From Laetmonice hystrix (lineage: Eukaryota), in the NCBI GenBank assembly GCA_965235115.1, contig OZ249447.1, positions 25,172,001 through 25,236,000 of the forward strand: a DNA stretch of 64,000 nt. The letters are read 5' to 3'. The notes under the pieces are model-generated. The model did not search any database. It was not told where the DNA came from and saw only the letters and a list, made by a program, of their open reading frames with translations. This document shows, one piece after another, positions 1-64,000 of this stretch (its first letter is position 1; each line of letters starts with the position of its first letter). The translations under genes were made by a program, and so were the position numbers.

Positions 1-2052
1 GTGGTTTATCATGGGCGTGTTGTTCCCCTCCCCACCCCAACCCCCACCCCAACCCCATCAAGCCCGCCGGTAGGGTGACGGCTGGTGACCTTCACGTCAC
101 ATTGACGTGTTTACACCAGGCCCGACCCCCGCCGATGAATGTGGCCGACGCCAGGATGTGTTTTTAAACTGGCGGAGAGTGCGCGGGTACCGGGGATACG
201 GCAGGTGGCTCTACTGCTCGCACTAAAGCAAAAGTCGTCTTGGAGTTCTTACTCAAAATTAAGGCAAAACCAATTTCCAACCATTAGTTATCTTTGAGTT
301 CTTTTGGGTAAATGGAGGAAGTTGCCACTCATGCAGGTATTGTGGGTGCGGCTATAGAAGTCTAACTTAGGTGCAGATATTTTGGGAATGGTTATAGAAT
401 GGGTATGTAACCTAGATACAGATATTGTGCGGTGTAGCTAGGGTCATCGCTTATAGATCGCATTTAGATGGTAGTGGGATGTAATTATAGAATAAATATA
501 TAGCCCTATTACAGGCCCCAAACTGGCCCCCAAATCTCCAAAAAAAACTATCTATATCCCCGTCCCAAAGCCAATCCCTGCCCCTCACCCTAACCCTGTC
601 CCTCAGAGCAGAATCTTTACACATTGCGGGGGTTTTACATACAGGGGCAAATATTTTTACATATTGCAATAGTTTTACATATAGAGGACGTTTTACTTAT
701 ACGGGCTGTACACCCCGTGGGAATATCACCATGGGGATTAACGGGCACAGGACACCATCCCCACGGCAAAAACACCGCCTCCGGTATGCCTGCCTCACAA
801 CCTCCCTGCCCTTCTCAACATCAAGTGACGATTAAAGACAATCCTCAAAAAACGACGCTCCCGAAAAAATGAAGTAAATGCAACGACTAAGGAAATGTGC
901 TGATTTAGCAAAATTTGAAGGACACTCCAAAGACATTGCAGGCTTTAACTGCTTGCCGAGCTCGGAGGAAGGGATGATTATGCGCTGGTGGTTGGCATGC
1001 CAGGGCGGTCTGAGGGACCAGTGGCTGCAGTATGTGATGGTGCGATCAGCTGGCCGCCGCAGCAGCTGTAGCCCCAGCACACCAATCGGTTGGCGATTGT
1101 GTCTACAGGTAGGAATGGTGCAATCAAGGCTGGGAGAGTGGCCGGCTCCATCCGCTGGCTGACCGGCCGGCCGGCTGGTCGGGCATTTTCTGTGTACAGC
1201 GTCCATAGTAATAATACTGGCACTCGCCAACTGCACAGACTCGTGTCTCCCAGTGTAGGGGCAGGTGTGCGTGCTGCAGCCATGTGGGATAATATATATA
1301 CATGTATATAAGTTAGTACGGTGGTGATAGGGTGGGAGAGACGTGTCGGGATATAAAATTAAGTGTTGATTCGAAAGTTACAACTGCTGCCAGGTGCTCG
1401 AGCTCAGAATATCATCGTTTTCATCAACTTCCTCATGTTGCGAATCTACTTAAGAAGAATAATGCTGAAGGCTAGCGAAGAGGATTTGGGACAGGGAAAG
1501 TTAGCATGAGTAGGATTAGATTAGCACAGTTTGGGATACGGCAGGGCCAGGTTAGCACTGACAGGTGCAGAACAGGCTCGGAGCTGGCAGGCGTGCGTTA
1601 GCAGACTGGTGAGACCAAAATTTGTTTACAGGGAGGTGTTCAAAGAATAACACCGGTAGCTCACTGTGAATTATTACTGATACGTACTGCCGACCAGGAG
1701 CAGCCGAAATCTACACGGCTGGATAACGTCCATCTGAATTCATGCCGATGGAAATATTGCTCTTGGATGCGAGCGAATAAAACCATAAAAATGGATCTGA
1801 TCATTCATTTTGTTTAAACCAACTTATTTGCATTTGCTGAAGGTTTCTATAAATGTATAGGATAGATGAGGAGGCTGTGGGTTTGTGTATGGGAGGTCAT
1901 GTCGTTGTGGGAGAGGCTGTATATAAAACGTCCTGTGTGTTGTAGATCTTCTCTACATGTATATTCCTCAAGTTTTACGCCTGGACCAAATGCTGTCATC
2001 ATTATTTTCATAGAACCATAGGACCACGTTCATCAGACCCCATAGTATGGGG

Positions 2053-3147
2053 TGCCAAGTGTTACCTTTATAATTTCGTACACAGAATTCTTTTTCGTAA
2101 ACGAAATTATAATTTCATACACGAAATTCGTTTTCGTAAACGAAATTATAATTTCGTACACGAAATTCTTTTTCGTAAACGAATTTATAATTTCGTAGGC
2201 GTAATATCCATTTCATATATGGAATGACTTTTGTCTACGCAATAATTAATTCCGTCAACGAAATTCACTTCTGTCTCAGTGGCATTTAGTACACGAAATG
2301 GACATGGTGGAGACGAAATTCCATTCTGTATACATAATGGATTATTGTGGGGACGAAATAACATTTCGTAGACAAAATGTATTTTATGGCAAGGAAGTCA
2401 ATTCCGTGGACAGAATTGATTATTATGTACACGAAATTGAATTTCGTACACAAAATGGACTTTGAGGAGACGACATTCCATTCTGTATACGGAATAGAAT
2501 TGTTGAGACGAAATTATACTTAATAGAAGGAGCAAAATGTGCCATCATTCTCATAGACGGAATGGATGTACTGTGGAGAAGAAATAGAATTGCGTACACG
2601 AAATGAATACTATGGAGACGGAATTCCATTTCATAGACAAAATGGATGATTGTTGAGACGAAAGTGGATTTCGTTGATGGAATTGATTTTTGTGTAGACG
2701 AAATGTCAATTCATTTACGAAAAAAAAATTCGTGTACGAAATTGTAATTTCGTTTATGAAAAAGAATTTTGTGTACGAAATTATAATTTCATTTACGAAA
2801 AAAAATTTCGTGTTCGTGACATGTAATGGATACTGTGGAGACGAAAATCATCCTCAGAGACAGAATGGATGTACTGTGGAGACGAAATGGTATTTTGTAC
2901 ACGAAATGAATACCATGGAGGCGAAATTCCATTTCGTAGACAGAATGGATGATTGTTAAGCCGAAAGTGAATTTCGTTGACGGAATTGATTATTGTGTAA
3001 ACAAAATGTCATTACGAAATGGATATTACGTCTACAAAATTATAATTTCGTTTATGAAAAAGAATTTAGTGTACGAAATTATAATTTTGTTTACTTCGTT
3101 TACGAAAAAGAATTTCGTGTACGAAATTATAAAGGTAACACTTGGCA
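2053..3147. mobile_element. Foldback-like non-autonomous DNA element with long, internally repetitive terminal inverted repeats
   Basis: The terminal ~53 bp TGCCAAGTGTTACCTTTATAATTTCGTACAC... is a near-perfect inverted match. Imperfect pairing extends ~220 bp. The arms contain ~39-bp subrepeats and the interior has many GAGACGAAAT/CACGAAAT motifs. Confidence 0.75.
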
Positions 3148-3336
3148 TTGGTCCCCGTTCGTCCTTGGGTAATCTTTGGGTCGTTTAACCAGACAGGCAC
3201 TGAAACTTTAGTTTGAGTTCTTGACATGTTACAGTACGTGGTTGGTGTTTGTAATGTAGCCAGCATATTGCGGCCTTGTTGCAGTATGTATCCAAAAGTC
3301 AAATCTGAATGTTTGTTTGTTTGTTTGTTCGGCCAG

Positions 3337-3528
3337 GTCTAAGTGGTTCGGCTGCTGACATTAAAAACCGCATTGAAGTGTTCGGTTCGAACGTGATACC
3401 TCCGAAGCCACCCAAGACGTTCCTGACGTTAGTGTGGGAAGCCCTTCAAGATGTCACCCTTATCATCCTCATTGTCGCTGCCATCATATCCCTAGGACTT
3501 TCATTTTACAGGCCAGAGGACGAAACGG
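3337..3528 (+). CDS. ATP2B: PMCA exon: end of N-terminal domain and TM1 ([12 protein letters not shown]...[10 protein letters not shown])
   Basis: ccag|GT acceptor, G|gtaagc donor, 192 nt, phase 1-1; [24 protein letters not shown] is typical PMCA sequence. Confidence 0.96.
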
Positions 3529-6500
3529 GTAAGCCCATTTTTGTAAACATTGCTCTTTTCAAATTGACCCATCTAATGGAAATAGTACTACTACTATAGG
3601 TGAAGTTTGTAAGGAAATGTTATTCTTTAAGATGTGATTCCAACTAAAAATGTGAATCCTTTTTAAGGTGCCCCCCCCCCCCTTAACTGGAGAACCTGGT
3701 TTTTCCTGACCTGTTTAGTGGTTGGATTGAGAGGCGTGATGGTAACTATTTGTGTACCTTAACACTGCCCACTGATCTACCACCCTAACCGTGTAAAGAA
3801 GTCCATTGGCATTGGATTCATGTCTAGTTTTTTCAACCTGATAGATATGTGACATGATGCATGCAAAGGGGGTTTCCCGGGAGTGCCAGGGTTAACGTCC
3901 TGGGTGTAAATGGTTGTACCAGGAGTGCCAGGGTTAACGTCATATTGTACCAGGAGTGCCAGGGTTAACGTCCTGGGTGTAAAGGATTGTACTGGCAGTG
4001 CCAGGGTTAACGTCCTGGGTGTAAATGGTTGTACCAGGAGTGCCAGGGTTAACGTCATATTGTACCGGGAGTGCCAGAGTTAACGTCCTGGGTGTAAAGG
4101 GTTGTACCAGGAGTGCCAGGGTTAACGTCCTGGGTGTAAAGGGTTGTACCAGGAGTGCCAGGGTTAACGTCATATTGTACCGGGAGTGCCAGAGTTAACG
4201 TCCTGGGTGTAAAGGGTTGTACCAGGAGTGCCAGGGTTAACGTCCTGGGTGTAAAGGGTTGTACCAGGAGTGCCAGGGTTAACGTCATATTGTACCGGGA
4301 GTGCCAGAGTTAACGTCCTGGGTGTAAAGGGTTGTACCAGGAGTGCCAGCGTTAACGTCCTGGGTGTAAAGGGTTTTACCGGGAGTGCCAGGGTTAACTT
4401 CCTGGGTGTAAAGGGTTTTACCGGGAGTGCCAGGGTTAACATCCTGGGTGTAAAGGATTGTACCGGGAGTGCCAGGGTTAACGTCCTGGGTGTAAAGGAT
4501 TGTACCGGGAGTGCCAGGGTTAACGTCCTGGGTGTAAAGGATTGTACTGGCAGTGCCAGGGTTAACGTCCTGGGTGTAAAGGGTTGTACTGGCAGTGCCA
4601 GGGTTAACGTCATATTGTACCGGGAGTTCCAGAGTTAACGTCCTGGGTGTAAAGGGTTTTACCGGGAGTGCCAGGGTTAACGTCCTGGGTGTAAAGGATT
4701 GTACCGGGAGTGCCAGGGTTAACGTCCTGGGTGTAAAGGGTTGTACCAGGAGTGCCAGCATTAACGTCCTGGGTGTAAAGGGTTTTACCGGGAGTGCCAG
4801 GGTTAACGTCCTGGGTGTAAAGGATTGTACCGGGAGTGCCAGGGTTAACGTCCTGGGTGTAAAGGATTGTACCGGGAGTGCCAGGGTTAACGTCGTATTG
4901 TACCGGGAGTGCCAGGGTTAACGTCCTGGGTGTAAAGGATTGTACCGGGAGTGCCAGTGTTAACGTCATATTGTACTGGGAGTGCCAGTGTTAACGTCAT
5001 ATTGTACCGGGAGTGCCAGTGTTAACGTCATATTGTACCGGGAGTGCCAGGGTTAACGTCATATTGTACCGGGAGTGCCAGGGTTAACGTCATATTGTAC
5101 CGGGAGTGCCAGTGTTAACGTCATATTGTACCGGGTGTGCCAGGGTTAACGTCCTGCGTGTAAAGGGTTGTATCTTGGTACCCAGTGTTGTCGGGGTGGA
5201 GGTTAGGGTTCGGTGATATTGGTGGTTGCTGCATGCCTGTGTTACTGACAGTCCTTGTCTTATTCCGCCCCCCATTCAGAAACAGAAGGCCTGCACGGTG
5301 AGTGACGATGACATATCCAAGTATAGATTTACAACTTTCATTGTCTTCCTGATTTCACATCCTCTTTTTAATTGTTAATATATAGATGTGTATATTATTT
5401 ATGTGAACTAACAATTTTTATTTCGATTGTGTTGTTCATGCAGGCAGCAGCCTGATAAACGCCCTATTTTGCGGCGGTAGAGGCTGCCTGCTCAATTGAT
5501 TAAATTTTACTTCAACTCTCAACATGTGGGGATACTTAAATTTGGAAAATAAGTATTAGCATGAACAAGAAGTAGCATGAACCGAAGACGTTTTTGTCTT
5601 TTTGCTAACCAAATTTGGTGCAGACACCGGCGATTTTAAATTGGCCTGTCTTTGATCTATTAACGGTGATAATCATTGTATTGTACAAGATAAGTTCCCA
5701 ACTCTCGAAGAATCATTAAATTTGTGAAAATTTAAAAAGCATGAAATTTTGCATGTACCAATACCTACAGAATCAAATAAGACCAACAGACGTTAAACGA
5801 ATTCAAGATGGCCGACAATTTAGAATCTAATTCTGAAAAAGAATCGCCATAAATTGACTTAAAAGTTTTCCTGAAGCGTCAAATAGACATTTGGCATCCA
5901 TTTACATGCGGTAAAACGGGATTAACAATTTGAAAAATTCAAGTTGGCGGCCAGTATTAATAGTAGCCGACGTTTGTTGTGTATTATACCGCTAAATTGT
6001 CAGTTTGCCAGTGTTACAGACATAACATGGAGCTGTGAGCTTTTACTAGCCTACTAGTAGTGCAATTTTGGAATATAAAACTAAGCTGTTTTAAATTTAA
6101 ACTATACCTTTCTTCAACACTGCCTCGGTTTTTCTTTCTGTTGGTGTCCAATTTGGTTTTTAATTTATCATCCATGATAACATGTTTCCAGCAGATTTTC
6201 ATGTGCTAGTTGTTATTAACAGCATGCTTGCATAGTTAAGTAGATGAGTGCTATCATGGCTTTTATAGAGGAAAGTTCATTGTTGTTTGAGTGAGAAAGA
6301 AAATGTGGCTGAATAATGTGCCACAACAAATTTCCAATAGCGCCGAATATTTGAAACAGTCCACAGGATACATGGAAGGTCGTCTACTGCAGAATTCTGC
6401 CCATGTACCAGCTCCCTTCATTGGTAGTCCATTCGCACCCAGTTATAACATCTAGGATCGCATTGTTGGGACATGTAAATTAAATCCAGCGATTTTTCAA

Positions 6501-9500
6501 AAAATGTAAGCGTTAAAATATTACAGCGAATCATGTATTATCTCTCCCCCCCCCCCCCCCCACCCACCAATTTTATTTCGTCGAAATGACTCTCACATTG
6601 TTCATGGACAGAATGCAGTAGATGGTCTCTGAACGGTTGATTGTTTGTTCCATCTATTCACATACATTTGTATACGTTTCAGATGAGGTGGCATTAATAT
6701 TTTACGAATTGTTGAGAGACGCTGCTGATGTATATTATTGCAGTGCCTATTGAAGGCCCAAATAAGATTAATTATGTCGATTAAGGATGGTCAATCGTTG
6801 GGCTTTAAACCAGACTACAGTTGGTGTACCATTGGTCGGCAGGGTCCGACCACAATCTAATTAAAATTAGATCTTAGTAGGCCTATTCCGCGTCTCTCTC
6901 GGCTGTGTCAATGCTGTCTGCGCTCCATAGGCTACCTAGATCTAAGGAAATCCCATTAGGGGTCACCTCAGGTTGACCTCTGGATTCAGCCAATCAGCGA
7001 GTCGCCTACGAAATCTTCGGTGTGCGCTCGTAGGCATTTTCAACGGCACACTGGGTCAAAGGGCAGCCTGAGTTGACCCCATACGGGATGCCGTTAGATC
7101 CTAGTATGGAGCGCATGCGAAATAACTAAGATCTAATTTTAATTAGATTGAGTCCGACCACCGGTGGGCAGGGTCCGACCACCGGTGGTCATCCAAGGCC
7201 AGTTGATATATCCCTGCTCCACTGATCAGGATGGTAGTAACAGCTTGTTGCTGGTTTTATCCTCCTCCTCCTACTGTCTATTGTAATTCCTGGTGTAGGC
7301 TCTCGAAACGGTCCCCGATTTGTCATTACGAGTCTGTCAGGGATCAGAAGCACCGGCTCTTGATTCTATGAGATGTTGGAGTGTTAATTACGCGTGCTTA
7401 ATTAAGTGTGCCTAATTAACAGGTTCAAAGATTCCAATATATGTTTTCTTATAACGTCTTTATGGTAATCATGTGTGTGAACCCGCTGTATAGGTATTCT
7501 AGCGTTGAACAGAGATGGCAGTTATTGTGTTTGGTGTCTTAAAGTCTTTGGTGATTGGAAAAGAAAGAGATGGATTATTTACATTATCAACTGGTAAATC
7601 CTTGTGGCAGAGTCTTCTAGGTTACCGAGTATCAGCTTCTTTCACTTTGTCAAATCGGAAAAATTTGAGTAATTAATATAAGTGCTCATGAAAAAGGCAG
7701 GATATATAGGCGAAACGCAGAATATATTATTTGGGGGTTTTTTTACAACCTTTCTCAGCGTGAGCCGAGTTCTTAAGCAAAGGTATACATGAAATGACGA
7801 CAGCTGTCCAGAATCTGTGAGACTCTGCCATATTTAATTTTGAATATGAAACATAATTTTGTAATTATTGGCCCGTAGATTTTCAGCAACGGTATTGATA
7901 AAATTGCCTTGCTGTCCTTGCGACGATGTTGATTATGTTTCATCTATCCGAGGTTCGGATTGGCTGACTTAACAGTTAACATGGATACGGTGCCCCTGGT
8001 GCATGGCCAAGGTGCCCCTGGTGCAATGCCAAGGTGCCCCTGGTGCATGGCCAAGGTGCCCCTGGTGCATGGCCAAGGTGCCCCTGGTGCATGGCCAAGA
8101 CAACAGTACTGGCAGGGCCCAAAGGTGCTGTGGATCCTGTATCTGGTATATTGATCTTAAGAGTCGATCATTATCTCAGAGATACGATCCATGGATGATG
8201 GTGCCTTGCCTTAACTATTAATGCAGCCTCTGAAGAAACTTAGATTAGAAACTACAAAAGTAGGTCCTATTGACCTATTTTTTTGGAAACCTGTGGATGG
8301 CCTTTATACGATGTATAATTTGTGTTTATTTATACGCTGCAGCCTCCGATGCGAGTAAGTTCCCTTCCAAGTTTCCATGCTGTGTTCCCACACACGTACT
8401 GAAGGGTCCGAGTTTAGCACAGACTGGTGTATTTCTGTATTGAGCGGACGGTGGTGATCAGTTTGTGTGTGTGTGTCATGGTCCCGTGTACCCGTGTGTA
8501 GATTGGCGGGCTGCCTGGTCTATACTAGGGAAAGACGCCACCACAGAGTTCACGATATAAACTAGGAAACAGCCAGGCCAGCGCTTACAATGCAAACGAC
8601 ACCAAGTCCAATCCATATATATGTCAGGAACAGGAGCAGTATTTTTGACACACCGTCAACGCTTGAAATAGAAAGTAGACTGACATAATAGTAACAAGAA
8701 TATCGTTTAATCCGCTGGAGCCCAGAGGGCAGGAACCCCAAGGGCCGGAACCCCTTTGACCTTAAAACACTGGCGATTTTAGAAGAGATTTGCAGACAGC
8801 CACATTTCAGATATGCCCTAATAAGACCAGCGTAGACGTGGTACAAATACATGTCTTGCTATCGTAGTCAGAGATACTCAGTGACAGAAAATAGTGTTAG
8901 AAGATTACGAGTATCTCACCTATTTTAAAGGTACCCGCCGTATCCTTTCCCATTACCTTGACCCAAACGAAAATGGTTTCCTAAAAAAGTACTTGTTTTG
9001 TTGCACTTTGTCCAAAGATTCAACACGCATGAAATTTGTACTCAATTTGAAAAAGGCATGGCCATTCCATGTTGTATGAAGGCGTTTTGATAGTCCCTTG
9101 TTCCGACTTATGTTTGTAAACATTTACAACTATGTTATATGTTCACCTGCACCGGATGGTATACACCCTGTAGTTGCCTTTTGAATTCCCCCTGAGTGAG
9201 TTTTTTATTGGAAGAATAAATCTAAGGATTATGGCAGTTTAATTCTAAATTTTAAAACTCCGGTCCTCGTTTTGACAGATTTGGCATCGAAGTTAGCACG
9301 AATTGACCAAATAAGTATCATCTTGATCTATGTAAATTTCCCAGTGAAATATTGATATTCTTTTTTATATAATGAAAAAGAAACTACCCTTTTTGATATA
9401 TCCTTTTGGTTAGATATCATTATACCCGTTTTACGCCTAAAACCGGTCCGTTCCAGTTTTTTTGACCATTCCGCCGCACCCGCCTTTCCCTCGTGTTTAT

Positions 9501-9776
9501 AATAGGATGCTTGCTGCCTTATTTTGTCAGTTTGTTTTAGACCCCGCAGAAGGTGAAGATCTGCTGGGTTGTCGGGTCGTGAGGGTAATTGCTGTATAGC
9601 GGTACCCGCTGGGAAGCTGGTTTGAAATTTAACTAGACTAACAGCATGGCTGCGTGAAGTGGGAGCATCAGTCACATTCATGGCCATACATTGATAAAGG
9701 ACTGAAGAGATGGAGCATTTTCAGCCAGCGTTGCATCCACATCCTTATATGCTGCGATTGTGCAAAGCAGTAGTGT

Positions 9777-9837
<61 letters not shown>

Positions 9838-12800
9838 CACAAGTGGTGGTCAACGAAGAAGAGATGGACATTTCCTTATATAGGTTCCACCATGTGCAAT
9901 GGAAGTACCGCAGTGGTGGTCACAGTGATCTGCTGTTGTCGATGATGCACATTGGTTTGAAAAGCATTGCCAGAACCCCCTGCACAAAGGAGACATTGGC
10001 CATGTTTGAGTCAACCCCTTAACCCGAATCATTGCAGTCCTCGTCCTCCCGGGCCCATATTAGTTGGAACTAGACCTATTGCATCTCAGTGAAATGTTTG
10101 ATAAATTATGGTGCGCGTTCGTGTGGACGTATTTGGTGGTTGCAAGTACCAGACAGTGTGCCGGCTGTGCGTTTCGTGCGGAGATGCAGTGCCCATGCAG
10201 GAGCCGAAACAAGCGGTTCGTTTGGGAGGCCAGAGTTTGAACTCAGAGATGGCACTCGTCTTACTCGTCCCAGAGAGAGAGAAAGGGAGGGAGATGTCGA
10301 CACAATTGATTCAGCTCGGATCTAAAAATGACGCTTGTGCACTTGGTGGAGCCATCGGCCGGCAGGGAGCTGACTGCCAGGAGGTGGACAGCGGTGGCTG
10401 GGCTCAGGCTGTGAATGGGTCGTTTGGCGGGGGACCGTGTTGGCCAGGCTCAGGCCGTGAATGGGTCGTTTGGCGGTGGACCCTGCTGGCCTGGCTCAGA
10501 CTGTGAATGGGTCGTTTGGCGGTGGACCCTGCTGGCCCGGCTCAGGCTGTGAATGGGTCGTTTGGCGGGGGACCGTGTTGGCCAGGCTCAGGCTGTGAAT
10601 GGGTCGTTTGGCGCGGGACCCTGCTGGTCCGGCTCAGGCTGTGAATGGGTCGTTTGGCGGGGGACTGTGCTGGCCAGGCACAGGCTGTGAATGGGTCGTT
10701 TGGTGGGGGACCGTGTTGGCCAGGCTCAGGCCGTGAATGGGTCGTTTGGCGGGGTACCGTGTTGGCCAGGCTCAGGCCGTGAATGGGTCGTTTGGCGGGG
10801 TACCGTGTTGGCCAGGCTCAGGCTGTGAATGGGTCGTTTGGCGGGGGACCGTGCTGGGTCACAGCGCTGGCGCGGCTCAGGCCGTGAATGGGTCGTTTGG
10901 CGGGGGACCGTGTTGGCCCGGCTCAGGCTGTGAATGGGTCGTTTGGCGGTGGACCGTGTTGGCCCGGCTCAGGCTGTGAATGGGTCGTTTGGCGGGGTAC
11001 CGTGTTGGCCAGGCTCAGGCCGTGAATGAGTCGTTTGGCGGGGGACCGTGCTGGGTCACAACGCTGGCCCGGCTCAGGCTGTGAATGAGTCGTTTGGCGG
11101 GGGACCGTGCTGGGTCACAGCGCTGGCCCGGCTCAGGCCGTGAATGAGTCGTTTGGCAGGGGACCGTGCTGGGTCACAGCGCTGGCCCGGCTCAGGCTGT
11201 GAATGGGTCGTTTGGCGGTGGACCCTGCTGGCCCGGCTCAGGCTGTGAATGGGTCGTTTGGCGGGGGACTGTGTTGGCCAGGCTCAGGCTGTGAATGGGT
11301 CGTTTGACTGACCCCAGCCTGGAGCTGTAGGACGGCACGTCTGCCAGGGAAAGGACATACCTCAGCGCAATCTATCTGCAGATTTCCTCACACCGTCTCC
11401 ATCGTTCTCATCATCTCGGTGGGTGCCTGTCTGTCTCACAGACGTTCTGTCGTATTGTTACACCATCCCACTCACTAGGAATCGCTAAGATTCTGGATGC
11501 AAAGTGAAATGGGGACTAGCAGGCTGCTGCTGCTGCTGCCAGCTGGCAGGATTTCAGTCCTTGCCAAAGCGACGGCATCTGTGCTGGCGGAGTGGCCTGG
11601 GGGAGGTTGGCATGACAGCAAGCATGCCACTTGAGGTAGATTTCAATTATCTGCGGTTGTCTGTCCTTCGTATCACTGCCCAGAACCAGAGTCTTGATCT
11701 TCCTTGGGTGACGGCCAAGGTTTTCAAATGTCACCAGTAAAACCGTAAACAAACAACAATTAAAAAAAACCAACAAGAGGTTGGATTTATAAAGGTCGCG
11801 GTTTGCCATCAGGGCAGCTCAGAAGCTGACCTTGAAAGATGGCAGTGGTCGCCGTCAGTCCATGTGTTAATGTGGAGAGTCGCTGTAAGGTGGTCAACTT
11901 CCTTCCTTAACTAATGGTCGCAGCAAGGGAGGTTTACGATCATATCATGTAACAATGCCACGGGAAGGAGGGTAAGCCCAGTTTTGTGAAAACTTGTTGT
12001 TTCTTAAGCTTTAGCTTAACGCCGCTGTTCTGCTGTCCAGCTTAGACCTGCCAACGATAAGCGTTAGGCATAAGCAAGAGCTTAAGTTTTGCAGAGCCTT
12101 GCCCAGGTCTGGCGGACTGGGCGGGAGAAGTGGCGAGTTTGATGCCCATCGCTGATTGGTTGCTTGTGTTTTCTGGCCAGTAGTGAGATGAACAGGTAAT
12201 GTGGGTTTAGCCAGTGCAGACACTTGGAGCGACAGTAACGAGTAGAGCTGGGCGTCTAACATGATTGGACCGAGTTTAACAACCGCCAACTTGGCCCAGC
12301 CAACGCGTCCTTCTGCCCAACCGAAAACGAGACAAAACAACGGGTGGGGGGCTTTACACGCCCTCTGGCGGAGACAAAGTGAACTGCTTGCCTGGTGAAG
12401 GGACCACGTGGGGGCCATCACTGTGGAAGGGATTATCGTGGCTGATCCCCACTGCGGTTAATCCCAGGGAAATGTCAGCGCCGGGCACTGATAGCGGTAA
12501 ACCGACCAAGGCCAGGGGTTAATGATTGACTTCAGACATCAAAACTGGGCTGCGTTTCATATCTCATGGCTCTTCATTACAATGGATGACTCTCCCATCA
12601 CAGAGATTATTGCATAGATACCCTGGCAGAGAGAGAGAGAGAGAGAGGGGGGGATGAAATACTGTCTATATTTAGATTTAGGGTAGAGGCAGCGGTGGTG
12701 TAGGTTTCCCCTTGGTTGATTAACTAGTTGGTGTTAGTGCAGGTTATCGTGATGAGACACCAGGGACTGGGTCCCAGTTAGAAAACCACTATTCGCACGA

Positions 12801-15800
12801 TCACCAACCACAGGCCAGTGCCCAGTCGGGGGATTTTGAAAACAGAGTCAGTTCTGTGTGGTTGGGTCCGGTTTGAAGTGGCCACTGGTTCCATGGGAAT
12901 AAGACAGAGATTCCGAGATGGTTCTCGCCCCTTCCACTGTCCACCCGGGGGAAATCACCCTGAAAGGGGTACAAGTGGCTCGTATTATTATTAATAGTGA
13001 ATATGATTGTAAAGGATTTGGTATGGTGTTTCGGGGAACATCTACTTGGGTAGAAGGTACTGGTGGATTAGAATGTAATTCAGTACAGAAACAGAATCAT
13101 AAATGTTTGTAAACTGCGCCACAGCATGACAAAGTCAGACCTATAAACTGCGCCACAGCGTGACAAAGTCAAACCTGTAAACTGAGCCACAGTGTGACAA
13201 AGTCAGACCTGTAAACTGCGCCATGGTGTGACAAAGTCAGACCTGTAAACTGTGCCACAGCGTGACAAAGTCAGACCTGTAAACTGTCAGGCCTGTAAAC
13301 TGCGCCACAGCATGACAAAGTCAGACCTGTAAACTGTCAGGCCTGTAAACTGCGCCACAGCATGACAAAGTCAGACCTGTAAACTGTCAGGCCTGTAAAC
13401 TGCGCCACAGCATGACAAAGTCAGACCTGTAAACTCTGCCATGGTGTGACAAAGTCAGACCTGTAAACTGTAGCACGACGTGACAAAGTCAGACCTGTAA
13501 ACTGCGCGACGGTGTGACAAAGTCAGACCTGTAAACTGCGCGATGGTGTGACAAAGTCAGACCTGTAAACTGCAGCATGGTGTGACAGTCAGACCTGTAA
13601 ACTGCGCGATGGTGTGACAAAGTCGGACCTGTAAACTGCGCCACGGTGTGACAAAGTCAGACCTGTAAACTGCAGCATGGTGTGACAGTCAGACCTGTAA
13701 ACTGTGCCATGGTGTGACAAAGTCAGACCTGTAAACTGCGCCACGGTGTGACAAAGTCAGACCTGTAAACTGCAGCACGACGTGACAAAGTCAGACCTGT
13801 AAACTGCGCCACGGTGTGACAAAGTCAGACCTGTAAACTGTGCCATGGTGTGACAAAGTCAGACCTGTAAACTGCGCCACGGTGTGACAAAGTCAGACCT
13901 GTAAACTGCGCCACAGTGTGACAAAGTCAGACCTGTAAACTGCAGCATGGTGTGACAAAATCAGACCTGTCAAAACTGCAGCACACCACGATAAAGTCAG
14001 ACCTGCACGCAGCGTCGCAGCCTGACAAAGTCAGACCCGCGGCACACACCCAAAAGAAACTGACCGTTGACAAATGCTGTCAAAGAGGAGGAAAATGTCA
14101 GAGGGCCTAGAGCAAAACGTGCGGAGTCGCCTTTTATCTTTGGTGGCATACTAACTAGCATTCCTGGCTACACCAGACCGGAATGGCCAACACAGCAGGC
14201 AGTGTAGCTTTGATTCTCTCACACTCACACAAGCTGGCACTCTTTGGAGACCAACAAAAGCACTTCTTTTTAATCAGATTTATAGGATAAGTGTCTCTCG
14301 AACTGAAGAGGTGGCCAGTAGTGGGTGGAGATGAGTTGAAACGGCATTAAAGCACCAGTCTTGGAATCGTCTCCTGTTTGCGTACCGCGCACCGTGAACA
14401 AGCTTCTGTCGAATGTTCGGGGGGGGGATACGTGACGAAGAGACCACCTAGATCCGATAGAAAAATGAATATAAGTCGGTCCGTATTTTGTGTCACAAAA
14501 GTTCAAAAATTAGTGGCGTTTTTTTCTGAGGGGACAACTCATAATTATTGAGAAAGCCTTCATTCGAAGGCCAGAAGCCTTGGACAACGATTGGTGCAAA
14601 TAGAAAGAAAATGTATAGTGTGGATCGAAAGTTATGCTTCTGTAAGTAGTGCGTGGTCAGAGGGAACGTTACACGTGTGGCAGTCAGAGCTTCAGTCAGT
14701 GTCAGCAGGAATGACAATGGAGAGTCCGTCTGAACCCTTTCATGGGCAAGGGACACCATTGTGTAAACAGGATCTTGGGGGACCTACATTGAAATGTAAA
14801 TAGTTTGAGGTCTGTGAGGGCATTTCAGTGACCATTATCACCAATCGTTGCGTAACACGCCTAGCTTTCGAATGAGGGGTTCACCAAAGCAATATGACTG
14901 GGGGTTGTCCTCTCAGAAAAAAATAATTTGGGAACATCCCACATATATTGGAAAGATACAATAATGCAGTACGCCGTTGGCCTTGGTTAAGATGTACTAG
15001 GATTTATGATCGCAATATCTTTCAACGTTTGGTGTCCACCAATTTATGAATGCAGTCTTTAGTCCCACAGGCAATTTTAAACCAACAGGGAATACTGGGC
15101 CCTGATGAAGGCATCGACCCATTTATGGTTTCTGGGTCAATTATTGAACGGTCCATCGGGCCTGTCCCATCGGGGAGCAACATGGACAGGGAGGGCCAAA
15201 TGTTGTAATAACTGGCAGCCTTGTTATGACAGGTGTTGTCATGACAGGCACGCTGTTATGACAGGGCGTCATTATGACAGGCACGTTGGAATGATTGCAA
15301 TATGATATTATGACAGGAGTGTCGTTATAGGGTTATTTTGTTAGAAACATTCCTATTAGAAAGAAGAACTAATTATGTTAGAAAGTAGTTATGCTATGAA
15401 AGGCGTGCCATGGGTATTCGTTGTCAAAGTGTGTACCGGTAGTATTACCGTGGTAATATCAAAATAGTTGATGTGAGGAAACTTGTGGACCTGTTGAAAA
15501 GTTGAGAGATATTTTGTATACATTGTATGTGTAGTGCACTTACCTATGTATCTTCATCCACCGTCTACCCTGCACAGGAACCCATATAGCCAGCACCGTG
15601 TGAACGTCATGACGTCAAGTTCCAGACGGCAGCGAAGAGGGGGGGGGGGGGTCATTATATGTATTATAGATGGTATTACACGTATAGATGCATGAATGTC
15701 CCCCATTTCGTCGAAAGTTAAACAAGTCTGCATCATAATAATGCATGGAATCGAAACTGTACCAGCACTACGTGTTTATTAACGTCTTTGATGCTAGAGT

Positions 15801-18800
15801 CTACAACGACCCAGGCTACACTGACGTTTCGATGTAGTGTCTGTTGTCTCGTATTTCCAGGTAGTCGTTACCCGCAGAAGGTTACGGAAAAAGACAATTG
15901 GAGAAATTAGTGAAGGTTTACTTTAATGTGGTGCGGTGTATGGACTGGTCCTGGCCGGACTAGCGGTATTAAAATGGCCTTAATTAAAGTATTAGACGAT
16001 ATGTGCTCCATTTAAAGATTCTGTACATATCTTGACATTTACATTTTCACATTTTCTCTGCCTCGTAATGTGCTATTTTCATGATGGGTCTGTCTCTCCC
16101 GTATGGAAAGAGTAACGTCTGTTAAAGGTTAGATATAATTGGAAAAACGTAGACTTGTAAAAATATGGCACCCTTTCAGGACACAGGTTGTGCTCGATCT
16201 ATGGCCGTGTGTGTTTGGGTGGGTGGGTGCCGAGCAGATGCACCCGCTTATTGCAGATCTAGAATATATATAAAAATAATTGACGAATGATAATCAAAAT
16301 GGACAGGAAAATTTTGTAGTTTCAAGCTCGAAATGTGGAATCAGTTTTATGGAGGAGAATGTTGTTTCCGTTGTTAACTTTGTCATCACAATAGAATGGT
16401 GAGTGGGTCATTCTTAAGTCCAACTGAAAACATGCCGAGTTATTCTTTCGATTGACATTGCGGAAAAATTAGACGTTAAAATTGGTTAACATTTGCAGAC
16501 TATAGGTCCGTTGATGCCGCCGGGCTGAGTTGAATAGTTAAATGTAATGTTTGAACGTACTGATTAAAGTTTCAGGACCAAGTAAAGGTGTCCTCTGCCT
16601 GCGGCCTTTTGTTTCAGTTCGACTCTAACAAATGATGGTGGATTATTGGAAATCATACTATCACTAACTGTAAGATTGATAATTATATATGTGTACAGGA
16701 GGTTCAACATTTCGTCGGCCTGCTGATAAAACCTCGGAACTAAAAACTAGTTGTTTCCATTATTATATTAACTGAGTAAATGATGATATAACATTTACTT
16801 CGTAAAATAAGACATTTGATTAAAGTTTTATTATTTTGAAGATACATGTACCAGATTTTATTGGCAGGCCAGCGATTTGACATTGTCAGCATTGAACGTC
16901 ATGTGCCCCCCCCCCCCCCCCCCCCCACAGCAACAGATCGCTGCTGTTAATTGATGTCATGATATAACTCCTATTTTTTTATAACTCTAATAAATACCAT
17001 GAAGTGAGTTGGACAGTTTTAATGAATGTGTTCTTGTTTTGGTTGGTTTCAGTGGGAGGCGATGACACAGAAGCTGAGGCGGGGTGGATAGAAGGCGTGG
17101 CCATTCTTGTTGCTGTCTTTGTTGTAGTTTTTGTAACTGCTTTCAATGACTGGAGAAAAGAAAAACAATTCAGAGGACTTCAAAGCAAAATAGAATGTGA
17201 ACATAGATTTTCTGTTATCCGAGGTGGAGAAGTTGTACAAATCCCTGTTGGAGATATAGTAGTAGGAGATATTTGTCAAGTTAAATATGGTAAGTACTAA
17301 TTTTATTTATTTATACTAAATTTGTGTGCCGATTTAAATGTTTATGATTACTGGCGAGGAATCAAGACTATTTAGCGAGGACGGATTATTGAAGAAAAAA
17401 CGGTAACGAATAAAGTCAGTCTCAAAAGGATTTTCCCCATTTATATAATACTTTAGGTACTGAGTATTTTGTGATACCTTAACCTAATGGCGTACATCCA
17501 TTGTGGACTTTTGCCTTATGATGTACCATAGAAATCTCCATGTGTTTAGAAAATAACAAAAAGTGTTTTGTTATAGGTGACTTGTTACCGGCGGACGGGG
17601 TGGTTATACAAAGTAATGACTTAATGGTCGATGAGAGTTCGTTGACGGGAGAGTCCGACCATGTCAGGAAGGGGGAAGTCGTCGACCCCATGTTACTCTC
17701 AGGTACATACATACTCCCAACTTTACCAAAGAATAATTCATACATTAAAAAAAACTCATTGAGAAATCAAAGCATACCTTTTGTGAACGTAACTCATTGT
17801 AAAGCATCAGGTAAGAGGGGTTTTTTTCTTGGTGTATCTCCGTACTAAGGAGATATTTAATTTTACTGATTATACATACTTGGCCCGAGTAAGTAAAGCC
17901 TAGGTGACTGATGCCGGTCTCTCTGGCTAAACGTATAAAGTCATTCATCAAGTGACGAGGGTTAGGTAGTACAGTTTGAGTGCACGTGGTTTATTGACAG
18001 TGGTTGGATGTAAAAGGGCGTTGGTACGTTATTGGGGCGTTGGTACGTAAAAGGGCATTGGTACGTCATTGGGGCGTTGGTATGTTATTGGGGCGTTGGT
18101 ACGTTATTGGGGCGTTGGTACGTAAAAGGGCGTTGGTACGTCATTGGGGCGTTCGTACGTAAAAGGGCGTTGGTACGTAAAAGGGCGTTGGTACGTAAAA
18201 GGGCGTTGGTACGTAAAAGGGCGTTGGTACGTTATTGAGGCGTTGGTACGTCATTGGGGCGTTGGTACGTTATTGGGGCGTTGGTACGTTAAAGGGCGTT
18301 GGTACGTTATTGGGGTACACCCGTCAATGGGATGGTTCCGAGGTGCAGTATGGGACTGTGACTTGACGTATCACAGATCGCAGGTTAAACCTGATGAACG
18401 TACACCCGTCATTAATGGGACGGTTCCGAGGTGCAGTATGGGACTGCCGCTTGACGTATCACAGATCGCAGGTTAAACCTGATGAACGTACACCCGTCAT
18501 TAATGGGACGGTTCCGAGGTGCAGTATGGGACTGTGACTTGACGTATCACAGATCGCAGGTTAAACCTGATGAATTTACACCCGTCATTAATGGGACGGT
18601 TCCGAGGTGCAGTATGGGACTGCCGCTTGACGTATCACAGATCGCAGGTTAAACCTGATGAACGTACACCCGTCATTAATGGGACGGTTCCGAGGTGCAG
18701 TATGGGACTGCCGCTTGACGTATCACAGATCGCAGGTTAAACCTGATGAACGTACACCCGTCATTAATGGGACGGTTCCGAGGTGCAGTATGGGACTGCC

Positions 18801-21800
18801 GCTTGACGTAGCACAGATCGCAGGTTAAACCTGATGAACGTACACCCGTCATTAATGGGACGGTTCCGAGGTGCAGTATCGGACTGTGACTTGACGTATC
18901 ACAGATCGCAGGTTAAACCTGATGAACGTACACCCGTCATTAATGGGACGGTTCCGAGGTGCAGTATGGGACTGCCGCTTGACGTATCACAGATCGCAGG
19001 TTAAACCTGATGAACGTACACCCGTCATTAATGGGACGGTTCCGAGGTGCAGTATGGGACTGTGACTTGACGTAGCACAGATCGCAGGTTAAACCTGATG
19101 AACGTACACCCGTCATTAATGGGACGGTTCCGAGGTGCAGTATGGGACTGCCGCTTGACGTAGCACAGATCGCAGGTTAAACCTGATGAACGTAGAGTGC
19201 ACGTATTCCGTTAATGAAATCCAATGGGGGAGGCAAGATCCCGGATGTCAGGAGCCGCCCAGATAAAATCAGATCAGTAAGAACAGCGGGTTGGGATTTG
19301 TGGGGGGCAAGGGGTGTGCACGATGAATGAGTTATATAATACTGGGGTCTATGTTGTATATTATATTTAATGTACCGTCGGTGCGGTATTGGCGCGGAAT
19401 TATGCGGCAGTGCCCGTGTTTCTTTAGCCTGCCCGGACAATGTGTGGGTTCGGGGCAGCGGGCGCGGGAGGAAATAGCTGCAGCCTGAGAAGCCATCTTT
19501 AATTCAGTCTATATGTGAATTCGGTCTCTGTCTCCCCGTGACTACAGCAGGGGCTGACGACAACGCCGGGCTCCAAACGCCGGATCCTTTTACTCTATAT
19601 GCAGCCTTAGAATTAGACCCTTGTAGAAATCGATGCTAATGTAATGTCCCGCTCTGCCCGTGGCTTGATTCCAATGTGTTTAATTTGCCAGCTCAGCATT
19701 TAACATGGTGAAGGCGGCGCTGCTGTTGGTGTGTCACGGTAGGATATTTTATGAGCACAGGCTTGCATACAGAGATGGGTAAATATTGGGTGCACAAAGT
19801 CAGCATTCAAGGTGGGCAACAAACAGCGTGCACAAAGTCAGCACCCAGAGAGGGGCGAAAATACACCCGAGTGCACAAAGTCGGAATTAAGGCAAAGGTA
19901 TAGGAAAAAGTTGGTGAACCAATGTGGCATGCAAGAATATGGGTAAATGTTGGCTTTGGGATTCAAGAAAGATATGAAATGGTTGGTGCAGAGAATCGGC
20001 AAACAAAGATCGTTTGAGAGCGAGACGATATCCCCATTAGATAATATTTGAAATATGGTATTTGGTATTGCTTTCAATTGAAGGGTCGCTGGAGGGTTAT
20101 TTTTGGCTAATTTATTCCTTCGGCATTGGATGATGGGAGGAATAAAAACGGAAACGCCACCTGTTAGTACATGTCTGTTATATGTACGGTAAACGACAGA
20201 GATGTCTACGGAAAGAAGGCAGTCAGAAATACTCATCTATATCATGTAAATGTTGATAGCAGCTTTCTTAGTCACGGCGCTATCGTACCTCCACTGTATT
20301 CTAAGTATGTGTACGCCTCGTAAATGAATGTTGACAAAAACCGGTAAGGGAGAGATATCTAGAGGTGTTTATATGGTTCATCGATCGAAAATAAAGATCC
20401 ATAGCCCTGACCTTATCACTAACCCTATCCCCGGTCCCTCAACCTTCCAACCTCCCTATCCCTGACCTTCACCCGAACCCCTGCCCATTTGTGGGGAAGT
20501 TACCATGGGGGATTACCGTTTTATCGCCTGATTATTATGGCGAGGTGTTGGGGTGGAGAAGGTGAGATGGTTAGAGGGGCCGGATACCGTCGTTGTTATT
20601 GCACACTGTAGACACTGAGACAATTCAAAGGAGGCCTGACATCGGGGTATACCTGTGCGCCCGCCTGTGTGTGTCAGTCGGTCTGAGGGTGAGGGGAGGG
20701 GCAACCACTGGAGGTCGTCCAGGAGCTGAGGCCAGGGTTGAGCCACCGAGAGACTTGGCAGCCAGGTAAACTCGCCAGCCACAGTGCTGGAGCAACAAGA
20801 GCAGCGCAAGCCTTCTACTTCTGCCCCTTCTCCTCCTCCTCCTTCTCCTTCTCCTCCTCCAGTATACTGGTGGAGTAGCGCTGGGTGATGCATGGGAGGA
20901 GGGGGAGGCAGCAANNNNNNNNNNNNNNNNNNNNNNNNNNNNNNNNNNNNNNNNNNNNNNNNNNNNNNNNNNNNNNNNNNNNNNNNNNNNNNNNNNNNNN
21001 NNNNNNNNNNNNNNNNNNNNNNNNNNNNNNNNNNNNNNNNNNNNNNNNNNNNNNNNNNNNNNNNNNNNNNNNNNNNNNNNNNNNNNNNNNNNNNNNNNNN
21101 NNTCATTGGCAACAGCCACAGCGACAGAAGATCAATACAAGGAGGGCGGACCGACCGGCCGGCCGAGCGGACAGGAGGAGACGACAGTCTAGTCGCCGCC
21201 GCCGAGCGCCGCGCCCGCCCGCCCGCCCGCCCGCCTGCCGCCTGGCCGACCACTAGCCGCCGCTCTCCTCGTGTTGGTGGCGGCCTGCCACCGGCTCCCT
21301 CACTCCACACAGCCGGCGCCGGGCACAACTCCTTGTCCTGACCTACTGGCTTATGTTCGGCTCAACGCTGACCGCCCCTGGCTGGCCTCGCTGTGCCTTG
21401 CATAAATAGCCGCACTGGCGACACCAACAAGCTCGCGCCTGAAGCTTTTCACCAAGGCAGCCGCGATCCAAATTTTGAAAATAAATAATAATTTTTATAA
21501 ATAAAGGAGCAGAATATTGAGGCGTTTCTCGCCTGACCAAACTCATGTTTCCAGCTTAAGACCAACGCAACTGTTATCTGTTAGCCGGCACGATAAAGAT
21601 AATGGGAGGTGTGTGCCGTGACTGATAACCAAGTAATTAGGGTGGTAGTTTTCGTATTGGTATGGATCTTAGGATCCTTGGGTTATAGAAGAAAGGACCC
21701 TTTATTCAGTGTTAGATGTGAGTAACATGTTTCACCAGGATCCATGAAGGAGAAACATAATAATTTATTATCGGTATATTAATCTGTTACAGTGGGATAC

Positions 21801-24800
21801 TGTAGAGGTGTAGGAATGTGTAAGATTGGGAGACTCGATGCTGCAGCTGGTGTGGCTGCCATGTATTTTCTGTCCCAATACTAGGTCCGACGCCATCATT
21901 AACATATCTTCTACGAAAAGCAAGGCAGGGTTGACGGAACCACGTTAAATAATCAGTATTTGTTTATTTTTTATTGAAATTATTCCAAGATCTTCCTTCT
22001 CCTTCTTCATCTCTAAGACTAATGTATCTTGTAGGAAAATGTGTTTTGATGTGTATAGCCCATCTGATGTTCGTATGTCATGATGTATGAAAGTCAGGAG
22101 ATCATGATTCCTGAGGAGTGTGAAGATGTTTGTCGATGAGAGGGCTGGCATGCCGACCTATGGATTACGGTACTCATCCCGGATTGTAAGGAGTACGTTG
22201 GTATATAAATCTACACAAAACATGTCTAGGATCAAACCTTACTCCTGGGATCAGCGTGTGAACAGGAGGGATGGTGTACGCATGTCGAGGATCAAACCTT
22301 ACTCCTGGGATCAGCGTGTGAACAGGAGGGATGGTGTACGCATGTCTAGGATCAAACTTTACTCCTGGGATCAGCGTGTGAACAGGAGGGATGGTGTACG
22401 CATGTCGAGGATCAAGCCTTACTCCTGGGATCAGCGTGTGAACAGGAGGGATGGTGTACGCATGTCTAGGATCAAGCCTTACTGCTGGGATCAGCGTGTG
22501 AACAGGAGGGATGGTGTACGCATGTCTAGGATCAAACCTTACTCCTGGGATCAGCGTGTGAACAGGAGGGATGGTGTACGCATGTCTAGGATCAAACCTT
22601 ACTCCTGGGATCAGCGTGTGAACAGGAGGGATGGTGTACGCATGTCTAGGATCAAACTTTACTCCTGGGATCAGCGTGTGAACAGGAGGGATGGTGTACG
22701 CATGTCTAGGATCAAACCTTACTCCTGGGATCAGCGTGTGAACAGGAGGGATGGTGTACGCATGTCTAGGATCCTGGAATCAGCGTGTGAACAGGAGGGA
22801 TGGTGTACTCCTGGGATCTGCAGCGTGTGAACAGGAGGGATGGTGTACGTACTGTGTGAACACACTCTGCATGAAGTGGTGAGTGGATCAGATACCCCAT
22901 GGATACCGTTTGGTTTAGAAGGTCAAGACGTCACCTGACGAACCGTGGATATACCTTTGCGGAGTACATTTTCTGGACAATTGACTACGACAGCTGGATG
23001 TACTCATCTGATGTACTGGACAAGTGCTGGAGAGGTCAGGGGAACATAACTTAATATTTCTGTGGTGCTTTAGACCAGGAAGACCGAGTTGGATACCCAC
23101 GGATTACAGTACAAAATGGGCACTGTGTCATCTGTAGAGTTAGGTGTACCATTCTCAGAGGAGTTTTCGGGACTCACTTGGATGTACAACGTCTTGGCAG
23201 TACTCAGCAGAACCTCAGTTGTACTCTTTCATTTATTTCGTGATGGATTTTACCTTGACTGTGAACTCCGTTGATCGATGGATGGAAGATCTATTTTACC
23301 TGTTCGTCCTGGAGCTATGGAAGGAGTACCTCTGTCTCACGGTTGAGACCCTTGTCTCACGGTTGAGACAGTGAATTGGTAACACGGAGATTATTTATAC
23401 CGGACTACAACACTGTACAGTGAACTCGACAACTGCCTCTCTGCCCTCTCTCTTACACAGAGGACCACTCTACATGTTGGCTCGGTCTTCCTAAGTATAT
23501 CCCTTGTGTATGTGTGTGTGCGTGTTTTAGACAATGGTAGTGGGTGGTCAAAGGACATGTTATTGTCAGTGTCGACATGATGTAAGTGTGTGAAGTGTCA
23601 GTGTTTCTGGTGGTGTCAGTCGTTCTAGCTCTCAATGTTTTGTTATTTTTCGTTGACATAAATAACGTGGAAGCATTCAGGGAGGCAAGGATATGCTGTT
23701 TTCGTAAAACCACAACCCTGTGTTGCGGATGAGATATTTGGAGTCGCGTGTTTTGAGCGATATTTGGCCGACATTGGGATTTCTGTGCATGTGTAGCGAT
23801 GTCGTGTAGAGTCTGACTAGGGAAGAATAGGGCTATAAGTTTGACGTATCTGTACTCTTATTTTAATATGTATAGAAATAGAAAGTGGTTTTTTTTGGTC
23901 GAATATACACTGACGAAGTCGATTGTTATAACAATCCATCGGTCATGAAAACGATAAGCTCTGAGCTGTAGCGTGTTTTCATTGAGCCAGAATGTCTGGT
24001 ATCGAAGTTATATATATTTTTTAATCACAATTTGTAATTTAAGTGACGTTTGACAGGCTAGACTTGTAAGGTTGTTTGCAGTCCTGAAATTTTATTGGCA
24101 TGAAAGCCATTGAAACAGACAGTAGGGGCAGGATGTTGTTTGTTACTGTTCTAATGACTTTGTATATCTACGTATATACATGTATATCAACTTGTACATG
24201 GGATAGAAGTCCTTAACGACCGAGTAATTAGCAGGTCATTAGTCAGCTTTCAATACAGGCATAGCTTACACAGGGTGGGTGGAGGGTTAGGCCAGAGCGA
24301 GGCTGCGGTGGTAATATTAAACCGTTCTCGACGGTAGGTGCCACTGACGGCAAGTAGAAAGTGGAAAGAAAAACGTTGCTGATCTAGTAGAGTGGGCTGA
24401 GTCTGATGCTTGACGAATCAAAATTGTTGTTTCTTCCGTACGTCGTCGGTACGAGAGCTACGATTGGACTGTGTTTGATACTAGATGGCTCTGTATATTA
24501 CGAATCGATTTGTAGACAACTTCAGAAAGTGAAGCGCGTGTTCCGACTTGCAAGATGTTTACCTGTGGAAAAGTACGTGTACAGGATTGTCATTTTTGCA
24601 TCCTGTCGGCCAACACGGAAAGAGTCTATCTCGCTTCCTGGTCTTTCTTTTGTTGGGGCAACTTTAGGGCTAGAAATACTGTACTGTTATATAATAATCA
24701 TTTCTAATGATACGTCTTATGCCAGTGACGTCGGTTGGCATTGTTCATTTACATAGTGAGGTTTGATCTTGCTGAAATATTAATGTGGAGACGAAATGTG

Positions 24801-27800
24801 CTGAGTTTGGGGAAGGAGACAGAGTCAGGCAATAACAAACCGACGACCCTACACGATTTGAGGCGCCGTCATTCTTAGATGTCATGAATAAATGAGTAAG
24901 TCGGCGAACAGCTTGGTGTAATGTGAATGCTGAATCGTCATATAAATAATGGCAAGACCTGCCGACACTATACCTGATAGGTGAATGGGGTACATGGTAA
25001 CTGTTGCAGGCCCTCACCATGTATGGTACAACTGGTAGAAATATCGCTTTCTGTTGGTTGCAGTGCTGTGAAACACGTCAAGAAACCGCCTGGGTAGTCT
25101 GTTGATGTTGAGGCCCAAGTTCCCCCAATAGAATAGAATAAAATAATTGACAGACCAGTGATCCTGTAAGAAAGGAATGAACTGTCGGGATGCTGGCGCG
25201 CAGGGATCGTCACTTCAGGTAACGGCCGATAGAGGGCGTGCATAGTAAAGCGGCACACTGACCGAGCTGTAGTTGGTATTGATTGTTGAACACGGTCGGT
25301 CGGGACACGGCCGACCACACGCTGGACGTGGTGGGGAGGGGGGGGGTCGCCTGGCCCGTATACAGGACCGACCGGCCGACTGGTGGTCCGGGAACCTCCA
25401 CGCCAGATCCCTGGACGAGGTCTCAGGATGGCTAGTGTCCATCAATGGGTCGGCTCCTTCCTCAGCCTCAGCACCCCTCCTTACCCCCCTCAGTCCATCC
25501 TCACCCTCCTCATGGCAGCAGGACCAGCGGTAATTTACGAGTCACCAGAAGGGCAACATTGATATTTTTGTTAGTTTTCTCTTCTTCATAATAAACTTTC
25601 GGCCGATCTAGTAGAGGTAGTAACGAACCAGCACTGAGTAGAGTACGTGTAAATCGTGTTAGCCACTTTGATCGGTTGCTACAGACTTGTGCTTCATTCA
25701 GCTAAGCTGTAAAACCAGATTGAGGATCTAATATTCGAGGTTTGCACTTCAGCCTGTAGGAAAGGGAATTGCAGTCGGAAAGTGTACCGGTGGCAGCGAG
25801 GCGAGTCAACGAAATGGGTAGTTGGGTGGAACGCTGCTGCCCCCTGGTGGATATAAACGGGGTTGGGATGAGGCGCTCAGGTCGGTTGGCCATGTATGAT
25901 GATATCTTTGTACGGGAGATGGCTGAAGCAGCACTGGGTGCACAGAGATCATATTTATGGCTACCACTGGCCACTCACACACACTAACCGACACATATGT
26001 TTTAGATGGCAGTGATATTTTCAGGCAGTGTTACAGGACGTGCTCTTTGAACACGGAGATATCAGAGCGGTGCTCCACCAGGAGACCGTCCGCGCGACAT
26101 GTCGTTGTGGTAAATATAGTAACAGACGAAGTGCCTCGGAGAGGTGGGGAGGGAGGGGGGACGGAGGGCATAATGTATAGCGGTAGCATTAACCACCATT
26201 GGAGCGGGTGGCGATAGGCATGGCCAAGGGACGGTCGTCTCCCGGCAGTCTCTGTCGGTCGGAGCAGTGGCACCTACAGTAGAGTACATACATGGGCATA
26301 CTGACGGAGGGCGGCCGGGTGGATGTGGGGGGGGGGGGGGGCGGCATCAGTTCGGAGACAGGTGTATAGGGGACGCTCCGAGACCGGCCCCGTCTCTGGA
26401 TAACCCCCAACTGGCGTCCCATAATCACACGGCATCTCCATGAATGACCGGCCGTCCATATATGGCCGAAATGTAATTACCAGCCATGTCAAACTGCCAC
26501 TCACACTTAGGAAGAGAGCCAATGCTGCCATATTAAGTCCTGCCCGCATAGCCCGCCCCTGCCATATTTGGCCGGCATTATACTACGGGGTCCATATTTG
26601 GGCAGCAGCGCGGCGTGGTCGACGGAGCGGCGGCCGGTGCCCGCCGTATGTGGCGAGGTGGACCGGGGAGGCCGGGACATACCGGCCGGGACAGCAACCC
26701 CCCCCCCCGTCCCGGGCCGGGATTGTGAACAGATGGGCCCGAGGCGGGGGGCTGGGTGGCCGGGCATGGTCAGTGTTGCTAAGATTAGAAGGTGTGGTAG
26801 TGTAGAAACGTAGGCACTGAGCGTGACAGACCCCTAGAAAAAGAAAAGTTTCAATCGGCAGGCTGGTTTGTTGTGTTCAAGGGCGGGGATGGAGGACGTG
26901 GGGATTGTCATGGGTGTGTGTACAAGGGTGCCTGTCTACAACGGGTTAAATAAATATAGTTGTTGTCAGTCAGTTGTCAGTTGTGAAACAAGTGCTTTGT
27001 AGAGCATTAAGTGTAGAGGTAAGCTAATAATGTATCAAATTTGGCTACCACCGTGTTAGTGCGTCACATCGGTGCATTTCGACATGCCCTTTAACACAGT
27101 GTGTATCTAATCAATGCAAATCATATAGTGTATCTAATCAATGCAATTCGGCGGGGGCATGGCCCTCAAATCATAGTGTATCTAATCAATGCAATCCTGC
27201 GTGGATGTGCCCCTCAAATCATAATTATCTAATCAATGCAATCTGGCGGGGATGTGCCCCTCAAATCATAGTGTATCTAATCAATGCAATCCGGCGGGGG
27301 CATGCCCCTCAAATCACAGTGTATCTAATCAATGCAATCCGGTGGGGATGTGCCCCTCAAATCATAGTGTATCTAATAGATGAAATCCGGCGGGGATGTG
27401 CCCCTCAAATCATAGTGTATCTAATCAATGCAATCCGGCGGGGATGTGCCCCTCAAATCATAGTGTATCTAATCAATGCAATCCGGCGGGGCATGCCCCT
27501 CAAATCACAGTGTATCTAATCAATGCAATCCGGCGGGGATGTGCCCCTCAAATCACAGTGTATCTAATCAATGCAATCCGGTGGGGATGTGCCCCTCAAA
27601 TCATAGTGTATCTAATAGATGAATTTCGGCGGGGATGTGCCCCTCAAATCATAGTGTATCTAATCAATGCAATCCGGCGGGGATGTGCCCCTCAAATCAT
27701 AGTGTATCTAATCAATGCAATCCGGCGGGGCATGCCCCTCAAATCACAGTGTATCTAATCAATGCAATCCGGCGGGGATGTGCCCCTCAAATCACAGTGT

Positions 27801-30800
27801 ATCTAATCAATGCAATCCGGCGGGGCATGCCCCTCAAATCACAGTGTATCTAATCAATGCAATCCGGCGGGGATGTGCCCCTCAAATCACAGTGTATCTA
27901 ATCAATGCAATCCGGCGGGGCATGCCCCTCAAATCACAGTGTATCTAATCAATGCAATCCGGCGGGGATGTGCCCCTCAAATCAGAGTGTATCTAATCAA
28001 TGCAATCCGGCAGGGCATGCCCCTCAAATCACACTGTATTTAATCAATGCAATCCGGCGGGGATGTGCCCCTCAAATCAGAGTGTATCTATTAGATGCGA
28101 TCCGGCTGGGACATATCCCACAAATCATAGTATATCTCATAGATGCAATCTGGAAGAGGCTTGGCCCTCAAATGAGAGTGTATCTAATCAATGCATTCCG
28201 GCGGGGACATGCCCCTCAAATCACAGACTGTGGAACTTATATAAATGTATGTGTGTATCTCATAGATGCACGCTATCGGATGCCCATAAACTGATCAGAT
28301 GCAGATGATCTGATGATCTGACAATGATTACAGCACGGTTCCATGGAATGGTTGGGGGGGGGGGTACCAAGTGTATATTTCTTGGCTGATATCCTACCAT
28401 CGACTACCACGATAACCACCACGGTACCTGTTGCTGACTGGTGCGAAGTGCAGGCAGGCCTTATCTGGCCATGTTTGTAGATGGCAGCAGATCCATCCAC
28501 TTGAGCGGGGATCCCTTATTTGGAGAAAGACGCGTTGCCATGTCAACTAGAGTCCATGGCTGGGAGTCGTTCAATATGAACACGTTTCTCAGTGTGGAAC
28601 CCATCCGAGGGCCACAACCAGACATGGTTCAGGTGTTAAAAAGCAAACGAGTTGGGCTGAATTCTATATTAACTTTTGTGGGATCCAACAAGATATTATA
28701 ATGGTGTGCCAGTCAGTCCGGGACGGCTACGAGTCCAGGTACGCGCTGTTCCCAGGTGGGATATCGTTGAGGGGACACTGTTGATTTGATTTGTTGTGTG
28801 ACGTGCTGTTCCCAGGTGGGATATTGTTGAGGGGATACTGTTGATTTGATTTGTTGTGTGATGCGCTGTTCCCAGGTGGGATATTGTTGAGGGGATACTG
28901 TTGATTTGATTTGTTGTGTGACGCGCTGTTCCCAGGTGGGATATTGTTGAGGGGATAAGGTTGATTTGATTTGTTGTGTGACGCACTGTTCCTAGGTGGG
29001 ATATTGTTGAGGGGGTACTGTTGATTTGATTTGTTGTGTGACACGCTGTTCCTAGGTGGGATATTGTTGAGGGGACACTTGATTTTTTGTGTGTGACGCG
29101 CTGTTCCTAGGTGGGATATTGTTGATTTGATTTGTTGTGTGACGCGCTGTTCCCAGGTGGGATATTGTTGAGGGGATACTGTTGATTTGGTTTGTTGTGT
29201 GACGCGCTGTTCCCAGGTGGGATATTGTTGAGGGGATATTGTTGATTTGATTAGTTGTGTGACGCGCTGTTCCCAGGTGGGATATTGTTGAGGGGATTCT
29301 GTTGAGTTGATTTGTTGTGAGACGCGCTGTTCCCAGGTGGGATATTGTTGAGGGGACACTGTTGAGTTGATTTGTTGTGAGACGCGCTGTTCCTAGGTGG
29401 GATATTGTTGAGGGGACACTGTTGATTTAATTTGTTGTGATGTGGTTTGATTTGTTTGTATTTGTACAGGGACCCACGTTATGGAAGGAAGCGGTAAGAT
29501 GGTCGTGGTGGCGGTGGGTGTCAACTCTCAGGCCGGTATCATCTTTGAGCTGCTCGGGGCGACGGCCGAGTCCAAGGATAAGAATGAGAAGAAGAAGAAT
29601 AAGGATGATGGTAAGTCTGGGCAAGCACTGGTGGAAGGGGGTGGGGGACAGGGGTGAGGTGAAGGACAATGGATTGTATGTATCTTGTGCCCAAGTTTTT
29701 TTAAACTTGTTTGTGCATGAGGGTAAACTAATCGCTTTGAGCGGCGGGCTGAGCGGTAAGCGTGGGAGCAAGAACGTAAGTTTTGGAAAGCTGGTGATAG
29801 TGAGACGACCTGTCCTTTCTTTAACCCGCCCCTTAATTATTCACTTAAACCCCAAATAAAATCTGCTTCCTTTGTGATGGGTTACTCCTGAGTGACGGAC
29901 AAACTCGCCAATCATGATTTCTGTTCATGCTGCTACTAACAGGACCACAACCGACAACACCACGTAAGTAGGACTAACCTCTCCCGACTCTCCCGATTCG
30001 CATGACTCTCCCGACTCCACAGTGAACGAATCTTAGGATGTTTCTGTGTTGCCCAATTATGAAATTACACTGACAACAAAAACGTGTTGCATTTCACGAA
30101 CTGAAACTTAAAAAATACACATTCAAGGCGGCCGATTAGAATCTTTTACAACATCTATCACATTGTGGAAGTCGTAAAAAAATAATGTTACAATACTATA
30201 TATACTGTTAATTTCTAAGGACATATTCCAGTTGGACTATTCGTTGTTATTGATTTAATTTATTTTGTATGCGTAGGCACTGAGCGTGCTGTTATTAATT
30301 AAGAGGGATGAAAGAAAAAGGCATGTACATGCGCTTAGGTAAAACACTGTAAACCAACTTATTTCATACAGCGGTCAAAATTCAGTCACGAATTTTAAGA
30401 AATGAGTGCAATAAGGCAATGTGTGTGAGGCCATATCCATAAGTTATAGTCTGCTTATAATTAGGTTGATGTCAATTATTAAATCAGACAGCAGATAGGT
30501 GTAAAAACACGTCAACGTATCATTACATTCTTCAGCCATGAATCATGTTCAGCGGATAACTTTGAACATTCTAATTCATTTTAATTGCATTCACTCTACC
30601 ATCTGTATAATCGAACCGAGAAATCTTGGTCGAGTCGGAAACGCCGTCTGCAGAATATGAAAATTGAACTGAGCAGGTCCACAGAGTGGAGTCAGTGGGA
30701 ATGAGTACAATGACGAGTTGTAATCAGGTCCAGTTTAGTTCTGCTTCAGTTTCGTTGAAATTGTTACGGTCTGATTGTCAGGGATGTAGATGATTGTATA

Positions 30801-33800
30801 ACATCAGGGTTATATTGTATCAAAGATGGGTGATATTGTAGTGTATCGTATCAGTTAGGGGTGGTATTGTTCTTTATGGATCCCTAATGTTGCGGATCAT
30901 AGGGTCCTATCACAAGTACATGTGTTAGTATGTCAGAGGCTGCAGTTATGGGTTTCTTATTAAGTGGTCAAACATACAGGATGTAAGATATTCATTATGG
31001 AACTGAACATTTGTGCGTTCGGCTTGCGTTCGAGTCAGAAGCCCTCTGTCATTAGATTTTTAGAATCCGAGGGTTAGCAAAATTGACGGAACGTTGAAAA
31101 TTAGAGTGCACATTTGCAGCGTGTAGGTGGCCTGCTTTTATTTGTATGAAACTTGTGATGGCAAAAATAAGTTGGTTTACAGTACTGTACTTGCTGAAAT
31201 GTCTTAATTCTAGCGTCCGTGGGCCCTTTTTGCCGAAGTACTCATGAATGGTCTACCCCTGTCCGTGGTTATACGTAGGCTAGCCAATTTTCAATGTTTT
31301 TTCCATTTTTTCTCTTCGTTACTAGTACTAGCTAGCGACGTTGATGCCAAGCCGGGTGCGTTTCAAAATGGTTCCAGATGCAGTTCGTCAACGCTTGCTT
31401 TTCGTCTTTTGTCGTCGTTTCGTTGCTCTGTGTGCATGCGGCTGGGCTTGCCTCTTTCTACGGCCGACGAGCTTCAACCCAGTTGTAGTCTACAGGATGC
31501 TTATGTAACCTTACAAATTTACAATAGGGATCGTTTTGGATAAGGTCGCTGAAATTCGACCTTTGGAATTCTAGACGTTGAAATTGAACGTGTGGCTGTG
31601 GAATTTTGAGTAGGCTGTTTGGACTATAAGTATGGCTATGGAGTCGACTACACAAATTTACGGTTCTGGTTTAGAGAGTCAGTACAGCAACATGCATGCC
31701 GGAACACAGTTCTGCACATTTAGATGTTCCACATCATGTACCGTTGGAACACAGTTCTGCACATTTAGATGTTCCACATCATGTACAGCCGGAACACAGT
31801 TCTGCACATTTAGATGTTCCACATTATGGACAAACACCGACACCTTTTTCTGTACATCTTGAAGAGCAACTCCCTGAGAGCTTAAGTGCACATTTAGAGA
31901 GCCCATAAACTTTTTCTCTCTCTCCCTCTCTGTCTCAAATTCAGTATATTGCCCAGATTCTAAAACTTCGCAGTGCCATAGTACGTGTGGTTCCGGTTCC
32001 TCTTTGCTTAACCCCCAGTCGTGGATGTAGGCTCTCTCGTTCTCTCTCTTTCCGACTCTCTCCTGTCATCTCATCTCTGTGGCTGGTCAGGCTGGACCGG
32101 TCGATCAGAACACGTCGATAGCAACCTGGCTGCAGACCGCGCTGTTGTGCATGTTGGGTCCATAGACATTATGCTTTCCTACTCCTGAACTCTCTGTCGC
32201 CGAGTCTTCGCTTGTATCCATGTTTACAGGTCTTTATGAAACCAGTCTTCATGCTACCATATCTTCATACTGCCGGGTTTTTGTTAACCAGCTTTGACGG
32301 TTCCTGAGTTGCGCCTAAAGAAAACACGTTAGGGCTGTTGGGAGGAATAAAATGAAACTTAGGCTGGAGTCTATTCGGCTTACTAAAGAAAACAGAAATA
32401 CTGCCCCCCCCCCCCAAAAAAAAAAAAAAAAAAAACAACGACAGGAAACCACTTGATGTTGGCATGGCCTTTTGGCAGCTGTTGATGTCACCGCACCAGT
32501 ATGTTCGTTTTAAGAAGAGATCCCATTCTTATATTGGTTGGTGGTTTGGTTTCAGTGTGCTTGGGTCTGTTGATCCTTGTCCCTTTACCTATATTACCGT
32601 GCATTCCCCCTCCCGTGTTATTCTATAACATATCCAAAATGGCAAATAAAATGAAAGTTTGGTCATGGAGCGCTTTTGTGCCTTGGCCCAAATGTATATG
32701 TTCAGGAGGATAGCCGTCATATTTATCCATGCGTTGTCGCTGTGGCTTTGGTTGCCGCTGTGAGCTAAACATGCATTGGTGTATTTGATGGCAGCAACGT
32801 GGCTCCAAGATTTCGTGATTTCTTTAATGGTGTGTCTCGTATGGATCGGTTTTGTTTATATATCTATTATTTGATTTTTTTATTTATGAATGTGCTACTC
32901 GGTGCTACTACTTTCTTTTCTCTCGAAGATAGTTCAATAATATTGAGGTACTTTTTCGTTAAACGGAGTCTGTGAATATATTATGCTCAAATTGGAGTAA
33001 AATGCCGAATACTGAGGTTTTGAATATAACAGTGCGGTTATACTGGCCCTGGTCGAGCTGTCGCTGGTCCTGTCGGCAGGACGTCATTGTGAGGCACCAG
33101 TATGAACCATTGACGGTGTTAGTTTAACCCAGCCAACCTAAAGCGACGTGTTATCGCAGTCGGTCGCCGCCTCCACAGCAGAAACTGGCCGTATTTGTGC
33201 AGGGGATGAGTTGTGTTTTCTGTCCAAACCTCATCGTCACCGGCCAGCCCCCGGTCGTCCACAGTGTTAGTGATTACCACCACTTCACACGGTTCACTCG
33301 GCCGGGCGGCCTTCAAGTACCACTGCCATATATATTGGCCATATGCTTTAAGTGATGTATAGTGGGTGGGTGCGGGGGGGGGGAGCTCGTGCTGACACCT
33401 GGTAGTGTATTCAGGTATTAAGTGGATGCGCGTTGTTGAAGAGCTGAACTTTGTCCGGTTAAGGATTCATTCAGTGTTTGAGATTTGACGTTTCTACGGC
33501 CTTTTTTGTTTTGTGTTCGTTCGCAAGTGAGGTTATTGATCTGTGTGATAGAAAAACGTCGGTATTTTGGACGTGGGTGTATGTAAGGATATAGCGATCT
33601 AGAGACGGTGTGTATTTTGTGCGAGTGGCTTGTCGTGTGTGTGACTGTGGTTGGAAGTACACGGGCTTACAGTGTAATACACTGACTGTTGGATACACAG
33701 CACTGCATTTGGTGATATCGTAAACTTACAGCGACGAATGGTTGGCCGCTCAGTTAATAACGATGATCATTATTGACTGTGTGATCCGTTAATTTTATCG

Positions 33801-36800
33801 CTATTAACGATGATCTTACGAGCGGGTACCACAAAGTTATTACAGCTCTAGGAAGGTAAATTTCTAGTTGCCGTCCTTCAATGTAGGCGGTGCTATTGCA
33901 TACCTACCTGGTAACGGAAACAACCTGACTAACTTTCCGACAAAACAAAGTTATAAAACAGTCTTTACGCCTATTATCAGAGTAAGGCAGTCCATTCTTT
34001 CGTCACACGGACCTACTGCTTGTTAGATTGTGTGTTTGATTGCACCTACCATGGAAACACACAGTGCCCAGTGCTGCAATCATACATGAACATTCCTATT
34101 GGAAAAACAGATCTTTACATACGTTCATATTTTTTTATAATCAATTTTTTAATTCGACTCTTTTAGACGCACTGTGTTGAGACTTCCTGAGCTTCTGCGT
34201 TTCAATGTCCAATGTTACATTCACCCACCTTCCCTATCGCTTCAATAAGGACCCCCCCTCTGCTGAGTGTTTCACCCTATGTCATGTCGTATTAAATATT
34301 TCACACGATCATGATGTTGTATGGCCTATTTCAGATGTCGACGTTAACGTGAAATTAGACGTTATCAAGTTAGACTGTTGTCCAAAACACTCATGACAAA
34401 ATTATGTAATGTCGAGACAGGACCACCTTTGTGACATATTATTCATTGAGTAATAGAAACCGGGTATTATTATTTGTTCCGTTGATTATAGAGATACTTC
34501 AATGATATTGTTTTGTACAGGTATATATCTTCAGCGTTGACAGTAACAGAATTTACCGATGGTGGATCAGTTTTGCAATGTTTACCGTACACTGATTGGG
34601 ACATTAAGAAACAAAATCGCAGTCTGCATCCTCCATTCTACAATATACCACATCTGCAGTTGTGTTCACTGACTTTTGAGTTGAAACCTTGAAGAACATG
34701 TACTTGTTTTTAATGATGTAGCAGTGTATTGGAATGCCTGAAGTAGACAGCATGTGGTCCGATTATTTAACAATATATAACTGAAGCAGAGAGAAAGAAG
34801 CACTACTCCAAGTTGCCGACCCAGGAGGTCTCTGGTCTGTCTCCATGTGCCATGGGTTAGAACCGTTTCCCGCCATTGTAAAAGCCGCTCTCTGCCTCCA
34901 GTTGCTGATGCGGAGTCCGGGGGTCCCATATACAAGATGAACACCCATAACACGTCCAGGAAGGAGGCTCCGCTGGCCAAGCCCGAAGACGTGAAGCTCA
35001 AGAATAAGAAGAAAGCCGCCGAGGGCGAGGCGAAGCCCGAAGAGGGGCAGCCCGAAGAGAAAAAACCCAGCGGCCTTGGTCGCAAGGAAAAGTCTGTGTT
35101 ACAGGCCAAACTCACCAAGCTCGCCATCCAAATTGGCTATGCAGGTCAGACCCCCCATTGGTTTACTTGAAATGCTATGCAGGTCAGACCCACATTGGTT
35201 TATTGAAATGCTATGCAGGTCAGACGCCAAATCACTTGTCCTAGACAAAACAAGTGATAGAAACATTATGTGTGTTAAAAAGTTTGACTTTGTTACATGA
35301 TGTGAAAGAGTTGTCTCATAGCCTGACGTGAATATGTAGTTTTTAGCGTGTTTGTTTATTTATTCCAGGTACTGGGGTAGCAGTCTTGACAGTGCTCATC
35401 CTCATTATCCGCTTTTCCGTGGAGACATTCGTCATCAAGAAAAAACGCTGGTCCATGGTGTATTTCCAGCACTTTGTCAAATTCTTCATTATTGGTGTCA
35501 CCGTGCTCGTTGTAGCTGTCCCTGAAGGTCTTCCATTGGCCGTTACACTGGCCTTGGCTTATTCTGTTAGAGTAAGTAGCACATTTATATTCATCAATCT
35601 TCTTAGAAATGGAACGGTATTGAAAAGTGTCATAAATGTACTCATGTCAGTTCTTCGGCATCAAAGAATCAATGGGCAGGAGTCAAAATAGGTGTGACTA
35701 CATGATCACAGAGTTTCACCTACAGAAATAACCACTGAGCTTGAATTTGTGAAAATTATAGAAACACTGATGCTGGAAAAGAGATGTTGTCGTTTTCAGA
35801 AAATGATGCACGATAATAACTTGGTCCGGCATTTGGATGCATGTGAGACAATGGGTAATGCCACAGCCATTTGCTCCGACAAGACGGGCACCCTGACGAC
35901 CAACCGTATGACGGTCGTCCAGAGCTATATAGCAGGTACGAAAACCCTTTTTGGTGGGGGGAGGGGGTGTTAAGGTTCGATCATATTAAAACAGTTGCTA
36001 GAAATTTGTGATCAGTCATGGCATATATCCAAAACTAATGTGAATGAAGAAACAGTGAAAAATAGATCTAAAGTCAGTTACTACGATGACTGATGTAAAA
36101 CGAATATGAACATAGCACATGTGTAATAGGAAATCGACATAATATCTACTCACTACACCGCTGTTTCTGGTACATCGCCCCTGATAACTTAAACCCCACG
36201 AAATTTGGTCGAAAGTAAAGATCCATAGCCCTGACCTTATCCTTAACCCCTGTCCCTAAACCTCACAAAAACATATCCCTGTACCTGACCTTCACCCGAA
36301 CCCCTGCCCAGAGATTCTGTGGGTTACGATGGGGGGATAACCCTGTGGCTGACAGCTTACGTGTGTTAATGTTTCTGTTCGACCCTCAAGGAAAGCACTA
36401 CATTACGACGCCCAATCATACTGATATTCCCGAGGGTCTGTGTGATCTACTCGTCCGTGCCATAGCCATCAACAGCGGGTATACATCCCGTGTAATGGTA
36501 CGTTTATCTCACTTTCATAACACACACACTCATTTTAATTTACAACAGAATTTTTAGCATGTCCCTCCTACATTACCAGTCCAAACTTTACACCTCTTGA
36601 CTTTCATTAAACCTTCGCAGTAATGTTGGCTATCCTTATTTGGACGGTTGTAAAGTATAAATTATCCTTGCGACCCGCCATGCCAAGACAGTCCTAGTAA
36701 TTCTGCATGTAAATATGTTGGCCACCATCAGTTTAGGAAAAAGAAGGTAGGTGATTCCCTTGCATGCCAAGGTGTCAAACAGGGTGTCCGTGTCCACCTA

Positions 36801-39800
36801 CACTTAGTACCAAACCAGCTACAACAACCTTGGCACTGTCATCTGCTGTTGTACTTTTTTTTTACTTAGTTTCTCTTGTTTCCACACACACCTGACAGTG
36901 TATATTTAGCTTATTGTTATAATATATGACCAAAAGATCCTGTATTCATGTCAGTTACCATTGTTATTATGTTTACGAATATAGGATTGTTGTATCCCTG
37001 AGTGTTGTTGCCAGAGCGATGTATACCTACAGAGATTTAGATGCTTAAAAACCCATGTGGAAATTATCCCACCCCCTAAAAAAAAGTCGCAATGAGAAGT
37101 ACATTGTATATGATCAATTCGTTGTATTGCAAACAGGCTTCGAATTTATGGATTTTACAAGTTTTTACAACATTTACAAGTCATTTTGTCATTAGAACAC
37201 ATTGAAAAGCACAAGGCATTTTGTTTGCTTTGAAAAAGAAAAGACATCTTTGAATGCACAAAACCTTAAATTTGCAGCCTGATTATGTATTGTCTATAGA
37301 CAGGGTTCCCAGCCACTCTGGAAATCAGGGGAAATCTTGAAATTGGCGTTCCATTTTTCCAGTCAGGGAAAAATCAGGGAATTGGGGAAAAACATAAAAT
37401 CAGGGGAAACTCAGGGAATTTGACAGTGACCAAGATGGGAAAGGTATCAGTTAATTCAATTTGGTGGGTCCATCTTTAGTGTGTCCGAAGTTGTATCCAT
37501 TGACTAATTTGTTTCGAAGAGTGCGAGGAATACACCTGTCCAGACCATTATAATCGGTTATGCTACCTATAAAACACAAAATATTTCTCATGGAGTTTTG
37601 GAAATTTCTCAGAGAATTCTCAGGGAATTTGATTTTCACAAAAGGCTGGCAACCCTGATAGAGCCAACATAGAGGTGTAATTACTATGTAAGGAGATTAA
37701 ATGTTGTAGTAATGTCATTTTATGTTTTTCCTCCACAGGAACCTGAAAATCGAGGGGAACTGCCCAAGCAGGTGGGCAATAAGACTGAGTGTTCTCTCCT
37801 TGGGTTTGTGCTGGACATTGGAAAGTGCTACGAAACTGTGCGTGAAGAAATGCCAGAAGATCGCATGCACAAAGTGTATACGTTTAACTCAGTGCGTAAG
37901 TCCATGTCGACAGTCATTCCCCGAGAAGGAGGTGGATACAGGCTCTTCACAAAGGGTGCATCAGAGATTGTCCTTAAGAAGTAAGTTAAGTTACCAGTTT
38001 ACAGAAAGAAAGTTAAGTTACCATTTTTAGAGAGAAAAAAATTATGAGAACGCCAATTCTGTGAGATTAATTTGTTGTTAGCTGAATAGAATTCGGGAGT
38101 TGAATATCTTTCAGATGAAGAGTTTCTGGCAGAAAATGTGACATGTTGATATCGTTGATATGAAAGTTTAACGATTGTGTTTGATTTCAGGTGCACTTGG
38201 ATCCTCGGCAGGGAGGGGCCCCCACGGCCGTTCTCAACTCATGACCAGGAGGCCATGGTCACTAACGTGATCGAACCCATGGCGTGTAATGGTTTACGAA
38301 CCATCTGTGTCGCTTACAAAGACTTCGTTCCTGGAGGTAGGTGCCAGGGACTAGGCGGTCTCGAGATCAGCAGTCATTTGTCAGTTAAAACTGAAACCTA
38401 ACCCAAGATTTACTCCGTGATGTTAATAGGAAATTCTCACCTTGAACGCACTTTTCGTTGAAAATTGAACCTCCTTGGAAATTGGCGGAAAAAATAGAGC
38501 ACGGTCTGTCCTAGGTTGATGCAGTGATGTTATAAAAAAAACAGGCCACAACATTTTCTTTGCCGACAGTGTCCTATCCGCGCTAAATGCGCCAGTTATA
38601 AGAAGTTTGTGGATTGGATACGATAGTTTAATGTACACTTGTGTGTCCTGCAGGCGACCTGAGTCCCAATGATGAGAATATGGACAGCGAACCCAACTGG
38701 GACGACGAGGATAACATCGTCTCTCGGTTGACATGTATTGCAGTTGTAGGAATTGAGGATCCAGTACGGCCAGAGGTAAGTCTGCCCTGGTCATTCTGTA
38801 TATTATATACCCCCTGCATCTCACGACTCTTCACAATGTCAGAGTGGCAAGAGTTGGAAATGGTGTTCAGGGGATCATTTTGGTTTGCCCTGATTGGGTG
38901 GTTGCCTTAGGAAGCCCAGAATGGTGTCCCTGATTGGGTGGTTGCCTTAGGAAGCCCTGAATGGTGTCCCTGATTGGGTGGTTGCCTTAGGAAGCCCAGA
39001 ATGGTGTCCCTGATTGGGTGGTTCCCTTAGGAAGCCCAGAATGGTGTCCCTGATTGGGTGGTTGCCTAAGGAAGCCCTGAATGGTGTCCCTGATTGGGTG
39101 GTTGCCTTAGGAAGCCCAGAATGGTGTCCCTGATTGGGTGGTTGCCTTAGGAAGCCCTGAATGGTGTCCCTGATTGGGTGGTTGCCTTAGGAAGCTCTGA
39201 ATGGTGTCCCTGATTGGGTGGTTGCCTTAGGAAGCTCTGAATGGTGTCCCTGATTGGGTGGTTGCCTTAGGAAGCCCTGAATGGTGTCCCTGATTGGGTG
39301 GTTGCCTTAGGAAGCTCTGAATGGTGTCCCTGATTGGGTGGTTGCCTTAGGAAGCTCTGAATGGTGTCCCTGATTGGGTGGTTGCCTTAGGAAGCCCTGA
39401 ATGGTGTCCCTGATTGGGTGGTTCCCTTGGTTTAGGAAGCCCTGAATGGTGTCCCTGATTGGGTGGTTCCCTTAGGAAGCCCAGAATGGTGTCCCTGATT
39501 GGGTGGTTCCCTTAGGAAGCCCTGAATGGTGTCCCTGATTGGGTGGTTCCCTTAGGAAGCCCTGAATGATGTCCCTGATTGGGTGGTTCCCTTGGCTTAG
39601 GAAGCCCTGAATGGTGTCCCTGATTGGGTGGTTCCCTTAGGAAGCCCTGAATGGTGTCCCTGAATGGGTGGTTCCCTTAGGAAGCCCTGAATGGTGTCCC
39701 TGATTGGGTGGTTCCCTTAGGAAGCTCTGAATGGTGGCCCTGATTGGGTGGTTCCCTTAGGAAGCCCTGAATGGTGTCCCTGATTGGGTGGTTCCCTTAG

Positions 39801-42800
39801 GAAGCCCTGAATGGTGTCCCTGATTGGGTGGTTCCCTTAGGAAGCCCTGAATGGTGTCCCTGATTGGGTGGTTCCCTTAGGAAGCTCTGAATGGTGGCCC
39901 TGATTGGGTGGTTCCCTTAGGAAGCCCTGAATGGTGTCCCTGATTGGGTGGTTCCCTTGGCTTAGGAAGCCCTGAATGGTGTCCCTGATTGGGTGGTTGT
40001 CTTAGGAAGCCCTGAATGGTGTCCCTGATTAAGTGGTTGCCTTAGAAAGCCCAGAATGGTGTCCCTGATTGGGTGGTTACCTTATTCCAGGTACCAGCGG
40101 CCATCAAGCGGTGTCAACGTGCCGGGATCACTGTACGGATGGTGACAGGGGACAACGTGAACACTGCTCGCTCAATCGCAACCAAGTGTGGCATTATCAA
40201 ACCAGGGGAGGACTTCCTCGTCATGGAAGGACGCGAGTTTAACACACGTATTCACGACTCGAACGATGAGGTAAGGCTGCAGATTGCAGCATGTGCTGAT
40301 ATTAGTCGGGATTTACCTCTCGAGGTCTAGTATCTAAGCGATATACTCTCCTTTAAATTAAGACAAGATTTTTGTTAAAAACCCAGATTTAAGTATAGTT
40401 AAGTTGTTTGTTTATTACTGTACATTTGTACTCCCCATTTGACTATTGTCGCAAGGCTAGTTTTCTGATAGTTGTGTCATGTGTGTGTTTGCCACATGTT
40501 GCAGACTGATCTAGCTGACCTTGAAAACCAAGAGGTATATTAGTAAGGTGTCGTCATGGCAACGGGAATGTTGAATGACTGCCATGATAGTGTCAATGAT
40601 TTCACTAATAGTGTGATGTGAGGTTGGCGCCCCAATAACTACCAAATTGTCCCTGCTTGAGATTTACCATCACGGAAATTCCTGTTTCAGAAAAAAAACC
40701 AGACGTTTTACAGATCATAGCTCGTTAATGGGAGTTAAAAGCGAAAAAAGTCCCATAGCTGATTTTAAATGGTGACACTTTAAACTGTAGGTGATGACTG
40801 CCATTGAGGCCTTGAAAGAATTACTGCTTGATATTGTCGCTAGGTGGCGCAACCGTAGGGCTGCTGGGTAGATTTTTGTGAGGCAGTTTTTAATTTGATT
40901 CATGAAATGATTGAAGGGGACTCGTTTGATTGCTTTGCAAGTGGAAATGGCAGTCGTGCTTTCACATCAATAGATGAAGTCCTGGTCAATACCTTAAAGA
41001 TTCTGAATAACAATTGAATATTGATCCTCAGTCTGTTTGAAAAAATCAGTGTGAGAAATTTATGTCGACCTTACAATTGAAGGTCAAGTGGTTCTGCTTT
41101 GCATGATGATTTTTCGCGACATCAAATGATAAATATTGGAAGTTGATGATACGAAGTGTCGCAACTTCGAAGTTATTGCTAAGGCCATTGATTAGCCCTC
41201 TCTGATTTGATGAGTGGAGTTGTTTGCAGTATTTGTTGAGGCTTGACTTGAAAGCTTGCCTTTCACTGCTTCTTTAAATAGATCTGTATTACGTTTGCAC
41301 CAGACACGGGCACCTTGTGGTACAAAGGACAAGACCATTTTTTCTAAGGTTTTGCAAAAAGATATTGTAAAATGGTATTATCTGGAGGTTTCTGCATGGT
41401 ATACCGGGGTACTCTTAGGATAATTCGGGTTAACTTCAGTAATCTCATGTATGCATTTTACCCATTATTTCCATGGAAAGGCACTTGATTCCAAAGCCCC
41501 CACCCTCTCCCCTCTGTGTCCTTACAGGTAAAGCAAGAACTTCTAGACAAGTTTTGGCCCAAGCTGCGGGTGTTGGCGAGGTCGTCGCCTCAGGATAAAT
41601 ACACCCTGGTGAAGGGAATTATTGAGTCCCGGATCTCCTCAAACCGGGAGGTGGTGGCCGTCACAGGAGACGGTACCAACGACGGACCGGCCCTCAAGAA
41701 AGCCGACGTCGGATTCGCTATGGTCAGTGGTTTGAGTGGGATTAAAAATATAGAAATCAAGTCAGCCAAAAGTAAAATGAGCATGTTAATCGTAGGCTTT
41801 GTGTTAAGTACATTAGCGTAATGATAGTGGACCTAGTGTCTGATGAAAAGCAGATGTTGACATCGTCCAGTTCTGTGCGGATTGGGGAATTTTTACAGAC
41901 AAAGGCAGTGTTGTGGAGGGAGGGCTCTGTGCTTGCTTTATATTTCGTTCTGAATTTTTTTTTTGGGGGGGGGGGCAGATTTGCGGCCACTGCATATCTT
42001 TAATGTCTAATAAAAGTTAGGAATATATTCATTTGTATACCCAAATACGAGTGCAGTAAATTGGTAAGAATATTTCCAACTGCTGGTTTTTTTTATTTAT
42101 TTTGAGCTTGAATTTTGTTGATTGTTTGTGGCAGGGTATTGCTGGGACGGATGTGGCCAAGGAGGCCTCCGATATCATCCTCACAGACGACAACTTCTCA
42201 AGTATCGTCAAGGCAGTCATGTGGGGACGGAACGTCTACGACAGCATCGCCAAATTCCTCCAGTTCCAACTTACCGTTAATGTTGTGGCTGTCATCGTTG
42301 CCTTCCTCGGTGCTTGCGCTATCAAGGTTCGTTGGATTCTCTCTTGTTTTCTTTTATTATAACGTTCTCTATTACCATATGCAACGTAGCAATGAGTTGG
42401 AAAATAGTTTCAGAATACATTTGTACTTAGACTAGAATTGTTGACCCTGAGGTGAGCGTTGTTTCGGAGTTAAGTGCGTAATTTCTAAAGATCCTCATTG
42501 GATGTTTTCCCTTGGTTGTCACAATGCATTGATGACGTAGCTATAACTTGTAAGACCCAAGGCGCCTGGATGACACGTCGCTTAACGTAGAATATACATC
42601 TAATGGTAACATATTTATGCCTCAATGATGAAACATTCAACCAATGGCATTGATTGACCTAAGCTCTGGCAGAATGAGACCAGAATAACACCATTGCAAG
42701 GCTCTGGGTTTAACTTGACCTGAGGTTGTGCGAACCTCTCTGTCACGTGAAAGATTTAAAGCAGTTTGGTTTTGTACAGTGATGGCAGAGAAGTTTATCT

Positions 42801-45800
42801 ATCCTCCTTGTCCAACCACCATCGCCTCTCAGCACCTTCACCAAGGTTTTTATAGCAGGCGAGCTCGTCCGGTGCACCATTTTTGCTTCTAGTCCTACTC
42901 AAGAATGGAAGAATTGGATTGCAGTCGATGGATAATAAAAACGCTATATGTTGTTACACAATGTTTGGGGAGGATAAAATTTGGTGTTTATTTAGATTTT
43001 TGATGATTTTGACGGCCATGAAATTCAATTCGTTGGTCTTTGTTGTTTTGAAACGCCTTTCCTATGTTTAAGAAAATGGTGATTCATTTTCTTTCCTTAC
43101 ATGCAATTATAGGACGACTTACCAAGTTTTCATAAATTTGTGAATAACGTATGAGAGCGGGCTCGTTTGGCTTTGTGATATACAAATGTACCGGTAAGAA
43201 GGAATCGGGGGTATCGTTTTGCCGGGGCATTAATGATTAAGGAAAGGACACTCGGGGCCTCAGGGTCAGTTTCCTGTCTTTATGTTTGTGAATGTTTTAT
43301 TTTTGTTTGGGGCGTGGGCGTTGGCCTTGAAGAGACAGAGTGAGAGAGATACAGAGAGAGAGAGACATTCGGCATCTCTGAATATTTTGTGATGACAAAC
43401 ACATGAATGAACTACTCTGTACTTGAACCTTGAAAAGGTCCATGCAGCTCTTTTAGATCCTTACTGATTAATATGGTTATAGCAGCAAAAAGGGTTAAAA
43501 CCCAGTGAACTCCTATACTTTATATGTGGGTCAATGATCTAATTAAGTGTAGTTGCAATAAGTGTTGGAAAATTCTATAGTTCACAAAAATGGGTGAGGG
43601 ATTGATGTGCGTGTACGATGTGAGTGAGAGAGTAAGTGAGTGAGTGAGTTTTGTGAGTCCTGGCGGCACTGACTGACGTCTGCTGGCTGCTCGCTCCCCT
43701 CCCACACAGGACAGTCCACTGAAGGCCATCCAGATGCTGTGGGTGAACCTAATCATGGACACGCTAGCGTCGCTCGCCCTCGCCACCGAGCTACCGTCGG
43801 AGGAGCTCCTGAAGCGCAAACCGTACGGACGAACTAAACCGCTCATCTCGCGGACCATGATGAAGAACATTTGTGGACACGCCATCTATCAACTCGCCAT
43901 CATCTTCACTCTCCTATTCGCAGGTCAGTACCTTTGGCAGGTCGTAGTCGGCTTTACCAGGTCAAAGGCAGCTTTGGCAGTTTGAGAGAAATCGTTCCGG
44001 GTAAAATGTTGCTTAGTTACCGCTGCTGTAACGATACCAAATGTACAGGGCTAGAAATGTTAAGAGTGAAGATTATGGGGGTTTTTTTACTGCAAATCTT
44101 CATAAAATATCTTCTATAGATAGGGGGATTCTGTGGCATCTACTACGTGTGTTTGAAGCTTATCTTGGTTTAACGGTGTATTTGTGGCTGTGTTTTTGTG
44201 ACCAGGCGAAACGCTATTGGACATTGACTCGGGTCGTGAGGCCCAGCTCCATGCGCCTCCCTCCCAGCACTTTACCATCATCTTCAACACCTTTGTCATG
44301 ATGACGCTCTTCAATGAGATCAACGCCCGTAAGATTCACGGCCAACGGAACGTGTTCGAGGGCCTCCATCGCAACCCCATCTTCATTGGTATCTGGATCG
44401 CTACAATGGCAGCACAGGTACGTTCTACTTCTAAAATCTACCTGTACCTGGTAATAATATGAGTGATTAAAATTTCTGAAAAATGTGTCTCTGGAACTAG
44501 GTGAAACGTCAATAAATAGGCATGTTACCTGTCGTAATAAACACAGCGTAACAAAGATCTCATTATCTGAGTATGCCAGGTGTCTATCTTAACACGGGAG
44601 GGAAAATATATCTTAGTACTGGAGAGAGATTTCAGAGAGTGGAATGAGTGAAATCTATGGCCGTGATGTAACAGTTTCTCTTGCTCTCTCCTCCCCTGTA
44701 GGTTGTGATTGTACAGCTTGGTGGATATGCGTTTGCGACATCTGAGCTGACTGCCGCACAGTGGATGTGGTGTTTATTCTTCGGTGTCGGCGAGCTGCTC
44801 TGGGGACAGGTAAACGCACCTTTATCGTTTGCTGTCATTTTCTGAATTTACTACATTTATTGGTACCACACTTTACTTAGTATCAGTGAGGGACGCTATC
44901 TTAGAAACGTTATGTGATTTCCCGCTTGTTGAGGTGAGCTCAATGTGTAACATCGTCTGCGTTTTGCCGCTTTCAGATTGTGACGTGTGTGCCGACGCAC
45001 AAACTGCCGCAGATGTTCAGTTGGGGAGCGTCAACTGTGCAGGAAATCGAGGCTCTTGAGCGTGCTGAGGATGACATGGACAGTATGGACCCGGCCATGC
45101 CTGACGACATGGGTCGGCGAGGTCAGATCCTCTGGATTCGAGGCCTCACTCGCCTCCAGCATCAGGTAGGTGGAGCCACGGCAGTCGCTGCTTCATTTCA
45201 TCTCCACTCAATGCTTACGCTGCACCAAGCCAACTGGACTCACACTTAATGTAACTGTGTGCCTCCAACTCATTCCAAGGTCATATCACGGTCACCTAGC
45301 ATTCTCCTCTCTCTCTCTCCAACCTATCTCCAACCGCCGTTTTCACTAACCAAAACAAACGGCAAGCCATAACTGTTAAGTCCAAGCTAAGCTTGAAAAC
45401 GAAGTAACACTGACCAACTGGATCGTTTTTTTTGTTTTTGTTTTTTTGCCCTGAGAGGATGAGATTTGCGACTAAGATTTCTCGGTGGTGTATATCGGTT
45501 ACACGGTTGTTAATTCAGCTAGTGCACGGTCGTTTTAACTTGGAATTGAGCAAAAGAGTTTTCAGCTCCAAATACGACACCCTAAAAGTGCATTGATGGT
45601 GCGTTTGTACAACTTAGTGAATCACCAGTGCAACTAGATGTGTTGAATTTTGTTTGTACAATGATCGAGGTTTTTGTAGTAGTGTGTCTGCACCAGTCAC
45701 GTGAAAATTATTTGATTTCCTCGCACTCTTCATCTGTAGTGCATTATATGTACAAATATATATGTATATATATAATGTGTGGATATATATATGTATATAT

Positions 45801-48800
45801 ACAAAGTTTATGAATGAGAGAAAAGTAATGTCACGTTATGAATTTCTCAGCCAGGTACTAAGATGCTATTCGTGATCTTAAAACCCTGACTGATCGAGAA
45901 GATAGTCTGTGAATTCTGTAAGACGTGGAGTAAATTTACTTTGATCTAAATATCTGTATATAATGCATATTTTAGGCCTCGTTTCTGTGATGTAATATAT
46001 GACCCATGGCCTTTGGGAGTCCTAGTAAATGTATTTGATGTTGAAAATTGTTGTCGATAGCCGCTTGTTATGGGTCTGTCAGGTTTCCGTTGATAGATTA
46101 CAGAATGCTGTAATTCTTGATAACACCTGAGTCATTGTAAAAGAGCATTTCGCTCTGCAATGGTCTTACTTGACACCACCGATGTATTGTAGATCCTGTT
46201 TTTTCCACATTGAATGGAGTATGACCTAAAACTAATTTTGTATTCCCTAATTTTAACCGAAAAGAAAACAAGAAAACAAGCCAGAGTTGAGCCTTGAATG
46301 AAAGATTCCTCATCGTATAAGAACGATCCACTGAAAATATTCCAGTTGAATTTTTTTTTACCGTGATTGGCCTTTTCATTGATCTTTTTCCCCAACCCTC
46401 TGATTGCATTTCCCTGTCTTCTTGACTCTTTAAGAAACAAATGCAGTTCTTGCATTCCAATCAAAATCAATTAATCTTTTTTCCTGTCCTTCTTCTCAAT
46501 TCATGACTTTAGACTTTTCTTTCTTCAAACTGCATGTTTCCATTTCGTCCTTTCTGATTCTCTTTCTGATACGGTGAAGGCTTTTTAATGCTGACTCACA
46601 CGAGGCAGTGAACTGAGCTTCAGCGGTACAGGGAGAGTTGAAGCCCTGCCAAAACATTGTATTAAGTACATTGATCTTCTGAGTATCTGTTTCGCCAGTG
46701 AATGCAGTCATGTGGGCCTTGTGTATCCTGCATGTTGGGACTTCTTGTGCACTCGTGGCACCGTATCATAAGAAACCAAGAAATAACCCGACACATTTTT
46801 TTGAAAAAAAAGCATCTTGAAAAATATCGTTTATCAAATGGCTACTAAATGCCCATGGCTCTCTTCCAGGCATCTGGTATTTCTTACCTTTCTTTTTTCA
46901 AGAAGTTGTTGGGAGGTTTCCCCAACTTCTCGTGCTAATATATCCGTTCGTAACCCATTGTTCGTTTTGTCCACTTTTAAATCACTTGGCTACATTCAGT
47001 GTGAAAGGACAGTAAACACTAGTACTTGTACATACAGACGTAATCTCGAGCACAAGTGTGAACTTTGTCATGGGGAATCTGGTGCTGAGAATGAAAAAGG
47101 TATATATATATATATGTAAAGATATATATATACATCCTAACGTTATAAAAGAGACATATGAAACTGTATGATGTTAAGCAGTCGTGCGTGTTCATCCTAC
47201 AAATGGCGGTGAAGGGCAATTACTACAAGGAGACGACAAGTCAGGAATATTTCCGGTGCAGGCTGTATGAAAGGGCTCTCAATTCTAACATGGTATTCCT
47301 TGACCCATTGGCAATTCTAACATGGTATTCCTTGACCCATTGGCAATTCTAACATGGTACTCCTTGACCCATTGGTGTATATGGATGAGCGGGCCAGGTT
47401 CACTTAGGGTGCCGTAAGCAACCCAGTCCGCTACAAGACGAACATGCACGTCTAGTCTCCATGCTATGCAGTCTGAACTAGGCTTCTAAGTGTAAAACTA
47501 AGAGCTCCAATGTGCATTTGATTTTCTTTGACATTGTAAGATACAAATGCACTGTATAAATGTAACAACACATAGGAAGTATCAAGTATATATATATGAT
47601 AAAGATAGAGATTATGAATTGATATTTTAGAAGACCTAGACCCAAGATATACATATTATATGATAATGATAACCGTATTAATAATAACGTATCTGTATTG
47701 TTATATCTAGACTGTCTGTGTATAAGAAAGAAGTAGAGTTGGAAGTTTAGATGGTAATGTTACACGTGTATGTTGTAATTGATGACGTAGCGTCGTTTTA
47801 AATAGTCCTAGCCATGAACTCTACGTATTACCTTCTGTCAAGGCTGAAATGGAATGCGAGAGTTAGTGACCTATTCACTCCACAGAAACAAAGGTCGAGT
47901 TTCCAATGCTCTTGCAAGAGGCATGCCCCAGTTAAAAGTGTACATTGAGAACGGTAGGAGTTGGTAGTTGGTAGGCAGCCCTTTGAAGACCGCGATGATT
48001 TGCCCACTCATTCCGTCGCCATTATCCCCCCACCCCCCTGATATTGAAGCCTCCAAGCTTAACATTGCCGCAGTGCCAGACTGGTAGAAGACAATGAATG
48101 TGTCGGTGTGTAAGCCTAGATTAAAGCATGACTGGCCTCCGTAGATACCTGGTCCTTTGTCTGCCGCCTCGTATGTTAACCCTATAAGCTCTGTAAGTAT
48201 GGCAGCTCTCAAGCATATATAGCGAGCAGGTGCATTGCCTATGTTACATTTAATGCCTTTTCGGTTCATTTCGATTTCGTCAATTCCAGTGCCCCCCTCC
48301 ATGACAAAGACACATAGATACGTTTTCTTTATGCTGACTACTTGATGACTAATGAAATGTCTATGTTACAGATAAACGCATTGACTGTGCATGTCAGGGG
48401 GCAATGCCCGCCGTTGTCGATTTGTTCATTTCTTGCAGCCACATCCAGACTCCAAGTATATTGAGTTTTCCTTTCCAGCCGATGTGCCAAGTGTTGTCGT
48501 GTGTGAATTGGTTGGTTTTGCGGTTTAGTATTCCACTTTGCCGAGGTGCTTGTTTCTTAACCCACGAGCTCATTGCCAAGTGCTTGTTTCTAGGCCACGA
48601 GCTCATAGATTTATGTGTGACTGGTTTAGACTAACGTCTCTGACGATCTCAACAAAGCTTGCTTTGCTTTGAATGACTAATAAGCCAAAGACTTGCATCT
48701 AAACTGGTTCTTACGAATTGGTTGACGACTTTTTGTGGCCTCCTACCAAAGTGACGACGGCAATGAATTGTGTACCCGTGTGCGTGTGTGGGAGTGGGTG

Positions 48801-51800
48801 AGAGTGTTTGTATCATCATTGGTTTACAATGGAAACATGTTCCACTTCAATCTGAGACTTGCTTGAAAACCTCCTACTAGAAACCCCCAACTCTTCAGTC
48901 CTCATGACCCTGGTTAATACATTCAGGGTCACATCCTGCTCCCCTGCAACCTGCCAGTGGGCATGCTCTGTCACCTTTTGACCTTCTGATCCCCTGTCTA
49001 AATAACTTGAGTATGTTCGGTGCCCAACTGGCTGAGTAGGCTTGCACAGTGAGGTGTGACCCATGGTAGTATCAACCGCGCCCCTAACATCATTGCCTGT
49101 GCTTTTCTGTTCCCTACAGCTTCGAGTAGTGCGAGCGTTTAAGAGCACATTGGAAGACCTAGAAGAAAAACGTAGCATTCACAGTTTTCACAGTTTACAC
49201 AGCATACGTAGCTCTCGTAGTCACCAGGGCCATAGACCTCTCTCAGAGGAACTTTATGTTTACCATCACCAGTGTCACTATCCAATTCGAAAGTCACCAT
49301 CCGTGGGCCAGAACGGCTCCTACACTAACATGGCAATGGTCATACAAGAGCATAATTTCAAAAACGGCAAGAGTCGTTCGGCAGAGAACGTGGCACTGGT
49401 GGATTCGGCTTTCGCGCCTCCCATGGTTGTTGTTCAGGGGGCATCCAACAATCCATCGCCACGGACTTTGAGCTCCTCGGACCTGAGTCAAAAGCTTTAC
49501 GAAACCACCATATAGTGGCTTCCTTACTAGTAGGAGGGACGAGGCGGAAGGGGTGGTCAGGACAGGGGCCAGTTTTTAACCCCCCCACCCGAAAAAAAAG
49601 AAAAGACAAAAAACAAACACACACAGATTGACGCACCTCGGCGCAGTGGACTTTACGCACAGCCGAACAAGGTGGACACTGGTGCAGCCAGTTGGTGCAG
49701 CCGCGGACGCACCCACCCCCGCGTCACTTTGCCGCCCAACTCCACTGAGTGAACCTTCCTTAGGGTTTTGATTGTCCAACCGGTGAACAATGCAGCCTCA
49801 AAGTGGTTGGCGCTGCATCCCCCTCCACCAAGCACGTCACCAATGACAGTCATGATGCAGCCATGGATCTGTCAGAGGTTGAGGAAACCTAACCAACAAC
49901 AGACCTGTGCTGCTTGGAAAGACACTACTGTTTAGAGTGGAATACATGCCTAGAGGGATCATATTAGGGCCCTTTTTGCCAGTTTTACTTGTTATTTATG
50001 GTCTATTTATTGTAAATAATTAGGAAGGTGCAGTATGTGTATATAGGATAATGTAAGGGACTAAGCTCTATTGACGTAATTCCTGTTGACCTAGTCATAT
50101 CATGTTTGAAGCAGTATGGTAAAGCAATGGAAGTAAAACGCTGTGACAATGTATGTAAATAGATATTTTTTGAGATGTGTTTATTTTGGATGCTGATTTT
50201 GAATGGGAAGTGCTATCAAGGACCGTGAGTCGTAAAGGATAAAGAAGATTCGATTGTCCCCCACGTATACCCAACCGGTCATGTTAACATAAAGTGGAAG
50301 GCCAAAGACAAGCTGTGTGTGTATATAATACTATGTAAAGAAATGCTATTTCGCTCTGCCGGCAATGATATCTATTTTGGCGTCTGACGATGCAAAGTGT
50401 ATGTTTGTGGTGCACTCTGACATAGCCATCCAGTATTGTCTTTCTAAGTACGTCTCTGGGTACAAAATTAGGGCCAGTCCTCACGAATCGGATTCCTTTC
50501 CTGTCTGTCAGGTACTGCGTCTAGCTTAGCCAAGGACCGTCATCAGCCAGCCAGTGACTCGCAAAAAAATTACCAGCTGATCATGAATGCCCTCTTAAAC
50601 AATGTAACAATGGGATAATCGGAGAATACGACTTCAGGTCAAGGGGTCAGCCAGGCTGCACAGTGCCTCCCTCTAGTGGTGGTTGTATTGTCGTTTTCCA
50701 CGCTTCCTTCCCCCCCCCCGTTCCGCGCAGGTCAAAGTGCAAGGATGTATGCATGTTTTAGGGTCGGTTACTCACGGTTGTCGCCAGGGAGATGGTGCCG
50801 CCGCCGCCGCCCCCCGCCACCGCCGCCACCGCTGCGCACCCTGTTCCTGGTCACCACCTCACCCCGGAAACTTAACGTCTTTTCGCCCCATACGTTTTGC
50901 ATCATCTTCAGTTTGCACGGGCATCTTGTCTGAAGGCAGTTGTCGCCCCCTCCCCCGCCTCCTCCCCAATCCGGCAGTTGCATTTTAATCATTGCTTTTA
51001 TTGTCTGGGCAAGGCTGAATGGGACTGAATTCGAATATTTTGACCTATCTTCCTAATCACCCCCGAACCCTCTTCTCCAAGCTGCATGCTTTGTGTATTT
51101 TTTGGTTGATGCACGTGTAGAACAAAAGAAACGCACCAACTTGCACGCATAGTCTGGCGCTTTGTTCCAAATGCTGGGACCCCCCACCCCCACCCAAAAA
51201 CACCCCCAATCAACCTTGATCCAAAGTTTCAACCTCTGTCCCAGTTGGCCAGGTACAGCTGTGGTCATTGGTCCCAATTTTTTTGTTGCAGGTGGTTTAC
51301 CTGTGTATTTTGTTGCTGGTGTCTGTTTTTTGTTGATGTTTATCACTAATCCCACTAATGGTCTCTATGTTAGTGTACCATGTACTTTGTGGATGTCTCG
51401 TGAGTCTTATTTCTCTCTTCTGTTTTCTCGTTTTTCAGATTCGTGTAGTTAATGCTTTCCGCATGGGCTTAGATGCTGACAGCTTTGATAAACGTAGTCT
51501 TTCCTCACTACACAGTCAGCATTCACTTCAAAATCTACGAATGCAAGTGCTTAAAAAGTCTACATCATATGATGCGGACGCGTCATTTAAGGCCTACAAT
51601 GACGAAAGAGAGGCGCGTTGTTGATTGGACGGTTAGAGACAGTGCCCCTTTTGCAAGCACGCGGCATTCGTACAAAAGCACAGTGCTGACCACTGATGTC
51701 ATATTGGTCATATTGTGTGAACAAACGAATGAATCGAAGACTGAGAGCATGACAAAAGCCCAATGCTGATCCAGCACGATGAAGACATTGACAAGAACAC

Positions 51801-54800
51801 CTTGTGCAGGAATGATTGACAAAAATGCATGAACCAAAAAAAAAAACATAACAAAGCACCAATTGTACAGGACTTGTGACCTACCGACTGGTGCAGAGTT
51901 GTTAGTTTTATCCTCTGCTGTAAATATATATATATGATTCATTGAGGAAACCCCCACAATGCCATGACCTTCATAAGGCCAATGGACCAAGTGGGCATGC
52001 GTGTGAGCATGCGCAGAGTAATTCTCGTGAAGTGGGCACCCTCGCATCACCAATACTATGAGGAGCAGGACTAAATGAAAACATCCAACCGTGCCTGTGT
52101 GTTCTGCAGATAGTACTGTGACCAAACAATTGTTAGTCCTTTGACAGAGACCAAAGTTAATGACCATATGAAACAATCATGAAGCCAAAATGTAGTTGTC
52201 ATGTTTTAGATTCTTAATCCATGCAAGTGCAAACATTTTGCACCCCCAGTTGACGGTGATCGTTGGCTCATGTTGTTGTCCTTTGGCCACTTGGTGAACC
52301 CGTGGGGGGGAAAAACCAATTTTGGATGCAAGCACAAGTAGAATATTTTATCAAGTCGTGGTAATTAGCTGAGAATGACTACCAAGTTCTGTTCTGGGTT
52401 TCTAGACTAGGAGTCAAATTCTAGGAGTTTGTTTTTTATGTCCTTTTCTTTGATTTTTTTGGGGGAAGTATGAGAGTATGTCTTACTGGACGCATCGCAA
52501 CCGCAAGTGGGAAACCGACCAAAGCAATAATTGTAAACTTGCTAATCACAAATAGCGGATTTCATATGGAATGTATGGCTGTCTGTATTTCAAGTCAGAG
52601 CACCAGATAGTACTGTCTTTACAAAGTCTAGTTGTAGTTTTGTTTTTTGTCATTGCCTTAGCATTTCGTCATTGAAACAGATTTGCTTGACGATATTTTT
52701 TTTTCTTCCTTGCATGATGGCACCCATCCCTTGTCCTGTGTTGTATAAGCTGGTACATGCTTGCGGTGGGTACCCTGGCCCTGTGGTTCGTTCGTATAGC
52801 AGTGGCCGGGCAGGGGGTAGCACACGTTATGTGATAGGGCCTGTGAGGGCAGGTAACTCCAGTCGACAAGCACACATTGCATTGGTAGAGAGGCCGCGCC
52901 GACCTTCAGGTATCTTGTAATCGGAGGCAATGCTCCCTGACTGTGGCTGTTTTTTCCTGACCAAGGTTTCACTGTGGCTTTTCATTTTCTAGCATTTTGT
53001 CATTGATTGTCCCTGAAGAGCGTTGACTGCAATTGATATTTAAAAGAGAAAAAGAAAAGAAAAGGCAGTTAACAAATTAAAACTCCTACCCCTCTTGTTA
53101 TAAGTGTCGTTACTTGTTGCCATCTCCAGTCAGATACCATTTGTGTACGTCTATATGAGACGAGGAAGGTTACATGATACATTTTAATGTTTTATGTATC
53201 AAGGCACTTTAACTGTAACCATGATGATGGAGATGATGATTATGATGATGATTATGATGGCAATATATTGTGATGTTGATGTTGTCAGGAAAAGGCATGC
53301 ACATGCAGAGAGCTTGCACCCAGCTAGAAGTGGCTCGCATGCTGAACCCAAAACACCTAGGTTGTATTTTGCTGTCCTTGAGTTAAACTTTGTAACCTAC
53401 AAATTTCCCAAAAGCAGAGCCTCTATAACGACCAAGAACCATGCATGCATTCTGTCATTGAAATGGGGACAAATCTATGCCATGAAGAACTTACTTTTTG
53501 GTCTTATACTATATATATATAAGAGTATGTGAAGCGTGACCGATGTAAATACGATATTAATACCTTGTTTCACAATGAGAGACAACATATTTTCCTCCTT
53601 GCATTCGGGGTGCAAGGTCTTATTTGCTTGTAGTACTCTTAGTGGTAAATTAAGGCGATTGAGGAAGAAGTGTAATATAATAGTGATAGCAGATTTGTAG
53701 CATACACAGTGACGGTCTTAATAAGATCATACCAGTATGAAACCAAACTTAGACATGGAGTGTTTTTGACATAATTTCTTCTGCCCAGATTGTTGTTTCA
53801 GTCGTTGATGGTGCAGTTATAGTGCGGTTATAGATGTAAACAATTGGAGAAACCTTGGATTTTCTTTTTTTTTTTTGATTTTTTTTTGGTCATTGTCAAA
53901 CTAGTCAGACCAAGAATATGTACCAAGACAAATTGATATTAGTTGGTTTTAATCAATTTCTCTTTTGACGATTCTCATACGAACTGTTGGTGTTTAAAAA
54001 AAGTTTTAAGAATTGCATCCAAGGTATGGAAACGGGAGAAATGACGAGCGAAAACTGTTGGAGGGGTGAACGGTATATAGATATTATATATATACATATA
54101 ACTAACCTGTAATGATAAGGGCTCATGTTTTTCTTACATTTTCACTTGATATGTGAATATTTCCATGGTAACTCCATTGTAAGCCAGATATCTAGGGGAT
54201 ACAGTAGATTGAATGAGAGAGCGAGAGAGGTTCAGGTAAGACATGATCTTCACCTTTACTCTCTATCTGTCCCTAAGTAGGAGGGACAACATTTAGGTTT
54301 TTTTTACCTTGATTACTAAGGTTTTTGTTCAAAGTGTTAAAGCCATTCATGGTTTTTATGAAATAAAAATTTTTAATGCCACTATAAAGTCGTTTGTATT
54401 TTCTGCAGCATTAAGTAATGCATCCTTGCCTGGTAGGAATTTAGGGTAACACTAAATTGCCTGACTTTGTAAACACAAATTTTTGACATTGAAGTCTCTT
54501 CGTAAATGTCATCTCCGTTATGATAACGTTAATCTTATCCTTTCCATCCCCGTTAGGTGCTTTTGTGTATGTCCTGCTTCAAAAGTTGTATAACGGCTTC
54601 ATAAATTCGGTCTTTTCCGTTTGGTTACCGTCCTTCATGCTTTTTTTGTGATTCTAACAATTCCGAATGGCCCTCCACATATGATGTTGCTTCAATACCT
54701 TTAGCCCTTGTAACATATTTCCATGGCAGCAAACGAAATGTTCAAATACAAATTTCAATATTCTTGCAGGCACTCTTAAAGAAATTAGTCCTAGACATTC

Positions 54801-56453
54801 TACTCAACTTGTATCCATACACCCAATCGAAATGAAATCTGAAAAAAAAACCACGAACACTGAAGAAACTTCAGGGGTCATGGTTGGATGGGCCACGTTT
54901 CTGTCTGTTTCGATTCTCTTGGTCTCATTGCTGTATTGTTTGGGCTGTAAGAGGAATCCGCCAACGCCAATTGTAGAGAGTTCCTAACTAACCGCTGTCT
55001 AATTGGTACATGTAGCTTTATGTTGAAGTGACAGCACCCTGCAGATGTACCGAAGGATGCGGGGCGGGCGGGCAGGCTCTCTGGCAGGCATTGCTCTCTG
55101 GCAGTCAGTAGATTCGACTGCAGTGTTGCCGAGCATTGTTAGCAGCTTGTGCATGGTGTCGTCAACACACACGAGCTGCCCTGCCCAGGTCATACAAGGT
55201 TTGGTGATAATTGTCGGTGCTTCCTTGGAGCAACTTCCACCAATTGACGACCAGCGAACCACAAGGTATGAGTACCTCAAACAGAGTGTGAATAAGCGAT
55301 TGGCTGGCAAAGCCTACAGCGTGTTTCTTTAACGTGTGGTTCCTTTCAGTTTCCACTTGTCAATATCCTGCTACTTCTTTACGCCACCTTTGTGGTGTGG
55401 GACAGGCCCTGGCCTGTTTTGTTTGGTTTGAATGCCAGACAGGAATCCCCCTCCCCCCGAGTCCTCTAGGTGTTGTCCTTAAGCGTCTTCCCCCAATTCT
55501 ATAAATCCCTGTTCAAGTTTTTCTTTGGTTCAAGTGTGAATGCTCGTATAAAGACGCACGGAAGGCTGTTTTGTTTGTGTGACAGCCTGGTTTGGACTGT
55601 TTGACAACTGTTGGCCCAGTATCGGTCCCCAAGCCGTGATCAGGGGCTGACTGTCAAAGGCCCCTTCCTTTCAAGCAAGGATATCCTCGGAAGGATCAGG
55701 TAATTTTGAATACACCAGCTCAAGACTGTTGACAGTGACGATACATTTGACACAAAAAACACAAGAACTCAGTTTATCAGCCCCTTCATTTTTCATCATC
55801 TATATAATATATATATATTAATACAGCAGGAAGAGAAAAGAGAAACGGGAAGTCCAGATGTCGCCAACATATTGCACATGCGCCCTGGTTTGCCGCTGTG
55901 TGCCCAGTTACGTGATCTGTTGCATGTCTTTGTGAAGTGTTTAGTACACCAACCGTACTGCACTGCCAACTGTTTTAGTTGGACACCTCAGACTACGTCT
56001 TGTTTGTTTCCATTGAGCTGTGGTGTGATCTCTCTTGGCGTCAGCCTTGTACCTCTGTGTGCATCCACGTCAGGCCAGACAGCATCTGCGTGGATGTGAC
56101 GTCATGGACATGCCGTCAGTTTGTAGCCGCCATTTTAGCACTCTCTGATCTGTTTTTCTTTCTGTTTTCAGATACGTGTAGTTAACGCTTTCCAAGAACC
56201 CGCTGCTACCCCTGCACAAATGCCTTTTAGGGGACGAACTTCCCTCGCTTCCTTGGCCTCCGTTGCTGCCAAACCTGAGCCTTCCAAAAGTGAGCCTAAG
56301 GTTGTTGGGGGCGAGGCCAAATCTGCCGAACCAAAGGTTGAGGGTACCCCCACCACTCCTCCTCCAGATGGGGCTGTCACCCCTCCAGCAAAGGTGGAAC
56401 TGACAAGCAGAGACAATCCCGATAAAGGCGGAAGGGGCGAAACGTGTGTCTAA
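3337..56453 (+). CDS. ATP2B: Plasma-membrane calcium-transporting ATPase (PMCA, P2B-type), multi-exon gene model; 5' end (first coding exon) is outside the window
   Basis: 18 spliced core exons give one open frame with P-type ATPase motifs ([48 protein letters not shown]) and the PMCA-specific CaM-binding start [15 protein letters not shown]. Three alternative terminal exons follow. Confidence 0.98.
3877..5170. repeat. Minisatellite of 42-bp and 31-bp units (TTGTACCGGGAGTGCCAGGGTTAACGTC...), with a 115-bp higher-order unit in part
   Basis: Directly visible tandem copies; the repeat-derived ORFs recur at 115-bp offsets. Confidence 0.95.
5280..5297 (+). CDS. ATP2B: Candidate 18-nt microexon in the TM1-TM2 extracellular loop (adds ETEGLH)
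   Basis: Branch-like TACTGAC (A at 5248), pyrimidine tract, ttcag|AAACAGAAGGCCTGCACG|gtgagt; phase 1-1, no stop; TGCATG at 5230-5235. Confidence 0.7.
6853..7150. mobile_element. MITE (~300 bp) with perfect 26-bp TIRs and an apparent 9-bp target duplication (Mutator-like)
   Basis: CAATCTAATTAAAATTAGATCTTAGT and its exact reverse complement; GTCCGACCA at 6844-6852 and 7152-7160; the interior is also imperfectly palindromic. Confidence 0.85.
7989..8098. repeat. 22-bp minisatellite x5 (GGTGCCCCTGGTGCATGGCCAA)
   Basis: Direct tandem copies. Confidence 0.95.
8343..8354 (+). CDS. ATP2B: Candidate 12-nt microexon in the TM1-TM2 extracellular loop (adds ASDA and changes the next residue to M)
   Basis: tttgtgtttatttatacgctgcag|CCTCCGATGCGA|gtaagt; consensus donor, phase 1-1, no stop. 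Confidence 0.55.
9778..9837. repeat. (GCA)20 trinucleotide microsatellite
   Basis: Pure run; explains the poly-Ala and poly-Leu ORFs in the track. Confidence 0.97.
10401..11306. repeat. GC-rich minisatellite of 46-bp units with 59-bp variants, about 19 copies
   Basis: GGCTCAGGCTGTGAATGGGTCGTTTGGCGG... recurs at 46 or 59 bp spacing. Confidence 0.95.
13108..14038. repeat. 34-bp minisatellite (TGTAAACTGCGCCACAGCATGACAAAGTCAGACC) with a local 50-bp variant
   Basis: Direct tandem copies, decaying at the right end. Confidence 0.95.
14518..14925. mobile_element. Possible old MITE with degenerate inverted ends
   Basis: TTTTTTCTGAGGGGACAAC...TCATTCGAAGGCCAG near 14520-14575 matches the reverse complement of 14865-14925 imperfectly. 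Confidence 0.35.
17053..17289 (+). CDS. ATP2B: PMCA exon: TM2 and start of actuator domain ([14 protein letters not shown]...DICQVKY)
   Basis: ttcag| acceptor, G|gtaagt donor, 237 nt, phase 1-1. Confidence 0.97.
17577..17702 (+). CDS. ATP2B: PMCA exon: actuator domain with TGES motif (GDLLPADG...DPMLLS)
   Basis: atag| acceptor, G|gtacat donor, 126 nt, phase 1-1. Confidence 0.97.
18011..18314. repeat. 18/19-bp minisatellite (xxxxGGGCGTTGGTACG), about 16 copies
   Basis: Direct tandem copies. Confidence 0.95.
18315..19191. repeat. 88-bp tandem repeat, 10 near-identical copies, abutting the previous array
   Basis: GTACACCCGTCATTAATGGGACGG...CTGATGAAC at 88-bp spacing; two variants, GCCG and GTGA. 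Confidence 0.96.
20392..20518 (+). repeat. Dispersed repeat family, copy 1 (other copies at 36216-36343 and a more diverged one at about 540-745)
   Basis: Shares TAAAGATCCATAGCCCTGACCTTATC and CCTGACCTTCACCCGAACCCCTGCCCA exactly with the 36216 copy, and a GTGGG..ATGGGGGAT end. Confidence 0.75.
20915..21102. other. Assembly gap (188 N) inside a GC-rich, microsatellite-rich intronic segment
   Basis: Run of N. Confidence 1.
22221..22850. repeat. 60-bp tandem repeat, 9 full copies plus truncated copies
   Basis: CATGTCTAGGATCAAACCTTACTCC...GGTGTACG; source of the 236-aa repeat ORF. Confidence 0.96.
24970..25130 (-). mobile_element. Possible decayed non-LTR retrotransposon reverse transcriptase fragment
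   Basis: Frameshifted peptides LGLNIN and [10 protein letters not shown]...FTY resemble the GLxINxxKT...IxGExLEQVxxFxYLG stretch of RTE/L2-type RTs; judged by eye only. Confidence 0.25.
27101..28226. repeat. 47/48-bp minisatellite (GTGTATCTAATCAATGCAATCCGGCGGGG...), about 24 copies, with a 95-bp dimer in the middle
   Basis: Direct tandem copies; the repeat-derived ORFs recur at 95-bp offsets. Confidence 0.95.
28741..29440. repeat. 60-bp minisatellite, about 12 copies, ending at the pyrimidine tract of the exon at 29470
   Basis: ACGCGCTGTTCCCAGGTGGGATATTGTTGAGGGGATACTGTTGATTTGATTTGTTGTGTG. Confidence 0.95.
29470..29610 (+). CDS. ATP2B: PMCA exon: [11 protein letters not shown]...KKKNKDD, ending at the splice site A position
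   Basis: tacag| acceptor, G|gtaagt donor, 141 nt, phase 1-1; not recovered in the correct frame by the ORF track. Confidence 0.97.
29943..29963 (+). CDS. ATP2B: Candidate 21-nt microexon at splice site A (GPQPTTP)
   Basis: tgctgctactaacag|GACCACAACCGACAACACCAC|gtaagt; phase 1-1, no stop; TGC motifs 10-15 nt upstream, ACTAAC on both sides. Confidence 0.72.
31326..31355 (+). CDS. ATP2B: Candidate 30-nt cassette microexon at splice site A ([10 protein letters not shown]); an alternative in-frame acceptor gives 24 nt from 31332
   Basis: Long T/C tract ending actag|, donor G|gtgcgt, phase 1-1, TGCATG at 31433-31438. Confidence 0.5.
31698..31826. repeat. 45-bp tandem repeat x3
   Basis: GGAACACAGTTCTGCACATTTAGATGTTCCACAT at 31701, 31746 and 31791. 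Confidence 0.93.
31945..31980 (+). CDS. ATP2B: Candidate 36-nt cassette exon at splice site A ([12 protein letters not shown]); an alternative in-frame acceptor gives 24 nt from 31957
   Basis: Strong pyrimidine tract ending ttcag|, donor A|gtacgt (same hexamer as the donors at 36498 and 44418), phase 1-1, open. Confidence 0.4.
34902..35144 (+). CDS. ATP2B: PMCA exon: lysine/glutamate-rich first cytosolic loop, phospholipid-binding region and start of TM3 ([20 protein letters not shown])
   Basis: ccag| acceptor, G|gtcaga donor, 243 nt, phase 1-1. Confidence 0.95.
35136..35225 (+). repeat. Tandem triplication (38 and 36 bp spacing) of an exon-intron junction
   Basis: GCTATGCAG|GTCAGAC at 35136, 35174 and 35210. 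Confidence 0.9.
35369..35571 (+). CDS. ATP2B: PMCA exon: TM3-TM4 with VPEGLPLA
   Basis: ccag| acceptor, AGA|gtaagt donor, 203 nt, phase 1-0. Confidence 0.97.
35800..35935 (+). CDS. ATP2B: PMCA exon: phosphorylation domain with DKTGT (catalytic Asp codon 35878-35880)
   Basis: ttcag| acceptor, G|gtacga donor, 136 nt, phase 0-1. Confidence 0.98.
36216..36343 (+). repeat. Dispersed repeat family, copy 2
   Basis: Two exact 26-27 bp matches to 20392-20518. Confidence 0.75.
36391..36497 (+). CDS. ATP2B: PMCA exon: GKHYITTP...[13 protein letters not shown]
   Basis: caag| acceptor, ATG|gtacgt donor, 107 nt, phase 1-0. Confidence 0.93.
37301..37657. mobile_element. MITE (357 bp) with 14-bp TIRs and a 5-bp target duplication ATAGA
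   Basis: CAGGGTTCCCAGCC ... GGCTGGCAACCCTG (13/14 match); ATAGA on both flanks; internal (T)CAGGGAA subrepeats. Confidence 0.85.
37739..37980 (+). CDS. ATP2B: PMCA exon: nucleotide-binding domain (GNKTECSLL...FNSVRKSMS...KGASEIVL)
   Basis: cacag| acceptor, AA|gtaagt donor, 242 nt, phase 0-2. Confidence 0.97.
38191..38336 (+). CDS. ATP2B: PMCA exon: CTWIL...[23 protein letters not shown]
   Basis: ttcag| acceptor, G|gtaggt donor, 146 nt, phase 2-1. Confidence 0.95.
38654..38775 (+). CDS. ATP2B: PMCA exon: EPNWDDED...[10 protein letters not shown]
   Basis: tgcag| acceptor, GAG|gtaagt donor, 122 nt, phase 1-0. Confidence 0.96.
38888..40082. repeat. 40-bp minisatellite, about 30 copies, filling about 90% of the intron 38776-40090
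   Basis: CCCTGATTGGGTGGTTGCCTTAGGAAGCCCAGAATGGTGT; the last copy runs into the real acceptor. Confidence 0.96.
40091..40270 (+). CDS. ATP2B: PMCA exon: [22 protein letters not shown]...
   Basis: ccag| acceptor, GAG|gtaagg donor, 180 nt, phase 0-0. Confidence 0.97.
41528..41722 (+). CDS. ATP2B: PMCA exon: hinge region LARSSPQDK...[20 protein letters not shown]
   Basis: tacag| acceptor, ATG|gtcagt donor, 195 nt, phase 0-0. Confidence 0.97.
42135..42326 (+). CDS. ATP2B: PMCA exon: [16 protein letters not shown]...TM5
   Basis: gcag| acceptor, AAG|gttcgt donor, 192 nt, phase 0-0. Confidence 0.97.
43710..43923 (+). CDS. ATP2B: PMCA exon: TM6-TM7 ([27 protein letters not shown]...)
   Basis: cacag| acceptor, G|gtcagt donor, 214 nt, phase 0-1. 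Confidence 0.97.
44206..44417 (+). CDS. ATP2B: PMCA exon: TM8 ([25 protein letters not shown]) to TM9
   Basis: ccag| acceptor, CAG|gtacgt donor, 212 nt, phase 1-0. Confidence 0.97.
44702..44809 (+). CDS. ATP2B: PMCA exon: TM9-TM10 ([11 protein letters not shown]...[17 protein letters not shown])
   Basis: gtag| acceptor, CAG|gtaaac donor, 108 nt, phase 0-0; absent from the ORF track in this frame. Confidence 0.96.
44977..45165 (+). CDS. ATP2B: PMCA exon: post-TM10 tail and first half of the calmodulin-binding domain ([17 protein letters not shown]), ending at splice site C
   Basis: ttcag| acceptor, CAG|gtaggt donor, 189 nt, phase 0-0. Confidence 0.97.
47280..47375. repeat. 32-bp tandem repeat x3
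   Basis: CAATTCTAACATGGTATTCCTTGACCCATTGG. Confidence 0.9.
49120..49515 (+). CDS. ATP2B: Alternative last coding exon 1 ([19 protein letters not shown]...KLYETTI*), 131 aa
   Basis: ctacag| acceptor, phase 0; (L/I)RVVxAF completes the CaM-binding domain; ends in a class I PDZ-type motif ETTI. Confidence 0.9.
   Translation, partial: LRVVRAFKSTLEDLEEKRSIHSFHSLHSIRSSRSHQGHRPLSEELYVYHHQCHYPIRKSPSVGQNGSYTNMAMVIQEHNFKNGKSRSAENVALVDSAFAPPMVVVQGASNNPSPRTLSSSDLSQKLYETTI
51439..51624 (+). CDS. ATP2B: Alternative last coding exon 2 ([12 protein letters not shown]...EREARC*), 61 aa
   Basis: tttttcag| acceptor, phase 0; IRVVNAFR is the canonical PMCA CaM-binding continuation. Confidence 0.92.
   Translation: MRVVNAFRMGLDADSFDKRSLSSLHSQHSLQNLRMQVLKKSTSYDADASFKAYNDEREARC
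54362..54367 (+). terminator. Candidate polyadenylation signal for the isoform ending in terminal exon 2 (would imply a 3' UTR of about 2.8 kb)
   Basis: AATAAA followed by a T/GT-rich downstream element, located between terminal exons 2 and 3. Confidence 0.45.
56172..56453 (+). CDS. ATP2B: Alternative last coding exon 3 ([10 protein letters not shown]...GRGETCV*), 93 aa
   Basis: ttttcag| acceptor, phase 0; IRVVNAF start; ends in a class I PDZ-type motif ETCV as in mammalian b-type tails; only partly shown in the ORF track. Confidence 0.92.
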   Translation: MRVVNAFQEPAATPAQMPFRGRTSLASLASVAAKPEPSKSEPKVVGGEAKSAEPKVEGTPTTPPPDGAVTPPAKVELTSRDNPDKGGRGETCV

Positions 56454-59400
56454 ATTCCATCTCTTCTCTACTTGCGGAGGACACTCGGTCAATGTTTGTG
56501 AAAAAAAATGAGGCGAGCAGAGCAACCATGGAATCATGGGAACTGTTGAACCGCAAAACTTCCCGCAATGCAGCTCTGGCAAATTTCCTCTCTTCTCTTC
56601 ACTTTTCACTAGGATGTACTTACGGTTAATTACTAGACATATGCAGAGTCATTGGTGTGTGCACAGGGAGGACTGAATGGTTCCATATGCAATGATATCC
56701 ATCATTAATAACATTACTGGTAGAATTTGTGAAAGGGGAGACAGTTTATTAGGTTCTTGGGCATTACTAGTTCATAGAATACTAATAAGTCAATGGTAGC
56801 GAGAGAACGCGGAGGGGAACTCTTTGTCTTAAGGGTGTACTGCGACGTCATCGTTTGTTTGTTCCTGTGTTTGTCCGAAAGCACTTTTATGATGAGTTCA
56901 TTCAGTGCACAGTTCATATAATGTGTTCCTTATGCTCACTTGCACATCTGTCATCAGTGAGGTTGCAACCAACTGCAAACTGTAAAACTGAGTAAGGAGA
57001 GTCGACCAAGGTTCATCCATCTACTCATGGCTTCCGCTCACTCGTTGGACGACTGTTAACATTGCAAGGTCACGTGGTTTGATGCGAAAATGAGTTGTGG
57101 TAGTGACGTCACAGTCCAACCTCACTCTGAGAGCATAGTGTCATGACGTCACAGTAAGACCCGTTAGTAAGCGTAGAAGTAGCCTGACGGCTCATATAGA
57201 TTTGCACCTTCTGGTTTACCTCTCTCTCATACTTTCTTAACTTCTCATTGATTTTCATCTTTTATTTGAAATGTAGTGCGTTCCTAGTACTTCGATTGTT
57301 GCATGCATGTTTCTTCCTCTACATCACGTTTCTCCTTTAAAAAGAAATCCACCTTTACCATTTCCCGATTCATGATGCCTTTACCTGTCGTTCCCGCCTT
57401 CCTCGTGTGGTGCCATGTTTTAGACTTTAACACGTTTCAGTGTAGCAATTTAGAGGAGTTTTCTGGATTTCCCCCTGACTTGTCATCGTCTTCTGTTCGG
57501 TTTCGGAATTTGGGTGACTTGTGTGGTTGTGTTCAACACTGCGCACCTTAGTTCTTTTGTTGGTCCATGGTAGTTTGGGAGCTGTATAGTGCATGACCTC
57601 ACTAGGGCATTCTCCCCCACCTACCCACCCTTCGGGCCCGCACACGGTGTTTTTTTCCATAATTTTGTTGCCTCCTGCTTTGCATGCCTTATTTATGAAG
57701 TTTTGCGGTTCGTATAGTTGGTTGATCTGACTTACCATCTGTTTTGACTCTTCCCCTACTACTTATAATTACTGTTTTTAATGAGGGAAAGCAAGATCTG
57801 GTACCTTTCGGTATACATTCTGGAAAATTCTTGAATTCCTATTCTAAAGAAGAAAAAAGAAGGAAATTTACCCCCCAAACGGACTTTGCTAAATGAGAGT
57901 TATGAAATGTTAAAATCTATAGACACCTTACGTGGTGAACCCCAAAGAAGGCATTTGTCGCACCGGGGACGTAACTTTCCGAGACTGTGCGCTTTTTCGT
58001 CCCCGCGATGCTATCTCACGTCAGCTATACCCGCTGTATGAGTCTCTGAGTAGAGTGGTAGACAGTCCTTGCACAAGGGCGCCTCGTGTCCCATGACCAC
58101 CACACCCCCACCCCACCAAACAAACAACAATCTGAGCTTGGATACGTCGCGCACATTGTATACAGAGGCGCCTGCACGCGCGCGCACTTTTACACACATT
58201 GAAAAGTATGTTACTATCAGTGTTAGCCACATGCACGTGCCATGCAGACATCCCACGTTACGTGTTAGGTCGATCGCTCTTCTGCCTGAAAGGGCCATTG
58301 GCTAATACAACAGGAAAAAAGGTTGCACTAAAATCAGTCTTTTGGAATTTCATCGAAAAAAAAAAACAATCTACCGTAGGCATTATTATGGCACTCTTTT
58401 GAAATTATATTTAAAAAAACCAAATACTCTAACCCGGTATGTTATATTTAACGTGACAAAAATACTGAAGAAACATTTATACGGTTATATAGAACGAATG
58501 ACCAGCGCCTTGACATGTGATTTGCTGGCTAGGTTTACGACTCATTTTTGTGACGCCTTATTCAAGTTGCTGCTCTTCAAACCCAAAAAAGGCAACCCCT
58601 ACCTCCCCCTCCCCCTCTCCTTCCACTTCAAACACAAACATATTTCTGTATCGGACGTTACCGCTATGTCTGCACGTGAGGACTTCTCCAGGATGTATGC
58701 GTAAATCTAACTTAAAACTTGTATTTCGTCCAAACCAATCATGCCTCACTGACACTGTATATGTGCATACACAGTGTGTGTATTGTAGATTATGGATATT
58801 CACAGTGAGTACATGTTAACCGCCACAACAAGGTGGACAAGAAGTTTGCGTGTCACCTGCCAGATGGTATGGTGTGCTATCAGCGTCTTTTTCTAAAGTG
58901 GCCAACCCTCTTATTTGGGTCGTATATGGCGATCCTGGGACGCCCTCTCTGTTACTTGTTACATCTGGAACTATGCAAACGGGCTTTTAGGGACCGCCAT
59001 ATACGCTCACGTGACACACCAAGCGCATGCGTAAGTTGATCGTTTCCTGAGAGAGGTATTGTCCATAATGATGTGGTACGAATGGCTACAGGTCGAAGTT
59101 CCAAACGTTTACTGATCTGGTGCACGTTGTAGCTGGACCAAAGCATTAGACCTTGTTATAACTAACCCTAACGGATCTAGATATTTGTACTCGGTGCTAT
59201 TTAGTTGAGTTGGTAGAGCATTAGAGTTACAAGAAAAGGCTTGCAATCAAGAGGTCCTCTTCGAGCTTTCTCCGCGTGGTTAACAAAGCGCTTCGTCTGC
59301 AGACCCAGACACGAGTCTAGCGTGCCTATAGTTATAAACGGCCTGGTGTGGAACCTTATCATTAAGCATTTGCAGCGCGACGGCTTTTGTGGAATGACAG

Positions 59401-60524
59401 ACCCCAGATATTGTGTACAAAACGTCGGCAAATCGTGCTGGAGAAAACTGCCGATTGTTGTGAGTTGATTGAAGCCTCCCCCAACGTGAGCGTTATATTG
59501 GCGGAGGTAGAGGAGAAGAAGGAGAAGAAGAAGGGCCGAGATGGAGGAAGGCAGGCACGGAGAAGAAGTAATGACCTCGAGCCAGAAGGTGGGGCTGGCT
59601 GCGGGGAAAGGTTCTCAGGTTGTCTGGTATGTATATGATATGTATACGGCACACTTACCGGGTGGCCTGAGACGGGCCTGGGACGGGCGTTGGAGAGGCG
59701 GACGGACGGACGGTTTGGGCCTGGCGTGAACGGGAGGAGTTGGACACCCAAACGGACCTGCCCTCAACACGTGCTGGCTGTATAAAACAGAGGCATTCAA
59801 TAATCCCAAATCTACTACCAAATTACTCATGGACGTGAAAACCAAGGATATATATGAAAAACGGACACTATATTTACATATATGTGTATATATCGTACAT
59901 GTATATGCATATATATGTAAAAAATGTTATATAACAGTACGCGGTGAGACCAAAACAAATACAACAGTACGCTGCACACAGCCACATAGTTGAGTCATCG
60001 TTCAACAGATTGCTTGGTCCGACACAAAGTAAAGGCATCCTATATGAAACGAAGCCTAGGACTTACATATATATATGATACATATATGTATATATATTAT
60101 ACATGTGTATGCATGATGACTGTGTGTATTGGTGTACAGGTATTGACAGTGCGATGACGTTCGGAAGCGTAGGTGTGGTAGTCACCTACGCTCAAACTTG
60201 AATATATTGTTACTATCGTCATCGTGAGAATCATCATAGTGTCTCATTCAAATCCATGAGGATTGCTTTCCTGCAGAAGACTTCATCTGCCTGGATGGAC
60301 ATGAACATCACTCGTGATGTGACCTGATTCACTCGTGATGTGTGTGTGTAAATTATTAAACAGCGGGGCTGCATTCATGTGCACCACTATAGTCTTAGTG
60401 TAAAAGAAAATAACACAAAAGAAACACTGTACATTTGACAACTGCACTGTGGTGAAACTCGGTCCTCGTTGGAGACCAGTTTACTCTCTGCAAACATAAT
60501 GGATGAGTGGCCGTTAGGGGTAGG

Positions 60525-60611
60525 TGACGTCATTTCCGGTAGCGTTCCACCCGATTGGCCTGGTAGAAGAGCCCCGGATGCACGGCTGTACAAAGAGGTT
60601 CCCGCGCGGAA
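60525..60611. promoter_or_regulatory. Cluster of housekeeping-promoter-type motifs (CRE, ETS, reverse CCAAT, E2F-like)
   Basis: TGACGTCA 60525-60532, TTTCCGGT 60533-60540, GATTGG 60553-60558, TTCCCGCGCGGAA 60599-60611; motif matches only. Confidence 0.3.
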
Positions 60612-62698
60612 CATTTTTTTCCATTTTAGCCCGTTTACAGGCTGAGTCCTATCACATTTTGTAGGCTTAGTGAATCCGCATAAAGTATGTCACAATTTTC
60701 TTTTATCCTCCTAGAAGGTAATCCTCGACAGGATTAGACATCTTTAATAGTGGATCATCCTAAAGATGACGTTGATTACTACCACCATTAATGAATGTAT
60801 ATAATTATGACAATAATCATGGTAGTTTAATTGTGTGGTACCGCATTGTTATTACAGTGAATATAATATACCTAGATATATAGAGGGTATGTTGGCTGTC
60901 TACCTTTATTAACTTTTAATTAGGTACAAAATGTGAATGCATTATAATGTATTTTTTCCAACCTATATATTGGTGTTTCTCTCGATATGGATTTCAGGAG
61001 CAAATAATAGTCCAAGCATTATGCTGATACTGGAAGCAAAACAAGCTCTGCACATTATAGCTACTTCAGCATTCGGCGCATGTACGGATTTTAAAAAAAA
61101 ACACGGGGGTCCCCATTGCTGGACATTGTTGTTTCAATTTTGTGCATTATCGCATCTTCTATTGCCCTTTTCGTGGATTTTCTGTTGGTTCTAACATGTT
61201 AAGTAAGAATTTACCCCTGTATACCCCCCCCCCTTCCAGTAAAACTTCTGAACTTGGAGAAACATGTTTGTTGGGTGATAAGTGGATTAAGAATTAACCG
61301 AAACCTTTTTTGTTTTAAGAAAAAAAAGAGATAATAAATAAGCTGACCTTCGTGTCGCTCTTAAATACTACTCTATGGGCAAAGATAGTGTTCCAAGTCA
61401 GTGTAGTTTGCAGCGTATGCTAGGTATGACTTTCTTATATCCTCAAAAAGACGACACGTGCTAGCTGTTATACATAGTATTTAGGATGTTCTTTGCAATT
61501 CACTTTCCATGCAAATATAAAAATGAAAAAAAAAATGAAAAAGGAAGGCCCACTTGCGACCAATGATATGTTGGAAGTATGTGAATGATGAATAAATTAT
61601 ACATATATATGTATTATAATTATACATATAAACATATATATGTATGGGCAGTCTGTGACCACTTCGACCCCCACAATACTGCTTGCTTTGTTTACACTGT
61701 ATGTAGGAAAACTGCTAAGAAACAAGCCGGTACTGGGGCCCTAACTGCACGTTGTTATGCCGCACCTTGTTCAGAGGATTTGTACGAATGGCCACATCTG
61801 TACTATATCAATATACCAATTTTTGCACTGTTGCACTTTGATAATTAAAGGCGCACGTTTTGCACTTACCTAGATGGGGTTGTGAGGGTGCTTTAAGGAA
61901 ACTCTTCGTTACGGTAACATTCCGTATACAATCAAACCGTTACTGAGTACTATATGCCTACTTTTGCGGCTGGTCTGACGGTTTGCGTCAACCCAAGCCT
62001 CTCTGAATGTGAAATAGTCAAAAGAAAGACCTCTCATGACATAATCGTTTCATTGCTATATTGATCTATGCAAAGGTCTTTGCTAAAGCATTGGAAGAGA
62101 TATTCGAAGCTTTTACCAAAGTCGAGGACGTAGACGTCAGACGAAACTTTAGTGCCCGTCGGGGAACCCAGTCGTGGGAGCTCTTAAAGCGGTCAAAATT
62201 AATTAGAAATCATTGGACAGTTCATGTGGTTGTAAACATCAACAACCGGACCTGAACAATAGTGAATTATGCAACCAAACAACGTGACGTACGTAGCACA
62301 AATTTAAAATGACGTAAGCAGTATGCTAGTTGACGTAATGCTCACCAGGCGGCGATGAGAAACATTGAACCTACGTATTGAGGACTAGTTTGCTTGCGAT
62401 TTCCGTCGTCCAGTCTCACATCTAGCTGTGTTGAGTTATGAGCGGAGCGAAGACTGTTAAATGAGCAATCATTGCTTCTGTAAAACATATACATAAAATG
62501 ACAGGGGCCTCATCTCTGGACAGCAGCTGTCGACCATTGGTGTATGTAGTCTACTACCGTGTTTAAGGCACCAGTTATCTGATACTGGGTTGTTGGGATG
62601 TTTTGTATAAAGTTATAATATAGTACAAAAAATAAGGTATGCAATTTTCCAAGTATTTTGTTGTAAATGTGTGTAATAGGGTTATTCGTGGTCATGTG

Positions 62699-63019
62699 AT
62701 TTCCGGTTGACCTATTTCAGTGTGACGTAGGTAGCGATAGTCACCGTTGTTATAGTAGGTCACGTGATCAGTAGTCATTTTTTTATAGGTGCATAATTCT
62801 GCGACATGCTTTATTTACAAATGTTCTGTTCTTTTGATGTTGAAAGGTATGTACGTGTACCTAGCCTTTCCTGGTTTGAAGCTTGAGACACCAGGGCGAG
62901 AGTGGAATCTGTTGTTGACTGTGTTCTAGTCTTCGGCTCCACGCCACACTTTTCTTCCATGCGGGTGTTGATTGGAAACGTGACGCTGGCCTGCTTTAAC
63001 ATTATCATCCAAGATGGCG
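62699..63019. promoter_or_regulatory. Second cluster of promoter-type motifs (ETS, E-box, YY1)
   Basis: ATTTCCGGT at 62699, GTCACGTGAT 62759-62768, CAAGATGGCG 63010-63019; motif matches only. Confidence 0.3.
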
Positions 63020-64000
63020 CCGTAAACAACTCGGGCTATCCTGCTCAAGGCGTTTACTTGCCCCCAACGTTTATAAAGATCGATTTTTCGGTCCAACAAC
63101 AGTCAAAAGCCAGAAAAATTATACCTGAGCACGTAACAGTTGTAGCAAGTACATTAAGTGTGGTACTCTCTTTTGGTGACAGACAAAGCCATCTTCTTAC
63201 TGTTCAAATGGGCCAGCGTAACGGGTCGAAAGGTTGATAGGGCATTGTTATATAGGGCCTACATACGGAACAATTATTTTACAGATAACTTATAAAGTAA
63301 ACTTTAATGGACTTGAATCTCAGAGATACACCTGCCTATGTACATAGTTTTAAGATGTGAGAAATGTAAAGTGAGAATTTGCAGAAGAATATTACAACCC
63401 TAGATTTCTTTCTGACACTAATATTCGCCTGCCCCGCGCACTGTCGGGTTAGGTCGGGATGTGCTGAGGTTGTAAGAGAGGGATGTATCTTGTACAGTTG
63501 TCAGCCGCTCTCCAGGTGGAATTATGGGAGTGGGAGGCAGTGTGAGTCCTCCACCCCCCGTCTCCAGGGAATGTATGTATGTAAACCCGCAGTTGGAGGA
63601 AGAGTGACGTCATGATCTCGTGTCAACTCTCGTGTTCCGAGATGGTGCAATGTCTCGTCCTGAGTTTGCGCCGTCGGAGGACCGTAGGACGAAGCGTCGC
63701 TCCCGCCCATAGTTTGCTGATGGAAATTTAACCTTACGTTTTTTTTCCACGATGTTCCCTACAGTACGTATAGTAGTATGCGGCACGCGGGTTCTGTATA
63801 CTTTTGTTCCCAGGATCATTACGTAGACCTATGAATAATAATTCCTTTGTATTACGACATGTAGACTTGTACAGCGCTACACACTCCAGTCATTGACTCT
63901 CCCACTCCGACAGGCTGTAATTACGGACATGCTATAATATGTCCGTCCAATGTTGTTGGAGAGGTTGCCCCGACTTGTTTAAGTTTCCCATTTTTGCCTA

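What the first reader, a model, noticed from the sequence alone, without database searches (positions are those of the whole stretch)
5280..8354. Hidden microexons in the first EXTRACELLULAR loop of PMCA: a splice site outside the known A and C sites
Seen: the 13.5-kb intron between the TM1 and TM2 exons (phase 1) holds two tiny segments with full splice signals, 18 nt at 5280-5297 (GTGAGT donor, TACTGAC branch) and 12 nt at 8343-8354 (GTAAGT donor). Both preserve the frame and are stop-free. They would turn RPEDET-VGGDDTE into RPEDET-ETEGLH-(ASDA)-(V/M)GGDDTE. Established: regulated splicing of mammalian PMCAs is at cytosolic site A and C-terminal site C. Inference: this lineage may tune an extracellular surface of the pump (partner or toxin binding, trafficking) by microexon choice, giving up to 4 loop variants.
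Basis: partly seen in the sequence, partly recalled or inferred. Interest (0 to 1): 0.8.

Follow-up and report, generated by a model that had tools for sequence, protein, structure and literature searches.

The report
Loop-lengthening microexon in calcium pump
One of the two proposed mini-exons, an 18-base exon adding six amino acids to the first outward-facing loop of the cell's calcium-export pump, appears in spliced RNA and is conserved in related species. The 12-base one has no support, and similar loop variants are already annotated, though not discussed, in shrimp, lobster and sawfly genes.

Summary
Both segments are in the sequence exactly as described. They lie in the 13.5-kb phase-1 intron between the TM1 exon (3337-3528) and the TM2 exon (17053-17289) of the genome's only PMCA gene.

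The 18-nt segment (5280-5297, ETEGLH) is very probably a real exon. An RNA-type contig of the same specimen covers the TM1 exon and, by depth arithmetic, 19 letters at 5279-5297, with no flanking intron. In a sister species, 5275-5315 is the only alignable island in an otherwise unalignable intron. Two more distant relatives carry a frame-keeping GTGAGT-flanked microexon candidate in the same intron, encoding SQQGHHP and ESGGHHQS.

The sister species' RNA contig joins TM1 directly to TM2. The exon is therefore probably a cassette, but inclusion and skipping were not seen together in one species.

The 12-nt segment (8343-8354) is no better than chance. It has no RNA cover, no conservation and no orthologue.

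The site is not unique to this lineage. RefSeq isoforms and transcript contigs of Penaeus, Panulirus, Procambarus, Cherax and Cephus differ by 3-21 residues at this same intron position. Full-text searches found no paper describing it.

The suggested function, tuning of the TM1-TM2 tether or the caloxin-type allosteric site, is inference.

The parts
3337..3528 (+). TM1 exon of the PMCA gene (…[63 protein letters not shown] plus G; ends in phase 1; donor gtaagc)
   Evidence: Pfam PF00690, E 1e-13. Covered by RNA contig X4 record 9 (3339-3527) and by contigs of the sister species.
5243..5279 (+). 3' splice region of microexon A: branch-type TACTGAC (5243-5249), pyrimidine tract (ccttgtcttattccgccccccatt) and cag acceptor
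   Evidence: Read directly. Pyrimidine fraction is 0.84, unique among 15 comparable candidates in the window and matched by 1% of shuffles.
5280..5297 (+). Microexon A, 18 nt, AAACAGAAGGCCTGCACG. It inserts E-T-E-G-L-H between RPEDET and VGGDDTE and leaves the flanking Val codon unchanged.
   Evidence: In RNA-type run X4, depth in bin 5214-5387 is 2.49, which equals 22.8 x 19/174. That is 19 letters of the contig that also covers the TM1 exon up to 3527, and the flanking intron bins are zero. Sister-species DNA aligns only at 5275-5315. Candidates in L005 and L001 sit in the same intron.
5298..5315 (+). Donor GTGAGT and the conserved first 18 nt of the downstream intron
   Evidence: X6 record 18 of organism B aligns through 5315 and then diverges. 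The donor GTGAGT is identical in L005 and L001.
8343..8354 (+). Candidate B, 12 nt, CCTCCGATGCGA (ASDA): splice-like but unsupported
   Evidence: Signals are at chance level. RNA run X4 and sister-species runs X5 and X6 show zero depth in bins 8172-8500. No counterpart was found in the introns of L001, L004, L005, L006, L009 or L010.
17053..17289 (+). TM2 exon ((V)[21 protein letters not shown]…QVKY; ends in phase 1)
   Evidence: Closest solved structures are PMCA2 (9gsd, E 2.6e-31) and PMCA1 (6a69). The loose end of sister-species RNA contig X5 at 3528 reads straight into this exon.

Best explanation
Segment A (5280-5297) is a genuine 18-nt, phase 1-1 coding microexon of the single PMCA gene. 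When spliced in, it lengthens the first extracellular loop (TM1-TM2 linker, 'extracellular domain 1') from [16 protein letters not shown] to [22 protein letters not shown]. It changes nothing else in the protein.

It is most likely a cassette exon that cells include or skip. This would give two pump variants that differ by two Glu, one His and six residues of tether between TM1 and TM2.

Inferred mechanism:
- TM1 slides by about 10 A between E2 and E1. Peptides binding extracellular domain 1 (caloxins 1c2 and 1b3) inhibit the pump allosterically.
- A longer, more acidic and His-bearing tether would therefore shift the E1/E2 equilibrium or turnover rate. It might also change the sensitivity of the exit side to extracellular pH or divalent cations.

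Segment B (8343-8354) is a chance splice-like match.

Shown: the sequence, the splice signals, presence in spliced RNA (by depth arithmetic), conservation, and skipping in a sister species.

Inferred: regulated alternative use within one animal, and any functional effect.
For: (1) RNA.
- Run X4 (same sample as the DNA runs) holds 0.81 of the TM2-exon words but only 0.22 of an exon-plus-intron stretch. It gives no depth over the intron apart from a repeat.
- Its 434-nt contig (depth 22.8) lies on 3339-3527. That is one letter short of the exon end, as expected if the ambiguous G was assigned to 5279.
- Bin 5214-5387 has depth 2.49 = 22.8 x 19/174. The same arithmetic reproduces the listed X6 piece (11.3 x 41/174 = 2.66; table shows 2.67).

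(2) Sister species (organism B, 9 differences in 190 nt of the TM1 exon).
- Its DNA contig aligns to 3339-3533 and then only to 5275-5315 (36 of 41 identical).
- The spacing in that contig is about 514 nt instead of 1751.

(3) More distant relatives.
- In L005 the only candidate is 8111-8131 (cag|GCCAACAAGGACATCATCCTG|gtgagt, SQQGHHP).
- In L001 it is 1803-1826 (cag|AATCAGGAGGACACCACCAATCTG|gtgagt, ESGGHHQS).
- The two are reciprocal best local matches within their introns (score 20 against a mean of 10.7-10.9, sd 2.1).
- They share G-[L/H]-H, phase 1 and the GTGAGT donor with the window.

(4) Skipping. RNA contig X5 of organism B (3405 nt, depth 192.8) runs from 3528 straight into TGGGCAGCGACGACACAGAATCGGAAGCGG, which is the TM2 exon.

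(5) Precedent at the same intron position.
- Penaeus monodon X1/X3 carry SGPQ-EGNTE-VGHH; X2/X7 carry SGPQ-VGHH.
- Panulirus ornatus, Procambarus clarkii and Cherax quadricarinatus vary by plus or minus APE.
- Cephus cinctus varies by plus or minus 21 residues.

(6) Mechanism background.
- TM1 'sliding door', and the neuroplastin helix far from TM1-9 (PMC6127144).
- Extracellular domain 1 as the caloxin allosteric site (PMC5586781).
Against: - The joint 3527/3528 to 5279/5280 was not printed by read laying; repeat joints filled the table. Inclusion therefore rests on depth arithmetic and the piece's end coordinate, not on a displayed junction.
- Contigs show only dominant forms. No run showed both forms, so the exon could be constitutive in this species and lost or unused in the sister species.
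- The window's exon is not the top nucleotide match to the L001 and L005 candidates. Homology with them rests on position, phase, donor and a three-residue motif.
- More distant relatives (L009, L010, L006) show no such exon.
- No tissue information is available.
- The functional effect is untested, and the loop may simply tolerate length variation.
Confidence: 0.8

Rival explanations
1. Microexon A is real but constitutive in this species. The sister species has stopped using it, so this is a species difference and not regulated alternative splicing.
For: Only an inclusion contig is seen in X4 and only a skipping contig in X5. The depth of bin 3474-3647 in X4 is fully explained by the inclusion contig plus a short contig for the SNP allele, leaving no room for a skipping contig.
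Against: The exon and its donor flank are the only conserved island in the sister species' intron, which argues that the exon is still used there. Contigs drop minor isoforms. In arthropods the same position is annotated with both forms within one species.
Confidence: 0.25
2. Both segments are chance splice-like matches in a long intron, and there is no microexon.
For: Shuffled introns yield about 5.7 AG...GTRAGT in-frame stop-free segments. No junction was printed explicitly. The window exon's nucleotide similarity to the relatives' candidates is weak.
Against: An RNA run has 19 letters of cover exactly at 5279-5297, with zero cover on both flanks, at the depth of the TM1-exon contig. A 41-nt conserved island sits in the sister species. 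L001 and L005 carry reciprocal-best candidates with the same phase and donor. The acceptor is exceptional.
Confidence: 0.05
3. Both A and B are used, giving up to four loop variants. B would be a rare, perhaps neural, microexon. It does carry a UGC directly before its acceptor (gcTGCag), as SRRM4/eMIC-dependent exons do.
For: Canonical cag acceptor and GTAAGT donor, frame kept, and a TGC 2 nt before the AG. Contigs cannot show rare isoforms. The 33 letters of the X4 contig beyond microexon A were not displayed, so they could in principle be 12 + 21.
Against: Signals are at chance level. RNA and sister-species runs give no depth at 8172-8500. None of six relatives' introns has a counterpart. 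A purine sits at donor position -1.
Confidence: 0.06

Closest known systems
Alternative splice sites A (first cytosolic loop) and C (C-terminal calmodulin-binding domain) of vertebrate PMCA genes
   Same: Same gene family, and small in-frame exons generate pump isoforms. This gene also has a site-C-like pair of alternative exons at 49120.. and 51439.., both matching PF12424 positions 15-44.
   Different: Sites A and C are cytosolic and change lipid and calmodulin regulation and targeting. Microexon A lies between TM1 and TM2, on the extracellular side. Five full-text searches found no paper describing splicing there.
Loop-1 variants in annotated arthropod PMCA isoforms (for example Penaeus monodon XP_037784670.1 with EGNTE against XP_037784618.1 without; Panulirus ornatus X3/X6/X7 against X4/X8; Cephus cinctus X1 against X6)
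   Same: The insertion sits at the same place, directly before the split Val/Leu codon that opens the TM2 exon. Inserts are short (3, 5, 10 or 21 residues), in frame and often acidic.
   Different: The inserted sequences are unrelated in length and letters to ETEGLH, so common origin is unproven. They are automatic gene models and transcript contigs, not studied isoforms.
Extracellular domain 1 as the caloxin 1c2/1b3 allosteric site of PMCA4/PMCA1
   Same: It is the same loop. Ligand binding there inhibits transport allosterically, which shows that the loop is coupled to the catalytic cycle (PMC5586781).
   Different: Caloxins are synthetic peptides acting on mammalian pumps. Here the loop itself is altered by splicing, and the effect is untested.
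Conserved bilaterian (largely neural, SRRM3/4-eMIC-dependent) microexons
   Same: Length is 27 nt or less, the frame is preserved, the exon sits in a surface loop, and it is conserved between species.
   Different: Microexon A lacks the UGC element close to its acceptor; the nearest TGC lies 46-53 nt upstream. Tissue specificity is unknown. This comparison rests on my own knowledge of that literature.

Membership tests
PMCA (P2B-type plasma-membrane Ca2+-ATPase) gene | N-terminal cation-ATPase domain and closest solved relatives are PMCAs | tested here: met
   PF00690, E 1e-13, on the TM1 exon. The TM2 exon hits PMCA2 9gsd (E 2.6e-31) and PMCA1 6a69 (E 7.7e-31).
PMCA (P2B-type plasma-membrane Ca2+-ATPase) gene | C-terminal calmodulin-binding tail (PF12424) and the DKTGT phosphorylation motif | tested here: met
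   PF12424 positions 1-16 fall in 44974-45246, above the cut-off. Positions 15-44 fall in 49117.. and 51397.., below the cut-off when each exon is scored alone. CSDKTGTLT lies in exon 35800-35928. Exons match an insect PMCA (P0096) at 38-96% identity (most at 64% or more) over nearly its whole length.
Cassette microexon | Length 27-30 nt or less, a multiple of 3, with canonical AG and GT on both sides | tested here: met
   18 nt, cag|...|gtgagt, with a branch-type TACTGAC and a strong pyrimidine tract.
Cassette microexon | Present in spliced RNA | tested here: met
   By inference from depth (2.49 = 22.8 x 19/174) and from the TM1 piece ending at 3527 in RNA-type run X4. The junction row itself was not printed.
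Cassette microexon | Both inclusion and skipping forms in the same species | tested here: inconclusive
   Inclusion was seen only in organism A (X4) and skipping only in organism B (X5). Contigs hide minor forms.
Cassette microexon | Conservation of the exon above the intron background | tested here: met
   41-nt island in organism B. Same-phase GTGAGT candidates in L005 and L001, reciprocal best within their introns.
SRRM4/eMIC-type neural microexon | UGC element within about 15 nt upstream of the acceptor; neural inclusion | tested here: not met
   For A the nearest TGCs lie at -46, -50 and -53. B has gcTGCag but no other support. Tissue specificity cannot be tested with these tools.
PMCA splice site A or C | Location in the first cytosolic loop (A) or the calmodulin-binding domain (C) | tested here: not met
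   The exon lies between the TM1 and TM2 exons, in the loop preceding GWIEG, which is extracellular in PMCA1/2 topology. It is therefore a separate site.
Arthropod loop-1 cassette (RefSeq isoforms) | Insertion at the TM1/TM2 intron position; sequence homology of the insert | tested here: inconclusive
   Same position: met. Homology of ETEGLH with EGNTE or APE: too short to test.

The most novel reading that the evidence does not exclude
The TM1-TM2 intron of PMCA hosts an old, recurrent third splice site across protostomes (this worm-like lineage, decapods, a sawfly). Its cassette exons set the length and the acid/His content of extracellular domain 1. Animals would use it to tune pump kinetics, or the pump's sensitivity to extracellular pH, metals or ligands, from the outside. 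This would be a regulatory axis that the vertebrate-centred PMCA literature has missed.
Probability: 0.2. Interest if true: 0.65.

Novelty: new variant of a known kind. Interest (0 to 1): 0.45.

Why it matters
PMCA isoform diversity is described as arising at two cytosolic sites. Splice-controlled variation of an extracellular loop would add a third site on the opposite face of the membrane.

That loop is already known to be allosterically coupled to transport, because it is the caloxin site, and it tethers the moving TM1 helix. The hypothesis is directly testable by expressing the plus and minus six-residue pumps.

The same position varies in annotated crustacean and insect isoforms, so the phenomenon may be widespread and overlooked. 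The practical weight is moderate. The insert is small, the loop is poorly conserved and probably flexible, and no functional effect has been shown.

Tried and rejected
- Homologue searches with single exons returned almost only genomic single-exon ORFs. No transcript-derived fragment crossed the loop, so annotated isoforms of close relatives could not be read.
- A composite alignment of an insect PMCA with the window's exons, meant to reach full-length close relatives, was misaligned by MAFFT and abandoned.
- A search seeded with a Priapulus fragment gave full-length PMCAs. None was closer than about 72% to this gene, so the taxon stays unidentified from my own data. Other agents' notes call the genome a polychaete (unchecked).
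- DNA of the sister species (contig of P0151/P0397) and of two further relatives could not be fetched because the files were too large.
- blastn of the microexon region against the relatives' introns found nothing. Only the rule-based scan found the candidates.
- No shared regulatory motif was found around the three microexons. TGCATG at -50 occurs only in the window, and TGACAT downstream occurs in two of three.
- Rfam found nothing in 3000-18000.
- Neuroplastin or basigin contact as the purpose of the insert is unlikely. The subunit's helix binds TM10 and the TM8-9 linker, far from TM1-9.
- Both sequencing-run searches and the single read-laying run were used. The junction rows for 3528>5280 and 5297>17053 were crowded out by repeat joints, so no second look was possible.
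Full report
**Observation.** The window carries most of a plasma-membrane Ca2+-ATPase (PMCA) gene on the + strand, from about 3337 to 51621.
- Its exons match an insect PMCA along nearly the whole length.
- They hit PF00690 and PF12424.
- The closest solved structures are PMCA2 and PMCA1.
- A six-frame search of the whole 627-Mb assembly finds only this one TM1 exon, so the genome has a single PMCA gene.

The TM1 exon ends at 3528 (…RPEDET plus G, phase 1). The TM2 exon begins at 17053 ((V)[14 protein letters not shown]…).
- cag|AAACAGAAGGCCTGCACG|gtgagt at 5280-5297, preceded by TACTGAC at 5243-5249.
- cag|CCTCCGATGCGA|gtaagt at 8343-8354.

However, dinucleotide shuffles of the intron yield 5.7 such donors on average. 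Their existence therefore proves nothing.

Segment A is distinguished by its acceptor. With 84% pyrimidines it is matched by 1% of shuffles, and it is the only one of 15 such candidates on the + strand of the whole window. Segment B is ordinary.

**RNA evidence.** Two run searches showed the following:
- X1-X3 are DNA of the sequenced specimen; they hold exon and intron words alike.
- X4, from the same sample, holds 0.81 of the TM2-exon words but only 0.22 of an exon-plus-intron stretch, as an RNA library would.
- X5 and X6 belong to a second organism label, B.

Contigs of X4, X6, X5 and X2 were laid on 3300-8500. X4 gave no depth over the intron except in a highly repeated element. Its 434-nt contig (depth 22.8) lies on 3339-3527.

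The bin 5214-5387 has depth 2.49, which equals 22.8 x 19/174. That is 19 letters of that same contig: the ambiguous G plus the 18-nt exon (5279-5297). This explains why its TM1 piece stops at 3527 and not 3528. The same arithmetic reproduces pieces that are listed (X6: 11.3 x 41/174 = 2.66, table 2.67; X5: 192.8 x 55/174 = 60.9).

No other X4 contig depth times an integer number of letters fits as well. The joint itself was not printed, because joints in a repeat filled the table. This is therefore a strong inference and not a displayed junction.

X4 shows nothing at 8343-8354.

**Sister species.** X6 is DNA of organism B, which differs at 9 of 190 positions in the TM1 exon. One contig aligns to 3339-3533 and then only to 5275-5315 (36 of 41 identical), about 514 nt further on instead of 1751. 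The rest of the intron does not reach 80% likeness. The microexon and its donor flank therefore form a conserved island.

X5 is RNA of organism B. A 3405-nt contig covers the TM1 exon, and its loose end at 3528 reads TGGGCAGCGACGACACAGAATCGGAAGCGG. This is the TM2 exon (VGSDDTESEA, matching protein P0397). In that sample the dominant transcript skips the exon.

**More distant relatives.** Contigs holding the whole TM1-TM2 intron were fetched through exon-encoded ORFs.
- In L005 (intron 7284-10073) the only phase-1, stop-free, AG…GT[AG]AG candidate is cag|GCCAACAAGGACATCATCCTG|gtgagt (21 nt, SQQGHHP).
- In L001 (intron 398-4533) the best candidate is cag|AATCAGGAGGACACCACCAATCTG|gtgagt (24 nt, ESGGHHQS).
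- These two are each other's best local match within the introns (score 20 against a background of 10.7-10.9, sd 2.1).
- They share with the window the intron, the phase, the GTGAGT donor and a G-[L/H]-H core. The window's nucleotide similarity to them is not significant on its own.
- In L004 the TM1 exon itself ends …PPEEGHG, as if the same residues were fused to it.
- L006, L009 and L010 (about 72% TM1 identity) show no such exon.
- No intron holds anything like segment B.

**Known elsewhere?** Full-text searches for PMCA with microexon, first extracellular loop or splice variants found no description of splicing in this loop.

The protein database, however, shows variation at this position:
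- Penaeus monodon and P. japonicus RefSeq isoforms differ by EGNTE directly before V-G-H-H.
- Panulirus ornatus isoforms, and Procambarus and Cherax transcript contigs, differ by APE.
- Portunus differs by about 10 residues.
- Cephus cinctus isoforms differ by 21 residues.

All these inserts sit at the position of this same intron. A loop-1 splice site therefore exists in annotation for several arthropods.

**Mechanism (inferred).**
- The insert adds six residues (two Glu, one His) to the tether between TM1 and TM2. The Val codon after it is unchanged.
- In the PMCA1-neuroplastin structure, TM1 acts as a sliding door that moves by up to about 11 A. The neuroplastin helix binds TM10 and the TM8-9 linker, far from TM1-9 (PMC6127144).
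- Extracellular domain 1 is the target of the allosteric inhibitors caloxin 1c2 and 1b3 (PMC5586781).
- A Ciona PMCA binds an extracellular sperm attractant through loops 2 and 3 (PMC6226504).

The most economical hypothesis is therefore kinetic or allosteric tuning through tether length and charge, possibly with pH or metal sensitivity from the His/Glu cluster. A new partner interface is less likely. None of this has been tested.

**Verdict.**
- Segment A: a real microexon (about 0.8-0.9), and probably a cassette (about 0.6-0.7 given that it is real).
- Segment B: a chance match (about 0.9).
- The four-variant scheme is not supported.

The organism was not identified by my own data. Its PMCA is 62-73% identical to arthropod, mollusc, leech, priapulid and vertebrate PMCAs. 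Earlier notes of this scan call the genome a polychaete (unchecked).

Noticed in passing
window 6853-7151: An element of about 300 bp with perfect 25-bp terminal inverted repeats (CAATCTAATTAAAATTAGATCTTAG … CTAAGATCTAATTTTAATTAGATTG), flanked by GTCCGACCAC on both sides. Depth in DNA run X2 reaches about 183,000 against about 53 for single-copy sequence, so there are thousands of copies. It is also present in the RNA-type contigs. It looks like a MITE.
   Followed up: partly
window 49120-49240 and 51439-51621 (after the exon ending ...GLTRLQHQ|gtaggt near 45165): Two alternative exons encode the second half of the calmodulin-binding tail: [22 protein letters not shown]… and [23 protein letters not shown]…stop. 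Both match PF12424 positions 15-44. This looks like an invertebrate counterpart of PMCA splice site C built from duplicated exons.
   Followed up: partly
window 3877-5172, 10401-11306, 13108-13979: Large tandem arrays (units of 42/115, 46 and 34 nt) inflate the TM1-TM2 intron to 13.5 kb. The same intron is 2.8-4.1 kb in relatives L005, L004 and L001.
   Followed up: partly
window 5230-5235: TGCATG (an Rbfox-type hexamer) lies 50 nt upstream of microexon A. It is not present near the candidate microexons of L001 and L005, so it may be chance.
   Followed up: partly
L008:7690-7740: In a JGI-metagenome relative the TM2 exon has two in-frame acceptors 24 nt apart (cag|CGGACCATGATGAAAATGCAG|CCGTGGGTGGAGAC). 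This could add DHDENAA to the same loop through an alternative 3' splice site.
   Followed up: no
window 3461: A T/C difference is carried by about half the depth in both the DNA run (X2) and the RNA-type run (X4) of the same sample. It is a heterozygous, expressed synonymous-type site in the TM1 exon.
   Followed up: no
Proteins P0361/P0516, P0315/P0312, P0541/P0348, P0580/P0301, P0573/P0562: Annotated or transcript-derived arthropod PMCA isoforms differ by 3-21 residues in extracellular loop 1, exactly at the TM1/TM2 intron position (Penaeus, Panulirus, Procambarus, Cherax, Cephus).
   Followed up: partly
window 20915-21102: A run of 188 N (assembly gap or masked stretch) lies inside a later PMCA intron.
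   Followed up: no
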